Source: Actinomycetota bacterium (GTDB taxonomy: Bacteria > Actinomycetota > Acidimicrobiia > Acidimicrobiales > AC-9). From it: a DNA stretch of 64,000 nt. The stretch's first letter is position 1; the number at the start of each line of letters is the position of its first letter. The translations under genes were made by a program, and so were the position numbers. The notes under the pieces are model-generated. The model was given only the letters and a program-made list of their open reading frames with translations, had not been told where the DNA came from and searched no databases. The stretch covers positions 2,747-66,746 of the forward strand of contig VAWP01000098.1 of assembly GCA_005888295.1 (NCBI GenBank), given 5' to 3'. Of this stretch, positions 1-64,000 are shown piece by piece.

Positions 1-1053
1 CGAGCCGGCGCCGAGGAAGAGCAGGGCCTTGTAGAAGGCGTGGGTGATCATCAAGAAGATGGCGGCCACGTAGGCGCCGGTGCCGACGGCCAGGAACATG
101 TAGCCCAGCTGGGAGATCGTCGAGTAGGCGAGGCCCCGCTTGATGTCCCCCTGGGCGCAGGCCGAGGTGGCGGCCAGGAACGCCGTGGCCAGCCCGACGA
201 TGGCCACCACGTTGAGTGAGGACGCCGTGTGGCTGAGCAGCGGGCTGACCCTCGCCATCAGGTAGACGCCGGCCGTGACCATGGTGGCGGCGTGGATGAG
301 CGCCGACACGGGCGTCGGGCCCTCCATGGCGTCGGGGAGCCAGATGAACAGCGGTATCTGGGCGGACTTGCCCACCGCCCCGAGGAACAGCAGCAGCGTG
401 ATGGCGGTGAGGGTCGTCGGGCCGATGCTGCCAACGGCGCCGAACACGCCGCTGTAGCTGAGCGTGCCCACCGTCGAGAAGATCAGGAACATGGCGATGA
501 GGAAGCCGAAGTCGCCGATGCGGTTGACGATGAAGGCCTTCTTGCCCGCGCTGGCGGCGCTGTCACGGTCGAACCAGAAGGCGACCAGCCAGTACGAGCA
601 CGCCCCCACCCCCTCCCAGCCGAGGAAGGTGAGCACGAAGTTGTCCGCCATGACCAGGATGAGCATGGAGAACACGAAGAGGTTGAGGTAGACGAAGAAC
701 TTCGAGAACTGCGGGTCGCGGTGCATGTAGCCGATCGAGTAGAGGTGGATCAGCGCGCTCACCGCGGTGACGAACAGCACCATCGTGATCGACAACTGGT
801 CGACCAGCAGCGCCGCCTTGATCTGGAGGCCGCCCACGGGGATCCAGGTGACGATCGTCTGGTCGAAGGAGCGGTTGCTGCTGGCTCGATGGAGCAGGTC
901 GAGGAAGACGAAGACGCCCACCACGAACGAGGCCGCCACCAGCAGCGTGGCGAACCAACCGGCGAGCGGGTTGCCGAGGCGCTTCCCGAAGAAGGCCAGC
1001 AGCACGGCGCCGGCCAGGGGCAGCAGGGGGATGATGTAGGCGTAATGGAGCAC
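1..1053 (-). CDS. nuoL: NADH-quinone oxidoreductase subunit L, N-terminal part (C-terminus lies beyond window start)
   Basis: Own translation from GTG at 1053: VLHYAYIIPLLPLAGAVLLAFFGKRLG...IHLYSIGYMHRDPQFSKFF...FLGWEGVGACSYWLVAFW...NRIGDFGF; frame open to position 1; directly downstream of nuoK. Confidence 0.9.
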   Translation of the reverse strand, partial: MLHYAYIIPLLPLAGAVLLAFFGKRLGNPLAGWFATLLVAASFVVGVFVFLDLLHRASSNRSFDQTIVTWIPVGGLQIKAALLVDQLSITMVLFVTAVSALIHLYSIGYMHRDPQFSKFFVYLNLFVFSMLILVMADNFVLTFLGWEGVGACSYWLVAFWFDRDSAASAGKKAFIVNRIGDFGFLIAMFLIFSTVGTLSYSGVFGAVGSIGPTTLTAITLLLFLGAVGKSAQIPLFIWLPDAMEGPTPVSALIHAATMVTAGVYLMARVSPLLSHTASSLNVVAIVGLATAFLAATSACAQGDIKRGLAYSTISQLGYMFLAVGTGAYVAAIFLMITHAFYKALLFLGAGS

Positions 1054-1061
1054 GCTCGGAG

Positions 1062-1367
1062 TCAGCCCTTCAGGATGTGGAGATCGTCCGCCGTGGCGCC
1101 CTTGCGCCGGCGGAAGATGGCGACGATGATGCCCAGCCCGACGACGACCTCGGCCGCCGCCACCACCAGCACGAAGAAGACCAGGGATTGGCCGCCGATG
1201 TCGTTCAGCATGCGGGAGAAGGTGACGAGGGTCAGGTTGACGGCGTTGAGCATGAGCTCGACGCACATGAACATGACCAGCACGTTGCGTCGAAGGAGGA
1301 GCCCGACGCCGCCGATGGTGAACAGCACGGCCGCCAGCGTCAGGTAGTAGGGACCCCCGAGGCTCAC
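1062..1367 (-). CDS. nuoK: NADH-quinone oxidoreductase subunit K
   Basis: 101-aa ORF, three-TM protein with ...[17 protein letters not shown]...; position between nuoJ and nuoL; 4-nt overlap with nuoJ stop. Confidence 0.9.
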
Positions 1368-2053
1368 GAGCCACCGCCCGGGATCCCGGTCGGAGCCGGC
1401 TCCTCCTCGACAGCCGCTGGGGCGGTCTCGGCCTCAGGCTGCTCGGGCTCGGGCTCCGGCTCGATCGCCGTCTCCGGCGGCTCGGGCTCGGCCTCCTTCG
1501 AGGGCCGGCGGGAGAGCACCACGGCGCCGACCACGGCGATCACCAGCAGGACCGACGTGACCTCGAACGGGAGCAGGTAGGTGGTGAAGAGCGACCGGGC
1601 GAGCTTCTCGACGTTGGACCCAGGCCCTCCGGCAGGACCGGCCACCGAGCGGGCACCCGTCACCCAGTGGACCCCCGCCAGGAACAGCAGAAGGGACAGG
1701 CCCGCGGCCCCGATGACGAGGGCGAGGGGCCGCTGTCCCGGGAGCGGGTCCCGCCGCATCACGTCCAGCCGGTCGACGCCCAGCAGCATGATGACGAACA
1801 GGAAGAGGACGACGATGGCGCCGGCGTAGACGATCACCTGGACGACCGCCAGGAAGTCGGCCGACTGCTCCACGAACAGGACCGCGATCCCGAACAGCGT
1901 CATCACGAGCATCAGGGCCGAGTGCACCGGGTTGCGGGCGGCGATCACGCCGATGGCCCCGGCCACGATGACCGCGGCCGACACGGCGAACACCGTGGCG
2001 TCGGTGATGGTGACGGCCAGGATCGGGACGTGCACGAGCGGCACCGGCGGCAC
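1364..2053 (-). CDS. nuoJ: NADH-quinone oxidoreductase subunit J (with acidic Pro/Glu-rich C-terminal tail)
   Basis: 229-aa ORF, ...[50 protein letters not shown]...; operon position. Confidence 0.85.
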
Positions 2054-2727
2054 TAGCGGTACCTCCCCCCGTATCGGTGGGAGATGTCGGCCGAATTGAC
2101 GTCTCGGATGGAGATGTTGCCCGTCGCCTCGTCGTCGCGGTCGCCGACCTGGCCCGCCTCAGGAGTCCGGACGCCGTAGCCGAGCTCGCCGGACCACTGG
2201 ACCCGACCCTCGAAGGCGGCGTCGCCGTTGGGCGAGGTCGCCCGCATCCAGCCCGAGGTGTGGGCGTCGTCGCCGGAACGCCAGTCCTCCCACGGCAGCT
2301 GACGGGGGCGGCCCTCGTCGTCGACGACGAGCTCGTCCTTGGTGTAGATGGCGTCCTGGCGGTCCACGAAGGAGAACTCGAACAGCTTGCTCTCGGTGAT
2401 GGCCTCGGTCGGGCACGCCTCGACACACAGGTCGCAGTGGATGCAGCGCAGGTAGTTGATCTCGTACACGAACCCGAACCGCTCCCCCGGAGACACCGGG
2501 CTGTCAGGCGGGTTGTCGGCGCCCCGCACGTAGATGCAGCGGGCCGGGCAGACCCCGGCGCACAGCTCGCACCCGATGCACTTCTCCATGCCGTCCTCGT
2601 ACCGGCCCAGCACGTGGCGACCGTGGAAGCGGGGCGGCTTGAGCCGCTTCTCGTCGGGATAGCGGTGCGTCACCCGCGGCTCGAAGACCTGGCGGATGGT
2701 CACGCGGAAGCCGTCGAAGAACCCCAT
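2053..2727 (-). CDS. nuoI: NADH-quinone oxidoreductase subunit I (2x[4Fe-4S] ferredoxin type)
   Basis: Start at MGFFDGFRVTIRQ (ATGA overlap with nuoH stop); CIGCELCAGVCP and CIHCDLCVEACP cluster motifs; upstream part of the 314-aa ORF is read-through noise. Confidence 0.9.
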   Translation of the reverse strand: MGFFDGFRVTIRQVFEPRVTHRYPDEKRLKPPRFHGRHVLGRYEDGMEKCIGCELCAGVCPARCIYVRGADNPPDSPVSPGERFGFVYEINYLRCIHCDLCVEACPTEAITESKLFEFSFVDRQDAIYTKDELVVDDEGRPRQLPWEDWRSGDDAHTSGWMRATSPNGDAAFEGRVQWSGELGYGVRTPEAGQVGDRDDEATGNISIRDVNSADISHRYGGRYR

Positions 2728-3872
2728 CAGGCCACCTCGGTCCGGGCGCGCGACACCCGCAGCGCCTGGTAGAGCATGAGCCCGAACGCCAGGCCGCCGC
2801 CGAAGACGGCGAACCCCCATCGCGTGTCGATGAGCATGCCAGCCACGACGAGGAGCCAGAACAACGACAGCGGGATGAGCCGCTTCCACCCCAGGTCCAT
2901 CAGCTGGTCGTAGCGCAGGCGGGGCAGGCTGGCCCTGATCCACACGTACACGTACAGGAAGACGATCGTCTTGCCGAGGAACCACAGGATCGGCCACAGC
3001 CAGCGCACGACGTGGGGAGCAGGGCCGTCGGGCCCGCCGAAGAACAGGGTCACGACGATGGCCGACATCGTGATCGTGTTCATGAACTCGGCCAGGAAGA
3101 AGAGGGCGAAGCGAACCGAGGAGTACTCGGTGTGGAAACCCCCGACCAGCTCCTGCTCACCCTCCACCAGGTCGAAGGGCGGACGGTTCACCTCCGCCGT
3201 GACGGCGATGAAGAAGATGGCGAAGGGCACCACGCCGAGCCGGAGCACGTTCCAGTTGGGTATGAAGCCGTAGAGGCTGCCGTTCTGGGACTCGACGATG
3301 TCGCGGGTGGACAGCGAGCCCGTGATGAGGACGGCAGCCGCCGTCGACAGGCCCATGGCTGCCTCGTAGGAGACCATCTGGGCGGTGGCCCGGACCGAGC
3401 CGAGGAGGGGGTACTTCGAGCCGGACGCCCAGCCGGCCAGCATGAGTCCGTACACCGCCACCGACGACATGGCCAGGAGGAACAGGATCCCGATCTGCGG
3501 ATCGGCCACCTGGATCTCGGTCGTGTGGCCGAAGACCGTCACCTCCCCGCCGATGGGGATGATGGTGAAGATGAGGAAGGCGGGCACCACGGCGAGGTAG
3601 GGCGCCAGGTAGAACACGGTGCGGTCGGAGCCGTCCGGACGCAGGCCCTCCTTGAAGAAGAGCTTGATCCCGTCAGCCATGGTCTGGAGGATCCCCCAGG
3701 GCCCGGCGCGATTGGGGCCGATCCGGCTCTGCATGTCGGAGATGACCTTGCGCTCGAACCAGATCATGAGCAGCACCGACACCATGAGCACGACGAAGGC
3801 CACGATGACCTTGACGGCGACGATGAGAAAGACCCAGGGATCGATGCCGTGCGCGAACAGCGGGTCGCCCAT
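2727..3872 (-). CDS. nuoH: NADH-quinone oxidoreductase subunit H
   Basis: Start MGDPLFAHGIDPWVFL (ATGA overlap with nuoG stop); ...WFERKVISDMQSRIGPNRAGPWGILQTMADGIKLFFKE... typical NuoH/ND1. Confidence 0.9.
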   Translation of the reverse strand: MGDPLFAHGIDPWVFLIVAVKVIVAFVVLMVSVLLMIWFERKVISDMQSRIGPNRAGPWGILQTMADGIKLFFKEGLRPDGSDRTVFYLAPYLAVVPAFLIFTIIPIGGEVTVFGHTTEIQVADPQIGILFLLAMSSVAVYGLMLAGWASGSKYPLLGSVRATAQMVSYEAAMGLSTAAAVLITGSLSTRDIVESQNGSLYGFIPNWNVLRLGVVPFAIFFIAVTAEVNRPPFDLVEGEQELVGGFHTEYSSVRFALFFLAEFMNTITMSAIVVTLFFGGPDGPAPHVVRWLWPILWFLGKTIVFLYVYVWIRASLPRLRYDQLMDLGWKRLIPLSLFWLLVVAGMLIDTRWGFAVFGGGLAFGLMLYQALRVSRARTEVA

Positions 3873-6760
3873 CAGAGGGTCTCCAGGCGCACGTCGTTGA
3901 CGGTTCTGCCGCTGTCGATGAGGTCTTCGGCGCCGTCGTCGGCCAGGTCGAGGTCGATCACGGCGACACCCCTGGGGACGTCGGTGTCGGCGAGCACCCC
4001 CATCTCCAGGGCCTCGCGGCCGCGGACCCGCACCCGGCCGCCGGTCTGCACACCGAGGCGGTCGAGGTCGTAGGGGTTGGCCCGGAGACCCGGTGACGGA
4101 GCGAGCGGGGCCAGGGAGGGGCAGGCCTGGACCAGGGTCCCGTGGTCGTACAGGCGGTGACGGGCGACGAGGCGGAGGGCGTAGCTGTCGGGCGCGGGTA
4201 CCGACCGCGGCTTGGCCGGGGTGAACCGCACCAGCGCCGGCCGGTCGGCGGACGAAGGGACGTCGGGTGGGCCGACCTCCAGCGCGCCGGGTTGCGACGG
4301 TCCGGCGACCGGCAGTTGCGTCTCGGGCGGGCCTGCCCTCGGCGCCGGACCCGCGTCCGCCGGGACGTCGGACGGGATGCCGGGCACCTCGCCGTTGGCC
4401 GTCGGTGGTGCCCCGGCGATGTTGGGGATCCCCTGGCTCTCGATGGCGCCGATGCCCGGCGTGGCCATGGGGTCGATGGGACCGGGCGCCGGCTGGGTGG
4501 CGCCCGCACCGGTGTCGGTTGCACCGGCGTGCACGGGCGCCGCACCGCCGGGGCGGCCGGTACCGACGGCGAGGCGGACCGGCACCCTCGGCATCGGAGC
4601 CACGATCCCGTCGGCGGCGTGCGGGTCGCCGATCAGGCGGCGGGTGATGCCGGCGTGCGAGGGAGCCACCCGCTCGATCTCGTCCCAGACGGCGTCCACC
4701 GTGTCCATGCCGAGGTCGCCCCCGAGGCGGGCGGCGAGCTCGGCGGCGATCATCCAGTCGGGTCGCGTGACGCCAGGCCCGACGACCTTCTGGCCCAGGC
4801 GGCTGATGCGACCCTCGACGTTCGTCGTGGTGCCGGAACGTTCGGCGTACATGGCGGCGGGAAGGACGACGTCGGCCTGTCCGGAGGACTCGTTCAGGAA
4901 GGCGTCGACGGCGACGACGAAGGTGGCGCCCGCCATGCCTCGCTGGGCGAGCTGCCGGTCGGGGAAATCGGTGAGCGGGTCGGCGCCGAGGAGCACGAGC
5001 GCCTCGATGCGCTTCTCGGCGGCGGCCGAGAGCATCCCGGCGGTGTCCAACCCCCGCTCCTCGGGCACCGCCCCCCACGCCGCCGTGTACCACGCGCGCG
5101 CCTCGTCCAGGCCCACGCGGCCGGGCAGGATGCCGGGGGCGAGACCCATGTCGAGCGCACCGTGGACGTTCGACCGCCGCAGGGCGGGCAGGAAGCGGGC
5201 CTCCGGCCACGCACCGAACAGCACCGCCGCAGCCTCGTCGACCATGTCGTCGGCCTCGGCGACCGACGGACGGCCCAGGACCACGACGACGCCGTCGCCG
5301 TCGGCACCGGGGCCCTGGCCGTCACGACGATGAAGGATCGCCCGCGCCACATCCAGGGGCTGCTCACCGTCGCCCGCCGGCGCCGACTCTGTCTCCGGCG
5401 CCACGAGGGCACGGGCCAGCGCCGCCACCTCCCCGGGACCGTAGGTGAGCGATGCGCTGGCGTAGCGGGTCATGGCGGTGGGTACCGCCGTGAGCTCGAT
5501 CACGGGCACGCCGCGCTCGACTGCCGCCTCCCGCAGGCGGAGGAACAGCACCGGCAGCTCCTCGCGCAGGTCGGGCGCCAGCAGCACCAGGGCGTCGGCC
5601 GAGCAGGCCTGGTCGATCGTCGCCCTGGGCAGGCCCAGAACGACCTCGGCCGGCAGGCCGTCACCGAGCTGGGCGTCGACCGAATCGGTGCCCAGGACCC
5701 CCTTGGCCAGCTTGGCCCAGGCGTAGGCGTCCTCGTTGGGCAGCCGGGCGCCGCCGATGACGCCGACGGCAGAGGGCCCGCCCCGGTGCTTGACCCCGGC
5801 CAGCCCCTGGGCGGCCGCCGCCAGCGCGTCGTCCCAGGAGACCTCGACGAGCTCGTCGCCTCGGCGCACGAGAGGGTGGGTGACGCGGTCGTCACTGTTG
5901 ACCGCCTCGAAGTCGAAGCGGCCCTTGTCGCACAGCCACGTCTGGTTCACGGGATCGGAGTCCACACCGAGGTACCGCGTGAGCCGGTTGGAGGACGACT
6001 GCACGACCACCCGGCAGCCGACGGCACACGAGGTGCACGTGCTCTCGACCTGCTCGAGATCCCAGGGCCGCGCCCTGAACCGGTACGGCGCGGCGGTGAG
6101 GGCGCCGACCGGGCAGATCTGGACGGTGTTGCCGCTGAAGTACGAGGCGAAGGGATGGTCGGGGTACGTGTTCACCTCGAGCTGGTCGCCCCGCCCGATG
6201 AAGTTGATGAGAGGCTCGCCGGCGTGCTCGTCGGCGAAGCGTGTGCACCGGGCGCACTGGATGCAGCGCTCGCGGTCCAGGTCGACCAGTCCGCTGATGG
6301 GTATCGGCTTGGCGAAATGCCGCTTCTCCTCGACGAAGCGGCTCTCTCCGGGGCCGTAGGCGAGGGTCTGGTCCTGGAGAGGGCACTCCCCACCCTTGTC
6401 GCAGACGGGGCAGTCGAGGGGGTGGTTGATGAGGAGGAACTCGAGCACCCCGTCCTGGGCCTTCTTCACCTTGTCGGAGGTCGTGCGCACCTCCTGGCCG
6501 TCGGCCACGGCGACGAAGCAGGCGGGCTGGAGGGAGTAGCCGCGCGGCCCCCTGATCTCCACGAGGCACATGCGGCACATGCCCACCGGCTTCATCCGGG
6601 GGTGGTAGCAGAACCTCGGGATGTAGGTGCCCGCCCGCTCGGCGGCCGCGATGACCATCTCGCCCGGCCGGGCCTCGACCTGACGGCCGTCGACCACGAT
6701 GCTGAGGGTCTCCGTGTTGCCGGGCCGGCCTCCCGGGCCGGCCGTGGCGGTGTCAGCCAT
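3872..6760 (-). CDS. nuoG: NADH-quinone oxidoreductase subunit G (long form with Pro/Ala/Gly-rich insert before C-terminal domain)
   Basis: Start MADTATAG...; 2Fe-2S/4Fe-4S motifs RFCYHPRMKPVGMCRMCLVE, HPLDCPVCDKGGECPLQDQ, CIQCARCTRF; molybdopterin-oxidoreductase-like remainder. Confidence 0.9.
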   Translation of the reverse strand: MADTATAGPGGRPGNTETLSIVVDGRQVEARPGEMVIAAAERAGTYIPRFCYHPRMKPVGMCRMCLVEIRGPRGYSLQPACFVAVADGQEVRTTSDKVKKAQDGVLEFLLINHPLDCPVCDKGGECPLQDQTLAYGPGESRFVEEKRHFAKPIPISGLVDLDRERCIQCARCTRFADEHAGEPLINFIGRGDQLEVNTYPDHPFASYFSGNTVQICPVGALTAAPYRFRARPWDLEQVESTCTSCAVGCRVVVQSSSNRLTRYLGVDSDPVNQTWLCDKGRFDFEAVNSDDRVTHPLVRRGDELVEVSWDDALAAAAQGLAGVKHRGGPSAVGVIGGARLPNEDAYAWAKLAKGVLGTDSVDAQLGDGLPAEVVLGLPRATIDQACSADALVLLAPDLREELPVLFLRLREAAVERGVPVIELTAVPTAMTRYASASLTYGPGEVAALARALVAPETESAPAGDGEQPLDVARAILHRRDGQGPGADGDGVVVVLGRPSVAEADDMVDEAAAVLFGAWPEARFLPALRRSNVHGALDMGLAPGILPGRVGLDEARAWYTAAWGAVPEERGLDTAGMLSAAAEKRIEALVLLGADPLTDFPDRQLAQRGMAGATFVVAVDAFLNESSGQADVVLPAAMYAERSGTTTNVEGRISRLGQKVVGPGVTRPDWMIAAELAARLGGDLGMDTVDAVWDEIERVAPSHAGITRRLIGDPHAADGIVAPMPRVPVRLAVGTGRPGGAAPVHAGATDTGAGATQPAPGPIDPMATPGIGAIESQGIPNIAGAPPTANGEVPGIPSDVPADAGPAPRAGPPETQLPVAGPSQPGALEVGPPDVPSSADRPALVRFTPAKPRSVPAPDSYALRLVARHRLYDHGTLVQACPSLAPLAPSPGLRANPYDLDRLGVQTGGRVRVRGREALEMGVLADTDVPRGVAVIDLDLADDGAEDLIDSGRTVNDVRLETL

Positions 6761-8057
6761 ACGGACAGGCGCCTTCCTTGATGTGCACGAGGAACTCGTC
6801 CCGGAACATGCGGATGGCCCACACGATCGACGACGGGATCGAGGGCCCCAGCACGCAGATGGTGGTCTGCTGGGGCGGCCACGACAAACCGGGGGCGATG
6901 TTGTCGCACACGTCGAGGAGCAGGTCCAGGTCCTGCTCCCGGCCCGAGCCCTCCTCGATACGGCGGACCACCTTCTCGATCCAGCCCGCGCCCTCGCGGC
7001 AGGGGGTGCACTGGCCGCAGGACTCCCGGTAGAAGAAGCGCACGATGCGCCAGGCGGCGCGCACCACACAGGTCTGGTCGTCCATGACGACGACCGACCC
7101 GGAGCCGAGCATGGAGCCCGCCTTGCCCACGGCGTCCTGGTCGAGGGGCAGGTCGATCTGGTCGGGGCCGAACCAGGGGGCCGACACCCCGCCAGGGATG
7201 AAGGCCTTGAGCTCGCGACCATGGCGGATGCCGCCTCCCAGCACGGGGGCGAAGATGAGATCGCGGAAGGTCGTCTTGGCCATCTCCAGCTCGTAGTTCC
7301 CCGGCCGGCGGACGTGGCCCGACAGGGCGAACACCCGCGTCCCGGTCGAGCTGCCCTCGCCCAGTGCGGCGAATGCGTGCCCGCCGTGCTGCACGATCCA
7401 GGGCAGGTTGGCCATGGTCTCGGTGTTGTTGGCGATGGTCGGCTCCCCGTAGAGACCGATGGCGGCGGGAAAGTACGGCGGCTTGATCCGTGGGAAGGCC
7501 CGCTTGCCCTCGAGGCTCTCCAGCAGCCCGGTCTCCTCGCCGGCGATGTAGGCCCCTGCGCCCGGATGGACGACCACGTCGACGGAGAAACCCGACCCGA
7601 AGATGTCGCGGCCCACGGCGCCGTGCTGGTAGGCCTCGTTCAGGGCAGCCTGCATGCGCTCCAGCCCGAGGGCGAACTCACCCCGCACGAAGATGAAGGC
7701 CTGCGTCACCTGGTTGGCGTAGGCGGCGATGAGCGTGCCTTCGATGATCCCGTGCGGGTCACGCTCGATCAGCAGGTGGTCCTTGAAGGTGGCCGGCTCG
7801 CTCTCGTCACCGTTGACGACGAGGTAGCGCACCGGCGACGGGCGGAGCATCGACCACTTGCGTCCGGCCGGGAAGCCGGCACCCCCGCGCCCGAGCAGGC
7901 TGGCCGCGTTCACCTCCTCGGCGACCTGCTCCGGCTCCATGCGCAGAGCCCTGCGCAACCCGTCGTAGCCACCGGTCGCCAGGTACCGCTCGAGGGTGTG
8001 CGAGTCCCCGTGGCGCAGGCGGGCGGTGACGATCGGTGAGGCGTCTGTGAGGGCCAT
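6753..8057 (-). CDS. nuoF: NADH-quinone oxidoreductase subunit F
   Basis: Start [11 protein letters not shown] (ATGA overlap with nuoE stop); GRGGAGFPAGRKW, ...ESCGQCTPCREG... FMN/NADH and 4Fe-4S motifs. Confidence 0.9.
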   Translation of the reverse strand: MALTDASPIVTARLRHGDSHTLERYLATGGYDGLRRALRMEPEQVAEEVNAASLLGRGGAGFPAGRKWSMLRPSPVRYLVVNGDESEPATFKDHLLIERDPHGIIEGTLIAAYANQVTQAFIFVRGEFALGLERMQAALNEAYQHGAVGRDIFGSGFSVDVVVHPGAGAYIAGEETGLLESLEGKRAFPRIKPPYFPAAIGLYGEPTIANNTETMANLPWIVQHGGHAFAALGEGSSTGTRVFALSGHVRRPGNYELEMAKTTFRDLIFAPVLGGGIRHGRELKAFIPGGVSAPWFGPDQIDLPLDQDAVGKAGSMLGSGSVVVMDDQTCVVRAAWRIVRFFYRESCGQCTPCREGAGWIEKVVRRIEEGSGREQDLDLLLDVCDNIAPGLSWPPQQTTICVLGPSIPSSIVWAIRMFRDEFLVHIKEGACPYG

Positions 8058-8686
8058 CAGGACCTCTCGGCCTGGGCGGCCGCGGCGCGCTCCGCTCGGG
8101 CCCGGTCTGCCTCGGCCCGCTCGGCCCGGACCTGCTCGGCGGGCACGGCGAGCCCGCCCTGCCGGCGCACGCGCGACAGCACCCCGTGGTGCGGCACGTC
8201 GTCGTCGAGGCGGCCGGCGGCGAGATCCTCGACCAGGGTGTCGAAGCGCTCGTCGTCGACCGACCCGAAGAAGCGGTGGTTCACCTGAAGGCACGGCGCC
8301 CGGTCGCAGAAGGCGATGCACTCGGCTTCCTCGAGGCTGAACATCTGGTCGGGAGTGGTCGCCCCGACGCCGATGGCGAGCCGTTCCTCGGCGTGCTCGA
8401 GCAGCTCGTAGGCACCGTTCAGGAGGCAGGCGATGTTGGTGCACACCGACACCATGTAGCGGCCCACGGGCTCGGTGCGCAGCATCTCGTAGAAGCTGGC
8501 CGTGCCCAGGACCTCGGCGGGGGTGATGCCCATGAGCTCTGCGATGTGCTCCATGACCTCGGGACTGAGCCAGCCCTCCTCGGCCTGGGCCAGGTGGCAG
8601 ATGGGCACCAGCGCCGAGCGCGAGTCGGGGTACAGCGACATCAGCTCCCGGGCCTGGGCCACGGCCTCCGCGCTGAGGCGGGCCAT
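8057..8686 (-). CDS. nuoE: NADH-quinone oxidoreductase subunit E
   Basis: Start [34 protein letters not shown] (ATGA overlap with nuoD stop); CTNIAC...[10 protein letters not shown] 2Fe-2S motif. Confidence 0.9.
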
Positions 8687-9958
8687 CAGCGGTCCACCTC
8701 TCCCAAGATGGGGTCGATCGAGGAGATGATGGCGACGGCGTCGGCGACGAGGCCGCCGTGGACCATGGTCGCCATGCTCTGGAGGTTGTTGAACGACGGC
8801 GCCCGGATGTGGAGCCGGTAAGGCTTGGGGGAGCCGTCGGAGACCAGGTAGCAGCCGAGCTCGCCGCGGGGCGACTCGATGCCGACGTAGACCTCGCCCT
8901 CGGGCACCTTGAAGCCTTCGGTGAAGATCTTGAAGTGGTGGATGAGCGCTTCCATCGACTCGTCGATGCGAGCTCGCGGAGGCGGGGTGACCTTCTTGTC
9001 CTGCGTGCGGTAGTCGCCGGCCGGCATGCGGTTGACGATCTGGCGGACGATGCGGATCGATTCGCGGATCTCGTTCAGGCGCACGGCGTAGCGGTCGAAG
9101 CTGTCGCCGTAGGTCCCCACCACCACGTCGAAGTCGACCTGGTCGTAGAACAGGTACGGCATCGTCCGCCGCAGGTCCCACGGCACACCGGTGGACCGGA
9201 GGATGGGCCCGGTGGCCGAGGAGGCGATGGCCGCCTCGGCGGTGATCCTCCCGACGCCCTCGGTACGCTCCCGGAAGATGGGCTGGCCCGTGAAGAGGTC
9301 GTCGTACTCGGCCAGCCGGGGCGCGGATGTAGTTGTGGTTCATGCGCAGGCCGGTGACCTTCTCGAGGAAGTCGAGCACCACCTCGCGCTCGCGGAAGCC
9401 GTAGATCATCATCGACGTGGCTGCGAGGTCCATGCCGTTGGTGGCCATCCAGAGGAGGTGCGACGACATGCGGTTGAGCTCGACCATGAGCATCCGGATC
9501 CATGTCGCCCGCTCGGGTATGTCGACGCCCAGCAAGGCCTCGGTCGCCAGCGAGAAGACCAGCTCGTTGTGGAGCGGCGAGAGGTAGTCCATGCGGGTGA
9601 CATTGGTCGCGCCCTGGATGTAGGTGAGGTCCTCGCCCGTCTTCTCCATGCCGGTGTGGAGATAGCCGATGATCGGCTTGGCCCGCAGCACCGTCTCGCC
9701 GTCGAGCTCCATCATGATCCGGAGCACGCCGTGGGTCGACGGGTGCTGGGGACCCATGTTGATGATCATCGTCTCGTCTTCGCCGACCTCGATGTCGATG
9801 TCGCCGGCGTCGAGGGCCGTCGCCCCCTCGGCCGCTCGCACGATGCCGCCTTCCTCGATGCGCCGCTCGGCTGCAGTCGTTCCCTCGCGCGAGAGCATCT
9901 CCTGGGTCCCCTCCGAGGTCTCGGCGACCAGGCGGCTCTCGTCTTCGGTGTGGCTCAT
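8686..9958 (-). pseudogene. nuoD: NADH-quinone oxidoreductase subunit D, reading frame broken near 9316-9328 (apparent internal deletion plus frameshift)
   Basis: N-terminal frame: ...[25 protein letters not shown]...LRMNHNYIR then junk. A second frame resumes 13 nt later: [24 protein letters not shown]...VPWDLRR...[14 protein letters not shown]...[14 protein letters not shown]. Span length 1273 nt is not a multiple of 3. Confidence 0.8.
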
Positions 9959-9965
9959 CGTGGCC

Positions 9966-10415
9966 TCAACGGGGTCCGGGGGCTTCCTTGAACTGCACCG
10001 GCACCCGCCCGACGGCGTAGTCCTTGCGCAGCGGATGGCCCTCCCAGTCCTCCGGCATCAGGATCCGGGTCAGGTCGGGATGGCCGGCGAAGCGGATCCC
10101 GAACATGTCGAAGGTCTCGCGCTCGGGGGCCTCGACGCCGGGATAGAGATCGAACAGGGACGGGATCGTCGGATCGGACTCGGGCACCTGCACCCTGATG
10201 CGGATGCGCCGGCGCTGCTCCATCGAGACGAGGTTCACCACGACCTCGAAGCGCTCGGGATGGACCTCGGGCGGAAGGGTGCGCCCGCGATGGCTGAGGT
10301 AGTCGACTCCGCACACGTCGACGCACATCTCGAAACCCTCGTCCTTGAGCCCGGCAACGACCTGCAGATAGTCGTCACGAGACGGGTGGATGACCTCGCC
10401 GGTGGTCGCCGCCAT
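9966..10415 (-). CDS. nuoC: NADH-quinone oxidoreductase subunit C (short form, 149 aa)
   Basis: ...[14 protein letters not shown]...[36 protein letters not shown]; ATGA overlap with nuoB stop. Confidence 0.8.
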
Positions 10416-10960
10416 CAGCGGGGCGTCCCCACGTGCACCGGGACGGGCTGCTCGACCTGCAGCTCGGCGCCGGCGCCAGAGGCACGCCGGCGGCGGGTGA
10501 TCTCACCAGTGCGGATCTTCTCGTGCAGGGTGAGGATCGAGTGCAGCAACGTCTCCGGCGTGGGCGGGCACCCGGGGGTGTAGACGTCGACCGGAACAAC
10601 CTGATCGACGCCCTGGACGATGGCGTAGTTGTTGAACATCCCGCCGGTGGATGCGCACACGCCCATCGAGATCACCCACTTGGGCTCGGGCATCTGGTCG
10701 TAGACCTGGCGCAGCACGGGAGCCATCTTCTGCGAGACCCTGCCGGCGACGATCATGAGGTCGGCCTGCCGGGGCGAGGCCCGGAACACCTCCATGCCGA
10801 AACGGGCGAGGTCGTAGTCGGCCGCCCCGGCGGACATCATCTCGATGGCGCAGCAGGCGAGGCCGAAGGTGGCCGGCCACACGCTGTTGCGACGGGCCCA
10901 CTTCACCAGGTTCTCGAGGTTGCCGGTGAGGAAGTTGTGGTTGAGGCTCTCGAGCCCCAT
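10415..10960 (-). CDS. nuoB: NADH-quinone oxidoreductase subunit B
   Basis: Start [13 protein letters not shown]; ...[15 protein letters not shown]...[16 protein letters not shown]...[11 protein letters not shown]2-cluster motifs. Confidence 0.9.
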
Positions 10961-10962
10961 CG

Positions 10963-11412
10963 TCAGGCCGCCTCGCCGGTGTCCTGGGCGATGCGACGGA
11001 CCGTCGTGTCGGTCGTGCGCTCGGTCGTGGTGCCCGGCAGGGGGCGAAGGCGCTTGACGGGTCCCCAGTCGAGGGCGCCGTTGGCGATGAGGTAGATGAA
11101 CGAGAGCAGGACGGCGACGGCGAACAGGACCATCTCGACCAGACCGAACGTGTTCAGCTGGCGGAAGATGACCGCCCAGGGGTACAGGAAGATGATCTCG
11201 ATGTCGATGACGATGAAGACCATGGCGACGATGTAGAAGCGCACCGGGAAGCGCTCCGCTGGCTCCCGCTCGGGCACGATGCCGCACTCGTAGGGAGCCG
11301 CCTTGGCGCTCGTCGGCCGCTTGGGTCCCAGCAGCGTGGACGCGAGGAACGAGAGCGCAGCGAAGACAATCGAGAGGACGAACATGCAGACGATCGGCAG
11401 GTAGTTATCCAT
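10963..11412 (-). CDS. nuoA: NADH-quinone oxidoreductase subunit A
   Basis: 149-aa ORF, ...[44 protein letters not shown]...; first gene of the operon. Confidence 0.9.
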
Positions 11413-11543
11413 CGGCGGGCTGCCCCCCTGGTGGCGAGGCCGGTATCGTCTGACCTCGCCGCCTTTGTACCACGGCCCCTCGAAGGCGGTCAGATCGGCG
11501 CCGCCCCCGGGTGGCGGCGGGACGCCCCAGTAGAGTCGTCGCC

Positions 11544-12794
11544 ATGAGCACGTCCGTCGATCGCCGTCACGACGTCCTCGTCGTGGGGGCGGGTCCGTCG
11601 GGGTCGGCGTGCGCGTACTGGCTCGCCGATGCCGGCTACGACGTGACGCTGGTCGAGCGCAAGCGCTTCCCCAGAGAGAAGACGTGCGGGGACGGGCTCA
11701 CTCCTCGCGCCGTGCGCCAGCTCGAGGACATGGGCCTGGCCCAGGAGCTGGCCGGCTTCCATCGCTACGACGGGCTCCGGGCGATGGCCTTCGGTCGCCA
11801 GCTGGAGCTGGCCTGGCCCGACCACCCCGATCTCCCGGCCCACGGCTACGTGGTCACCCGGCGGGATCTCGACCACCTCGTGGCCGAGCGGGCCCAGAAG
11901 GCCGGCGCCGCGCTGCGGCAGGGCACGGAAGCGGCGGCGCCCGTCATCGAGGACGGCCGGGTTCGGGGAGCGGTGGTGGCGACCCGGGATGCGGGGCGGA
12001 CCGAGCAGATCAGGTCCCGCTACGTGGTCGTGTCCGACGGCGCCAACTCACGGTTCGGGCGGGCGCTGGGCACGAGCCGGGACCGTGGCCTGGCCCTCGG
12101 CATGGCGCTGCGCGGCTACTACCGCTCGCCCCGGCACGCCGAGCCCTGGATCGAGTCGCATCTCGACGTCCGCGATCGCACCGGCCAGGTCCTCCCCGGC
12201 TACGGCTGGATCTTCCCCCTGGGCGACGGCCGGGTGAACGTGGGCGTCGGGTTGCTCTCCACCTCCGACCGCTGGGCGGGTGTCAACACCACGGAGCTCA
12301 TGGCCGCGTTCGTCGACACGGCTCCGAGCTCCTGGGAGCTGTCGCGCGCCACCTCCTGCGGGGCGCCGACCGGCGGACGACTGCCGATGGGCCTGTCCGT
12401 TGGCCCTCGGGTCGGTCCGGGCCACCTGGTCGTGGGCGACGCGGCGGGATCGATCAACCCGTTCAACGGTGAGGGCATCGCCTACGCCTACGAGACGGGC
12501 CGCCTGGCCGCCGTGGCGGTCGGCGAGGCGCTCGCCAATGACGACGACGGCGCCCTCCGGGCCTACGAGTCGGCGCTCCAGCACCGCTACGGGCTCTACT
12601 ACCGGGTGGCGCAGGCGTTCGTGCAGCTCATCGGACGACCCCAGCTGATGCGGGCGCTGGTCGGCACCGGCATGCACAGCCGCACCCTGATGGAGTGGGT
12701 CCTGCGCATCATGGCCAACCTGTTGCGCCCCGACGAGATCGGGCCGGCCGAGGCCGCCTACCGGGCGGTGGCGGCGCTGGCGCGCCTGGCGTAG
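11544..12794 (+). CDS. Geranylgeranyl reductase family FAD-dependent oxidoreductase
   Basis: MSTSVDRRHDVLVVGAGPSGSACAYWLADAGYDVTLVERKRFPREKTCGDGLTPRAV... (GxGxxG plus the CGDGL motif typical of the family); ATG at 11544 preferred over upstream GTG 11511. Confidence 0.8.
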   Translation: MSTSVDRRHDVLVVGAGPSGSACAYWLADAGYDVTLVERKRFPREKTCGDGLTPRAVRQLEDMGLAQELAGFHRYDGLRAMAFGRQLELAWPDHPDLPAHGYVVTRRDLDHLVAERAQKAGAALRQGTEAAAPVIEDGRVRGAVVATRDAGRTEQIRSRYVVVSDGANSRFGRALGTSRDRGLALGMALRGYYRSPRHAEPWIESHLDVRDRTGQVLPGYGWIFPLGDGRVNVGVGLLSTSDRWAGVNTTELMAAFVDTAPSSWELSRATSCGAPTGGRLPMGLSVGPRVGPGHLVVGDAAGSINPFNGEGIAYAYETGRLAAVAVGEALANDDDGALRAYESALQHRYGLYYRVAQAFVQLIGRPQLMRALVGTGMHSRTLMEWVLRIMANLLRPDEIGPAEAAYRAVAALARLA

Positions 12795-12835
12795 CCAAGG
12801 AGCTCGCTCAGAAGGTCCGCCTCATCAGTCGCGTC

Positions 12836-12966
12836 GGTGAGGGAGCGGCACCCTCGGCTCGCCCTCAGTTCTTCGAAATTCGGGCCAGCCGATGCGCCGA
12901 GCCGGATCCCCCGCGACGAGCGGGGCCAGGGCCGCGCGCCGGCCACTTTCGACAACATGTGGAACC
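12836..12966. repeat. Modular intergenic repeat, copy A (modules 1-2-3)
   Basis: Module 1 12836-12852 GTGAGGGAGCGGCACCC is identical to 59052-59068. Module 2 12871-12920 matches 59314-59361 at about 39/50 positions. Module 3 12941-12966 matches 59210-59235 at 24/26. Confidence 0.5.
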
Positions 12967-12972
12967 GCGGCT

Positions 12973-14268
12973 CTACCGACGCGGACCGGTGGCCAGCTCG
13001 GCCGCGACCTCGGCCGCTGCCTCCAGCGTGAACGCCACGTCCTCGTCGGTGTGGGACAGGCTGGGGAACATGGCCTCGTAGGGCCCGGGGGCCAGGGCCA
13101 CGCCCCGAGCCAGCATGGCGTGGAAGAACCGGGCGTACTGCCCCCCGGCGGCCGCGGCCTGGGCGCCCACGTAGTCGGTCACGGGCTCGGCGCGGAAGAA
13201 CAGCCCCATCAGCGGCCCCACCACGGGGACCTGAGCGGCGACGCCAGCGTGACGGAACGCCTCGGCCAGGCCCGCCGACAAGCGCCCCACGCGCTCGGAC
13301 AGGACACGGTAGGCATCCGGCGTCAGCTGCTCCAGGGCGGCCACGCCCGCCGCCGTGGCCAGCGGGTTCCCGGCCAGGGTGCCCGCCTGGTACACGGGAC
13401 CGACGGGAGCGAGCACCTCCATGGTCGAACGCCGGCCTCCGAACGCCCCCACCGGCAGCCCGCCGCCGATCACCTTCCCGAAGCACCAGAGATCCGGGAC
13501 GACGCCGCTCGTCTCGGTCACGCCGCCAGGGGCCACCCGGAAGCCGGTGATGACCTCGTCGAAGATCAACAGCGCGCCGGCGGCGTCGCACGCCTGACGC
13601 AGTCCCTCGAGGAACCCTGGGCCGGGGGGGACGAGGCCCATGTTGGCGGCCACGGGCTCGACGATCACGCACGCCACGTCGGTCCCGACCTCCGGGACGC
13701 GGTTGTAGGGGGCGACGACGGTGTCGGCGACCGCGGCCGGCGGCACCCCGGCGGAGTCGGGCAGCCCCAGCGTCGCCACCCCGCTGCCGCCGCCGGCCAG
13801 GAGGCTGTCGCTGTGGCCGTGGTAGCAGCCGGCGAACTTGACCACCCGCGAGCGGCCGGTGGCTCCCCGCGCCACCCGCACCGCGCTCATGGCCGCCTCG
13901 GTGCCGCTCGAGGTGAGCCGGATCAGCTCACACCCCGGCACCCGGTCGCGGATGACCTCGGCCAGGACCACCTCTCCCTCGGTCGGCGCACCGTAGGAGG
14001 TGCCCCGGCCGGCCGCCCGCCGGACGGCGTCGACGATCGCGGGATGGGCGTGACCCAGGATGGAAGCTCCGTACGACTGGACGTAGTCGACGTAGCGACG
14101 GCCCTCGACGTCCCAGACGTAGGCGCCCTCGGCCCGCTCGACGAAGTAGGGCGCACCACCGACGGCCTTGAACGCCCGCACGGGCGAGTCGACCCCACCC
14201 GGCAGCACCCGGCAGGCCCGCTGGTAGAGCTCGGCGTTCGTCGTCGCCTCGGGGCCTGCCTCAATCAC
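12973..14268 (-). CDS. hemL: Glutamate-1-semialdehyde 2,1-aminomutase
   Basis: 431-aa ORF, ...VLPGGVDSPVRAFKAVGG...YGASILGHAHP...FDEVITGFRV...; adjacent to hemB. Confidence 0.9.
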   Translation of the reverse strand: MIEAGPEATTNAELYQRACRVLPGGVDSPVRAFKAVGGAPYFVERAEGAYVWDVEGRRYVDYVQSYGASILGHAHPAIVDAVRRAAGRGTSYGAPTEGEVVLAEVIRDRVPGCELIRLTSSGTEAAMSAVRVARGATGRSRVVKFAGCYHGHSDSLLAGGGSGVATLGLPDSAGVPPAAVADTVVAPYNRVPEVGTDVACVIVEPVAANMGLVPPGPGFLEGLRQACDAAGALLIFDEVITGFRVAPGGVTETSGVVPDLWCFGKVIGGGLPVGAFGGRRSTMEVLAPVGPVYQAGTLAGNPLATAAGVAALEQLTPDAYRVLSERVGRLSAGLAEAFRHAGVAAQVPVVGPLMGLFFRAEPVTDYVGAQAAAAGGQYARFFHAMLARGVALAPGPYEAMFPSLSHTDEDVAFTLEAAAEVAAELATGPRR

Positions 14269-15244
14269 CGAGCATCTCGGCCAGCTCGGGAGCGAAGTAG
14301 GTGAGGATCAGGTCGGCGCCGGCGCGCTTGATGGCGCCCACGTGCTCGAGGGCCACCGCGGCGCCGTCGATCCAGCCCCGCTCGCTCGCCGCCTTGACCA
14401 TGGCGTACTCACCGCTCACGTTGTAGGCGGCCACGGGGACGTCGAACCTGGCCCGCACGGCGGCGATCACGTCGAGGTAGGCGAGAGCGGGCTTGACCAT
14501 GACGATGTCGGCGCCCTCGGCCAGGTCGAGGCTCACCTCGCTGAGCGCCTCACGGCGGTTGGGCGGGTCCTGCTGGTAGCCGCGCCGGTCCCCACCGCCG
14601 GCGATCCTGACGTCGACCGCGTCGCGGAACGGTCCGTACAGGGCGGACGCGTACTTGGCCGCGTAGGCCAGGATGCCGACCTCCGCCCGACCGTCGTCGT
14701 CGAGCGCGGCGCGGATGGCCCCCACCTGGCCGTCCATCATCCCGCTCGGGGCCACCATGTCCGCGCCGGCGTCCGCCTGAGCCACGGCGACCCGTCCGTA
14801 GAGCTCGAGCGTGGCGTCGTTGTCCACGGTCCCGGACGCGGTGAGCACCCCGCAGTGCCCGTGGTCGGTGTACTCGTCGAGACACAGGTCAGCGACCAGC
14901 ACCATGGCGTCGCCCAGCTCGAGGCGCAGCTCGCGCAGCGCCACCTGGGTGACCCCGTCGGGGTTCCACGCCTCGGAGCCGAGGGGATCCTTGGCGGCAG
15001 GGAGGCCGAACAGGACGAGCGCCGGCACTCCGAGCGAGCTCAGGCGGCGGGCCTCCTTCACGAGCGAGGCGGTGGTGTGCTGAACCACGCCCGGCAGCGA
15101 CAGGACCGGCTGGGGCTCGTCGATGCCTTCGCGCACGAAGAGCGGCGCCACGAGATCGTCGACCGACACCCGCGTCTCGGCGACCATGCGCCGCAGGGCG
15201 GGCAGCCGCCGGAGCCTGCGCAGTCGCCGGGCGGGAAAGCTCAC
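14261..15244 (-). CDS. hemB: Porphobilinogen synthase (delta-aminolevulinate dehydratase)
   Basis: 327-aa ORF, RRLRRLPALRRMVAETRVSVDDLVAPLFVREG...DEYTDHGHCGVL...MVAPSGMMDGQV...MVKPALAYLD. Confidence 0.9.
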   Translation of the reverse strand: MSFPARRLRRLRRLPALRRMVAETRVSVDDLVAPLFVREGIDEPQPVLSLPGVVQHTTASLVKEARRLSSLGVPALVLFGLPAAKDPLGSEAWNPDGVTQVALRELRLELGDAMVLVADLCLDEYTDHGHCGVLTASGTVDNDATLELYGRVAVAQADAGADMVAPSGMMDGQVGAIRAALDDDGRAEVGILAYAAKYASALYGPFRDAVDVRIAGGGDRRGYQQDPPNRREALSEVSLDLAEGADIVMVKPALAYLDVIAAVRARFDVPVAAYNVSGEYAMVKAASERGWIDGAAVALEHVGAIKRAGADLILTYFAPELAEMLGD

Positions 15245-15253
15245 GCCTTCAGC

Positions 15254-16753
15254 CTACGGCCGGCGGTAGGGCTGGGGGTCCCCGCCGCTCGCGGCGCGAG
15301 CTTCCACCAGGGCGTCGACCAGCCCCTCGATCGTGTGCGTGGGGGCGACCACGTCGACGTGCAGCCCCCTCGATCGGGCCGTGTCGGCGGTGACGGGCCC
15401 GATGCACGCCACGACCGGCGGCACGTCCTCGCGGCCGACGACGTCGAGGAAGCCGGTGACCGTCGAGGAGGAGGTGAAGGTGACGACCTGGGCGGTCCTG
15501 ACCGCGGCCAGCTCGTCGGGGGACGGGCGAAGCCGCTCGGTGCGGTACGCCTCGACCACGTCGACCTGCCACCCCTTGGCCTGCAGCCCCTTCGGGAGCA
15601 CGTCCCGGGCGTCGGCCGCCCGGGGCAGGAGCACCCGCCCGCCGCCCACCGAGCCGGCCGGTGACCGGTCGGGGAAGGCGTCGACGAGGTCCTCGGCGAT
15701 GAAACGCCCGGGCACGAGGTCGGCGACGAGGCCGAAGCGGGCGAGGGTCTGCGCCGTGGCGGGGCCGATGGCGGCGACGCTGGCGGCCCCGAAGGCGCGG
15801 GCGTCGCGCACGTCGGCCATGAGCGCCTCCACGGCGTTGGCCGAGGTGAAGACCACCCACTCGTAGCCATCCAGGCGGGCGGCGGCGGACCGCAGCGAGG
15901 CGCCTCCGTCGGCCGCCCCGGCGACCGAGATGACCGGGAGCTCCACGGTCCCCGCTCCGACCGCCCGCAGGCGATCGACCAGGGTCGAGGCCTGGGACCG
16001 TGCCCGGGTCACGACCACCGTCCAACCGAGGAGCGGCCGCCGCTCGAACCAGGCCAGGTCCATGTGGGCGACCGCACCGATCACCATGGTCACGGGCGGC
16101 GCCAGCTCGGTCGCGGCCAGGCCGGCGAGCGTCGTGCGAACACTTCGCTGGCGCGGTCGGGTGCCCCAGCTGACCGCGACCACGGGCGTCGCGGCCGGCC
16201 GCCCTCCTTCGATGAGCCGCCTGGCGATCTCGTCGCGGTGGGCGACGCCCATGAGGACGACGATCGTCCCGCCGACCTTGGCCAGGGCGCCCCAGTCGAC
16301 GTCGGCGTCGAGGGCCTGCCGGCTGTGACCCGTCACGACGGTGAACGACGTCGAGAGCCCGCGGTGGGTCACGGGGACCCCGGCGTAGGCGGGAACGGCG
16401 ACCGCCGCCGACACACCGGGCACGACCTCGAACTCGACGCCGGCGGCGGCCAGGGCCTCGGCCTCCTCACCTCCGCGGCCGAACACGAACGGGTCGCCCC
16501 CCTTGAGCCGCACGACACGACGGCCGGCGCGGCCGTGCTCCACGAGCAGGGCGTTGATCTCGTCCTGGTGCACGGGAAAGCCGGGCCGCTTGCCGACGTC
16601 GATCCGCTCCGCCGCGCCGGGCGCCAGGTCGAGGAGCGACCGTTCCGCCAGCCGGTCGTGGACCACCACCTCGGCCCGGCCGAGCACCTCGGCGCCCCTG
16701 ACCGTCAGCAGACCGGGGTCGCCGGGCCCGGCACCGACGAGGTACACGGTCAC
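15254..16753 (-). CDS. Fused uroporphyrinogen-III C-methyltransferase / uroporphyrinogen-III synthase
   Basis: GTG start (GTGA overlap with hemC stop): VTVYLVGAGPGDPGLLTVRGAEVLGRAEVVVHDRL...RLKGGDPFVFGRGGEE (CobA/SUMT) followed by a HemD-like C-terminal half; the rest of the 784-aa ORF is upstream read-through. Confidence 0.85.
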   Translation of the reverse strand: MTVYLVGAGPGDPGLLTVRGAEVLGRAEVVVHDRLAERSLLDLAPGAAERIDVGKRPGFPVHQDEINALLVEHGRAGRRVVRLKGGDPFVFGRGGEEAEALAAAGVEFEVVPGVSAAVAVPAYAGVPVTHRGLSTSFTVVTGHSRQALDADVDWGALAKVGGTIVVLMGVAHRDEIARRLIEGGRPAATPVVAVSWGTRPRQRSVRTTLAGLAATELAPPVTMVIGAVAHMDLAWFERRPLLGWTVVVTRARSQASTLVDRLRAVGAGTVELPVISVAGAADGGASLRSAAARLDGYEWVVFTSANAVEALMADVRDARAFGAASVAAIGPATAQTLARFGLVADLVPGRFIAEDLVDAFPDRSPAGSVGGGRVLLPRAADARDVLPKGLQAKGWQVDVVEAYRTERLRPSPDELAAVRTAQVVTFTSSSTVTGFLDVVGREDVPPVVACIGPVTADTARSRGLHVDVVAPTHTIEGLVDALVEARAASGGDPQPYRRP

Positions 16754-17679
16754 GGGGCACCCGTGCCGGCGAGATCGTCGAGGACCGCCTGCCCGCCGCA
16801 GTCGTCGAGGAGGTGGCGGGCCAGACCCCGGCCCAGCGATCCCGGGTCCGTTCCCACCATGTCCTGGCGGAGCATCACCCGCCCGTCGAGGCTCGAGACC
16901 ATGCCCGACAGCTGGAGGTCGGCGCCGCCGGCCGGCTGGGCGTACGCACCCACGGGCAGGTCGCAGCTGCCACCGAGCTCGGCCAGGAAGGAGCGCTCGG
17001 CCTCGACGGCCCGCCTCGACGGAGCGTGGTCGACCGTGACCACGGCCTCCAGCGTGGCCTCGTCGCCCACACGGCACTCGACGGCGAGAGCGCCCTGGCC
17101 GACCTGGGGCAGCATCAGGGCGGGATCGAGAGCTTCGGCCACACGGTCGGTCCGTCCCAGACGGCGCAGCGCGGCCAGGGCCACCACGACGGCGTCGAAG
17201 CGAGCGGCCTTGGCCAGACGGGTGGCGATGTTGCCCCGCAGACCGGCGAAGGTCAGGTCGGGCCGGGTCCAGGCCAGCTGGGCCCGCCGGCGCACCGACC
17301 CGGTCGCCACCACCGCACCCGTCGGGAGCTCGTCGAGCGCCAGCCCCACGAGGGCGTCGCGAGGATCCTCGCGCGCCGGGATGGCGGCCAGCACGAGCCC
17401 CGGCGTCGGGGCGGACGGAAGATCCTTGGCCGAGTGCACCGCCACGTCGGCCCGCCCGTCCAGCACGGCCGCCTGCACCTCGGTGACGAAGACACCCTGC
17501 CCGCCGATCTCCCAGATCGGCACGTCGCCCAGGCGATCGCCGCTGGTGTCGACGACGACGGCCTCGATCTCCCGCCCGAGGAGCTCGCCGATGTGGCTCG
17601 TCTGCCAACGGGCGAGCTCGCTGCCCCGGGTGGCCGCCCGCAGCGCCGGCCGGGCAGCGCTCACGACGCCTCCTTTCAC
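16750..17679 (-). CDS. hemC: Hydroxymethylbilane synthase (porphobilinogen deaminase)
   Basis: 309-aa ORF, ...RAATRGSELARWQTSHIG...GGQGVFVTEVQ...HSAKDLP...LRGNIATRL...QGALAVE... Confidence 0.9.
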   Translation of the reverse strand: MKGGVVSAARPALRAATRGSELARWQTSHIGELLGREIEAVVVDTSGDRLGDVPIWEIGGQGVFVTEVQAAVLDGRADVAVHSAKDLPSAPTPGLVLAAIPAREDPRDALVGLALDELPTGAVVATGSVRRRAQLAWTRPDLTFAGLRGNIATRLAKAARFDAVVVALAALRRLGRTDRVAEALDPALMLPQVGQGALAVECRVGDEATLEAVVTVDHAPSRRAVEAERSFLAELGGSCDLPVGAYAQPAGGADLQLSGMVSSLDGRVMLRQDMVGTDPGSLGRGLARHLLDDCGGQAVLDDLAGTGAP

Positions 17680-17707
17680 CGGGCCCGCCTCCCGGGCGGG
17701 CCTCCCC

Positions 17708-18973
17708 CTACAGGTCGAACAGGGTACGGAGGGCGTCCCCGAGCCGCTCCGCCCGAGGCGAGCCGGCCGACTCCTTGAGCTGCACCGTCGGCTCGTGCAG
17801 GAGCTTGCCCAGGATGCCCCTGGTGAGGGCCTCGACGGCCTCCCGCTCCTTGGGGTCGAGGCTGCTCAAGCGGGAGCGGAACCGCTGCAGCTCCCCCACC
17901 CTCACGTCCTCGGCCCGAGCTCGCAGGGCCGCCACCAGCGGCGCCGCGCCCCGTGCTGCGGTGCTGTCCAGGTACCGCTCGAGCTCCTCGTCGACCAGCG
18001 CCCGGACCCGGGCGACCTCACGACGGCGACCGGCCATCCCCGCCTCGGCGAAGGACCGGAGGTCGTCCATGTCGAGCAGCGTCACCCCGTCGAGCGCGGC
18101 GACACCGGGATCGACGTCGCGGGGCACGGCGACGTCCATCACGAGCAGCGGCCGGCCGCGGCGGCGACGGACCACCGGGGCCAGGTCCGACGCCTCGAGG
18201 AGGATGGACGGCGACCCCGTGGACGTCAGCACCACGTCGACCTCGGCCATCGCCTCGCCCAGGGCGCCGAGCTCGACGGTCTCACCGCCGACCCGTTCGG
18301 CCAGCTCGACGGCGCGGCCCTGGGTCCGGTTGGCCACCATCACCCGCCGGGCGCCGGCCGAGGAGGCGAGCGCGGCTGCCATCCCCTCGCCCACATCGCC
18401 GGCCCCGACCATCAGCACGTCGTAGCCGTCGAGCGACCCCCCCAGCCGCTCCTGGACCAGGGCGACCGCAGCCTGGGAGAGAGACGTGATCCCACGGGCG
18501 ATGGCGGTCTCCGAGCGTGACCGCTTTCCCACCTCCACGGCGTGGCGGAACAGGTGCGAGAGCGTGGGGCCGGCCGCCGACTCCTCCCACGCCCGCTCCC
18601 AGGCGTTGCGAACCTGGCTCAGGACCTCGCCTTCGCCCAGCACGGGTGAGTCGATGCCGGCCGCCACCTCGAACAGGTGCGCCGCCGCGCCCTCCTCGAA
18701 ATAGCTGTAGAGGTCGTCGGCGAAGTCCTCCGGCGGCGTGGAGCTCAGCCGGGCCAGGAAGCCGCGGATGTCGCTCACTCCCCCGTGGAAGCGCTCGACG
18801 ACGGCGTAGACCTCGGTCCGCATGCACGTGGAGAGGACGACGACCTCGGAGAGGTGGGAGCTGTCCCTGAGGTCGCGGAGCGCCTTGGGGAGCTGGGCGT
18901 CACCCACCGTCATGCGCTCGAGCATGTCGAGGGCAACGGTGCGCTGGTTGAGCCCTACGACGACGACAGACAC
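17708..18973 (-). CDS. hemA: Glutamyl-tRNA reductase
   Basis: Probable GTG start VSVVVVGLNQRTVALDMLER...VLSTCMRTEVYAV...GEGEVLSQV...MVGAGDVGEG; N-terminal 95 aa of the 516-aa ORF look like read-through. Confidence 0.85.
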   Translation of the reverse strand: MSVVVVGLNQRTVALDMLERMTVGDAQLPKALRDLRDSSHLSEVVVLSTCMRTEVYAVVERFHGGVSDIRGFLARLSSTPPEDFADDLYSYFEEGAAAHLFEVAAGIDSPVLGEGEVLSQVRNAWERAWEESAAGPTLSHLFRHAVEVGKRSRSETAIARGITSLSQAAVALVQERLGGSLDGYDVLMVGAGDVGEGMAAALASSAGARRVMVANRTQGRAVELAERVGGETVELGALGEAMAEVDVVLTSTGSPSILLEASDLAPVVRRRRGRPLLVMDVAVPRDVDPGVAALDGVTLLDMDDLRSFAEAGMAGRRREVARVRALVDEELERYLDSTAARGAAPLVAALRARAEDVRVGELQRFRSRLSSLDPKEREAVEALTRGILGKLLHEPTVQLKESAGSPRAERLGDALRTLFDL

Positions 18974-19584
18974 GCCTGCAGCCGCTCCCTCGCTCGGTCG
19001 ACCTGACCGCTCCTGATGAGGTCGAGCATGTCGGAGTCGAGCGCCTTTTGCCAGTCGAGTCCCTCGGTCGAGCGGCCCGCCGCCCTGAGGCGTTCCCGCT
19101 CGGTCGACAGCAGCTCGCCCAGCACGCCGTACTCGGGTCCGAGCTGGGCGGCGAGCCGGGCCCCGAGCCAGGCCGACAGGGCGGGACTGCGCCCGCCGGT
19201 CGAGACCGTGACCATCACCGCCCCCTGACGGATGACCGAGGGCAGGGTGAAGGCGCACGACGCAGGGTCGTCGGCGCTGTTCACCCAGACCCCCTCGGCC
19301 TCGCCGTCCTCGTACACGGCCCGGTTGACGGCAGGGTCGTCGGTGGCGGCGACGACCAGGCGGTAGCCGGCGACATCGCCTCGCCGGTAGGGCCGCTCCT
19401 CCCAGCTGACGCCCTCGAGGGAACGGACCTGGCTGTCGACCTGTGCGGCGATCACGTGGACCCTGGCGCCGCAGGCCAGCAGTCCCTCGGCCTTGCGGGC
19501 CGCGATCCGCCCCGCCCCCACCACCAGACAGGGCTGGTCGTCCAGGACCAGGTTCACCGGGTACTGGGGCGTGTCGACGGCCAC
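18955..19584 (-). CDS. Precorrin-2 dehydrogenase / sirohydrochlorin ferrochelatase (SirC / CysG N-terminal domain type)
   Basis: 209-aa ORF, YPVNLVLDDQPCLVVGAGRIAARKAEGLLACGARVHVIA...ATDDPAVNRAVYEDGEAEGVWVNSADDP. Confidence 0.75.
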   Translation of the reverse strand: MAVDTPQYPVNLVLDDQPCLVVGAGRIAARKAEGLLACGARVHVIAAQVDSQVRSLEGVSWEERPYRRGDVAGYRLVVAATDDPAVNRAVYEDGEAEGVWVNSADDPASCAFTLPSVIRQGAVMVTVSTGGRSPALSAWLGARLAAQLGPEYGVLGELLSTERERLRAAGRSTEGLDWQKALDSDMLDLIRSGQVDRARERLQACLSSS

Positions 19585-19607
19585 GGAATCGGTTCCTATC
19601 TAGCTGT

Positions 19608-20309
19608 CTAGAACGACGGCGCCGGGCGGGCTGCCAGGTCGCCCACCATCTTCGCCCGTCGCATGGCGACCTCGAGCGGATGGCGCTCGTAGAAGCTGAG
19701 GATCTGCAGCTCGATGGAGAGGTCGACCTGCCGGAGGAGGACGTGATCGGGCGTGGTCAGCACGGCCGGTGCGAAGTTGAGCAGCGAGGTGATCCCGGCG
19801 GCCACCAGGCGGTCGGCCACCCCCTGAGCAGCCGATGCTGGTGTGGCGATGAGACCGATGGCCAGCTGCTCGCGCTCGACCAGCGCCGGCAGATCGTCGA
19901 CCGGGCTCACGACCAGTCCCCCGATCATCTGGCCCACCTTGGCCGGATCGGCGTCCACCAGGGTGGCCACCCGAAAGCCTCGGGACGAGAACCCTCGGTA
20001 GTTGGCCAGGGCCCGGCCGAGGTTCCCGACGCCGACGATCACGACCGGCCAGTCCTCGTTGAGGCCGAGCTCGTGACCGATCTGGGCCGTGAGCAGCTGC
20101 ACGTCGTAGCCAGCGCCCCGCGTGCCATAGGAGCCCAGATGGGAGAGGTCCTTCCGCACCTTGGCCGCGTTCTCACCCGCCATCTCCGCCAGCCCCTCGG
20201 AGGACACGGTGGGCGTCCCCTCCTCGGCCAGCTCGAGCAGAGCCCGCCAGTAGACAGGGAGCCGTGCGACCGTCGCCTCCGGGATACGCCGGAGCCGTCC
20301 ATCGGCCAT
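19608..20309 (-). CDS. rex: Redox-sensing transcriptional repressor Rex
   Basis: ATG at 20309: MADGRLRRIPEATVARLPVYWRALLELAEEG...SSEGLAEMAG...VVIVGVGNLGRALANY...; heads the hem gene string as in Streptomyces rex-hemACD. Confidence 0.85.
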   Translation of the reverse strand: MADGRLRRIPEATVARLPVYWRALLELAEEGTPTVSSEGLAEMAGENAAKVRKDLSHLGSYGTRGAGYDVQLLTAQIGHELGLNEDWPVVIVGVGNLGRALANYRGFSSRGFRVATLVDADPAKVGQMIGGLVVSPVDDLPALVEREQLAIGLIATPASAAQGVADRLVAAGITSLLNFAPAVLTTPDHVLLRQVDLSIELQILSFYERHPLEVAMRRAKMVGDLAARPAPSF

Positions 20310-20329
20310 GACGAAAGCGTACCCGGGTG

Positions 20330-21783
20330 CTAGTGCAACGCCCGGCGCAGGAGCTTGCCCGTGCGGCCGTGGGGAAGCGACGTGGCGAAGGTCACCTGGG
20401 TGGGGCACTTGTAGCGGGCCAGCCGCTCGGCGCAGTAGTCGATGACCTCGGAGGCGTCGAGGCGCGCGCCCGGCTCGAGGACGACGATGGCCTTGACGGT
20501 CTCGCCCGAGGACGGATGGGGCACACCCACGGCCGCCGCCTCGGCGATGGCGGGATGCCTCATGAGCGTCTCCTCGACCTCGGCCGGGTACACGTTGAAG
20601 CCGAGGACGAGGATCAGGTCCTTGGCCCGGTCGACGATGTGCAGGTAGCCGTCCTCGTCCGCCACGGCCACGTCCCCCGTTCGCAGCCACCCGTCGGGCG
20701 TGAGGACGCGGGCTGTGCTCGCCGGGTCGTTCCAGTACCCGGCGAACACGTTCGGTCCCTTCACCCAGATCTCGCCGGCGTCACCGAGGAGGGTCTCCTG
20801 GCCGTTGCTGTCGACCAGGCGAAGCTCCACGCCGGGCAACGGACCGCCGATGGCGCCGGGCCGGGGTCGTCCGAGCATCAGCGACGACGTCACGATCGGG
20901 GCCGCCTCGGTGAGCCCGTAACCCTCCCAGAGCGGCACACCGAAGCGATCCTCCATGGCCTGCCCCACCTCCGCAGGTAGGGGCGAGGCACCCGACACGG
21001 CCAGGCGCACCGACCGCAGCTCGTCTCCCTTGGCGCCATCGACCGCCGCCCAAGCTGCGTACATGTGTGGCGTGCCGGCCACGATTGTCACGCCGCGCTC
21101 GGCGATCAGGGACAAGGTGGCGTCGGCGTCGAAGCGCTCGACCAGCACCAGGCTCGCCCCGGCCAGCAGGGGAAGACCGAGGACGACGTTGAGCCCGAAG
21201 ATGTGGAAGAACGGGATGATGGCGATCCCGACGTCCTCCGCGTGCATCACCTGACCGGCGAACGCCTGCACCTGCTCCAGGTTGGCCACCAGGTTCCCGT
21301 GCGTCAGCATGGCCGGCTTGGGATCACCGCCGGTCCCGGCCGTGAACATGAGGACGGCGAGGTTGGCGTCGGCGCGGGCGACCGTGTCGGCAGGGGGCCC
21401 CTCGACGAGCTCCCCGTACTCCTCGGCCCCCTCGACGCGGCTGCCTTCTGCCGCCACGACCGAGACGAGCCCGACGGCGTTGCGGTCGAGCGCGGCGACG
21501 GCGTCCGCCCCTCGCGCTCGATGGCGGCGAGCGGGTAGGCGGGGTCGATCGGCACGGCGACGGCGCCGACGCCGAGGATGGCGAGGTAGGCCACGACGAA
21601 GGCGGGCGTGTTGGCACAGATGATGGCGACGCGGTCACCCGGGTGCACGCCCAGACGGGCCAGGCCTCCCCGCATCCCCGCCACCTGACGGCGGAGCTCG
21701 CCGTAGGTCGTGACGACACCTTCGTCGCTCAGCAGGGCCGGCGCGTCGGCGGGATGTGGATCGATGATGGTGGCCAGGTTCAC
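20330..21783 (-). pseudogene. AMP-dependent acyl-CoA synthetase/ligase (FadD-like), single-nt frameshift near 21505-21512
   Basis: N-terminal ORF 21304-21783 (...TYGELRRQVAGMRGGLARLGVHPGDRVAI...VPIDPAYPLAAIERE) and C-terminal ORF 20330-21457 (...LMFTAGTGGDPKPAMLTHGNL...WLRTGDVAV...GKLLRRAL) join across a C4/G4 run; span 1454 nt. Confidence 0.75.
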
Positions 21784-21792
21784 CGTCGACTT

Positions 21793-22632
21793 CTACCCAC
21801 GTTTCGCGTCCAGCCTGTCGAGGACGACCTCGTCGCCGGCCGCCAGCCCCAGCTCGCCAGCAGCCGACCGGCGATCGAGGGCCACGGCGATCATGCCCGA
21901 GGAGTCGACCACCAGCCCCACCTGGTCCGGCCCGATGTCGGCGAAGGAAGCGACCCGGCGAGCGACCACCTCGCCGCTCGGGAGGATCAGACGCACGAGC
22001 TCGCCCAGGTCGGCAGCGTCCTCGGGCCGCGCCGCGAGCTGCGCGTTCCCGAACCGGTCGATCCAGAGGACCTCGGCGGCCACGCCCGTCTCCTTGTGCA
22101 CGAGCGACGGTCGGGGCCCGGGCACGAGGCTGGCGGTATCGATCAGCGGACCGAGGTCCGCCAGGTCGGCCCCGGTGCACAGGCGGGCGGCAGCTGGCGC
22201 GAAGAGATCTCGACCGTCGAAGGTGGCACCGGTGGGAGGCCCGACGACAGAGCGTCGGCGATCGCCCAGCGACACGGCCCGGCCCCTCTCACCGAGCGCG
22301 TCCAGGGCCGGGGCCAGGACCCCGTTGTCCGGACCGACGAACACCCAGCGCGGGTCGTGCTCCACCTCCACGGCGACGGCCCGGCGGGTCGTGCCCACGC
22401 CGGGGTCCACCACGGCCAGGACCACACCGGGCACGAGGTACGGGGCGGCGCGCTGCAGCGTCAGGGCTCCTGCCCTCACGTCGTGGGGCGGCAGCTGGTG
22501 GGTGATGTCGATCACGACAGCATGACGAGCGAGCTGGCGAAGCACGGACTTCACGACGCCGACGAACTCGTCGTCGGTGCCGTAGTCGGAGAGAAACGAG
22601 ATCGTGTCCCGGTTCCTTCGCCGAGCTGACAC
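21793..22632 (-). CDS. SAM hydrolase / SAM hydroxide adenosyltransferase family protein (DUF62)
   Basis: 279-aa ORF, ISFLSDYGTDDEFVGVVKSVL...VVIDITHQLPPHDVRAGALTL...LAVVDPGVGTTRRAVAVE. Confidence 0.8.
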   Translation of the reverse strand: MSARRRNRDTISFLSDYGTDDEFVGVVKSVLRQLARHAVVIDITHQLPPHDVRAGALTLQRAAPYLVPGVVLAVVDPGVGTTRRAVAVEVEHDPRWVFVGPDNGVLAPALDALGERGRAVSLGDRRRSVVGPPTGATFDGRDLFAPAAARLCTGADLADLGPLIDTASLVPGPRPSLVHKETGVAAEVLWIDRFGNAQLAARPEDAADLGELVRLILPSGEVVARRVASFADIGPDQVGLVVDSSGMIAVALDRRSAAGELGLAAGDEVVLDRLDAKRG

Positions 22633-22688
22633 CGGCGCCAGCCTGTCAGCTCCGGCCGCAGGTGGCGTGATCCCGGACGGGTGAGCGG

Positions 22689-22895
22689 TCAGCCAGCCTC
22701 GGTGTATCGGTCGGTGAGGTACTTGTCGACGTCGTCCTCACGGAGCCGGTAGGACTTCCCGATGCGCACGGCCGGCAGCTCGCCGGCGTTGATCAGCCGG
22801 TACACGGTCATGCTGGAGACCCGCAGGAGGCTGGCCACCTCGGCCACGGTGAGGAACCGGGCCGTCGCATACTGTGCCTTGGTCAGCGGAATCAC
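22689..22895 (-). CDS. Small excisionase/MerR-like helix-turn-helix DNA-binding protein
   Basis: GTG start preceded by GGAGAGGGG: VIPLTKAQYATARFLTVAEVASLLRVSSMTVYRLINAGELPAVRIGKSYRLREDDVDKYL; sits next to proC as in other actinobacteria (from memory). Confidence 0.7.
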   Translation of the reverse strand: MIPLTKAQYATARFLTVAEVASLLRVSSMTVYRLINAGELPAVRIGKSYRLREDDVDKYLTDRYTEAG

Positions 22896-22948
22896 CCCTC
22901 TCCACCCAGGAGCGACTGTACGCCACGGGGCCCGATTGCTCCACCTGG

Positions 22949-23746
22949 TCAGTGCAGGCCGAGCTGGTGGGCCCGGTCGGTGGCGGCGGCGACCGCCTCC
23001 AGCACGGCCCCTCGCACCGCCCGCGACTCGAGGACGGCCAGTCCCGCTGCCGTCGTTCCTCCCGGCGAGACCACGGCGCTGCGCAGAGATTCCGGCCGTT
23101 CTCCGGTCTCCTGCAGGAGCCGGGCCGAGCCGAGCACGGTCTGGACGACGAGGTCCCGGCTCAGGTCCCACGTCAGCCCGTTGAGCACGCCCGCCTCCAC
23201 CAGCGCCTCCACCACGAGGTACACGTAGGCCGGACCCGAACCCGACAGCCCGGTGACGGCGTCGAGCAGGTGCTCGGGTACCCGCACGACCCGACCGACC
23301 GATCCGAGGACGTGCTCGGCCCAGCCCACGTCTGCCTCGCCGGCGTGGTGACCGGCGGCGATGGCGGTGGCCCCCGCCCCGACGAGGGCAGGGGTGTTCG
23401 GCACGGCTCGCACCACCGCGGCTCCACCGCCCAGCCAGTCCTCGAGCCGCTCGATGGCGACGCCCGTGACGATCGAGACGAGCCGCTCGGCGCCGACCTC
23501 GGCCACCTGCCGACACGCCGCTTCGGCGTCGTCGGGCTTGACGGCCAGCACCGTGCCGTCCGCAGCCACCGGCGCGGCATCGACGACGACGCCGGGGTGC
23601 CGGTCGACGAGCGCCGAGCGAACACCCGGGAGCTTCTCGCTCACCGCCAGCTCGGACGCCTCGGCCCACTCCGTGGCGAGCAGCCCACCGAGCAGGGCCT
23701 CGCCCATCCGGCCTCCGCCGACGATCACCAGACGCGGCCTCGACAT
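22949..23746 (-). CDS. proC: Pyrroline-5-carboxylate reductase
   Basis: 265-aa ORF, RPRLVIVGGGRMGEALLGGLL...RAVPNTPALVGAGATAI...GSGPAYVYLVVEAL...SPGGTTAAGL. Confidence 0.9.
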   Translation of the reverse strand: MSRPRLVIVGGGRMGEALLGGLLATEWAEASELAVSEKLPGVRSALVDRHPGVVVDAAPVAADGTVLAVKPDDAEAACRQVAEVGAERLVSIVTGVAIERLEDWLGGGAAVVRAVPNTPALVGAGATAIAAGHHAGEADVGWAEHVLGSVGRVVRVPEHLLDAVTGLSGSGPAYVYLVVEALVEAGVLNGLTWDLSRDLVVQTVLGSARLLQETGERPESLRSAVVSPGGTTAAGLAVLESRAVRGAVLEAVAAATDRAHQLGLH

Positions 23747-23900
23747 CGGGCGGAGGCTACGCCATCGGTCGGCGGGCCCGGCGCGAAACGGGCCCGAGGA
23801 ACCTCACGACAACTCCCGCACTTCCCCGAACGAAAGTCGCCGCTCCGCCCCTCGGGCCTCGCCCACGCACGCTAGCACGCGCCTGTCTCAACGGCTCCGG

Positions 23901-24383
23901 TCATGGTTGCCAACCGCGCCGAGGGCGGCGGAAGCGGCTGGCGTAGCCGATCGACATCGCCGTCGGGAAGCACTCCTCGGTGTACGCGTAGGCCGACCCC
24001 ACGATGTGGTCCAGCGCGGTGTCGCTCACCTCGCCGACGGGGGTCTGCCCGACGAGGTACACCGCGTCCTCCGCACCGAGCGCGAAGCGTGTGCCGATGA
24101 GGCTGGCATTGCGGCGCAGCAGGTACTCGTAGCAGGCCTCGACGTTCTCCTCGGGAGCGGGCATCACCTGGGTCTCGTGGTGCAGGCTGCGTTCGCGCAG
24201 GGTGAGCCAGACGGTGATGACGGCTTTCTCCTCTCCCCGCATGCGGGCGTACCACCGGCGAGCCTCCGGATCGTGGTCCACGGCCACGAGCATTCCGTCA
24301 GCCTTCAGCTGGCGCTCGGCCCAGTCGCTGATGCGGGCGGCGACCGCGTCCAGCTCCCGAGCCGACGCCGCGCCCGCGCCCAT
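23901..24383 (-). CDS. YbjN-like conserved hypothetical protein
   Basis: 160-aa ORF; its ATG directly abuts the stop of the mshA-like C-terminal frame (TAGATG); family assignment from general resemblance only. Confidence 0.55.
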   Translation of the reverse strand: MGAGAASARELDAVAARISDWAERQLKADGMLVAVDHDPEARRWYARMRGEEKAVITVWLTLRERSLHHETQVMPAPEENVEACYEYLLRRNASLIGTRFALGAEDAVYLVGQTPVGEVSDTALDHIVGSAYAYTEECFPTAMSIGYASRFRRPRRGWQP

Positions 24384-25494
24384 CTACAGGCAGTCCACCA
24401 GCTGGCGGTCGGTGAGCTCGGCGTAGAGGCTCTCCGGCCAACGCGGGGTCGTCCAGCAGGGCGGCGACGTAGGCGGCGAAGGCCACCGGGTCGCGGTCCT
24501 CGACGAGGAAACCGGTACGACCCTGGTCGACCAGGGTACGCAGCCCTCCCACGGCCGACGCCACGACCGGCGTGCCACAGGCGGCGGCTTCCAGGGCCAC
24601 CAGCCCGAAGGACTCCGAGCGGCTGGGCACGAGGCAGACGTCGGCCGAGCGGTAGTACGTCGACAGCATCTCGTGGCGCTGGGGCGGAACGAAGCGAACG
24701 CGGCCGTCGAGTCCGAGCTGGCGGACGAGGGTGTGCAGCCTGCTCAGCTCGGCCTGTCCTCGCGGGCCGCTGGGGCCCCCGACCACGACGAGGACGGCAT
24801 CGCGCCCGGGCTCGAGGCGGGCGAGCGCCTCCACGGCGACGCTCGCTCCTTTCAACGGCTGGATGCGCCCGGCGAACAACAGGACGGGCCCACTCTCGGG
24901 AAGGCCCAGCGCCCGGCGGGCCTGGGGGCGATAGCCGGGCGAGAAGAAGGCGTGGTCCACACCCGGGGCCACGATCTCGATCCGTGACGGCTCGCCTCCG
25001 TACAGCTCGGAGATCTGGGCCGCCTCGACCGAGCACGAGGCCAGCACGGCGTCGGAGCAGCCGATCACGCGCGCCTCGGCCTCGGCCCGGCGGGCGGGCT
25101 CGGCCGCGCCCACGTCCTCGGGGCTGGCCTCGGCCCTCACCCGGTCGAGCGTGTGGAAGGTGGACACCAACGGCAGGCCGAGCTCGTGCTTGAGAACGTG
25201 GCCGGCCATCCCCGACAGCCAGTAGTTGGCGTGGATGGCGTCGGGACGACCCTCCGACCCGGCCGATGCGCCGTTCATCCGGGCGAGCACACCCTCGGTG
25301 AACTCCTCGACCACGCCGGGGAGGGCCTCCTTGGGCAGGTGAGCCAGAGGGCCGGCGGGCACGTGGTGGACCCGCAGGCCGGGCTCGACGGGGACCGTCG
25401 CCGGCAACGTGTCCGACCAGGCCCGCGTGTAGACGTCGCACGCCACGCCCGTCCGCGCCAGGGCAGCCGAGAGCTCGCGCACGTACACGTTCAT
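24384..25494 (-). pseudogene. mshA: GT4 glycosyltransferase, MshA-like (D-inositol-3-phosphate glycosyltransferase), apparently 5'-truncated and frameshifted near 24430-24445
   Basis: ORF starts at the MNVYVRELS motif with an in-frame TGA 4 codons upstream. The body is a typical GT-B fold (...GRIQPLKG...PSRSESFGLVALEAAACGTPVVA...). The frame leaves ...LLDDPALAG, and another frame ends ...SLYAELTDRQLVDCL* exactly at the next gene's ATG. Confidence 0.7.
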
Positions 25495-25511
25495 CCCGCC
25501 GCCGTCTCACC

Positions 25512-25919
25512 CTAGCGGCGCGGTGGCCCGCCGCCCCGCCCGATGGGTCCGGCCCGCCCGCTCGGCCCGTAGCGGTAGATCGCCCGTCCCAGCACCGTTC
25601 TCGTGGGGACGGGGCCGAAGCTGCGGCTGTCGGTGCTGGCCGATGGATCGTCACCGAGCACCGTCAGCTTGGCCTCGTCCACCAGGCCGACCCGCTTGAC
25701 CAGGGTCCGCGCCGGCTCCCGGGGATCGGGCAGGGCCACCAGGTCCCCGGCGCGGATCCGACGCCCGGCGAGGACCAGCAGACGGTCGCCGGGCTCCAGC
25801 GTCGGCCGCATGCTGGCGCCCGTGACCTCCACCCGCCGCACCGAACGCAGTGCGACGGCACCGGCGACGACGGTCGCCACCGCCGCCGTCGCCCTGGCGG
25901 CCAGCCTCCCCCAGGTCAC
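25512..25919 (-). CDS. sodX: Ni-SOD maturation protease (S26 signal-peptidase-like, SodX)
   Basis: ...VEVTGASMRPTLEPGDRLLVL...GDLVALPDP...LVKRV...GDDPSASTDSRSFGPVP; divergent from sodN; GTG 25919 chosen over TTG 26000, which would overlap the sodN RBS. Confidence 0.75.
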   Translation of the reverse strand: MTWGRLAARATAAVATVVAGAVALRSVRRVEVTGASMRPTLEPGDRLLVLAGRRIRAGDLVALPDPREPARTLVKRVGLVDEAKLTVLGDDPSASTDSRSFGPVPTRTVLGRAIYRYGPSGRAGPIGRGGGPPRR

Positions 25920-26011
25920 GGTGTTTTCCTCGGCGGGGCCGGCGGTAGGGTAACCACGTGCGGATTTGGAGTCATCGAGCCCACCGAGCGTCTCTCCCAA
26001 GGAGCTTCCTC

Positions 26012-26431
26012 ATGCGAATCGCCTCCCGTCTTCTGGCCCTCGTCGACCGCATCTCGGCCCCCGAGCCGGTCCACGCCCACTGCGACCTGCCGTGTGGCGT
26101 CTACGACCCGGCCCAGGCGCGCATCGAGGCCGACTCCGTGAAGGCGTGCATGGAGAAGTTCAACGCCTCCGACGACAACGTCTTCAAGACCCGCGCCGTC
26201 ACCATCAAGGAGCAGCGGGCGGAGCTGGTCAAGCACCATCTCTGGGTGCTGTGGACCGATTACTTCAAGCCGCCCCACCTGGAGAAGTACCCGCAGCTGC
26301 ACGAGCTGTTCTGGAAGGCGACCAAGGCGGCCGGCGCCTCCAAGGCGACGAGCGACGAGAAGGTGGCCCAGGATCTGCTCGACCAGATCGGCGAGATCGA
26401 CAAGATCTTCTGGGAGACCAAGAAGGGCTGA
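26012..26431 (+). CDS. sodN: Nickel-containing superoxide dismutase
   Basis: AAGGAG 7 nt upstream of the ATG; MRIASRLLALVDRISAPEPVHA followed by the Ni-hook HCDLPCGVYDP. Confidence 0.9.
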   Translation: MRIASRLLALVDRISAPEPVHAHCDLPCGVYDPAQARIEADSVKACMEKFNASDDNVFKTRAVTIKEQRAELVKHHLWVLWTDYFKPPHLEKYPQLHELFWKATKAAGASKATSDEKVAQDLLDQIGEIDKIFWETKKG

Positions 26432-26447
26432 CGGCCACCCGACCTGA

Positions 26448-26693
26448 TCAGGCGGCCCCACCCGACACGGGAGGCAGCACGGCGACCTCGTCGGTCGCCG
26501 AGAGCTGGCGGTCGTCGTGGGCAGGCTGTCCGTTGACCCACACGCGGCTCGTGGCCAGCACCCGGACGAAATCGTCGCCGAACCGCTCACGGGCCTCGGC
26601 CAGCACCTCGGAGACCGTGCGCCCGCTCATCTCGGCGCGGCCCGTGCCGGCCGCTTCTCTCGCCGCCGCGAACAGACGGAGCGCGACCATCAC
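26448..26693 (-). CDS. MoaD/ThiS-family sulfur-carrier-like protein ending GGAA
   Basis: 81-aa ORF, beta-grasp-like ...VWVNGQPAHDDRQLSATDEVAVLPPVSGGAA*. Confidence 0.65.
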   Translation of the reverse strand: MMVALRLFAAAREAAGTGRAEMSGRTVSEVLAEARERFGDDFVRVLATSRVWVNGQPAHDDRQLSATDEVAVLPPVSGGAA

Positions 26694-26723
26694 CGTCGCG
26701 CAGCGGCCAGCACCGGCCGGCCC

Positions 26724-27566
26724 TCAGGCGCCGACCTCGGCGCGACCGTGGGTGATCACCCGATCGCCACGGCTGGTGGCCTCGAAGGCGTAGACCCGCC
26801 GATCGTCGGCGGTGCCGGCGTCATAGACCGTCGTCGTCACGTCGTCGCCGGGAAAGACGTTGCCCGCGAAGCGCACGGCGAGCCGCCGCACGCGACTCGG
26901 GTCCCCGTCGGCCCCCAGCTTGACTACGGCCTGGCTGGTCATGGCCATGGTGCACAACCCGTGGGCGATGATGCCCGGCAGGCCCACGCTCTTGGCGAAC
27001 GCGTCGTCGACGTGGATAGGCATCATGTCCCCCGACGCGTCCCGGTACCGGAACGTCTGGTCCTCGTCGACGTGCACGGTGTGCTCACCGACAGGCGACG
27101 ATCGTGCGTCGCGAGGAAAGGTGTGGTCGGGCTTGTCCGGGCCACCGCTCTCCCCGTCGGTCATACCGCGAACGAACATCGTGACGTACTGGTCGAGCAC
27201 CGGCTGGCCACCGGGTGTCGTGCTCACCACCTTTATGGCGTACCGCGTCCCCGACTTGACGACGCGGATGCTGTACGCCTCGGCGCGGGTGGTGATCTCG
27301 AGGCCCGGCACGAGCGGTTGGTGGAAGTGCATGTCCTGCTCACCGTGCACGATCATCATCACCGCCTCCGAGGGGACGATGGTCGCCGCCAGCCCCATGG
27401 CCTCCCAGGTGGGCACCACTCCGAACACCGGCGGCGCGTACTTGCCGGAGGTGTAGGCGGGGTTGTCGTCGTTGGTCGCGGCGGCGTACGCCTTGGCGCG
27501 TTCGCCGTCGATGACCGCGGTGCGCTCCTCGAAGACGGTCCCCAGCTTGTCCAGCGGCAGCGCCAT
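26724..27566 (-). CDS. Double hot-dog MaoC-like (R)-hydratase/dehydratase
   Basis: GGAGGA 8 nt upstream of the ATG at 27566; MALPLDKLGTVFEERTAVIDGERAKAYAAATNDDNPAY... and a C-terminal MaoC-like half ...DASGDMMPIHVDDAFAKSVGLPGIIAHGL. Confidence 0.75.
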   Translation of the reverse strand: MALPLDKLGTVFEERTAVIDGERAKAYAAATNDDNPAYTSGKYAPPVFGVVPTWEAMGLAATIVPSEAVMMIVHGEQDMHFHQPLVPGLEITTRAEAYSIRVVKSGTRYAIKVVSTTPGGQPVLDQYVTMFVRGMTDGESGGPDKPDHTFPRDARSSPVGEHTVHVDEDQTFRYRDASGDMMPIHVDDAFAKSVGLPGIIAHGLCTMAMTSQAVVKLGADGDPSRVRRLAVRFAGNVFPGDDVTTTVYDAGTADDRRVYAFEATSRGDRVITHGRAEVGA

Positions 27567-27682
27567 CGTTGGTGTCCTCCCACGCTCGGTGCTCGTCACG
27601 ACGGTCGAGGACCGGCCCCGACGGCGCGAGGCTACCGGGCCATCGCCCCCGCCGGCCCGTTGGGAGCGGTAGGTTCCCCGCC

Positions 27683-28258
27683 GTGGAGGTGGAGGTCGTT
27701 CGCAGCCCCCGGCGCCGGCGCACGGTGCAGGCCCGTCAGGTGGGTGACGTGCTGCGGGTGTCGATCCCCTCCACGATGACCAAGGCCGAGGAAGAGCGCT
27801 GGGTCGCCGAGATGGTCGGTCGCATGGGGCGCAAGGCGGTGGCCGAGAGCGTCGATCTCCAGCGCCGGGCCCAGACCCTCGCCGCCCGCTACCGGCTGCC
27901 TCCGGCCCGCAGCGTCCGCTGGGTGGACAACCAGCAGTGGCGGTGGGGATCCTGCACCCCGGCGGACGGCTCGGTCCGCATCTCGACCCGTCTGGCCGGC
28001 CTGCCCGGCTGGGTGCTCGACTACGTCGTCGTCCACGAGCTCGCCCACCTGGAGATCCCTCACCACAACCGGGACTTCTGGGCCATCGTGAGCCGCTACC
28101 CCCGGTCCGAGCGGGCGCGGGGCTACCTCATGGCCAAGGGGATGGACGACCTCGACGCGCCAGGTGATGTCGAGCCGCCCGCCTCGGCGCCCACCCCCTC
28201 GCCCCGCCGGCGCCGTGGTTCTGATCCGGGCCCCGCGCAGGGACAGCTGCCGTGGTGA
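27683..28258 (+). CDS. YgjP/DUF45-type zinc metallopeptidase-like protein
   Basis: ...RWVDNQQWRWGSCTPADGSVRISTRLAGLPGWVLDYVVVHELAHLEIPHHNRDFW (HExxH); start uncertain (GTG 27683). Confidence 0.7.
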   Translation: MEVEVVRSPRRRRTVQARQVGDVLRVSIPSTMTKAEEERWVAEMVGRMGRKAVAESVDLQRRAQTLAARYRLPPARSVRWVDNQQWRWGSCTPADGSVRISTRLAGLPGWVLDYVVVHELAHLEIPHHNRDFWAIVSRYPRSERARGYLMAKGMDDLDAPGDVEPPASAPTPSPRRRRGSDPGPAQGQLPW

Positions 28259-29102
28259 GGGCGGCCGACGGCCGTAGACGTACGTCGATCTCCAGGAGCA
28301 ACCGCTCGGCCAGCTCGGGTGTGAGCAGATCCGTGCCGTGGCCGGCGCCGGGGTACCACCACAGATCCTTGGGCTGACGGGCCCAGTGGTAGAGCCGCTC
28401 GGCGTGCTCAGGACCGAAGTACCCGTCGTCGGGATCGTGGACGACGACGGTGAACGCCGGCGAGATCGAGCCGACGACCTCGCTCGAGTCTGGAACACCC
28501 TCGCAGCTCGAGACGACCCGGGTGCGCAGCAACACCCCGAGCACCGTGCGGCCGACCGGCGAGCCGATGAAGCGACGAACCCGGTCAGAGCCTTCGCGCT
28601 CGAACGACCCCCACCAGGCCGGGGCGCTGATCGCCACCGTGCCGGCCACCCCCGCGAACCTGCCGGCATGGAGCAGCACCGAGGCGCCACCGAGGCTCGT
28701 CCCCACGGTCACCACGGGCAGCCCCGGCGCGGCGGCGGCGACGGCGGCGGCGACGTCCTCCGGCTCCTCTACGCCCATCGAGCAGCGACCGCCCGACCCG
28801 CCGTGCCCCCGGAGATCGGGGACGATGACGTGCACACCGCGAGCCAGGCGCCGGGCGAAGTCGTGGATCGCAGGGGTGCGCGACGAGTTGACGAAGCCGT
28901 GCACCAGGACCACTGTCGCCGGCGCCGAGGGAGGTCCCTCCAGGCGGGCCGCCGATAGGCGCGTGCCGTCGCTGCTCGCCAGGCGCAGCTGCTCGTTGGG
29001 CCGATAGCGCGGCGCGAACACGTACCGCCGCAGGTAGTTGGCCACTGTCGGGCCGACGACTCGTAGACGCTCGCCCACGGCGCCAGTCCGCAGGCGCGGC
29101 AC
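28128..29102 (-). CDS. Alpha/beta hydrolase
   Basis: GTG overlapping the dksA-like stop; ...VVLVHGFVNSSRTP...PDLRGHGGSGG...VGTSLGGA...; the last ~45 codons look like noise and overlap the convergent gene. Confidence 0.65.
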   Translation of the reverse strand: MPRLRTGAVGERLRVVGPTVANYLRRYVFAPRYRPNEQLRLASSDGTRLSAARLEGPPSAPATVVLVHGFVNSSRTPAIHDFARRLARGVHVIVPDLRGHGGSGGRCSMGVEEPEDVAAAVAAAAPGLPVVTVGTSLGGASVLLHAGRFAGVAGTVAISAPAWWGSFEREGSDRVRRFIGSPVGRTVLGVLLRTRVVSSCEGVPDSSEVVGSISPAFTVVVHDPDDGYFGPEHAERLYHWARQPKDLWWYPGAGHGTDLLTPELAERLLLEIDVRLRPSAALTTAAVPARGPDQNHGAGGARGWAPRRAARHHLARRGRPSPWP

Positions 29103-29491
29103 TACGACGATCGGGATGGGCCCCGCACGTCGCGCTCGGCCCGGGCCTGGTCGTCGAGGCAGAACCGAGCCTCGGGCTTGGCCTCCAGCCGCGAGTCGCC
29201 GATGACGCGGCCGCAGGCTTCGCACGTCCCGTACGTGCCGTCGTCGAGCCGTCGGAGAGCGAGCTCGACGTCGGCCAGCTCGGCCTCCACCTGCTCCAGG
29301 ATCGAGACGTCGCGCTCCCGGTCGAACGTCTCGGTGCCGATGTCGGCCTGGTGCTGGGCCGACGAGGAGAGCTCGGCGAGGCTGTCCTCCTCCGACTGCG
29401 AGGTCAGGCCGCCTTCGATGAACTCGTCCCGCAGGGCCTGGAGCCGATCGTGCTCGGCACCGAGCTGGCCACGGACGCCCTCGATGTCCAT
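29102..29491 (-). CDS. DksA/TraR-family zinc-finger protein
   Basis: MDIEGVRGQLGAEHDRLQAL...RRLDDGTYGTCEACGRVIGDSRLEAKPEARFCLDDQ. Confidence 0.75.
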   Translation of the reverse strand: MDIEGVRGQLGAEHDRLQALRDEFIEGGLTSQSEEDSLAELSSSAQHQADIGTETFDRERDVSILEQVEAELADVELALRRLDDGTYGTCEACGRVIGDSRLEAKPEARFCLDDQARAERDVRGPSRSS

Positions 29492-29742
29492 CACCCGGAT
29501 GGTAACCCGAGGCGCCGGGGTCCGTGCCGATGGGCCGCCGGGAGCCCGAGCAGCCTGCGCCGGGCCTCGGTAGTCTGGTAGGGAGTCGCACTGGTGGAGG
29601 TGCGCTAGCCCCGGTATTGGGGATCTGGACTTCCGCGTCGCGCAGTGCCCGAGGCGAAGGGCCGCCATGGCAGCAGCAGCCGTCCCAGCAGCGCTGGTAC
29701 CGCCATGCCCCTGCGGCGCTGCGACCGCACCGGAGGTCTCCG

Positions 29743-30411
29743 GTGCGTCGTGAGCGTGGCGCCAGGCCCGTCCGGGTTCTGATCGTCAGCGATCGGGACA
29801 TCGTCCGCACCGGTGTGGCGGTGGTGCTTCGCCCCTACCAGGACCGGGTGACGGTGACCGGGGAGGGCGCCAGCGTGGCCGACGCCCTGGCCGAGGACGG
29901 CAGGGCGACCGCCGACCTGGTGATCTTCGACGCCCGGCTGGGCGGAGGAGACGGCCTCGACGAGGTGGACCGGGTGGCCAAGGCGTGGGGAGATCATCGC
30001 GTCGTGGTCCTGGCCCGGCCGGACGAGGCGCGGTTCGCGCAACCGGTCCTGCAGCGGGGCGCTGCCGGCTTCCTCCTGATCACCATCGGCGGCGAGGAGC
30101 TGGTCGAGCAGATCGAACGGGTGGGCGACGGTGCCATCGTGGTGGATGCCGGCGTGGCGGGCGCCCAGAGACGGCTCGACGACCTCGAGCCGCGTGGGCA
30201 GTGGGCCGGCGCCCAGCTCGATCTCACCGAGCAGCAGAGCAAGGTGCTGGAGCTGGTCGCTCGGGGCGAGCGCACGACGATGGTGGCCTGCCGCCTGGGC
30301 ATGAGCGAGGTGGAGGTCAAGAGCCATCTGCGCTCGGCCTACCGATGCCTGAACGTGCGGGACCGGCCCCAGGCGCTGGCCCGCCTGGCACAAGCGGGTG
30401 TGTTCCGGTGA
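29743..30411 (+). CDS. LuxR/NarL-family response regulator, atypical receiver
   Basis: GGAGG 6 nt upstream of the GTG; VRVLIVSDRD...DLVIFDARLGGGDG...VVVLAR...GAAGFLLITIGGEEL; C-terminal HTH LTEQQSKVLELVARGERTTMVACRLGMSEVEVKSHLRSAYRCL. Confidence 0.75.
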   Translation: MRRERGARPVRVLIVSDRDIVRTGVAVVLRPYQDRVTVTGEGASVADALAEDGRATADLVIFDARLGGGDGLDEVDRVAKAWGDHRVVVLARPDEARFAQPVLQRGAAGFLLITIGGEELVEQIERVGDGAIVVDAGVAGAQRRLDDLEPRGQWAGAQLDLTEQQSKVLELVARGERTTMVACRLGMSEVEVKSHLRSAYRCLNVRDRPQALARLAQAGVFR

Positions 30412-31091
30412 CGGCGACCGAACCGGGAGAGACCGGCGGGCGGCCGGTGCGCGTCGTCCTGGTCAACGACGACGAGATCGTGATGGAGGGCCTGCAGGGC
30501 ATGCTGGCCCGCCACCCTGACCGGGTCGAGCTGGCCGGCGGTGTCCTCCTCACCAAGGACGTGAGCGCCAGGGCCCAGGAGCTCGACGCCGACGTGGTGC
30601 TGCTCGACATCAACATCCGCGGCACCAACGGGCTCGAGGTCGCGGCGGAGATAGTCGCCGACAAGCCGCCCTTCCGGGTGGTGATCTTCACCGACGACGC
30701 CGAGGAGCGCCGGCTCTTCGAGGCGCTGCGCATGGGCATGTCCGGCTACCTGCTCAAGTCGACGACCGGCGTCCAGCTGGCCGATCATCTGGTGCGGGTG
30801 CGCAACGGCGAGGTGGTCGTGGACCCCACCATGGCCACCAAGATCGCCATGCGGGCCGCCCACGTCGGCAGCGGACGGATCTGGCCCGGGAGCCAGGTCG
30901 GACTGTCCCAGCGCGAGAGCGAGGTCCTGAGCCTGCTCGTCGACGGTCTCAGCAATCGCATGATCGCCGCCCAGCTGGTCGTGGGCGAGGAGACGGTGAA
31001 GACCCACCTGCGGTCCATCTACCGCAAGCTCGGGGTGAACGACCGGGCTCAGGCCATCGCCACCGCGCTGCGCCAGGGCCTGTTCACCTGA
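30408..31091 (+). CDS. LuxR/NarL-family response regulator, canonical receiver
   Basis: GTGA overlap with the upstream RR; VRVVLVNDDEIV...DVVLLDINIRGTNGLE...VVIFTDD...GMSGYLLKS; HTH LSQRESEVLSLLVDGLSNRMIAAQLVVGEETVKTHLRSIYRKLGV. Confidence 0.85.
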   Translation: MTATEPGETGGRPVRVVLVNDDEIVMEGLQGMLARHPDRVELAGGVLLTKDVSARAQELDADVVLLDINIRGTNGLEVAAEIVADKPPFRVVIFTDDAEERRLFEALRMGMSGYLLKSTTGVQLADHLVRVRNGEVVVDPTMATKIAMRAAHVGSGRIWPGSQVGLSQRESEVLSLLVDGLSNRMIAAQLVVGEETVKTHLRSIYRKLGVNDRAQAIATALRQGLFT

Positions 31092-31097
31092 ACGGCC

Positions 31098-31153
31098 GGC
31101 GGCGGGGCTGGGGCCCCCGCCGCTCGGAGGAGGGCGGGGATGGGGCCCCGCCC
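31098..31153. terminator. Two GC-rich hairpins between convergent genes (possible bidirectional terminator)
   Basis: GCGGCGGGG(31099-31107)/CCCCGCCGC(31115-31123) and GGGCGGGG(31132-31139)/CCCCGCCC(31146-31153); no U-tract. Confidence 0.35.
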
Positions 31154-31181
31154 GGGGGCGGCGAAGCCGCCAGCAGCACGG

Positions 31182-31544
31182 TCAGGCCAGCTCGAACCAC
31201 ACCGCTTTACCGTGACCCTCGGGGGAAACGCCCCACGAGGCGGCGAGCGCCTCCACGAGCCGCAGCCCCCGACCGCCTCCCAGGTGGTCGGCCCCCTCTC
31301 GGCGGTTGGGCGGCTCGGCGCTCTCGTCGACGACCACGACCCGCAGGCTGGCGTCGTCCAGCTGCACGGTCACCGCCACCTGCGTGCGCGCGTGCACGAT
31401 GGCATTGGTCACCAGCTCGCTGGTCAGCAGGACCGCCGCCTCTGTCTGATCGGGGCGCCCCCACCGGAGCAGCGTCTCGGCCACGAACTCTCTGGCCGCT
31501 CGGGCGCTCGTGGGATGTGGGCTCAGCCGGGTTGTTGCTTCCAT
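31182..31544 (-). CDS. HATPase_c-type anti-sigma-factor-like serine kinase (RsbW/SpoIIAB-like)
   Basis: GGGGGAG upstream of the ATG; 120 aa, ...ARAAREFVAETL...AVLLTSELVTNAIVHA...DESAEPP...GGGRGLRLVEALAASWGV. Confidence 0.65.
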   Translation of the reverse strand: MEATTRLSPHPTSARAAREFVAETLLRWGRPDQTEAAVLLTSELVTNAIVHARTQVAVTVQLDDASLRVVVVDESAEPPNRREGADHLGGGRGLRLVEALAASWGVSPEGHGKAVWFELA

Positions 31545-31641
31545 GGCGCTCCCCCTCTGAGCACTCCACTTCCCTTTATCCCCCAAATGGGTGGAGAACC
31601 TAACCTCACCGTTGCGCCCGGCCCGCGGATCACCTCGGGCG

Positions 31642-32790
31642 TCAGGACGCGTCGGCGCCGAGCAGCCAGGCCACGTTGCCGCCGTACAGGCGATCGGTGG
31701 CCGCCTCCTCGACCGGGCCGCACAGGCCCCGGTAGTCCTCCAGGGGACGGGCGAGGCCCTCGGCGTGGGGGAAGTCGCTGCAGAACATGAAGAGCTCACC
31801 GGCCTGGTGGATGAGCCGGTCGGGTCGCTCGTAGCCGAAGGCGGCGACCCGGACCTGGCGCCGGATGTACTCGCTCGGGCGCAGGTCGAGATCGTGCAGC
31901 GGGCGGCCGTTGAACCGGGCATGGAAGTCGAACCCGCCGTCGAGCATGAGGAGGAACATGGGCACCCAGATGGCCGACAGCTCCATCACACCGACCCTGA
32001 GGCGCGGGTGCCGAGCCAGCACACCGTTGACGGCGAGGTCCGCCAGGGCCAGCGCCGGTGGTGTCCAGATGAACACCGACGACAGCACCGGGGCCACGTC
32101 GTCGGGGTCGCCGGTGTACCACCGCTCGTGGAACGGCTGGGGGAAGTTGGCGACGTGGAAGACCGGAGTGACCCCGTGGTCCTCGAACGCCGACCACGCC
32201 CAGTCGAGGTCGGGATGCGACAACGGCCTGCCGTCCACCAGGGCGGGGGCGATCATCGCCAGCCGCAGGCCGCCCGCCGCCATCTGCCGCAGCTGGTCCT
32301 CCAGGAAGGGCCGGTCGCGCAGGCTGAGGTGGGCGACGGGGTGGAGGCGACCCTGCCCCTCCTGGGCGACGGCCACGGCCCACCGGTTCCACGCCGCCAT
32401 GTTGACCTTCGTCGCCTCGAGGTCCGAGGCCAGGTGGCGTTCCCACAGCAGCCCGAAGTTGGGAAAGACCACGGCTTCGTCGAGCCCCATCTCGTCGAGG
32501 CGGTCGCGCCGGACGGCCGGATCCCAGAAGTGGCGGGGAAGGGCCTCGTCGTACGGCACCTCCGCCGGCAGCCCCTCTCGGACCCGCCTCCGGTAGTGGC
32601 CCATGCTCGTCACGTCGCCCGGGTGGTGGACCTCGGCCAGGTGGATGCGGCGGTCCCCGAGCATCAGCCAGGCGTGGCCGTGATCGTCGTCGGCGATCCG
32701 CAGGGCCAGGTGGCGCCGGTCAGGATCGGCGTGCGCGGCCCAGACGTCGCGCCCTTCGTACAGATGCGTGTCGGCGTCGATGACCGTCAC
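31642..32790 (-). CDS. Amidohydrolase-2 (ACMSD-like) family metal-dependent hydrolase
   Basis: VTVIDADTHLYEG...VVFPNFGLLWE...PVFHVANF...MELSAIWVP...FCSDFPHAEG. Confidence 0.75.
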   Translation of the reverse strand: MTVIDADTHLYEGRDVWAAHADPDRRHLALRIADDDHGHAWLMLGDRRIHLAEVHHPGDVTSMGHYRRRVREGLPAEVPYDEALPRHFWDPAVRRDRLDEMGLDEAVVFPNFGLLWERHLASDLEATKVNMAAWNRWAVAVAQEGQGRLHPVAHLSLRDRPFLEDQLRQMAAGGLRLAMIAPALVDGRPLSHPDLDWAWSAFEDHGVTPVFHVANFPQPFHERWYTGDPDDVAPVLSSVFIWTPPALALADLAVNGVLARHPRLRVGVMELSAIWVPMFLLMLDGGFDFHARFNGRPLHDLDLRPSEYIRRQVRVAAFGYERPDRLIHQAGELFMFCSDFPHAEGLARPLEDYRGLCGPVEEAATDRLYGGNVAWLLGADAS

Positions 32791-32828
32791 CGGAGGTCTC
32801 CCCTTTTGGCTCGAGCCCGGTGGCGAAT

Positions 32829-34415
32829 CTAGCCGGCCCGCGCCGGGCACCACGGGTTCGCCGGCACGCCGGCACACGGGTTCGGCATCGTGGGCTGGCG
32901 GGGGACCGGCGGCAGCACCACGTGGGTGGGACGCGGATAGCTGGCGCCCGGCAGGCTGGGGCACGGCGCCAGCAGCTGGGTGGCGCACAGCACCTCGGCC
33001 GTCAACGGCCCCTCGTCGCCGGCGTTGGGCTGTCCGCAGGGGTTGTACGGGGGGCTCTGGATGTCGGGCGGATCGCTCGTGAGCCCGGCCGGATCGGTGT
33101 TTCCCCTGAAGCAGTTGCCCGGGTCGTGAGGAAGCGCGATGAGCCCGATGTCCCCGTTGGTCGGGTTGCCGTAGAAGCCGTTGTGCCGGAAGGTGTTGTC
33201 GAACACCTGGTTGCCGAAGGCCTGGTAGTAGCAGTCCTGCCCCGGCACCAGGTAGATCCCGCCCTGGCACTGGGCGAAGGGCGGAGGTGTCCCCATGTAG
33301 GGCTGGTCGACGATGAGCGTCCCCCAGGCCCCGTTGTTCACGATCGTGTTGTGGTACTCGGTGACGTTCCTCGTCCCGGCCAGCACCATCGCCGTGCCGA
33401 TGGGGGCGGCCCCGGCCAGGCCGTTGGTGGCGTTGCCGGGCACGTTGGGGTTGTTGTTGTCGTGGATGTAGTTGTCGTGCCAGACCTCGCAGGAGTGGCC
33501 GCCCTCCGGTCCGGCCGCTCCGTTCGGGCAGCTTCCGTCGGCGGGTGACGGGGCGTCGTCGTTGTTCTCGGAGTCGCTGGTGATGCCGGTCTTGTTGTGG
33601 TCGAACTCGGAGTGCTCGATGACCAGGCTTCCTCCCGAGTCCGTGCCGGAGTAGGCCAGCGCGTTGTACTGGGCGCGGGCGTTGCGCACCACCGCGTTGC
33701 AGTTGGTCTGACAGCCCCCGATGTAGTAGCCGGCGTCGCCCATGTTCGAGGCGTAGCTGTGGTCGATGACGCCCGGTCCGCTGGCCTTGGAGGCGAAGAT
33801 GCCGTAGTCGCCGAAGGGAGGGTTCACCCCGTTGGAGTACGTGGACGTGGCGGTGAGGTAGTCACCCCAGTAGCTCCCCATCCCGATGGTGGGATCGCCG
33901 TCGCCGCCGTTCCACCAGATCTCGTTGCCCTGCTCGCCCTTGGGGTTGGTCAGGTAGTTGCAGACGCTGAGGTTCTGGACCCAGACGTCGCTGGCCTTGT
34001 AGACCTCGATCCCGCTCCAGCCCGTCGACGGCGTCGACTGGTACTGGGCTCCGGAGGGGCAGGGACCGGGCGATCCGGGCTTGGTGCCGTCGACGACGAC
34101 GTCGTTGCGATCCATTCCCCGCAGGTAGATGCCCGGTGTCGTGATCAGGACACCGGCGGGATGTGTGGAGTCGGTCGAGCCTGACTCGTGGTAGTCGCCC
34201 GGTCCGACCAGGATCCAGTCGCCCGGACGCGCGGCGTCGACGGCCGCCTGGATCGAGGTGTAGGAGCCCGGGATCCCGTTCCAGGAGCCGACGCGAAGGA
34301 CCCGGGGTGCGGGAGAGGTCGCAGCAGGAGAAGCCGGCGCCGCGGCGATGGCGGTCAGCACGAGCCCCAGGGCAGCCGCCAGGACGACGGCAGACCTCGT
34401 GAACGGTGCTCGCAT
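32829..34415 (-). CDS. Secreted right-handed parallel beta-helix repeat protein
   Basis: Signal peptide MRAPFTRSAVVLAAALGLVLTAIAAAPASPA; ...IQAAVDAARPGDWILVGPGDYHE... and repeated NN..H.N-type turns (SDSENNDDA, HDNYIHDNNNPNVPGN, YHNTIVNNG, VFDNTFRHNG). Confidence 0.65.
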   Translation of the reverse strand: MRAPFTRSAVVLAAALGLVLTAIAAAPASPAATSPAPRVLRVGSWNGIPGSYTSIQAAVDAARPGDWILVGPGDYHESGSTDSTHPAGVLITTPGIYLRGMDRNDVVVDGTKPGSPGPCPSGAQYQSTPSTGWSGIEVYKASDVWVQNLSVCNYLTNPKGEQGNEIWWNGGDGDPTIGMGSYWGDYLTATSTYSNGVNPPFGDYGIFASKASGPGVIDHSYASNMGDAGYYIGGCQTNCNAVVRNARAQYNALAYSGTDSGGSLVIEHSEFDHNKTGITSDSENNDDAPSPADGSCPNGAAGPEGGHSCEVWHDNYIHDNNNPNVPGNATNGLAGAAPIGTAMVLAGTRNVTEYHNTIVNNGAWGTLIVDQPYMGTPPPFAQCQGGIYLVPGQDCYYQAFGNQVFDNTFRHNGFYGNPTNGDIGLIALPHDPGNCFRGNTDPAGLTSDPPDIQSPPYNPCGQPNAGDEGPLTAEVLCATQLLAPCPSLPGASYPRPTHVVLPPVPRQPTMPNPCAGVPANPWCPARAG

Positions 34416-34498
34416 CCCCAGATCCTTCTGTCCCCCGCTCGGCGGACGTGTGCAGCCCTAGTTCTTCGGGGGGCTCGGTGACTCCTGCCGCCCAGGGT

Positions 34499-36744
34499 TC
34501 ACGCGACCACCTCGTGGCGGCCCTTGGGTACCGCCACGACGGCGGTACCGTCCGGCCCGACCGTGGCGGCGACGGTGCCGTCGAGCAGGACAACCGCGCC
34601 CGGGCGCAGGCTGCGGAGGGTGAGGCGGGTGGAGCCATCGGTGGCCACGTGGACGGCCCCGGCCTCACCCGGCAGGAAGCCGGCCCGCGCCACATCGATC
34701 GCCAGTGCCGCCGTGTTGCGCAGCCGCAGCCCGAGCTCGAGGTGGCGGCGAGGTGGCGAGCTGGTCGCCCACGTCTGCTCGGCCACCAGGCCGGGTGTGG
34801 GCTCGCCCTTCAGCTGCAGACCACCGTGGAGGTGGGCGACGATCGTCGGGTCCGGTCGAGCCAGCGAGCGGGCGTCGATCTCGGCCAGCACACCCGGGCC
34901 CGCGTCGCGGCCCTCCAGGTCCTGCACCCACCACACGCCGGCGGGCCCGATGCCGAGGTCGGCGCGGATGAGGGCGGGATACCAGGCGAAGGTGACGTGG
35001 CCGGGATCGGCCTGGCGCAGGTCCGTGCCCATGTGCGCCGCGGCGGACGAGAAGGCGTCCTGCACCACCCAGCCGATGTGGTCCTCCAGCGGGTAGAGCT
35101 CGAAGCGGTACCGATAGCCGAGACGGTCCAGCTCGACCACCTGCTCGAGGACCGACTCCACGGGGACGAACTCGTCGAGGGCGCCGTGGGCCACGTAGAA
35201 CGGGAGCCAACGGGCGTTGCCCAGGAGCCTGAACGTCTCCCCTTCGCGTGCGCAGTGGGAGTCGGGATCGAGCGTGCCGGGGATGTCGACGCCGGGTAGC
35301 AGGCGCACACCGCACGTGGGCGGGCCGGCCAGCACGACGGACTTGGAGAAGGCTTCGGGGTAGCCGAGGGCCAGCTTGTAGGCGCCGTAGCCGCCCATCG
35401 AGTAGCCGCCGACGACGGTGCGGTCCGGGTCGGTCTCGTAGGCGTCGGCGACCCGAGCCCACGTCTCCCAGACGTCGAGCTCGGCCTCGTCGAAGTACCA
35501 CCCCGTGGGCCCCCGGCCGAACGGCATGACACAGATCGAGGCGCGATCGTCGGCGGTCTGTTGGAGGAAGCGGGGATCCAGCGAGCCGAACTGATTGTGC
35601 TGCAGCCCGAGGGAGTGCAGCAGGAGGGTCAGCGGCGCCGGGCGGGCGGGATCGTACGTGCCGGGCACGTACACGGCGCAGGGCTGCACCCGTCCGAGGA
35701 AGAACGGCTCGGTATCGAAGACCGGGTGGGCACCGACGCCTTGGCCCAGGTCGAGGCTCGACACGAACCACCGGTTGGTGAGGCCGGTCGGGAGCGGCTC
35801 CGGGGTGGTCCGTCCCGCAGCCAGGTCGGACCAGTCGACGGTGAGGGCGAAGGCGGACACGTCTCCCTCGGTGAGGGCGGCGGCCTGGGCCTGGTCCATC
35901 CAGAAGTTGAGGTGCGGCGCTTCCTGCTCGTAGGTCCGGAAGAACACGTTGTAGACCGAGGGCTGGCCGGGGAGGGCGTGCTGGTCCTCGTCCACGGAGG
36001 CGAAGCCGTCGCCGGTGTCGGTGGCGAGGCCGGCAGCGAGACGCACCGTCCACGTCCCGGTGGGATCGAGGGCGGCGCGGGGAAGGCGCACGACGAACGA
36101 CCGTGCCGCCAGGTCCACGTGGTGGGCGCCCCCGAGCGAGGCGATGGTCTGCCGGTTGCCGGTCGCCAGCTCGACCAGCCACGCGCCGGTGCCAGAAACG
36201 ACCAGCAGGTGGTCCACGCCGGCGGCCCGGATGCCCGTGCCCGCCCCCCACTCGGTCACGTCGGTGCGACCCGGATCGACGCCGAGGGCCCAGGCGGCGA
36301 TCGGCACCGTCGGTTCGATCAGGGTGTTCCAGTCGACGCGCCACCAGGTGGAGGTCGCATCGAGGCCGACCGCGGCCCGGAAGAGGTCGGCCCCGTTGCC
36401 GGCCGCCGGGCCCTTTCGATACGTATAGGTGCCGCGCGGGATGGTCAGGCTGAGCGGCTCGAGGGTGACGTCGGGGATCCCCGTCGCACCGTGGTCGTCG
36501 TAGAGGAAGTCCGTCCAGTACGTGGCACCGGCGTCGAGCCGACCCGTGCCGCACGTCCGCGGGAACGACTCACCGAACGGCCACCCGACCGGGGGCCGAC
36601 GACCGGACGCTGGGCGGGAGGCGGGGCCGGCTCTGGTGGGCGGACCCGACCGAAGCCGCCCAGCACCTCGCCGACGAGCTCCATCGGCCAGCGCAGGATG
36701 CCGCCCGCCGAGCGGGCCAGCCGGCGCACCGAAGCCTCGTCCAT
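34499..36744 (-). pseudogene. Alpha/beta-hydrolase (esterase/S9-like) with large N-terminal beta-rich domain; probable frameshift at 36588-36600
   Basis: ORF 34499-36307 carries ...LLLHSLG...GGYSMGGYGAYKLAL.... The same frame stays open and protein-like upstream (GWPFGESFPRTCGTGRLDAGATYWTDFLYDDHGATGIPDVTLEPLSLTIPRGTYTYRKGP) but has no start codon. A start (ATG 36744) exists only in another frame, across a C5/G5 run. Confidence 0.55.
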
Positions 36745-36749
36745 GACGA

Positions 36750-37739
36750 CTAGCGGTCGCCCGCCTTTCGGGCCTCCAGCTCGAGGTCGTGGTCGACCAT
36801 CACCTTGATGAGGGTCTGAAAGTCCAGCGTCGGCTCCCATCCCAGCTGGTTCCGGGCCTTGCTGGCGTCGCCGATGAGGACATCCACCTCGGCGGGGCGG
36901 AGGAACCGGCGATCGGTGCGCACGTGCTGCCCCCAGTCGTCGATGCCCACGGCGCCGAAGGCCACGTCGAGCAGCTCGCGGATCGTGTGGGTCTGGCCCG
37001 TGGCGACCACGTAGTCACCGGGCTCGTCCTGCTGGAGCATGCGCCACATGGCCTCGACGTAGTCGCCGGCGTAGCCCCAGTCGCGAGAGGAGTCGAGGTA
37101 CCCGAGCGTCAGGATGTCCTGCAGGCCGAGCTTGATGCGGGCGACGGCGTTGGAGACCTTGCGGCTGACGAACTCGAGCCCCCGCTTGGGCCCGGTGTGG
37201 TTGAACAGGATCCCGCTCGAGGCGTGGAGCCCGTACGACTCCCTGTAGTTGAGCGTCGTGTAGTGCCCGAAGACCTTGGCCGTCCCGTACGGAGATCGCG
37301 GGTGGAAGGGCGTGGTCTCGTTCTGGGGTGTCTGGCGGACCTTGCCGAACATCTCCGACGACGACGCCTGGTAGAAGCGGATGGGATTTCCGTCGGACCC
37401 GCCGACGACCCGGATCGCCTCCAGCAGCCTGAGCACCCCGGCGCCACTGATGTCCGCGGTGAGCTCGGGCTGGCGAAACGACAACGCCACGAAACTGACG
37501 GCGCCGAGGTTGTAGACCTCGTCCGGCTGGACCTGCTCGACCACGGCGATGAGCGACGAGAGATCCTGGAGGTCTCCCTCGATGATCTCCAGCTCGGGGG
37601 TCTCGTCCTGGACCATCTGGATCTTGGGGTTGTTCTGGCCGCGGACCATGCCGTGGACGTCGTAACCCTTCCCGACGAGCAGGCCGGCCAGATGCCGGCC
37701 GTCCTGGCCGGTGATCCCGGTGATCAGGGCGCGGGGCAC
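36750..37739 (-). CDS. gmd: GDP-mannose 4,6-dehydratase
   Basis: [33 protein letters not shown]...YNLGAVSFV...[10 protein letters not shown]...[10 protein letters not shown]...FNHTGPKRG. Confidence 0.9.
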
Positions 37740-37824
37740 GGCCGAGCATGCTAATGGGGCGGAGCTTCCCCAGCGCCGCCCACCCTTGTCCGCCGGGGGG
37801 GTACCGAACTGCGAGGATAGGAGC

Positions 37825-39006
37825 GTGGAGCTCGTCGAGCAGTCCGAACTCGCAACGGCCGGCGCCCCTCGCGACGCTCGTGGCTCCGTGGGCGCCGAGG
37901 GTCCGCGCCGCGGTCGCCCACGTCTCCTGAGAGCTCCCGCCCCCCTCTCGTTCGTTGTGTTGCTCGTTCCCCTGGTGGTCGGTGGCGTCAAGTTGGCATT
38001 CACCCTCCATCAGCCGTTCATCCATTGGGGCGACGTCGCCATCATGGAGACAGCCATCAGAGACACCCTCGGCGGGCACCAGCTGTTGGGGCCGTACTCG
38101 CATTTCGGTTGGTTCCATCCTGGCCCCGCCTACTTCTACCTGGTCGCGCCTCTCTACTGGGCCCTGCACCAGAACGCACAGGCGCTCTTCCTCGGTGCCT
38201 TTCTCATCAACGCCTTGTGTGCCATCGCCGTCGTCGCCGTGATCCGCGCCCGGGCTGGTGAGTCGGCCGCTCGGTGGGGAGCTCTCGTGGTCGGTGCTCT
38301 CCTGTTCTTCGCCCACGCGCTCTTCTCGCTCTACAGCCCGTGGAACCCGGCCCTCCTCGCGCTGCCGATCCTGCTCATGATGGTTCTGGTCGCCGCGGCG
38401 GCGAACGGTTCCACGATCTCCCTGCTGTGGGCGGCCATCGTGGGCTCCTTCGTCGTCCAGACCGAGCTGGGAACCGCCCCTACCGCGCTCGCCGTTCTGG
38501 TCGTGGGCGCCGGGTTGTGGGGATGGGCGGCCTGGCGGAGGAGGGACGAGAAGGTAGCGACCGGCCGGACGCGCCGGCGCACCGTCCTGGCCGCGACCGG
38601 CGTGCTCCTCGGCCTCGTGTGGGTACCTTCCCTGATCCAGCAGACGACCCAGTCTCCGGGAAACATCCGCCAGATCGTCACCTTCTTCGAGCACCCGCCG
38701 ACAGATCAGGAGGCCGGGGGGACCCACACCCGCATGCAGGCCTTTCGGGGGGTTGCGTATTACGCCACCACGGTTCCACTGAAGTCCGAAGAGACTCCCT
38801 GCTGCGAGCCCAACCAGTTCAACGGCCCCGGATCCACGTACACGGGCCGGTACCTCGGCTTCGGGGTCGGCGTCCTGGTGGCGCTGGGCGTCGCCGTCGT
38901 GGGCTGGCGGCGTCGTGACCGGTTCGCCATGGCCCTGGGAGCCGTGTCGGTGGTGGCCGCCGGGTCGGCGGTCGTCGCCACCACGCAGGTCGTCGGCCCG
39001 GTGTAG
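37825..39006 (+). CDS. Polytopic membrane protein of unknown family (possible glycosyltransferase-like); may continue into 39084-39500
   Basis: Many predicted TM stretches; ...[49 protein letters not shown]...; ends inside a hydrophobic segment; GTG 37825 with GAGGA upstream. Confidence 0.5.
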
Positions 39007-39083
39007 GCGTTCTCGCTCTTGGCTGGCTGCGGACCAGTGCGGGGGGGAGATCGTCGGCTGCACGCGTCCGGACAGCGGCGTCG

Positions 39084-39500
39084 GTGCTGCTGGTCGCAGG
39101 CTCGGCCGTTCCTTGCCTGGCTCTGGCCTGGTCGTTCATCCGGAATCCACCGATCGGCTACAGCAACGACCGCGGTCGATACGATGCCGTCCAGCTGGTG
39201 GAGCAGCCGACCCGGGCGATGCACGTCCACGACCTCAGAGTCCAGTTCGCCGACCAGGCGCAGGCCCCGCTCGCCGCCTCCGTGATCATCGAGCTGCAGA
39301 AGGCCGGGGTGGCCGTCCACGTCGAGGCCCCCGGGAGCAACACGTACGGCCCGGCGGAGCAGGTCCGGGGTCCCGACCAGGCCCTGCTGGTGGTCAGTGG
39401 CCCGCACGATCCCGCCCCGGCGACCTCGACGGCCGGCGCCAGCCATCTCGGCACGGTGGAGACCATGGACCTCTGGATGCGGCCGCTGCCGACGCCGTGA
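39084..39500 (+). CDS. Hypothetical protein or 3' portion of the preceding membrane-protein gene
   Basis: This frame is open from 38919. Upstream of the GTG it reads [16 protein letters not shown]...VLLVAGSAVPCLALAWSF, consistent with continuation after a frameshift near 39000. Confidence 0.35.
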   Translation: MLLVAGSAVPCLALAWSFIRNPPIGYSNDRGRYDAVQLVEQPTRAMHVHDLRVQFADQAQAPLAASVIIELQKAGVAVHVEAPGSNTYGPAEQVRGPDQALLVVSGPHDPAPATSTAGASHLGTVETMDLWMRPLPTP

Positions 39501-39654
39501 CGGCGGATGTGTCCTCGGTCCGCGGGACACCGGCCATACTTGGTCACCGCACTGGCGGTCGCAGTGGGCGGCGTCTTCCCTGGAGGTCTGCGGGGGCGCC
39601 GCGGCGAAGTGTCTGCCGGCCACCCCCTCCATGAGAGACCAACGGGAACGAGAA

Positions 39655-41004
39655 GTGACAGACGTCGGCGTTCGGGCACACGCTCCGGGGCGCGCCGTGG
39701 AGGCATCCGGACGGTCGGACCGTCTGACGCGTGCCGGCAGTCGAGCGGCCGAGCGGCTGTGGCCGACCGCCAAGATGCTGGCGCGACCTCTGGGTCTGTA
39801 CCTGGCATCCCGAGTCGTCGTCTACGTGGCCATCGGCGTGGTGATCATGCTGCACGTGGGCATCTCGACCCAGCACTTCACGGGACCGTGGCCGGCCAGC
39901 TCGCCGGGGCGGCCGTTGTTCGAGGCGCTGGGCACCTGGGACGGCGGCTGGTACATGCGGATCGCCACGCACGGCTACACGACCGCCATGCATCCTCCGA
40001 GCTCCTTCACCGCCAGCACGGCGTTTCTACCGGTGCTCCCCGTGCTGTTGCGGATCTCCCAGTTCGTGTCGGGCCTCGCCATTCTGCAGGCTGCCGTCTT
40101 GACGAGCTTCCTCATCGGGGCCGTCGCGTCGATCTGCGTCTGGCTGTTCGTGCGGCACCTCACGGACACGCCAACCGCCGACCGTGGTACGGCCCTGTGG
40201 TGCTTCTTCCCGGGCGCGGTGACGCTGTCACTTGTCTATACCGAGGGGTTGCTGGTCGTCTTCGCCGTCGTCTGTCTCTTCGCCCTCATGCGCGGGCGGT
40301 GGCTGCTAGCCGGCATCGCTGCTGCGGGAGCGAGTGCCACTGCTCCCGAAGGCCTGGCCCTCTTCGCCTGTTGCGCGTGGGCTGCCGGCGCCGCCATCCT
40401 GGCCAAACGGGCTGAGCCCCCGCTCGCGGTCGGAAGGCATCTGGCCGTCTCAGGCGACGGCACGACTTCGACGATGCCGGCATCGCGATGGCGACGATGG
40501 TCGACCACGACCTCTCCCCTTCTGGCGCCCCTCCTCGCTCCTATGGGGTGGCTGGTGTACCAGGCATACCTGTGGCGGAGAACCGGTGACCTCACGTTCT
40601 GGTACCAGGTCGAGAAGCGCTTCTTCAACGGCGGGTTCCACCCATGGGCAGTCACGGGCCACCTCGAGCAACAAGCGATCAACCAACCGGGAGTGCCGAG
40701 CTTCGTGATCCCCACACTGGGGCTCCTCGTCCTGGCCGCGGCCGCGGTCGCGCTCTGGCTCTGGAAGCCGCCGGCCGTCGTCACCATCTACGCTGCCGTG
40801 ACCATGGCCCTGGTGCTCTCGTCAGGGGTACTCGGGGCACGACCCCGCTTCTTCATCGCCGCGTTCCCCTTCGTCGTCGCCCTGGCCCGACCGGTCCGAG
40901 GCCCCGCCTTCCACGCTCTCCTCGGCGTTTGCGCAGGCGCCTTGGGGTTGCTCACCCTCATCCTCGTCTCGTTCATCAACCTGCATCTGGCGTTCACCCC
41001 CTGA
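39655..41004 (+). CDS. PIG-V-like (Mannosyl_trans2-type) GT-C integral membrane glycosyltransferase, paralog 1
   Basis: ...RPLGLYLASRVVVY...FEALGTWDGGWYMRIATHGY...AFLPVLPVLLR...ALWCFFPGA...WKPPAVVTIYAA...FTP*; GTG start chosen by N-terminal homology to paralogs (VTDVGV / VADIDV / VADLEL). Confidence 0.7.
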   Translation: MTDVGVRAHAPGRAVEASGRSDRLTRAGSRAAERLWPTAKMLARPLGLYLASRVVVYVAIGVVIMLHVGISTQHFTGPWPASSPGRPLFEALGTWDGGWYMRIATHGYTTAMHPPSSFTASTAFLPVLPVLLRISQFVSGLAILQAAVLTSFLIGAVASICVWLFVRHLTDTPTADRGTALWCFFPGAVTLSLVYTEGLLVVFAVVCLFALMRGRWLLAGIAAAGASATAPEGLALFACCAWAAGAAILAKRAEPPLAVGRHLAVSGDGTTSTMPASRWRRWSTTTSPLLAPLLAPMGWLVYQAYLWRRTGDLTFWYQVEKRFFNGGFHPWAVTGHLEQQAINQPGVPSFVIPTLGLLVLAAAAVALWLWKPPAVVTIYAAVTMALVLSSGVLGARPRFFIAAFPFVVALARPVRGPAFHALLGVCAGALGLLTLILVSFINLHLAFTP

Positions 41005-41032
41005 CGCCCAAGGATTGAAAGGCAAGTCCCGC

Positions 41033-42394
41033 GTGGCCGACATCGATGTCCCGGAGCGGACGGTGATCCGGACCGATCTCGAGCCGGGATTGCTTCGCGG
41101 GCTGACGGCGGCGCTGCCGGGGCTGATCGACCGTGCACGCGATCGGCTCCCTCCGGCGGCTCGCCTCCTCGTCCGGCCCCTGGGGGTGTACCTGGCGTCG
41201 AGGCTCGTCGTCTACGCCGCCATCGGGGTGGTCATCGCGCTCCACCTGGGAGCGTCCAACCAACACTTCAACATGGGCTGGTTTCCCGACCACTCCACGA
41301 GCCGGCCCCTGTTCGAGGCGCTGGGAATGTGGGACGGGGGCTGGTATCTCCACATCGTGAGCCACGGCTACGACACACAGCTACACCCGGTGGGTGCCTA
41401 TCTTCCGTCCGTCGCCTTCCTGCCCCTGCTCCCGCTCGTGGTGAAGGCGACAGCGTTCGTCACCGGCCTGAAGGCCCTGCACGCCGGCATCCTCACGGCC
41501 TTCGTGATCGGAGCCGTTGCATCGGTGGCCATATGGCTGTTCGTTCGGTATCTCACCGACGGTCCCACGGCCGATCGGGCGACCGCGTTGTGGTGCTTCT
41601 TCCCCGGCGCCTTCACCTTGTCGTTCGTCTACAGCGAGGGCCTGCTCGTCGTCTTGGCGGTGGTCTGCCTGTACGCCCTGATGCGGCAGCGCTGGCTGCT
41701 CGCCGGCGTGGCGGCACTGCTGGCCGGTGCCACCGCCCCGGCCGGGCTCGCGCTCGTCGGCGCCTGTGCCTGGGGAGCCGGAGCCGCACTGCTTCGGCGT
41801 CCGCAGACCCCGCCCGTCGCCCGCCTCGGTCCCGGTGCGCTGGCCACAACCGAGCTCCCGCGCACAGCGGAGGCCCGAGTGGCCCGGCCTCGGCGGGCCT
41901 GGCTGGCGCTGACCGCACCTCTGCTGGCTCCTATTGGCTTTCTCGCCTACATGGCGTACCTCTGGCAACGAACCGGCGATATCACCTACTGGTACTGGGC
42001 GGAGAGGAGCTTCTGGGACGGACGGTTCAACCCGTATACCTCGACCATCGGGAGAGTCATACAGGCCTGGCACATGCCTGAGATACCGGACTTTCTCGTA
42101 CCAACGATCTGCCTGTTCGTGCTGGCGGCCGCCGCCATCATGCTGTGGCGCTGGAAGCCGCCCGCAGTCGTCACGATCTATGCCGCCCTCGTGATGGCCT
42201 TCGTCATGTCCTCGGGGACCCTGGGCGTCCGGCCGCGCTTTTACATCGCTGCCTTCCCCTTCGTCGTCGCCATGGCCAGACCGGCCAAGGGACCCGCCTT
42301 CAGCGCCCTCCTCGGAGCGTCGGCCACGCTTCTCGCCCTGCTCACCCTCGTCGTCGTTGCCGCTGTCAATTCGGCGTGGACCTTCACGCCCTGA
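41033..42394 (+). CDS. PIG-V-like GT-C integral membrane glycosyltransferase, paralog 2
   Basis: VADIDVPERT...RPLGVYLASRLVVY...FEALGMWDGGWYLHIVSHGY...AFLPLLPLVVK...ALWCFFPGA...WKPPAVVTIYAA...FTP*. Confidence 0.7.
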   Translation: MADIDVPERTVIRTDLEPGLLRGLTAALPGLIDRARDRLPPAARLLVRPLGVYLASRLVVYAAIGVVIALHLGASNQHFNMGWFPDHSTSRPLFEALGMWDGGWYLHIVSHGYDTQLHPVGAYLPSVAFLPLLPLVVKATAFVTGLKALHAGILTAFVIGAVASVAIWLFVRYLTDGPTADRATALWCFFPGAFTLSFVYSEGLLVVLAVVCLYALMRQRWLLAGVAALLAGATAPAGLALVGACAWGAGAALLRRPQTPPVARLGPGALATTELPRTAEARVARPRRAWLALTAPLLAPIGFLAYMAYLWQRTGDITYWYWAERSFWDGRFNPYTSTIGRVIQAWHMPEIPDFLVPTICLFVLAAAAIMLWRWKPPAVVTIYAALVMAFVMSSGTLGVRPRFYIAAFPFVVAMARPAKGPAFSALLGASATLLALLTLVVVAAVNSAWTFTP

Positions 42395-42433
42395 CCTAGC
42401 CTTGGAACGAGTGCCGCCAGGACCGGAGCGCTA

Positions 42434-43750
42434 GTGGCCGACCTCGAGCTTCAAGAGCGGCTCCCCGCCCACCCGCAGCCCGCGCTCGACGTGCTGCGGA
42501 CCTATCTGGCCGACCGTGGCCGGCGTGCGGTCGAGAACATCCGGCCGGCTCTGCGGACGGTTGCTCGCCCGCTTGGCCTGTACCTGGCCTCACGGATCGT
42601 GGTCGCCACCGCCATCGGAGTGGTGATCGCGCTCCACATCGGCCTCTCCACCCAGCACTTTCATGGCAGCTCGTTCCCCCTGAACCCGCCCAAGGGGTCG
42701 TTCTTCGAGGCGCTGGGGATGTTCGACGGCGCCTGGTACATGCACATCGCCGCCCATGGCTACTCGACCCAGCTGCAGCCGATCGACTGGTCCGCCACTC
42801 CATCCGTCGCGTTCCTGCCGCTGCTGCCGGTGCTCCTACGCATCACGGTCTTCGTGACCGGGCTGAACATCCTGTACGCAGGGGTCCTCACGACCTTCGT
42901 CATCGGGGCTGTGGCCTCCGTTTGTGTGTGGGTGTTCGTCCGGCGGATCACCGACGCTAGGATCGCCGACCGAGCGACGGCGCTGTGGTGCTTCTTCCCC
43001 GGAGCGATGACCCTCTCGCTCGTCTACACGGAGGGTCTGCTCGTCGTCCTGGCCGTGATCTGCCTGTTCGCCCTGATGCGAGGACGTTGGCTGGTCGCGG
43101 GACTGGCGGCGGCCGCGGCCAGCGCCACGGCTCCGGAGGGCCTGGCCTTGACCGCCTGCTGCGCCTGGGCTGCGGGAGCGGCGGTCCTGCACCACCCCGC
43201 TCGGGATGATCGCGAGGGCCCCGAGGGGTTTGGGCACCGCCTCAGACGCGGACGGTGGTTCCCCCTCCTCGCTCCTGTGCTCGCGCCGACGGGCTGGATC
43301 ACCTACCAGGCGTACCTGTGGCACCGGACCGGCGACATCAAGTTCTGGTACCGGATCGAGAACGAATTCTGGCAGGGTGGGTTCCACCCGTGGACCGCGA
43401 CCGTCGACAAGGCCAGGTTGGCCTTCGACCATCCCGGGATGCCCGACTATCTGGTCCCGACCATCGGTCTGTTCGTGTTGGTCGCCGCCGCCATCCTGCT
43501 CTGGCACTGGAAGCCTCCAGCAGTGGTGACGATCTACGCCGCCGTGGCCATGGCACTGGTCCTGAGCTCGGGTCCGCTCGGCGCCCGACCGCGCTTTTTC
43601 ATCGCCGCCTTTCCCTTTGTCGTCGCCTTGGCGCGCCCGGCGAGGGGACCCGGGTTCAGCGCCCTGCTCGGGACCGCGGCCGGGTGCCTGGGGCTGCTGA
43701 CGCTCATCATCACCGCTGGCGTCACCGCTGCCCAAGCGTTCACCCCGTGA
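42434..43750 (+). CDS. PIG-V-like GT-C integral membrane glycosyltransferase, paralog 3
   Basis: GGAG 5 nt upstream of the GTG; VADLELQERL...RPLGLYLASRIVV...FEALGMFDGAWYMHIAAHGY...AFLPLLPVLLR...ALWCFFPGA...WKPPAVVTIYAA...FTP*. Confidence 0.75.
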   Translation: MADLELQERLPAHPQPALDVLRTYLADRGRRAVENIRPALRTVARPLGLYLASRIVVATAIGVVIALHIGLSTQHFHGSSFPLNPPKGSFFEALGMFDGAWYMHIAAHGYSTQLQPIDWSATPSVAFLPLLPVLLRITVFVTGLNILYAGVLTTFVIGAVASVCVWVFVRRITDARIADRATALWCFFPGAMTLSLVYTEGLLVVLAVICLFALMRGRWLVAGLAAAAASATAPEGLALTACCAWAAGAAVLHHPARDDREGPEGFGHRLRRGRWFPLLAPVLAPTGWITYQAYLWHRTGDIKFWYRIENEFWQGGFHPWTATVDKARLAFDHPGMPDYLVPTIGLFVLVAAAILLWHWKPPAVVTIYAAVAMALVLSSGPLGARPRFFIAAFPFVVALARPARGPGFSALLGTAAGCLGLLTLIITAGVTAAQAFTP

Positions 43751-43766
43751 GGGCGTTCGACGGCCC

Positions 43767-44792
<1,026 letters not shown>

Positions 44793-44851
44793 CTACGTGG
44801 CAGGAGGGGGTACCGAGCGGCTGGCTGCCGTCGCGTCGGTTGTTCTAGGGC

Positions 44852-46063
44852 TCAAGCGAGCTTGAAGGCCTCGTGGAGGGCCTGCACGGCAGGCTCGACG
44901 GCATCCGTGCGGACGACACAGGAGATGCGGATGGAAGACGTCGAGATCATCTCGATGTTGATCCCCTCGCCCGAGAGCGTCTCGAACATCGTCGCTGTGA
45001 CGCCGGGGTGGGTCTTCATCCCGGCGCCGACCAGTGACACCCGCCCGACATCGCTGTCTCCGGTCACGTCGGACGCGCCGATCTGGGGCGCCAGCTCCCT
45101 GGTCACCTCCAGGCTGACGGCGAGGTCGTCCTTGGGCACGGTGAAGGAGATGTCGGTCGTCCCATGGAGGGAGGTGTTCTGCACGATCATGTCGACGTTG
45201 ACCGTCCGGTCGGCCAGGGCACGGAACAACCGGGCAGCGATGCCGGGCCGGTCGAGCACTCCGGTCACCGTCACCTTCGCCTCCGAGGTGTCGTGCGTCA
45301 CGGCCGAGACGATCGCCTGCTCCATGGAACGGTTCTCCTCCTTGACCCACGTGCCCGGCTCCCAGGTGAAGCTGGATCGAACGTGCAACGGCACGTGATG
45401 ATTGCGAGCGAACTCCACTGATCGCAGGGCGAGGACCCGGCCGCCGCTGGCGGCGATCTCGAGCATCTCTTCGTACGAGAGCTGGGGCAGCCGGTGGGCG
45501 CCCGGGACGATGCGGGGGTCGGCGCTGAACACCCCCGAGACGTCGGTGTAGATCTCGCACGCCTCGGCCCCCAGCGTCGCCGCCAGGGCCACCGCCGTGG
45601 TGTCGGAGCCTCCCCTGCCGAGGGTGGTCACGTCCCGGCGTGACGAGACACCCTGAAAGCCCGCGACCACTGGGACGCGTCCCTCGGCAAGAGCCTCGCG
45701 GAGCCGATCACCCTTGACCTCGAGGATCATGGCCCGGGTGTGGGTGGTATCAGTGATGATGCCGGCCTGGCTACCGGTGAACGAAGCCGCTCCCACGTTC
45801 AACTCGGCCAGAGCCAGGCACAGCAGGGCGGTCGACACCCGCTCTCCGGCGGTCAGGAGCATGTCCATCTCCCTGCCTGGCTGGACGCGGCTGACGTCGT
45901 TGGCCAGACGGATGAGGTCGTCCGTCGTCTTGCCCATGGCGCTGACGACGACCACCACCTCGTGGCCCTGTCGGCGAGTGCGGGCAACGTGGTCGGCGAC
46001 GGCCCGCATGCGGTCGGTGTCCGTCACCGAGGTGCCGCCGAACTTCTGCACCAGGAGAGCCAC
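44852..46063 (-). CDS. lysC: Aspartate kinase (with probable internal start for a beta subunit at 45325)
   Basis: GTG start [13 protein letters not shown]...[14 protein letters not shown]...; two C-terminal ACT domains; AAGGAGGAG 8 nt upstream of the internal ATG ([12 protein letters not shown]). Confidence 0.9.
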
Positions 46064-46148
46064 GGATGGAGGCTACCGGAGTCGATGTCGATGGGGGCGA
46101 CCCGCCAACAGGCTGGGAGTGGGTCGACGCTGTCCCTGACGGACGTCA

Positions 46149-46772
46149 GATGGCCATCGGTCCGCCCCAGTTGCCCCCGCCGACGACCCACATCACGTCG
46201 GTGGCGCCACTGTTGTCGAACACGAACACGTCGGTCTGGTTGGGCAGGCCGAACTGGTTGGAGGCGGCCAGACGAGCCCCGGCTGGAGCCAACCCACCTG
46301 GGCCAATGGCCAGTGGTCCGCCCCAGTTGCCGCCGCCCGCGACCCACGAGACCTGGGTGGCGCCGTTGTTGCCCACCACGAACACGTCGGTCTGGTTGGG
46401 CAGGCCGAACTGGTTGGAGGCGGCCAGGCCGGCACCCGCCGGGGCCGTGTTGGGGGGCGTGATGGCCAGGGGCCCGCTCCAGTTGCCCGCCCCAACTACC
46501 CACAGGACCTGGGTGGCGCCGTTGGTCCCCACCACGAACACGTCGGTCTGGTTGGAGGTCCCGAACTGCCGGGAAACGGCCAGCCGTGCCCCGGCGGGGG
46601 CCAGGCCAGGTGCGGAGATGCGCATGGGCCCGTTCCAGTTGCCCGCCCCCTGGACCCAGGACACTTGGACCGAGCCGTCGCTCGCCACGCTGAACACGTC
46701 CGTCTGGTTGGGAATGCCGAACTGGTTGGAGGCCACCACGGCCTCGGGTGTCGGCGCGACAGGGACGACCGC
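46149..46772 (-). repeat. Four tandem 156-nt coding repeats (52-aa beta-propeller-blade-like units)
   Basis: The core CACGAACACGTCGGTCTGGTTGGGCAGGCCGAACTGGTTGGAGGCGGCCAG is identical at 46221 and 46377. Diverged copies sit at 46533 and 46689, so the period is exactly 156 nt. Confidence 0.85.
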
Positions 46773-47059
46773 ATTGGACGCCGCGGATGGCGGCCCCGTA
46801 CCCACGCTGTTCGTTGCGGTCACGGTGAAGGTGTAGGTATCGCCGTTGGTGAGACCGGCCACCTTGATGGGGCTCACCGTCCCAGTCGCCCTCTGCCCCC
46901 CACGAACCGAGTTGGTCAAGTCCTTGGCCGTGGCGGTGTAGAACCCGATGGCGGACCCGCCGTCAGAGGCCGGCGGCGTGAAGGCGACCGTCGCCGAGGC
47001 GCTGCCGGCCGTTGCCTGCCCGATCCCAGGAGCACCGGGGACGGTTGCCGGCACCGACG

Positions 47060-47975
47060 AGCCGGTCGTCGATATGCGGACATCCTCCAGCGACAGGAAG
47101 CCGGGGTTCCCCGCCTGCAGGACGACGCTCCCGTTGGCGTGGACCACCAAGGGAGCGACCAGGTTGTTCGCCGTCACAGCCGAGAAGGACTCGTCAGCCG
47201 CCGGCCTGGCTCCCGACGGCAAGGTGGCGACGGTCTGGCCGACCTGGCCTCCTGTGGCTCCTCCCCGCAGGTCCACCTCCGCTCCCTGCTGGGCGAAGCC
47301 CGGCGAGTTGGTACCCGGTGCCGGCGACCAACCGTTCTGGAGGCCGAGGTTCGATGGTGGGGCGGCACGGACGAGGACCCCGATGCCCGACAACGACAGG
47401 AACCCCGGGTTGCCCGCGTTCAAGACGATGGTCCCGTTGGGGTGGACCACCAGGGGGGCGACCACATCGTTGGCAGTCACCACCGAGAACCACTCGTCGG
47501 CGGGCGGGGTGAGATTGGCGGGCAGCGTGGCCACCACCTGGCCCACGCCTCCCCCAACGAGCCCGCCGGTGAGCTCCACGTAGCTGCCGTTCTGGACATA
47601 GCCGGGGGCCCACCCCGGACCATGGGTCCCGCCCGCCGGCGACCACCCGTTCTGGAGGGCCAAGGGTTGGTACGACGTGGATGCCCCGACGTCCAAGATG
47701 ACGCCCGACAGGGACACGAATCCTGTGTTGCCCGCGTGCAACACGACGGTCCCGTTGGAGTGGACCACCAGCGGGGCGACGACGTTGTTCCCTGTCACCA
47801 CCGAGAACCACTCGTCGGCGCTGGGTGCCAGGTTCGGGGGCAGCGTGGCGATGGGCGTCCCGACCGACCCACCCGTCACCCCGCCGACGAGCCTGACGAA
47901 GTTGCCTTCTTGCACATACGAAGGCGCGTCGGCGCCCGTAGCCGGAGTCCATCCGTTCTGGAGACTCAGAGGCTG
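47060..47975 (-). repeat. Three tandem ~306-315-nt coding repeats (~100-aa units, L.LQNGW...ATLP...APLVVH.NG.V.L.AGN.GF.SL)
   Basis: The LQNGW codons recur at 47949-47963, 47643-47657 and 47328-47342 (minus strand); the three peptide units align over their full length. Confidence 0.75.
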
Positions 47976-50109
47976 GTTGAGGGCAGGAGATGTTCCCGCA
48001 CGGCCGTACCAGTAGGCCGTGGAGGAGTAGTTGCTGGGCGTGGTGTTCAACCCGCCATGCTGGATGCCGAAATTGATCGACGAGGAGAAGGGCACCCCGT
48101 TCGCCAACATCAACCGGTAGGCGTTGAGGTTGATCTGACAGCCTCCGTTGTTTTGTACCGCGGGAGCGCCGTTGAGGGGGTTGGAGAACGGGCCCTGGTT
48201 GAAGTACCAGCCGCCGTTGTAGAAGTCCTCGGTGCCGGTGCCGTTGAACTGGGGAGCTGGCGACCCGTCCCCGTAGGCCTGCTCGTTACCCTCCATGAAG
48301 CACTCGACGGGGGTGCCGGTCACGCGCCATCCCATCGTCTCCGATACCCCGACGAACTTCCCCCAGGCCCCACTCGACAGGAAGGGATAGTCCAGGTTCG
48401 ACGCTGTCGGGTTCTGGCCGTTGGCCGTGGCGTGGAAGTAGCCGTCCTGGCCCGACGAGCTCAGGGCCTGGCTCTCCCCCGAGACCGGGGCGGTGGTGAT
48501 GCGTGCCGTCCCCCCAAGCGTCTGCTGGGAGCCGTTGGAGAGGGCGACCGTGGCCTGCTGGGCGTAGGGCATGGGCCACCAGGCCGACAGCGTGCTGGTC
48601 TGAGGGTTGACCGCCACCATGAGGCCCTTCACCGAGGAGTTGCCCAGGCCCGAGCCGAAGAACTGCCCCAGGGGCGCGTCGACGGTCTGCTGGCCGTCGA
48701 AGGTGATTCGCAACCGCACGTTCTGGAGGATGTCGTCGGTGGCCGAGGTCGTGGGCGCCGCGGCCGACGAGGCCAGAGGGGTGACCTGATAGGAGAAGTT
48801 GCTCGCCGACGAGGGGCCGGTCGAAGCCACTTGGATGGACGACTGCCCCGATGTCGCCGAGCCCGGGAGGGTGACGGCCTGATCGGCCCAGTGGGTCTTC
48901 GAGGCCACCCCAGGGGGCGGCGATGGCAGGCTCGCCACCTTGGCCCCGCGGACGACGAGGTCGGCCCCCTCGGTGCCGGCTCCCGATTGGAGGTGGCGGG
49001 TCACCCGCACGCCGTTGTTGTTGGGGTTGATCGCCAGCCGCCGGGCTGAGTTGGGGGATGGTGAGCTGGAGGGCGTTGATTCGCGCCGGTCCCTGGAAGG
49101 TGCCGAGGGTGTCCGTGTTCCCAGGCGTGGCTGAGATCGTCGGCGTGGCGGTGGTCTGGCCCGACTGAGGGCCCTTGGGATCCGTCGTCCCCGCGGCCTC
49201 GAACTTGGCGACGACGTCTTGGGCAGCGTCTGCACGGTTGAAGGTGGAGACCCCGGTCGCGTCGGCGTAGCTCCGGTAGTCGACGTGGTAGTAGATCGGA
49301 TCGTTGGTGGTGGTGACCTGCATCGATGATTGGAACGACATCGGCACGTCGATGTAGACCCCGCCTGAGCTCTGCGATGCATTGGCCACGAGGGGGTACA
49401 CGAAGGGCGCCCCGAGGACACCGTTGACCACGCTTTGCTCGGGCGCATCGAGCACCGTCTGGCCGTCCAGCACGATCCTGATGTTGCCGGTCTGGGTGAC
49501 GTCACCGCCGTTGCTCGTGGTCCAGATGCCGTCTATCTCGCCCGGCCCGTTGTGCCGGGCCAAGATGGAGGACCCGTCGGGAGCTCGGCCAAGGGTGTGG
49601 CTGAAGTCGCCGTTCTGCCCACTGGGATCGGTGCTGGAGAACTGTTGGGTCTGTACCCCGATAGGAAGGTTCGGCAGCTGGTCCAGGTGGCGGTAGTTGT
49701 CCCACCCGACCGGTCCCTTGCTCGGGTCGGAGGTGCTCTGCGCCGGCACGGCCGCGGCCTGCACCGCGCTTGGGAGCCTCGCGTCACCCGCGCGGGCGCT
49801 CGCCGCTCCCGCCCAGGCGGAGACAGTGAAGGCCGTTAAAGTGGCGGCGACCACCGAGCGGCCGAGGCGCCGACGGCAGCTCAGCCAGCAGCGCCGTGCC
49901 TCGAGGCCTCGCGCCGACTCGGTCACTTCCCCCCCCATGCTTCGCTCTCCCCCTCAGCCCCCGAGTACGGGGTCCGCCCAAACATACCCGCTTCCCGATG
50001 GAAGAGGGCAACGATCTCCGTAGGTCTGACGGCGTTGATGGATCCCCTGGTACCTCAGGTCGCCCAGATCAAGGCGAAGGGCTGCGTGCCAATGCGCCCG
50101 CCCCGAGCG

Positions 50110-51816
50110 TCATTGAGCGCAAGCCGCGGATGCCACGTGCGTGCTGAACGGCCACATGATGTCGCCGTGTTGGAAGTTGGTCTGGCGGCCGTCTGAGATG
50201 CCGAACTCGTCGCTGATCGGATAGCCCAGGCAGCTGGTCTCCCAGCCCATGCTCGCCCACTTGTCGAGGATGTCGCCGTGGACAGACCACTGCCCGGTAT
50301 CAGGAGTCGAGTAGATCGATCCGTGGCCACTGAAGAAGTTGAACCGTCCGACCCCGTCCGGGGTACCGGTCTCGTCGGTCACCGGGTAGCCGAGGAAGCT
50401 GGTCTCCCAGCCCAGGCTGGCCCACTTGTCGCGGATCAGGCCGTGGATCGACCACGGCCCCCTTGTGGGAGTCCAGTAGATGGACCCGTTGTTGGAGAAG
50501 TGGTTGAACCGTCCGACCCCGTCCGGGGTACCGGTCTCGTCGGTCACCGGGTAGCCGAGGAAGCTGGTCTCCCAGCCCAGGCTGGCCCACTTGTCGAGGA
50601 TTGCCCCGTGGATGGACGACGCTCCGGTGTCAGGGGTCCAGTAGATGGCCCCGTGACCGCTGAAGTAGTTGTAGCGGCCGACCGTGTCTGGCGTGGTGCC
50701 CTCGTCGGTCGTCGGATAGCCAAGGACACTGCGCTCCCAGCCCAAGCTGGTCCACTTGGCCCGTATCGACCCGTGAATAGACCACGCCCCCGTGGAGGGG
50801 GTCCAGTAGATGGACCAGTCGTTGGTGAAGTGGTTGAACCGACCGACCCCGTCGGGAGTCGGGGTCTCGTCGGTGGTGGGCCAGCCGAGAACGAACGCTC
50901 CTCCGAGTGAGAGGTACTTGGCGAGTATGGCGCCGCACACCTGGTGGCTACCCGTGACAGGCCCGGTGACAGTCTGACAGACCGGCGCTCCCGCGCCGGC
51001 CAGGGCGCCATCGACGGAGTTCAGGTCGATGTTGAGGGTCACACCGCCGAAGCTCTGGTTGATGCCGCCCTGGTACTGGTGGATCCGCTGGTGATTGGGC
51101 CAGGCCGAGTTCGGAAAGAAGGCGTCGCCGAACACCGACGTCGAACCGTTCCAGGCCGCGAACCAAACGTCGTCGGGGCTGTTGGGGTTGTGGGCAGCAA
51201 GGTCGTGGATCGTGGAGGCCGAGCTCCCGTAGATGCCGGAGACGAGCCCCAGCCGGTGCATCTCGTTCGTCCAGGCGTCCTCGAAGGCGAGGACGGAATT
51301 GGTGCAGCTGGAGTTGGCGTTGTTGTAGGCCTCCATGTCGAAGTAGATGGGGGTGCCGGCACCCAGCCCGAAGTTGGCTGCCCGGTGGGCGGCGTCGTCG
51401 GCCGCTCCCACTCCCTGTGCCGACGCCGCGCCCGGGTCGATGGTGGCCAGTCCGCCCTGGTTGACGCAGGGGGCCTGGAGGCCGACGTACAGCGGAGCGA
51501 GCTTCCACCCCTGGGCCTGCACGGCGTTGGCCCAACCGGCGGACAGGTTGCCGTCTCCGCAGGCCCGGTTGGCGCCCCCGACATAGACCCCGATGGCACG
51601 GTAGGGCGACGACAGCCACGCGTGCATCGTGCCGGTGTCGGGAGCGGCGCAGGTGTCGAACCCCAGTCCCGTGAACACCGCGGCAGCGCGAGCTGGCGGC
51701 GCCGACGCCGATACCGTGACCAGCAGAGCCGCGATCGCCAGCACCGGCAGGAGCAAGACGGGCAGAAAGTAGATCGACCACCGCCGTACCGGCCCGACGC
51801 GACGGCCGCCGGTCAC
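50110..51816 (-). CDS. Secreted DUF1906 (Rv2525c-like glycoside-hydrolase-like) protein with five C-terminal LGFP repeats
   Basis: TM/signal segment IYFLPVLLLPVLAIAALLV; FTGLGFDTCAAPDTGTMHAWLSSPYRAIGVYVGGANRACGDGNLSAGWANAVQAQGWKLAPLYVGLQAPC; then 5 x (...LGYP.TDE..TPDG.GRFN.F...GSIYWTP.TG...). Confidence 0.8.
   Translation of the reverse strand: MTGGRRVGPVRRWSIYFLPVLLLPVLAIAALLVTVSASAPPARAAAVFTGLGFDTCAAPDTGTMHAWLSSPYRAIGVYVGGANRACGDGNLSAGWANAVQAQGWKLAPLYVGLQAPCVNQGGLATIDPGAASAQGVGAADDAAHRAANFGLGAGTPIYFDMEAYNNANSSCTNSVLAFEDAWTNEMHRLGLVSGIYGSSASTIHDLAAHNPNSPDDVWFAAWNGSTSVFGDAFFPNSAWPNHQRIHQYQGGINQSFGGVTLNIDLNSVDGALAGAGAPVCQTVTGPVTGSHQVCGAILAKYLSLGGAFVLGWPTTDETPTPDGVGRFNHFTNDWSIYWTPSTGAWSIHGSIRAKWTSLGWERSVLGYPTTDEGTTPDTVGRYNYFSGHGAIYWTPDTGASSIHGAILDKWASLGWETSFLGYPVTDETGTPDGVGRFNHFSNNGSIYWTPTRGPWSIHGLIRDKWASLGWETSFLGYPVTDETGTPDGVGRFNFFSGHGSIYSTPDTGQWSVHGDILDKWASMGWETSCLGYPISDEFGISDGRQTNFQHGDIMWPFSTHVASAACAQ
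50113..50947 (-). repeat. LGFP repeat array (5 units) of the DUF1906 protein
   Basis: Five ~55-aa units, colinear with and similar to the array at 54280-55107. Confidence 0.8.
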
Positions 51817-52403
51817 GGGTTGGCCTGGAAGGTGGCGAGTATGGACTGGTCGAGCGCCGGGCTCGAGGAGTACGACAGCGTCACGAGGACGGCCGATCGC
51901 TCGAGGGCGACGACGATGCTTCTGGACGTGGCGCTAGACGGGTCGGTCAGCGCCGGCTGCCCTGCCACCGTCGTCTGCGAGGGTGCGAGCACCACCTGGG
52001 CGCGCGACTGACTGTCGAGCGGCTCGACGTGGACCGCATCGGTCTTGCCGAGCGCCGTAGCCGGACAGGAGGGGTGCGGGCCGACGTGGCCGAGGTACAC
52101 CGCGTTCACGTTGAGCGTCAGGCAGCGGCTGGGATCAGCGCGCAGGTCGTACACGGGCCACGTGGCGGGAACGGCAAAGCGCACGGAGCCGTAGGTCACC
52201 GCCTTCCACCCAGGCGGGACCGCGCCCGCAGAAGGCGCCGTCGGGCCCGCCGTCGTGCTCGTCGCCGGTTGCGAGCTGGAAGTGGGCGGGACGGTGGAGG
52301 CACCGCCGGCGGCGACATGGGCGACCGACCCGGTGCCGCACCCGGCCAGACCGAGCGCTATGCAAGCGCTGGCGACCACCGGCAAAGCCCTCGTAATACG
52401 CAT
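51813..52403 (-). CDS. Putative lipoprotein of unknown function
   Basis: AGGAAG upstream of the ATG at 52403; MRITRALPVVASACIALGLAGCGTGS (lipobox LAGC); stop overlaps the start of the DUF1906 gene (GTGA). Confidence 0.6.
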   Translation of the reverse strand: MRITRALPVVASACIALGLAGCGTGSVAHVAAGGASTVPPTSSSQPATSTTAGPTAPSAGAVPPGWKAVTYGSVRFAVPATWPVYDLRADPSRCLTLNVNAVYLGHVGPHPSCPATALGKTDAVHVEPLDSQSRAQVVLAPSQTTVAGQPALTDPSSATSRSIVVALERSAVLVTLSYSSSPALDQSILATFQANP

Positions 52404-52604
52404 GCCTGACTTCCTCTCATTGGCCATTGGCGCCAAAGCGCGCGCCGTGCCAACCCATGGGAATGGCGCTGCCCTACGGCCACCTTTGGGACGCCGCCAC
52501 GTCTTCCTTGATCCGCTACCCAGCAGCCCCCTGGCCGGGCTGGGCAGTAGAGCAGCTATGGAGCAGCCTTGTTACGTGGGCTTCCCCCCCTCCCGATGGA
52601 CCCC

Positions 52605-52632
52605 AACTTACGGATTCATGCCTATCTGTCAA
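52605..52632 (-). promoter_or_regulatory. Candidate sigma70-type promoter for the lipoprotein/DUF1906 operon
   Basis: Minus strand reads TTGACA-16 nt-TAAGTT in a locally AT-richer 366-nt intergenic region; this would give a ~195-nt leader. Confidence 0.3.
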
Positions 52633-52802
52633 CCCTCCACACGCGGCTTCCGGAGAAGTAGACGGCCACTTGACCTTGGACCCCCTGGCCGAGGGACATT
52701 TCGAGTTATTTTCCTCCCCCACATGAGGTACCCCGTTCGGCGCCAATGCCCGGCGTCGCCGCGACCAAGGCACCCCGACAACAGCGACTACGGTGACCGC
52801 CC

Positions 52803-53561
52803 GTGGCAACCGCCAAGCGCCAGCGCAAGCGTGCGTTTCGCCAGGCCCGCCAGGCCCAGGCCCAAGCGGCCCGCCGGCGGGCCCGGTTCCTTCGCCGTGG
52901 CGGCCTGGTGCTCGCCGCGGTCGCCGCGGTCGTCGTGGTCATCTATTTCGTCAACCGAGGTAGCTCGAAGTCCACGGCTGTCTCCACCTCGAAGACGACG
53001 GCGGCTGCCAGCCACACCCAATGTCCGAACCCGAACGGGAGCTCTCCTCGCATGACGTCGTTCTCTGCCCCGCCGCCTATGTGCATATCGACCGGGAAGA
53101 CGTACTCGGCGACCGTCAACACCGACGTCGGTACCTTCACTGTCGCCCTAGACGCCAAATCTGCGCCCAAGACCGTCAACAACTTCGTCTTTCTGGCTCG
53201 GGAGCACTTCTACGACGGCCTGACCTTCCACCGGGTGATCCCCGGCTTCGTCGTCCAAGGGGGAGATCCCCAAGGCAACGGCAGCGGCGGACCCGGATAC
53301 AAGTTCGCCGACGAGCTGCCCAAGGCCGGGGCCTACAAGGTGGGATCCCTGGCCATGGCCAACTCGGGTCCCAACACCAACGGCAGCCAGTTCTTCGTCA
53401 TCACCGGGACTCAGGGGACCCAGCTGCCGCCCAACTACTCCCTGTTCGGCACTGTGAGCTCGGGCATGGACGTGGTGAAGCAGATCGAGGCCGGCGGCAG
53501 CCAGTCGGGAACCCCCACCACCGTCCACAAGATGACGAAGGTGACGATTACTGAGTCGTAG
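52803..53561 (+). CDS. Membrane-anchored cyclophilin-type peptidyl-prolyl cis-trans isomerase
   Basis: N-terminal basic segment plus TM (GGLVLAAVAAVVVVIYF); FTVALDAKSAPKTVNNFVFLAREHFYDGLTFHRVIPGFVVQGGDPQGNGSGGPGY...MANSGPNTNGSQFFV. Confidence 0.9.
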   Translation: MATAKRQRKRAFRQARQAQAQAARRRARFLRRGGLVLAAVAAVVVVIYFVNRGSSKSTAVSTSKTTAAASHTQCPNPNGSSPRMTSFSAPPPMCISTGKTYSATVNTDVGTFTVALDAKSAPKTVNNFVFLAREHFYDGLTFHRVIPGFVVQGGDPQGNGSGGPGYKFADELPKAGAYKVGSLAMANSGPNTNGSQFFVITGTQGTQLPPNYSLFGTVSSGMDVVKQIEAGGSQSGTPTTVHKMTKVTITES

Positions 53562-53595
53562 GAGCCCGTTGTCCAGGCAGCGGGTTCGCAGGCGA

Positions 53596-54259
53596 TCAGC
53601 TGGGGAGAGCCTCGAGACCAGCCTGCTGGTGGTCGACGAAGATCGTCGCGGCGCCAACGCCGGCGACGCGCCAGCGGCCATCGGGGTCGCGCAGGAGGGC
53701 GGTGCGCTCCTCGATGCGGGCGACAGGGACCCCGCCGGGAGCGAGGGCGAGGGTGCGATCGACCTTCTCGTGCGACCAGGTTGCTGCGTGGGGGATCACC
53801 GCCAGCTGCTCGATCAACCCGAGTCCGAGGGTGAAGGCGCCCCCCCTGGGGTCCACCATCGGATCGGTGAGCACCATCGCCCCGGCCGATGAGCCAGCGA
53901 CGGTCGCCCCGTCGTGCCAGGCGTCGAGCAGCGCCACCGCCGAGGTACACGAAGGGACTCGAGCGCACAGCGGCCGCATTGGCCTCCTGCTCGGCGTCCG
54001 CACGACCGAGCACCATGAGGCCCCGTGCCCGCCCGCCGATCGACGAGAACCATCGCTCGGCGGTAGCCACGGCCCGTTCGGGGTGCTCGTACGCTGCAGC
54101 CGTGGGCAAGACGAGGACATCGCCACCGGCCTCGGCCAGCAGCTCGGCATCGAAATCGCAACCCTCCTGCCACTCGGCACCGCCCACGAGTGCGATCCTG
54201 CCCGCCACGGAGCGAACGCTACCTTGCGCCGTGGTCGCTGCAAATCCCCACGAGTGCAA
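53596..54259 (-). pseudogene. Peptidase S51 / cyanophycinase-like (class-I glutamine-amidotransferase-like) protein, frameshift near 53935-53942
   Basis: N-terminal frame ...RIALVGGAEW...VLVLPTAAAYE...SPFVYLGG; C-terminal frame VALLDAWHDGATVAGSSAGAMVLTDPMVDPRGG...; span 664 nt. Confidence 0.55.
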
Positions 54260-54276
54260 CGGTCAGGTCCACCTTG

Positions 54277-55755
54277 CTAACAGCTGGAGGTCACCTGCGC
54301 CGTCGTCGCGTCGAACGAGATCGCCCCTTGCTGGAAGGCGCTCCGCTCACCGCCTGCAGTGCTCGTCGTGTCGCTGATCGGATAGCCCAGACAGCCGCGC
54401 TCCCAGCCCAGGCTCGCCCATTTCGCGCGGATCAATCCGTGCACCTCGCGCGCCCCCGTGGCCGGGGTCCAGTAGATGGAGCCGTCGTTCGCGAAGTGGT
54501 TGAAGCGCCCGATGCCGTCCGGCGTCCCAGTCTCGTCGGTCACCGGGTATCCGAGGACGCTGGTCTCCCAGCCCATGGCGGCCCAGTGGTCCCTGATGGC
54601 GCCGTGGATGGATGACGCCCCGGTTCCGGGGGTCCAGTAGATGGACCCGTCGTTGGCGAAGTGGTTGAAGCGCCCGATTCCGTCGGGCGTCCCGGTCTCG
54701 TCGGTCCTCGGATAGGCGAGGACGCTGGTCTCCCAGCCCATGCTCGCCCACTTGTCGAGAATTGCCCCGTGGATGGACCACGCCCCGGTGTTCGGAGTCC
54801 AGTAGATGGCCCCGTGGCCGCTGAAGTAGTTGTAACGGCCGACCTTGTCTGGCGTGGTGCCCTCGTCGGTCGTCGGGTAGCCGAGGACGCTGGTCTCCCA
54901 GCCCATGGCGGCCCACTTGTCGAGAATTGCCCCGTGGATGGACCACGCCCCGCTGTTCGGAGTCCAGTAGATCGACCAGTTGTTGGAGAAGTGGCTGAAG
55001 CGTCCGATCTGATCGGGAGTGGGAGTCTCGTCGTTGAGGGGCCAGCCGAGCACGAATGCCCCTCCGAGGGACAGGTACTTGTCCCGGATCGCACCGCAGA
55101 CCTGGTGGCCTGCCCATACCGTGCAGCTGGAGTTGTCGCTGGGGCGCGTCGAGTTGATGTAGTCCAGCATCGGCTGGCCTGCGCCGAACCGGCCCGGCGG
55201 ATAGAAGCCGACCTCGAGGTGGGGTCCGGTGGAGAGGCCGACGATGCCGTTGCCCACCTCGGTGATCTGCTGACCATTGGCGACGTGAGCGCCAACTGGC
55301 ACCAGGTCGGGTCCGGCGTGGCCGTAGTAGACGGTCCGGCCCGCCAGCGGACCGTCGTCGATGTGCAGGGCCGGCGCCCAGGGGCCGAAGCCGTTCAGTG
55401 TCTGTCCACCCTCGGCGATGATCGTGCCGTCTCCCATCGCACATTCGGGCGTTCCCCCCGGTGCGGCGTAGTCGACCCCCTGGTCGACGCTGCCGTTGAC
55501 GAGGTACCGGGCTGGCAGGGGCAGACCCCAGCCGTTGCCCGCACCAACGCTCCCGAGACCGCACGGAGATCCGACGGATGCAAGCTTCGCCTTGATCGGT
55601 GCGTGGCTCGCGCCACGCGCCGGTTGTGCCTGCTGCACCGAGGGTTGCATGAGGGCGAGCTCGCCGAGGGTAACGCCCGTGACGCCCCCCGTGATCAGCA
55701 CGATCAGCCCTATTGCCGCGAAGGCGCCACCCCGGGCGCGAGAACATGCTCGCAT
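54277..55755 (-). CDS. Secreted M23 (LytM)-like peptidase domain protein with five C-terminal LGFP repeats
   Basis: GGAG 7 nt upstream of the ATG at 55755; MRACSRARGGAFAAIGLIVLITGG; ...VDQGVDYAAPGGTPECAMGDGTII...YYGHAGP...GQQITEVGNGIVGLSTGPHLEVGFYP; then 5 LGFP units. Confidence 0.8.
   Translation of the reverse strand: MRACSRARGGAFAAIGLIVLITGGVTGVTLGELALMQPSVQQAQPARGASHAPIKAKLASVGSPCGLGSVGAGNGWGLPLPARYLVNGSVDQGVDYAAPGGTPECAMGDGTIIAEGGQTLNGFGPWAPALHIDDGPLAGRTVYYGHAGPDLVPVGAHVANGQQITEVGNGIVGLSTGPHLEVGFYPPGRFGAGQPMLDYINSTRPSDNSSCTVWAGHQVCGAIRDKYLSLGGAFVLGWPLNDETPTPDQIGRFSHFSNNWSIYWTPNSGAWSIHGAILDKWAAMGWETSVLGYPTTDEGTTPDKVGRYNYFSGHGAIYWTPNTGAWSIHGAILDKWASMGWETSVLAYPRTDETGTPDGIGRFNHFANDGSIYWTPGTGASSIHGAIRDHWAAMGWETSVLGYPVTDETGTPDGIGRFNHFANDGSIYWTPATGAREVHGLIRAKWASLGWERGCLGYPISDTTSTAGGERSAFQQGAISFDATTAQVTSSC
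54280..55107 (-). repeat. LGFP repeat array (5 units) of the M23-like protein
   Basis: Unit-by-unit colinear with 50113-50947 (both start HQVCGAI..KYLSLGGAFVLGWP and end ...LGYPISD...). Confidence 0.8.
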
Positions 55756-56167
55756 CCGCCCACTCCGCCCCTTTGCTGTTTGATCCCTGACCGCGCCGAA
55801 CAGACAACCGACAGGGATTTGAAGATACGTTAAAGCAATTGCGAATTTTGGCAACCCCTGCTTGGTCAGAATTTGTCGCGTCACTCACAGGAATTGCAGC
55901 TCTTCCTCGCTGCGATTCATGCGCTAGAGCCGCCCGTGACCAGCACTATTGGCCATCTGAATTACACCATTGATATACGGGCGATCGGACAGCTTCGTAG
56001 ATCAATCGTGAAGCGGCGCCGGCTGGCCTTCGGCCAAACTGGCCATACACCCATGAGCGAATCGTCCGAGCTGGCCCGGCCGGCCTCCAGACGCTCCGCG
56101 GTGGCGGATGAGAGGCGACTGGCCCAGCAGATGGAGGCCGGAGGTTACCCACCAGTAGCATGCCCGT

Positions 56168-57025
56168 ATGTCGACCAAGCGAATTGGAATCGTCGGTTCG
56201 GGGATCATGGGCTCGGGCGTCGCCGAGTGCGCTGCGGTATCGGGTCACGAGGTGGTGCTTCGCTCACGCCAGCAGGCCACGGCGGACAAAGCCGTGGCCA
56301 GCCTGGACAAGTCGCTCTCGAGGGCGGTGTCGAAGGGCCGCATGTCCGAGGCAGACAAGGACGCCGCGCTCGCCCTGGTCACGCCCACCTCGGAGCTGGA
56401 CCGCCTGGCGGACTGCGACCTGGTCCTCGAGTCGGTCGTGGAGGACCTGACCACCAAGAAGCACCTCTTCAGCGAGCTCGACCGGGTCTGCGGCGAGTCG
56501 ACCGTGCTGGCGACCAACACGTCCACCCTGGCCGTCATCGACATGGCCATGGAGACGGGACGCCCCGATCGCGTGTGCGGGATCCACTTCTTCAATCCCG
56601 CCCCCTCGATGGCGCTGGTGGAGCTCGTGCGCCCGCTCACGGCCAGCGACACGACGATGGCGACAGCCCGCACCTTCGCCGAGGAGTGCGGCAAGACCCC
56701 GGTCGAGGTCAAGGACCAGGCCGGGTTCGTCGTGAACGCCCTGCTCTTCCCGTACCTCAACAGCGCCGTCAAGCTCTACGAGCAGGGGGTGGCGACCAAG
56801 GAGGACATCGACGCGGCCATGAAGGGAGGCTGTGGCTTCCCGATGGGTCCCTTTGCGCTGCTCGACCTCGTCGGACTCGACACCAGCCTGGCCATCCTCG
56901 ATGCCCTCTACGCCGAGCACCGCGAGCCGAGCCAGGCCGCGGCACCGCTGCTGCGTCGCATGGTCACCGCCGAGCACCTGGGTCGAAAGTCGGGCCGGGG
57001 CTTCTACGACTACCGCCGCTCCTGA
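56168..57025 (+). CDS. hbd: 3-hydroxybutyryl-CoA dehydrogenase
   Basis: MSTKRIGIVGSGIMGSGVAECAA...ESVVEDLTTKK...NTSTLAV...GIHFFNPAP...GFVVNALLFPYLN...GRKSGRGFYDY. Confidence 0.9.
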   Translation: MSTKRIGIVGSGIMGSGVAECAAVSGHEVVLRSRQQATADKAVASLDKSLSRAVSKGRMSEADKDAALALVTPTSELDRLADCDLVLESVVEDLTTKKHLFSELDRVCGESTVLATNTSTLAVIDMAMETGRPDRVCGIHFFNPAPSMALVELVRPLTASDTTMATARTFAEECGKTPVEVKDQAGFVVNALLFPYLNSAVKLYEQGVATKEDIDAAMKGGCGFPMGPFALLDLVGLDTSLAILDALYAEHREPSQAAAPLLRRMVTAEHLGRKSGRGFYDYRRS

Positions 57026-57038
57026 GCGGCGCGTGAGA

Positions 57039-59027
57039 ATGGTGCCTATGGCCGACAGACCGTGGGTGATGCGGACCTACTCGGGCCATTCCAGCGCCGA
57101 GGCGTCCAACGAGCTGTACCGGACCAACCTGGCCCGGGGCCAGACCGGCCTGTCGATCGCCTTCGACCTGCCGACCCAGATCGGCTACGACCCCGACTCT
57201 CCCGAGGCCGCGGGCGAGGTGGGCAAGGTGGGCGTACCCGTCGCCCACCTCGGTCACATGGCCCAGCTCATGGACGGCATCCCCATGGGCGAGATGAACA
57301 CCTCGATGACGATCAACGCCACCGCGGCCTGGCTGCTCGGCCTGTACATCGCCAACGCCGAGCGCACCGGCGTCGACCCCACGGCGCTCGCCGGCACCAC
57401 GCAGAACGACATCATCAAGGAGTACCTGTCCCGGGGGACGTTCATCTTCCCGCCCGAGGCGAGCCGTCGGCTCACCGTGGACACGATCGCCTATACGGTG
57501 CGGCACGCGCCGAAGTGGAACCCGATCAACGTCTGCAGCTACCACCTGCAAGAGGCCGGAGCCACCCCGGTGCAGGAGCTCGCCTACGCCCTGGCCACCG
57601 CCGTCGGTGTCCTCGACGCGGCGCGGGAGTCGGGCCAGGTGCCGGCCGAGGAGTTCCCCACTGTGGTGGGCCGTATCTCGTTCTTCGTGAACTCGGGCAT
57701 CCGCTTCGTCGAGGAGACCTGCAAGATGCGGGCCTTCGCCCGGCTCTGGGACGACATCTGCCGCCATCGCTACGGCGTCGAGGACCCCAAGCTGCGACGC
57801 CTACGCTACGGCGTCCAGGTGAACAGCCTCGGGTTGACCGAGAGCCAGCCCGAGAACAACGTGCAGCGCATCGTCCTCGAGACCCTCGGCATCACCTTGA
57901 GCAAAGACGCCCGGGCCCGTGCCATCCAGCTGCCGGCGTGGAACGAGGCACTCGGGCTCCCGCGGCCGTGGGACCAGCAGTGGTCGCTTCGGATCCAGCA
58001 GGTGCTCGCCTACGAGACGGATCTCCTCGAGCACGGGGACATCTTCGACGGCTCCCACGTGGTGGAGGCAAAGACGACCGAGCTGGCCGATGCGGCCAGG
58101 GCGGAGCTGGACGAGGTCATCGGCATGGGCGGCGCCTTCGAGGCCATCGACGAGCTCAAGGCCCGCCTGGTGCGCAGCCAGTCCGAGCGCACCCGTCGCA
58201 TCGAGACGGGCGAGCTCAAGGTGATCGGCGTCAATTGCTACACCGACACGGCACCGTCGCCGCTGAACCCGATCACCGAGGAGGAGGGGCTCGAGGGCAA
58301 CTTCCTCACCGTGGACCCGACTGTCGAAGCGAAGCTGCGCGACGACGTCGCCGCCTGGCGCCGGCAGCGTGAGCAGGCCGCCGTGCGCGGGGCGCTCGAC
58401 GACCTGCGCCGGGCGGCCGAGTCGGGCGAGAACGTGATGCCACCCACCATCGCCCTGGCCCACGCGGGGGGCACGACGGGTGAGTGGGCCGGCGCCCTGC
58501 GGCAGGTCTTCGGCGAGTACCGGGCGCCGACCGGCGTGGGCGGCGGCGTCGGACACCGCGGCAGCGAGATCGCCAGCGTGAAGGCGCGCGTGCGCGACCT
58601 ACCGGGCGGTCCCCCGCGCCTGCTCGTGGCCAAGCCCGGTCTGGACGGTCACTCCAACGGCGCCGAGCAGATCGCCGTCGCCGCCCGGGACGCCGGCTTC
58701 GAGGTCGTCTACCAGGGAATTCGCCTCACGCCGGCCCAGATCGCAGCCGCCGCCAGGGACGAGGACGTCGACGTCGTCGGGATCTCCATCCTGTCCGGCA
58801 GCCACCTCCAGCTCGTCCCCGAGGTGGTGCAGCTGCTGCGCGAGGACGGAGTGGACGCACCGGTGGTCGTCGGCGGCATCGTGCCGGCCGCCGACGTGAC
58901 CCGCCTGAAGGCGGTCGGCGTGGTCGCCATCTACACGCCGAAGGACTTCGAGATCACCCACCTGGTCGAGGAGCTGGCGGACTTGGCCGAGCGCCACCGC
59001 ACCGACCGAACCGTCACCTCGCGCTGA
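57039..59027 (+). CDS. meaA: B12-dependent acyl-CoA mutase, single-chain, ethylmalonyl-CoA mutase (MeaA/Ecm)-like
   Basis: PWVMRTYSGHSSAEASNELYRTNLARGQTGLSIAFDLPTQIGYD...TTQNDIIKEYLSRGTFIFPP (RTY.GHS signature rather than RQYAGF of MCM); C-terminal B12 domain KPGLDGHSNGAEQIAV...; start 57039 or 57048. Confidence 0.8.
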   Translation: MVPMADRPWVMRTYSGHSSAEASNELYRTNLARGQTGLSIAFDLPTQIGYDPDSPEAAGEVGKVGVPVAHLGHMAQLMDGIPMGEMNTSMTINATAAWLLGLYIANAERTGVDPTALAGTTQNDIIKEYLSRGTFIFPPEASRRLTVDTIAYTVRHAPKWNPINVCSYHLQEAGATPVQELAYALATAVGVLDAARESGQVPAEEFPTVVGRISFFVNSGIRFVEETCKMRAFARLWDDICRHRYGVEDPKLRRLRYGVQVNSLGLTESQPENNVQRIVLETLGITLSKDARARAIQLPAWNEALGLPRPWDQQWSLRIQQVLAYETDLLEHGDIFDGSHVVEAKTTELADAARAELDEVIGMGGAFEAIDELKARLVRSQSERTRRIETGELKVIGVNCYTDTAPSPLNPITEEEGLEGNFLTVDPTVEAKLRDDVAAWRRQREQAAVRGALDDLRRAAESGENVMPPTIALAHAGGTTGEWAGALRQVFGEYRAPTGVGGGVGHRGSEIASVKARVRDLPGGPPRLLVAKPGLDGHSNGAEQIAVAARDAGFEVVYQGIRLTPAQIAAAARDEDVDVVGISILSGSHLQLVPEVVQLLREDGVDAPVVVGGIVPAADVTRLKAVGVVAIYTPKDFEITHLVEELADLAERHRTDRTVTSR

Positions 59028-59051
59028 ACGACGCTGGCGCGCTCGAGGGGA

Positions 59052-59361
59052 GTGAGGGAGCGGCACCCGTCGCTGGCCGCCCTTCTGACGAAACGGCGAC
59101 CACCGCCGGCACCGCTCCCTTCTGGGCCCATCCGCTCGGGCGAAGGAAGCCGGGGATTGCCTCGGTTCCGCATTGCGTCGAAAACGGGTCCGATCGCCGC
59201 CGGCCTCCTGCCACTTTCGACGACAGGTGGAACCGGAGGAGTATGCCAACGGCGAGCCCTGGCGGAAACCGGCCTGTCACACAGGGTGAGCCGATCGAGC
59301 GCGTCGGCCCGATTTCGAAGAACGGGCCGACGATGCGACGGGCCGGATCACCCGCGCGAGC
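59052..59361. repeat. Modular intergenic repeat, copy B (modules 1, 2-like, 3, 2)
   Basis: 59052-59068 is identical to 12836-12852; 59178-59205 is module-2-like; 59210-59235 matches 12941-12966; 59314-59361 matches 12871-12920. Confidence 0.5.
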
Positions 59362-59376
59362 AAGGCGCAGAACGAC

Positions 59377-60432
59377 TCAGGTGCGCGGCCACACGGGGAA
59401 GCAGCGGTCGGACAGCTGGCCGAACGCGTACTGGGCGTAGAAGCCGCCGAACATCACCCGGGTGCCCTCGGACCAGGCCAGGGCCTCCGGGGTGGAGATC
59501 CGGCGGTGGATCTGGAGAGCTCCGCCCTCGAAGACCCGGTACTCGGCCCAGGTGCCGGGAAAGTCCTTGACGCAGGCAACCTCGGCGTAGGGGACCTCCC
59601 CGCTCGGCCCGAAGCGTCGGACCCTGTTGCGGTGGGTGTGGCCGGCGAAGTACCCGACCAGCGCGCGACGGCGGGCGACCACGTCGACGAGCGCCTCGGA
59701 GTCAGCGGGGTTGATGCCGAAGTACGTCTCCGGGCGGGACCGCGACGACGGGTCCCACGGGTGGTGGTGGCCGAACACGAGCACCAGTCGGTCGGCCCGC
59801 GCACCCAGCTCGTCGAGCCATTCGAGCTGGTCGGCGTCGACCCGGCCGCTCGCACGACCAGGGATCGTGGTGTCGAGCACGGCCAAGGTCACGCCTGGGA
59901 GCGTCAGCTCCACGGGCCCACCTGGGACGACGGAGAAGTCGGCGCTGGCGTCGTGGTTGCCTCGTATGTAGTGGAGCCGCTCGCCGAAGGTGGGCCGGTA
60001 ACAGGAGAGGAAGGCCTCGAGCTCCTCGACCGTGCCGTTGGCGGTCAGGTCACCCTTGGCCAGCACGACGTCCGGCTCGATGGCCGCGATCTCCCGGACA
60101 GCGGCCCGGTTCATCGTGTCGGGGTACGGCGCCTCCCCCGGGCCCACCCGCAGGACGGGCCCCGAGGTGTTGCCCTCGAGCACGCCGCACTCGACCTCGC
60201 CGAAATGCACGTCGTTGACGGTGGCCACGGTCGCTAGTCGCTCGCCTGGCGGCCGGGGCAGCGTCCGGAAGGCCACCCCCTCCACCTCGTGGTCGCGGCC
60301 GGGCTCGAGTCCGGTGCGCCGGACGGCCTGGGCCGGCTGACCTGGTGTCGCCGGCGCGTGCAGCACGACCTCGTCGTCGGCGACGGTCGTGAGCTCGATC
60401 GCCTGGACCGACCCGCCGACCAGGATGCTCAC
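59377..60432 (-). CDS. Calcineurin-like metallophosphoesterase
   Basis: GTGA overlap with the stop of the upstream small ORF; ...VATVNDVHFGE...VLAKGDLTANG...YIRGNHDA...VFGHHHP...FAGHTHRN. Confidence 0.7.
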   Translation of the reverse strand: MSILVGGSVQAIELTTVADDEVVLHAPATPGQPAQAVRRTGLEPGRDHEVEGVAFRTLPRPPGERLATVATVNDVHFGEVECGVLEGNTSGPVLRVGPGEAPYPDTMNRAAVREIAAIEPDVVLAKGDLTANGTVEELEAFLSCYRPTFGERLHYIRGNHDASADFSVVPGGPVELTLPGVTLAVLDTTIPGRASGRVDADQLEWLDELGARADRLVLVFGHHHPWDPSSRSRPETYFGINPADSEALVDVVARRRALVGYFAGHTHRNRVRRFGPSGEVPYAEVACVKDFPGTWAEYRVFEGGALQIHRRISTPEALAWSEGTRVMFGGFYAQYAFGQLSDRCFPVWPRT

Positions 60433-60665
60433 GGCTCGGCCCAGGGCCTGTCCCGCCTGAGCTGGGGTGGCTTGGACCACCAGCGCCCCGAGAAGCGCCA
60501 CGCCGGCGTGGCCGGGCGGGCCTCCCGCTTCGGAACGGACGGCACCGGACGCGGCCAGCACACCTCGACGGCGGCGGCGATGGCAGCGATCACCTCGGCG
60601 TCGTCCACGGGCCGGCCTCCCGGGCCCGACTCGTGCGCCTCCTCCTGGTCGTGCTGCGTGGCCAT
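60429..60665 (-). CDS. Small protein downstream of pccB, acyl-CoA carboxylase epsilon-subunit-like
   Basis: 78 aa, ...PVDDAEVIAAIAAAVEVCWPRP...WRFSGRWW...; assignment from position and general resemblance only. Confidence 0.45.
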   Translation of the reverse strand: MATQHDQEEAHESGPGGRPVDDAEVIAAIAAAVEVCWPRPVPSVPKREARPATPAWRFSGRWWSKPPQLRRDRPWAEP

Positions 60666-60670
60666 CTCCC

Positions 60671-62230
60671 TCAGAAGGGCATGTTGCCGTGCTTGCGCTT
60701 GGGCAGGTCCTCGCGCTTGCTGCGCAGCAGCTCGAGGCTCCTGACCAGCACCCGCCGGGTGTCAGCCGGATCGATCACGTCGTCCACGTACCCACGCTCG
60801 GCCGCGATGTAGGGGTTGGCATAGCGCTCGGTGTACTCCTCGACCAGTTCGCTGCGTCGGGACGTGGGGTCGGCGGCCTCCGCCAGCTCCCGGCGGTGCA
60901 CGATGTCGACCGCGCCCTGCGGGCCCATGACGGCCAGCTCGGCGGATGGCCAGGCGTAGGCGAGGTCGGCCCCGATGGACTTGGAGCTCATGACCACGTA
61001 GGCGCCGCCGTAGGCCTTGCGGGTGACGATCTGGATGAGCGGCACCGTCGCCTCGCAGTACGAGTAGAGCAGCTTGGCGCCGTGGCGGATGATGCCGCCG
61101 TGCTCCTGACCTGTCCCGGGCATGAAGCCCGGAACATCGACGAAGGTCACGATCGGGATGTTGAAGGCGTCGCAGGTGCGCACGAACCGACCGCCCTTGT
61201 CCGACGAGTCGATGTCGAGGACCCCGGCCAGCACCTGGGGCTGGTTTCCCACGATGCCGACGACGTTGCCGTCGATCCGGGCGAACCCACACGTGATGTT
61301 CATGGCCCAGTGCTGGGCGTACTCGAAGTACTCCCCCTCGTCGACGACGGCGGCGATCACGCGCTTCATGTCGTAGGGCTGGTTGGGACTGGTCGGCATG
61401 AGCTCGGACAGCTCGGGGGTGGAGCGGTCGGCCTCGTCGGCAGGATCGAGGCTCGGGGGCTCCTCGAGGTTGTTGGCGGGGAGGAAGCCGAGCAGGTAGC
61501 GCACCTCGTCCAGGCACGACTTCTCGTCGGCGGTCACGAAGGTGGCGACCCCGGACTTGGTGGCGTGGCTGGTTGCGCCGCCCAGTTGCTCGAGGGTGAC
61601 GTCCTCGCCGGTCACCGTCTTCACCACGTCCGGCCCGGTGATGAACATGTTGCTGATCTCGCGGACCATGAAGATGAAGTCGGTCATCGCCGGGCTGTAC
61701 ACGGCGCCGCCCGCGCACGGACCGAGGATGACGCTGATCTGGGGCACGACACCCGACGCGGTGACGTTGCGCAGGAAGATCCCGCCGTAGGCGGCGAGCG
61801 AGACGACACCCTCCTGGATGCGGGCTCCGGCGCCGTCGTTGAGGCCGATCATGGGGACGCCGACCGAGGCGGACAGGTCCATGATCTTGTGGATCTTCTC
61901 GGCGAAGACCTCGCCCAGGGCGCCGCCGAACACCGTGAAGTCCTGACTGAAGAGGCCGACCCGCCGTCCGTCGATGGTGCCGAAGCCGGTGATCACCCCG
62001 TCGGTGTACGGACGGTTGTCGTCGAGGCCCCCGCCGTGGGCCCGGTGCCGGGCCAGCATGTCGAGCTCCTGGAAGGAGCCCTCGTCGAGGAGGTACTCGA
62101 TCCGCTCTCGCGCCGTCATCTTGCCCTGGGCGTGCTGGCGCTCCACCGCCCGGGCCGATCCAGCGTGCCTGGCCTCCTCCCGGCGGGCGGCGAGCTCCTC
62201 CAGGCGCTGGGTCATCGAATGCTCAGCCAT
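60671..62230 (-). CDS. pccB: Propionyl-/acyl-CoA carboxylase beta subunit (carboxyltransferase)
   Basis: MAEHSMTQRLEELAARREEA...GKMTARERIEYLLDEGSF...GVITGFGTIDGR...GGARIQEG...; start 62230 (alternatives 62215/62269). Confidence 0.9.
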   Translation of the reverse strand: MAEHSMTQRLEELAARREEARHAGSARAVERQHAQGKMTARERIEYLLDEGSFQELDMLARHRAHGGGLDDNRPYTDGVITGFGTIDGRRVGLFSQDFTVFGGALGEVFAEKIHKIMDLSASVGVPMIGLNDGAGARIQEGVVSLAAYGGIFLRNVTASGVVPQISVILGPCAGGAVYSPAMTDFIFMVREISNMFITGPDVVKTVTGEDVTLEQLGGATSHATKSGVATFVTADEKSCLDEVRYLLGFLPANNLEEPPSLDPADEADRSTPELSELMPTSPNQPYDMKRVIAAVVDEGEYFEYAQHWAMNITCGFARIDGNVVGIVGNQPQVLAGVLDIDSSDKGGRFVRTCDAFNIPIVTFVDVPGFMPGTGQEHGGIIRHGAKLLYSYCEATVPLIQIVTRKAYGGAYVVMSSKSIGADLAYAWPSAELAVMGPQGAVDIVHRRELAEAADPTSRRSELVEEYTERYANPYIAAERGYVDDVIDPADTRRVLVRSLELLRSKREDLPKRKHGNMPF

Positions 62231-62351
62231 GTCGGGCAGGCTACAAGCGCGAGTCTGGGCCGTGCCCATCGAGCCGGCCCCGTCTTCCTGGCGGTTTCCG
62301 CGACCCGGAGCGGCGGCGCGCCGTCACCGCAGGGTCAGCAGGAGCGCGCTC

Positions 62352-62993
62352 ATGGACGATGTCGTCGCCGTCGGAGCCGACCTCGAGCCTGGCACCCTGC
62401 TGACTGGCTACCGCAGCGGGCTGTTCCCCATGCCACTCGACGCCCCGGGTGGCCGGTCCGTCATGGGCTGGTGGTCGCCGGACCCCAGGGCGATCCTCCC
62501 CCTGGACGGTCTGCATGTGAGCCGGTCGCTCGCCCGCTCGCGTCGCCGCTTCGAGGTGCGGGTGAACACCGCCTTCGCCGCCGTCAGTCGGGCCTGTGCG
62601 GATCCGGGCCGGCCTGGCCGGTGGATCACCGCCGACATCCTGGAGGCCTACGCCGCCCTGCACCGGCTCGGATGGGCACACAGCGTCGAGGCGTGGGCTC
62701 CCGGGGAGGGGCCCGGAGGAGTCGACCTTCTCGCCGGTGGCCTCTACGGCGTGGCCATCGGCGGTTTCTTCGCCGGTGAGTCGATGTTCCACCACCGCAG
62801 CGACGCCTCCAAGGTGGCGCTCGTGGCCCTGGTCGAGCGCCTGGTGGCCGGCGGGGCGACGCTGCTCGACGTGCAGTGGCGCACGCCCCACCTCGCCAGC
62901 CTGGGCGCCGTCGAGGTCAGCCGCGAGCGCTACCTGGACCTGCTGGCGGACGCCACCGCCCGGCCACTCCCACCGGCGTTCGGGGGACCGTAG
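62352..62993 (+). CDS. aat: Leucyl/phenylalanyl-tRNA--protein transferase
   Basis: ...LLTGYRSGLFPMPL...GWWSPDPRAILPLDGLHVSRSL...WITADILEAYAALHRLGWAHSVE...GGLYGVAIGGFFAGESMFH. Confidence 0.85.
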   Translation: MDDVVAVGADLEPGTLLTGYRSGLFPMPLDAPGGRSVMGWWSPDPRAILPLDGLHVSRSLARSRRRFEVRVNTAFAAVSRACADPGRPGRWITADILEAYAALHRLGWAHSVEAWAPGEGPGGVDLLAGGLYGVAIGGFFAGESMFHHRSDASKVALVALVERLVAGGATLLDVQWRTPHLASLGAVEVSRERYLDLLADATARPLPPAFGGP

Positions 62994-63884
62994 TCAGCGC
63001 CTCGACGCCAGCGACTCGGCCCGACGACGCAGGTCGTCGGCGTCCAGCCGTCGGCACAGCGCGCCGAAGTCCTCGGTCGGGCCCTGCCAGCGCAGGCTGT
63101 CCACCCCGTCGAGCAACGAGGGGTCGACCCGCAGGGTGGCCAGGTCTCGGAACAGCAGGGCCAGGTCGAACTGCGCCGCCAGCGTGCTGGCCAGGGCCGT
63201 GCCGCCGCGAACCGTGATGTCCCAGCGCAGCGCCAGCTCGGGCACGTCCTCGAGGTGGCCGTAGCGCGCCAGGACGGCAGCGGTGGACTTGGCTCCCCAT
63301 CCGGGCAGGCCCGGGTAGCCGTCGGACGAGTCCCCGACCAGCGCCAGGTAGTCGGGTATCGAGCTCGGGGGGACCCCGAACTTGGCCACGACGCCCGCCT
63401 CATCGGTCACGATCGGCCCGCTGTCCGCCCGCCGGCGGCGGTCGAGCTGCACGACCCGTCGGTCCACCACGCACTGGGCCAGGTCCTTGTCCGGGGTGCA
63501 GATGAGGACCTGCTCGACGTCAGTGTCGGTCGCCGCCGCGGCGGCCGCCGAGGCGAGGGCGTCGTCGGCCTCGACCTCGACCATCGGCCACACGACCACT
63601 CCGAGGGCAGCGACGGCGTCCTCCAGAAGCAGGAACTGGGCCAGCAGCTCGGGCGGCATGCCGGCGCTCGACTTGTAGGTCGGCCACATCTCGTTGCGGA
63701 ACGACTCGATGACGTGGTCCGTGGCCACGCCCACGTGGGTGGCCCCCTCCCCCAGCAGCCCGAGCAGGCTGGCGACGACCCCCCGCGTGGCGGCCACCTC
63801 CATGCCTGCGTCGTCGAGGTGGGACGGCTGGCCGAAGTGGTGCCGGAACAGCTCGTAGGTCCCATCCACGAGGTGGACTCTCAC
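62994..63884 (-). CDS. 5'-3' exonuclease / flap endonuclease (Pol I N-terminal-domain-like)
   Basis: MRVHLVDGTYELFRHHFG...VATDHVIESFRNEMWPTYK...EADDALAS...TPDKDLAQ...DYLALVGDSSDGYPGLPGWGAKSTA. Confidence 0.85.
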   Translation of the reverse strand: MRVHLVDGTYELFRHHFGQPSHLDDAGMEVAATRGVVASLLGLLGEGATHVGVATDHVIESFRNEMWPTYKSSAGMPPELLAQFLLLEDAVAALGVVVWPMVEVEADDALASAAAAAATDTDVEQVLICTPDKDLAQCVVDRRVVQLDRRRRADSGPIVTDEAGVVAKFGVPPSSIPDYLALVGDSSDGYPGLPGWGAKSTAAVLARYGHLEDVPELALRWDITVRGGTALASTLAAQFDLALLFRDLATLRVDPSLLDGVDSLRWQGPTEDFGALCRRLDADDLRRRAESLASRR

Positions 63885-63909
63885 GGGACTCCCGGTCGTC
63901 GCGGCCGCC

Positions 63910-64000
63910 TACTCCTGCACCAGCTCGATGAGGGTCCCGAAGGCGGCCTTGGGGTGCACGAAGGCCACCGTCGTGCCGCGCGACCCCGGTCTCGGCTCGC
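63910..64000 (-). CDS. C-terminal end of a VOC-family protein, methylmalonyl-CoA epimerase-like (N-terminus outside window)
   Basis: Own translation: ...GTTVAFVHPKAAFGTLIELVQE*; fits the epimerase C-terminus and the acyl-CoA context. Confidence 0.5.

Follow-up and report, generated by a model that had tools for sequence, protein, structure and literature searches.

The locus described here raises the question of whether a soil Acidimicrobiales population has lost nuoD, a core gene of complex I (NDH-1), or whether the gene was damaged only in its assembled record. The window, which is the whole stretch of 64,000 nucleotides that was analyzed, carries a nuo operon in which the coding sequence of nuoD lacks an internal segment and changes frame. 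We examined the anatomy of this lesion, the conservation of the segment that is absent, the state of the same locus in near-identical assemblies, and the occurrence of similar lesions elsewhere in the window.

The nuoD gene and its operon in the window

The nuoD coding sequence runs on the minus strand from the ATG at 9958 to the stop at 8686 (TGA, 8688-8686) and is split over 2 reading frames. The following features define the split.

9323-9958, minus strand: 5' part of nuoD, codons 1-212, from the ATG to CGC (R212, 9325-9323), ending in NHNYIR (translation)
9322..9323, minus strand: nuoD deletion junction, 71 nt gone, with 1 nt of ambiguity or microhomology (DNA alignments with L001, L002, L003, and L004; exact prefix/suffix analysis)
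8686-9321, minus strand: 3' part of nuoD, in the frame one base later, PRLAEYDD...ILGEVDR followed by TGA (translation)
8057-9958, minus strand: aberrant 633-aa open frame, 212 NuoD residues and then an Arg/Pro-rich out-of-frame stretch across all of nuoE (open reading frame list, translation)

The 5' part was 96% identical to the closest intact homologue (P0001, 447 aa) in the alignment, as was the protein of the whole gene outside the gap, and the 3' part corresponded to residues 237-447 of the intact protein. The 71 nt absent from the window read CCCGGGCGGCGTGGCCGCGGACCTCCCCGACGGCTGGGAGGACGACGTCGAGGCCATCTGCCAGGCCATCC in the near-identical contig L003 (positions 2789-2859), where they code for PGGVAADLPDGWEDDVEAICQAIP, and the loss amounts to 24 codons (PGGVAADLPDGW.DDVEAICQAIP). 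Because 71 equals 3 x 23 + 2, the reading frame is shifted. The preliminary description of this DNA had put the loss at about 2 dozen conserved codons, or some 70 nt, with a net frameshift; measurement bears out both points, giving 24 residues and exactly 71 nt, with the 2 halves read in different frames and a length that is not a multiple of three.

The Complex1_49kDa profile of Pfam (PF00346) matched the window gene in 2 pieces, one per frame, at profile positions 1-36 and 62-271; the 25 profile positions between them had no match, and the second piece had an E value of 3e-91. As a single ORF, the gene failed the end-to-end match to its family profiles (PF00346, NF004739/TIGR01962), and the segment missing from it is the NYIR-PGGV..DLP...P.R..EY region of NuoD. 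According to the open reading frame list, the first start codon in the C-terminal frame occurs only at 9186, 45 codons in. No record of the 633-aa read-through ORF was found in the gene calls of public assemblies.

The position of nuoD is the regular one, between nuoC and nuoE, in a Pfam-supported nuoA-nuoL order that is collinear with the near-identical contigs L003 and L004. The coordinates below are taken from the gene calls of L003 and L004 for nuoA to nuoC, where neither contig has indels relative to the window, and from the gene calls of L003 mapped to the window for nuoE to nuoL.

10963-11412, minus strand: nuoA, intact
10415-10960, minus strand: nuoB, intact
9966-10415, minus strand: nuoC, intact
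8057-8686, minus strand: nuoE, intact
6753-8057, minus strand: nuoF, intact
3872-6760, minus strand: nuoG, intact
2727-3872, minus strand: nuoH, intact
2053-2727, minus strand: nuoI, intact
1364-2053, minus strand: nuoJ, intact
1062-1367, minus strand: nuoK, intact
1-1053, minus strand: nuoL, cut by the window end

Over 9.3 kb, 17 substitutions and zero indels beyond the junction separated the window from L003. The other nuo genes had also been called intact and translationally coupled, and rightly so, with nuoA-nuoC and nuoE-nuoL differing from L003 by substitutions only and their stop/start overlaps preserved. The nuo operon of the window is canonical and reflects ordinary biology.

Divergent from nuoA lies a gene of the geranylgeranyl reductase family (11511-12794, plus strand), whose product fell short of the MenJ menaquinone reductase model, with 330 bits against a cut-off of 700. 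We considered this FAD protein upstream of nuoA as a candidate NDH-2 and rejected it, given its MenJ-like membership of the geranylgeranyl reductase family. We noticed neither a second nuoD nor an NDH-2 among the window ORFs that we looked at, which were a part of the whole set. Genes of heme biosynthesis (hemC, hemD/cobA, hemB, and hemL) were placed at 12973-17679 by collinearity with L004.

Conservation of the missing segment and its presence in near-identical assemblies

With the joined nuoD halves as a query, thousands of NuoD proteins were matched, the closest of them 436-448 aa long. In all 12 of the close homologues compared (436-463 aa), YIR and PRLAEY were separated by 24 residues (PGGVAADLPDGWQDDVEAICQAIP or a close variant), and outside the gap these proteins were 78-96% identical to the window. 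The DNA of the 2 closest homologues (L001 and L002, ~92% identical) contained the 71 nt in both cases. Further, a query of 62-63 aa over the nuoD site aligned without a gap and in one frame in 80 of 80 related GTDB genomes, which are species representatives and all Acidimicrobiales/Actinomycetota metagenome-assembled genomes; the closest representative (L010, MAG MFD01872.bin.2.262) had 84-90% DNA identity and belongs to a different species. Orthologues sharing the short junction, which the preliminary description had named as one observation that would speak against a lesion, were found neither among the 12 homologues nor among the 80 genomes.

The segment was likewise gapless against Mycobacterium smegmatis NuoD (8e9g chain D) and Thermus thermophilus Nqo4 (at about residues 175-198), and 52 solved complex I chains, from bacteria to mammals, matched intact NuoD. 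Set beside the intact NuoD/Nqo4/49-kDa subunit (8e9g chain D, 4hea chain 4), both window halves are typical NuoD, whereas the equivalent of Nqo4 ~175-198 (PGGLAADLPDDAITQVRRLVEILP in M. smegmatis NuoD) is absent and the sequence that follows is out of frame. Among the 24 residues lost is the PGGV..DLP block, which is almost invariant.

These comparisons bear on the idea that nuoD is functional as it stands, by a programmed +1 frameshift, as a split NuoD of 2 polypeptides, or as a naturally short variant. Programmed ribosomal frameshifting is known from prfB (+1) and dnaX (-1), where the sites are conserved among orthologues and coding sequence is not lost. The window nuoD resembles such genes in being read in 2 frames, both of its halves are well conserved, and the frame changes by a single base. 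It differs from them in that 24 conserved codons, with the nearly invariant block, are gone and that neither the junction nor the 2-frame layout occurs in any orthologue, the homologues and all 80 related genomes encoding NuoD in one frame. The late start codon of the C-terminal frame and the like lesions in 4 unrelated genes of the window, described below, also argue against a functional gene. Since the segment is gapless in 80 of 80 genomes and in the complex I structures, a short form or a programmed frameshift is not credible, and we put the probability of a functional gene of any of these kinds close to negligible.

At the level of the population, a protein identical to the window NuoC was encoded on 7 public contigs. 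The contig L003 (ENA ERZ27293244, k141_6871141, a MEGAHIT-style name, 16.7 kb) was 99.6-99.8% identical to window positions 37-12110, on both sides of the junction. It holds the 71 nt and a 447-aa NuoD, and its sole indel relative to the window is the nuoD junction. Against NF004739, this NuoD scored 555 bits where 360 are required, its match covering positions 2-384 of 384, and it passes the NCBIfam equivalog cut-offs. A second contig, L004 (ERZ28573624, CRIT18-1 scaffold_5360), was 99.93% identical to window 9323-17724 and includes the missing nuoD segment. Independent assemblies of the same population are, in these 2 cases, free of the nuoD lesion. At precisely the nuoD junction (L004 8585/8586; window 9323), L004 also passes to another strain, its identity to the window falling from 99.9% to 91%, which suggests that this is a point where assemblies of the population break. 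The junction itself, searched as 36-nt and 21-nt patterns, had no match in JGI metagenome contigs.

A small frameshift of independent origin was seen in another contig of the same population, L006 (WNEP01084122.1, GCA_009771695.1), which at position 977 (window 9823) has one G fewer than the run of 5 G in the window. The missing G lies in the N-terminal region of nuoD and splits the nuoD call of that contig.

Further private deletions and their origin

We scanned the window for frame switches by Viterbi segmentation on codon-position G+C. The scan recovered the nuoD switch at ~9316, plus other same-strand switches. Private lesions were counted over 39,481 nt of the window that could be set against independent metagenome contigs 97.9-100% identical to it (cut-off >=97%), the contigs spanning lesion sites being 99.3-100% identical. 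Window positions 24.4-35.0 kb and most of 50-64 kb fell outside this comparison because exact-protein look-ups for 24298-25494 and 26724-27599 returned nothing. Within these ~39.5 kb we identified 5 private deletions, about one per ~8 kb, all of which shift the frame and hit separate, unrelated genes. Apart from nuoD, these were as follows.

21510..21511, minus strand: second lesion, 43 nt gone from an acyl-CoA synthetase gene (about 20333-21783), with a frame shift (DNA of L090)
36593..36594, minus strand: third lesion, in an esterase-like gene (756-761 aa, about 34499-36729) close to its 5' end, 40 nt gone relative to L091 and 55 nt relative to L092, with a frame shift
39005..39006, plus strand: fourth lesion, 55 nt gone relative to L092 from a 576-aa membrane-protein gene without a family match (37825-39500)
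49030..49036, minus strand: fifth lesion, in a large DUF2961/fn3 gene, where the 7-nt filler TGGCGAT stands in place of 72 nt (net -65 nt)

The long-chain acyl-CoA synthetase lost 14 residues (LRVIGPRVAVVGRA) and is split at ~21506, with one frame covering 8-86 of the PF00501 profile and the other 123-384; its intact counterpart on L090 (P0121, 498 aa) was 100% identical to the window protein beyond the 14-aa gap. The 576-aa gene is broken in the window into ORFs of 431 and 138 aa, and the 2 window frames of the DUF2961/fn3 gene form a single continuous ORF in L091. The contigs that revealed lesions 3 to 5 (L091, L092, and L093) were 99.7-100% identical to the window. In L091, like L004 a scaffold from the CRIT18-1 assemblies, the 39005 site coincides with an AT-rich chimeric tip and 10 N (L091 about 11025-11172), and next to the 36593 site a 15-nt indel separates L091 from L092. 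In total, 3 of the 5 lesion sites coincide with a strain switch, an N-gap or chimeric tip, or indel variation in sister assemblies. The preliminary description had implied that the nuoD lesion was singular, and this implication falls: at least 4 more private, out-of-frame losses of 40-72 nt stand in the same window, with near-identical assemblies intact, which points to the assembly artefact that the same description had given as its alternative.

Several other candidates from the scan and the contig comparison were discarded. The frame switches at 22696, 29118, 51817, and 60433/60673 are ordinary gene boundaries by Pfam. A 100-nt difference at 46517 is merely an N-gap in L091 (about 3405-3504), inside tandem repeats. 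At 21830-21841, a difference of 12 nt reflects an in-frame variant in L090, as L095 matches the window there at 100%. This last difference is a length polymorphism near the 3' end of a SAM hydroxide adenosyltransferase (SAM_HAT) gene, with the 12 nt present in the window and L095 and lacking in L090.

Every lesion was a loss from the window, in the size class of 40-72 nt. By exact prefix/suffix comparison, microhomology at the junctions was 1, 1, 0, and 0 nt, plus the one 7-nt filler, which makes the joins blunt in effect. Indels of 1-3 nt were absent from the 39.5 kb compared with near-identical contigs, and no premature-stop substitutions were noticed in the compared sequence. Relative to near-identical strains, 80 substitutions were synonymous and 34 non-synonymous, an excess that indicates genes under purifying selection. 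The lesions fall on essential and non-essential genes without distinction. The lesions do not behave as gene decay, with neither relaxed selection nor a mixed spectrum of inactivating mutations. That all 5 lengths are non-multiples of three is weakly unusual, at (2/3)^5 ~ 0.13.

We asked whether this anatomy fits replication slippage on short direct repeats or the excision of a hairpin, events that could take place in vivo or while a library is amplified. Imperfect direct repeats of 5-7 nt lie near both ends of 2 deleted segments (CATCC...CATCC, 72 nt apart, in nuoD, and TCGAGCG...TCGAGCG in the synthetase gene). The break points, however, are 1-4 nt off the repeats, microhomology of 0-1 nt is about what chance gives in DNA of 70% G+C, as in the window, and slippage on CATCC would yield an in-frame loss of 72 nt rather than the 71 seen. 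Hairpin excision meets the further objection that the 5 intact segments with their flanks folded no better than shuffled sequences (z 0 to -1.3). We regard either route as extremely unlikely.

A genuine and very recent 71-nt deletion, which would make nuoD a pseudogene in the strain or in a subpopulation variant followed by the assembler, deserves more weight. The deletion is unambiguous in the sequence, the base-level accuracy of the contig is otherwise 99.7-100%, and small indels are nil over 39 kb. Short-read assemblers usually need some read support for a junction, and those of the De Bruijn type do not as a rule produce a blunt deletion that no read supports. Non-homologous end joining is known in Actinobacteria, and the joins with 0-1 nt of microhomology, together with the filler at the fifth lesion, resemble its products and would fit double-strand-break repair of the Ku/LigD type. 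If the deletion were real, ribosomes starting at the nuoD ATG would translate 212 NuoD residues and then 421 out-of-frame codons to 8057, the C-terminal 211 NuoD residues would be gone, and the stop-start coupling of nuoD/nuoE (8686) and nuoE/nuoF (8057) would be disturbed. NuoD would be abolished, probably along with downstream translational coupling, and complex I would be lost.

Against a real deletion stands, above all, the company that it keeps. Five such lesions per 40 kb correspond to ~13% of genes inactivated at 0-0.3% divergence from intact strains, and a knock-out on this scale without small frameshifts or stops is biologically implausible. The genes bear the mark of purifying selection, the lesions come without accompanying 1-nt frameshifts and with no stop-codon lesions seen, and the remaining nuo operon is without any decay. 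The nuoD junction was missing from the JGI contigs and its ORF from public gene calls, and lesion sites coincide with break points of sister assemblies. The nuo operon of Mycobacterium leprae has reportedly been lost in a decaying genome, and decaying genomes carry many stop codons and 1-nt frameshifts after long relaxed selection. Like genuine nuo pseudogenes, the window has a lesion that would abolish the function of a complex I core gene, but it differs from them in having lesions of one unusual size class, near-identical strains that are intact, and none of the marks of decay. On balance, a real nuoD deletion appears unlikely, although it is the alternative to be taken most seriously. For all 5 lesions to be real, a free-living soil Acidimicrobiales would have to be at the start of massive gene inactivation by blunt deletions of the end-joining type, losing complex I and more while sister strains 99.8-100% identical to it stay intact. 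This would imply heavy double-strand breakage (e.g., by desiccation or radiation) and mutagenic end joining in an organism nevertheless abundant enough to be assembled, and we consider it very unlikely.

The 71-nt gap in nuoD instead probably arose by error in a metagenome-assembled genome, whether in local assembly, in the joining of scaffolds, or in the consensus. The nuoD lesion is best read in this way because it is one of at least 5 similar gene-breaking gaps that are missing from near-identical, independent assemblies; likewise, the lack of 1-3-nt indels, the restriction to losses, and the blunt junctions point to a technical error spectrum. A technical cause is the most likely one, as several lesions of the same type occur in unrelated genes of one contig, at sites of strain variation or joins. 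In a soil metagenome-assembled Acidimicrobiales genome such as this one, trouble would arise where strains are heterogeneous or the graph is poorly supported, and the assembler, the scaffolder, or a gap-closing or consensus step may then have joined the 2 flanks directly, with the loss of 40-72 nt. Candidate steps include a contig join, a stripped N-gap, or a gap in a long-read consensus left after short-read polishing.

That metagenome-assembled genomes contain local assembly errors which damage protein-coding genes has been documented (Chen et al. 2020, Genome Res, PMC7111523), and the criterion for this class is that not even one perfectly matching read lies over the site. The window resembles these errors (the ra2.py class) in its isolated wrong consensus within accurate sequence, its truncated or frameshifted genes, and the clustering of lesions at strain differences or joins, with N-gaps and chimeric tips in sister scaffolds at the same places. 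It differs in that all of its lesions are losses of 40-72 nt, and in their density, which speaks against an artefact: 5 in ~40 kb is far denser than the published example of 13 errors per 1.13 Mb (PMC7111523). Nor does an artefact specifically predict that all 5 lengths are out of frame.

Consequences for the record and other features of the window

Judged from the assembled sequences, the organism most probably has an ordinary intact NuoD of 447 aa and a working NDH-1 of 14 subunits. Taken at face value, the record would instead describe an Acidimicrobiales population without NDH-1, with nuoD annotated as a pseudogene or as 2 NuoD fragments, and would feed wrong inferences on respiration into databases. 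The series of private, mid-size deletions, in at least 5 genes within 40 kb, flags the whole contig for curation at the read level. Exact repairs are known from the sister contigs, namely 71, 43, 40/55, 55, and 72 nt for lesions 1 to 5. Errors of this kind are unlikely to be flagged by metrics of single-base accuracy or by marker-gene checks of completeness.

We also noted several features of the window in their own right. ARAGORN identified no tRNA or tmRNA genes, and no Rfam family reached its gathering threshold, in the whole 64 kb. Stretches of 350-890 nt without a clear coding-frame signal were present, e.g., at 52207-53095, 53549-54421, and 55508-56245. Three tandem paralogues of 409-453 aa with ~67% DNA identity (~39814-43750, plus strand) adjoin the split 576-aa gene, and 2 of the 3 had weak matches to Mannosyl_trans2 (PF04188). 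The large DUF2961/fn3/FG-GAP-like gene (46146-49505 and further) contains in its 3' part a tandem repeat with a unit of 156 nt, present in ~3.8 copies with 75% matches at 46148-46733, where the sister scaffold has its N-gap. Two probable cell-wall proteins (50110-51933 and 54277-55884, minus strand) have 5 LGFP repeats each, one together with an Rv2525c-like glycoside-hydrolase-like domain and the other with a Peptidase_M23 domain. At the DNA level, the LGFP repeats appear as 165-nt tandem repeats at 50206-50874 and 54451-55009.
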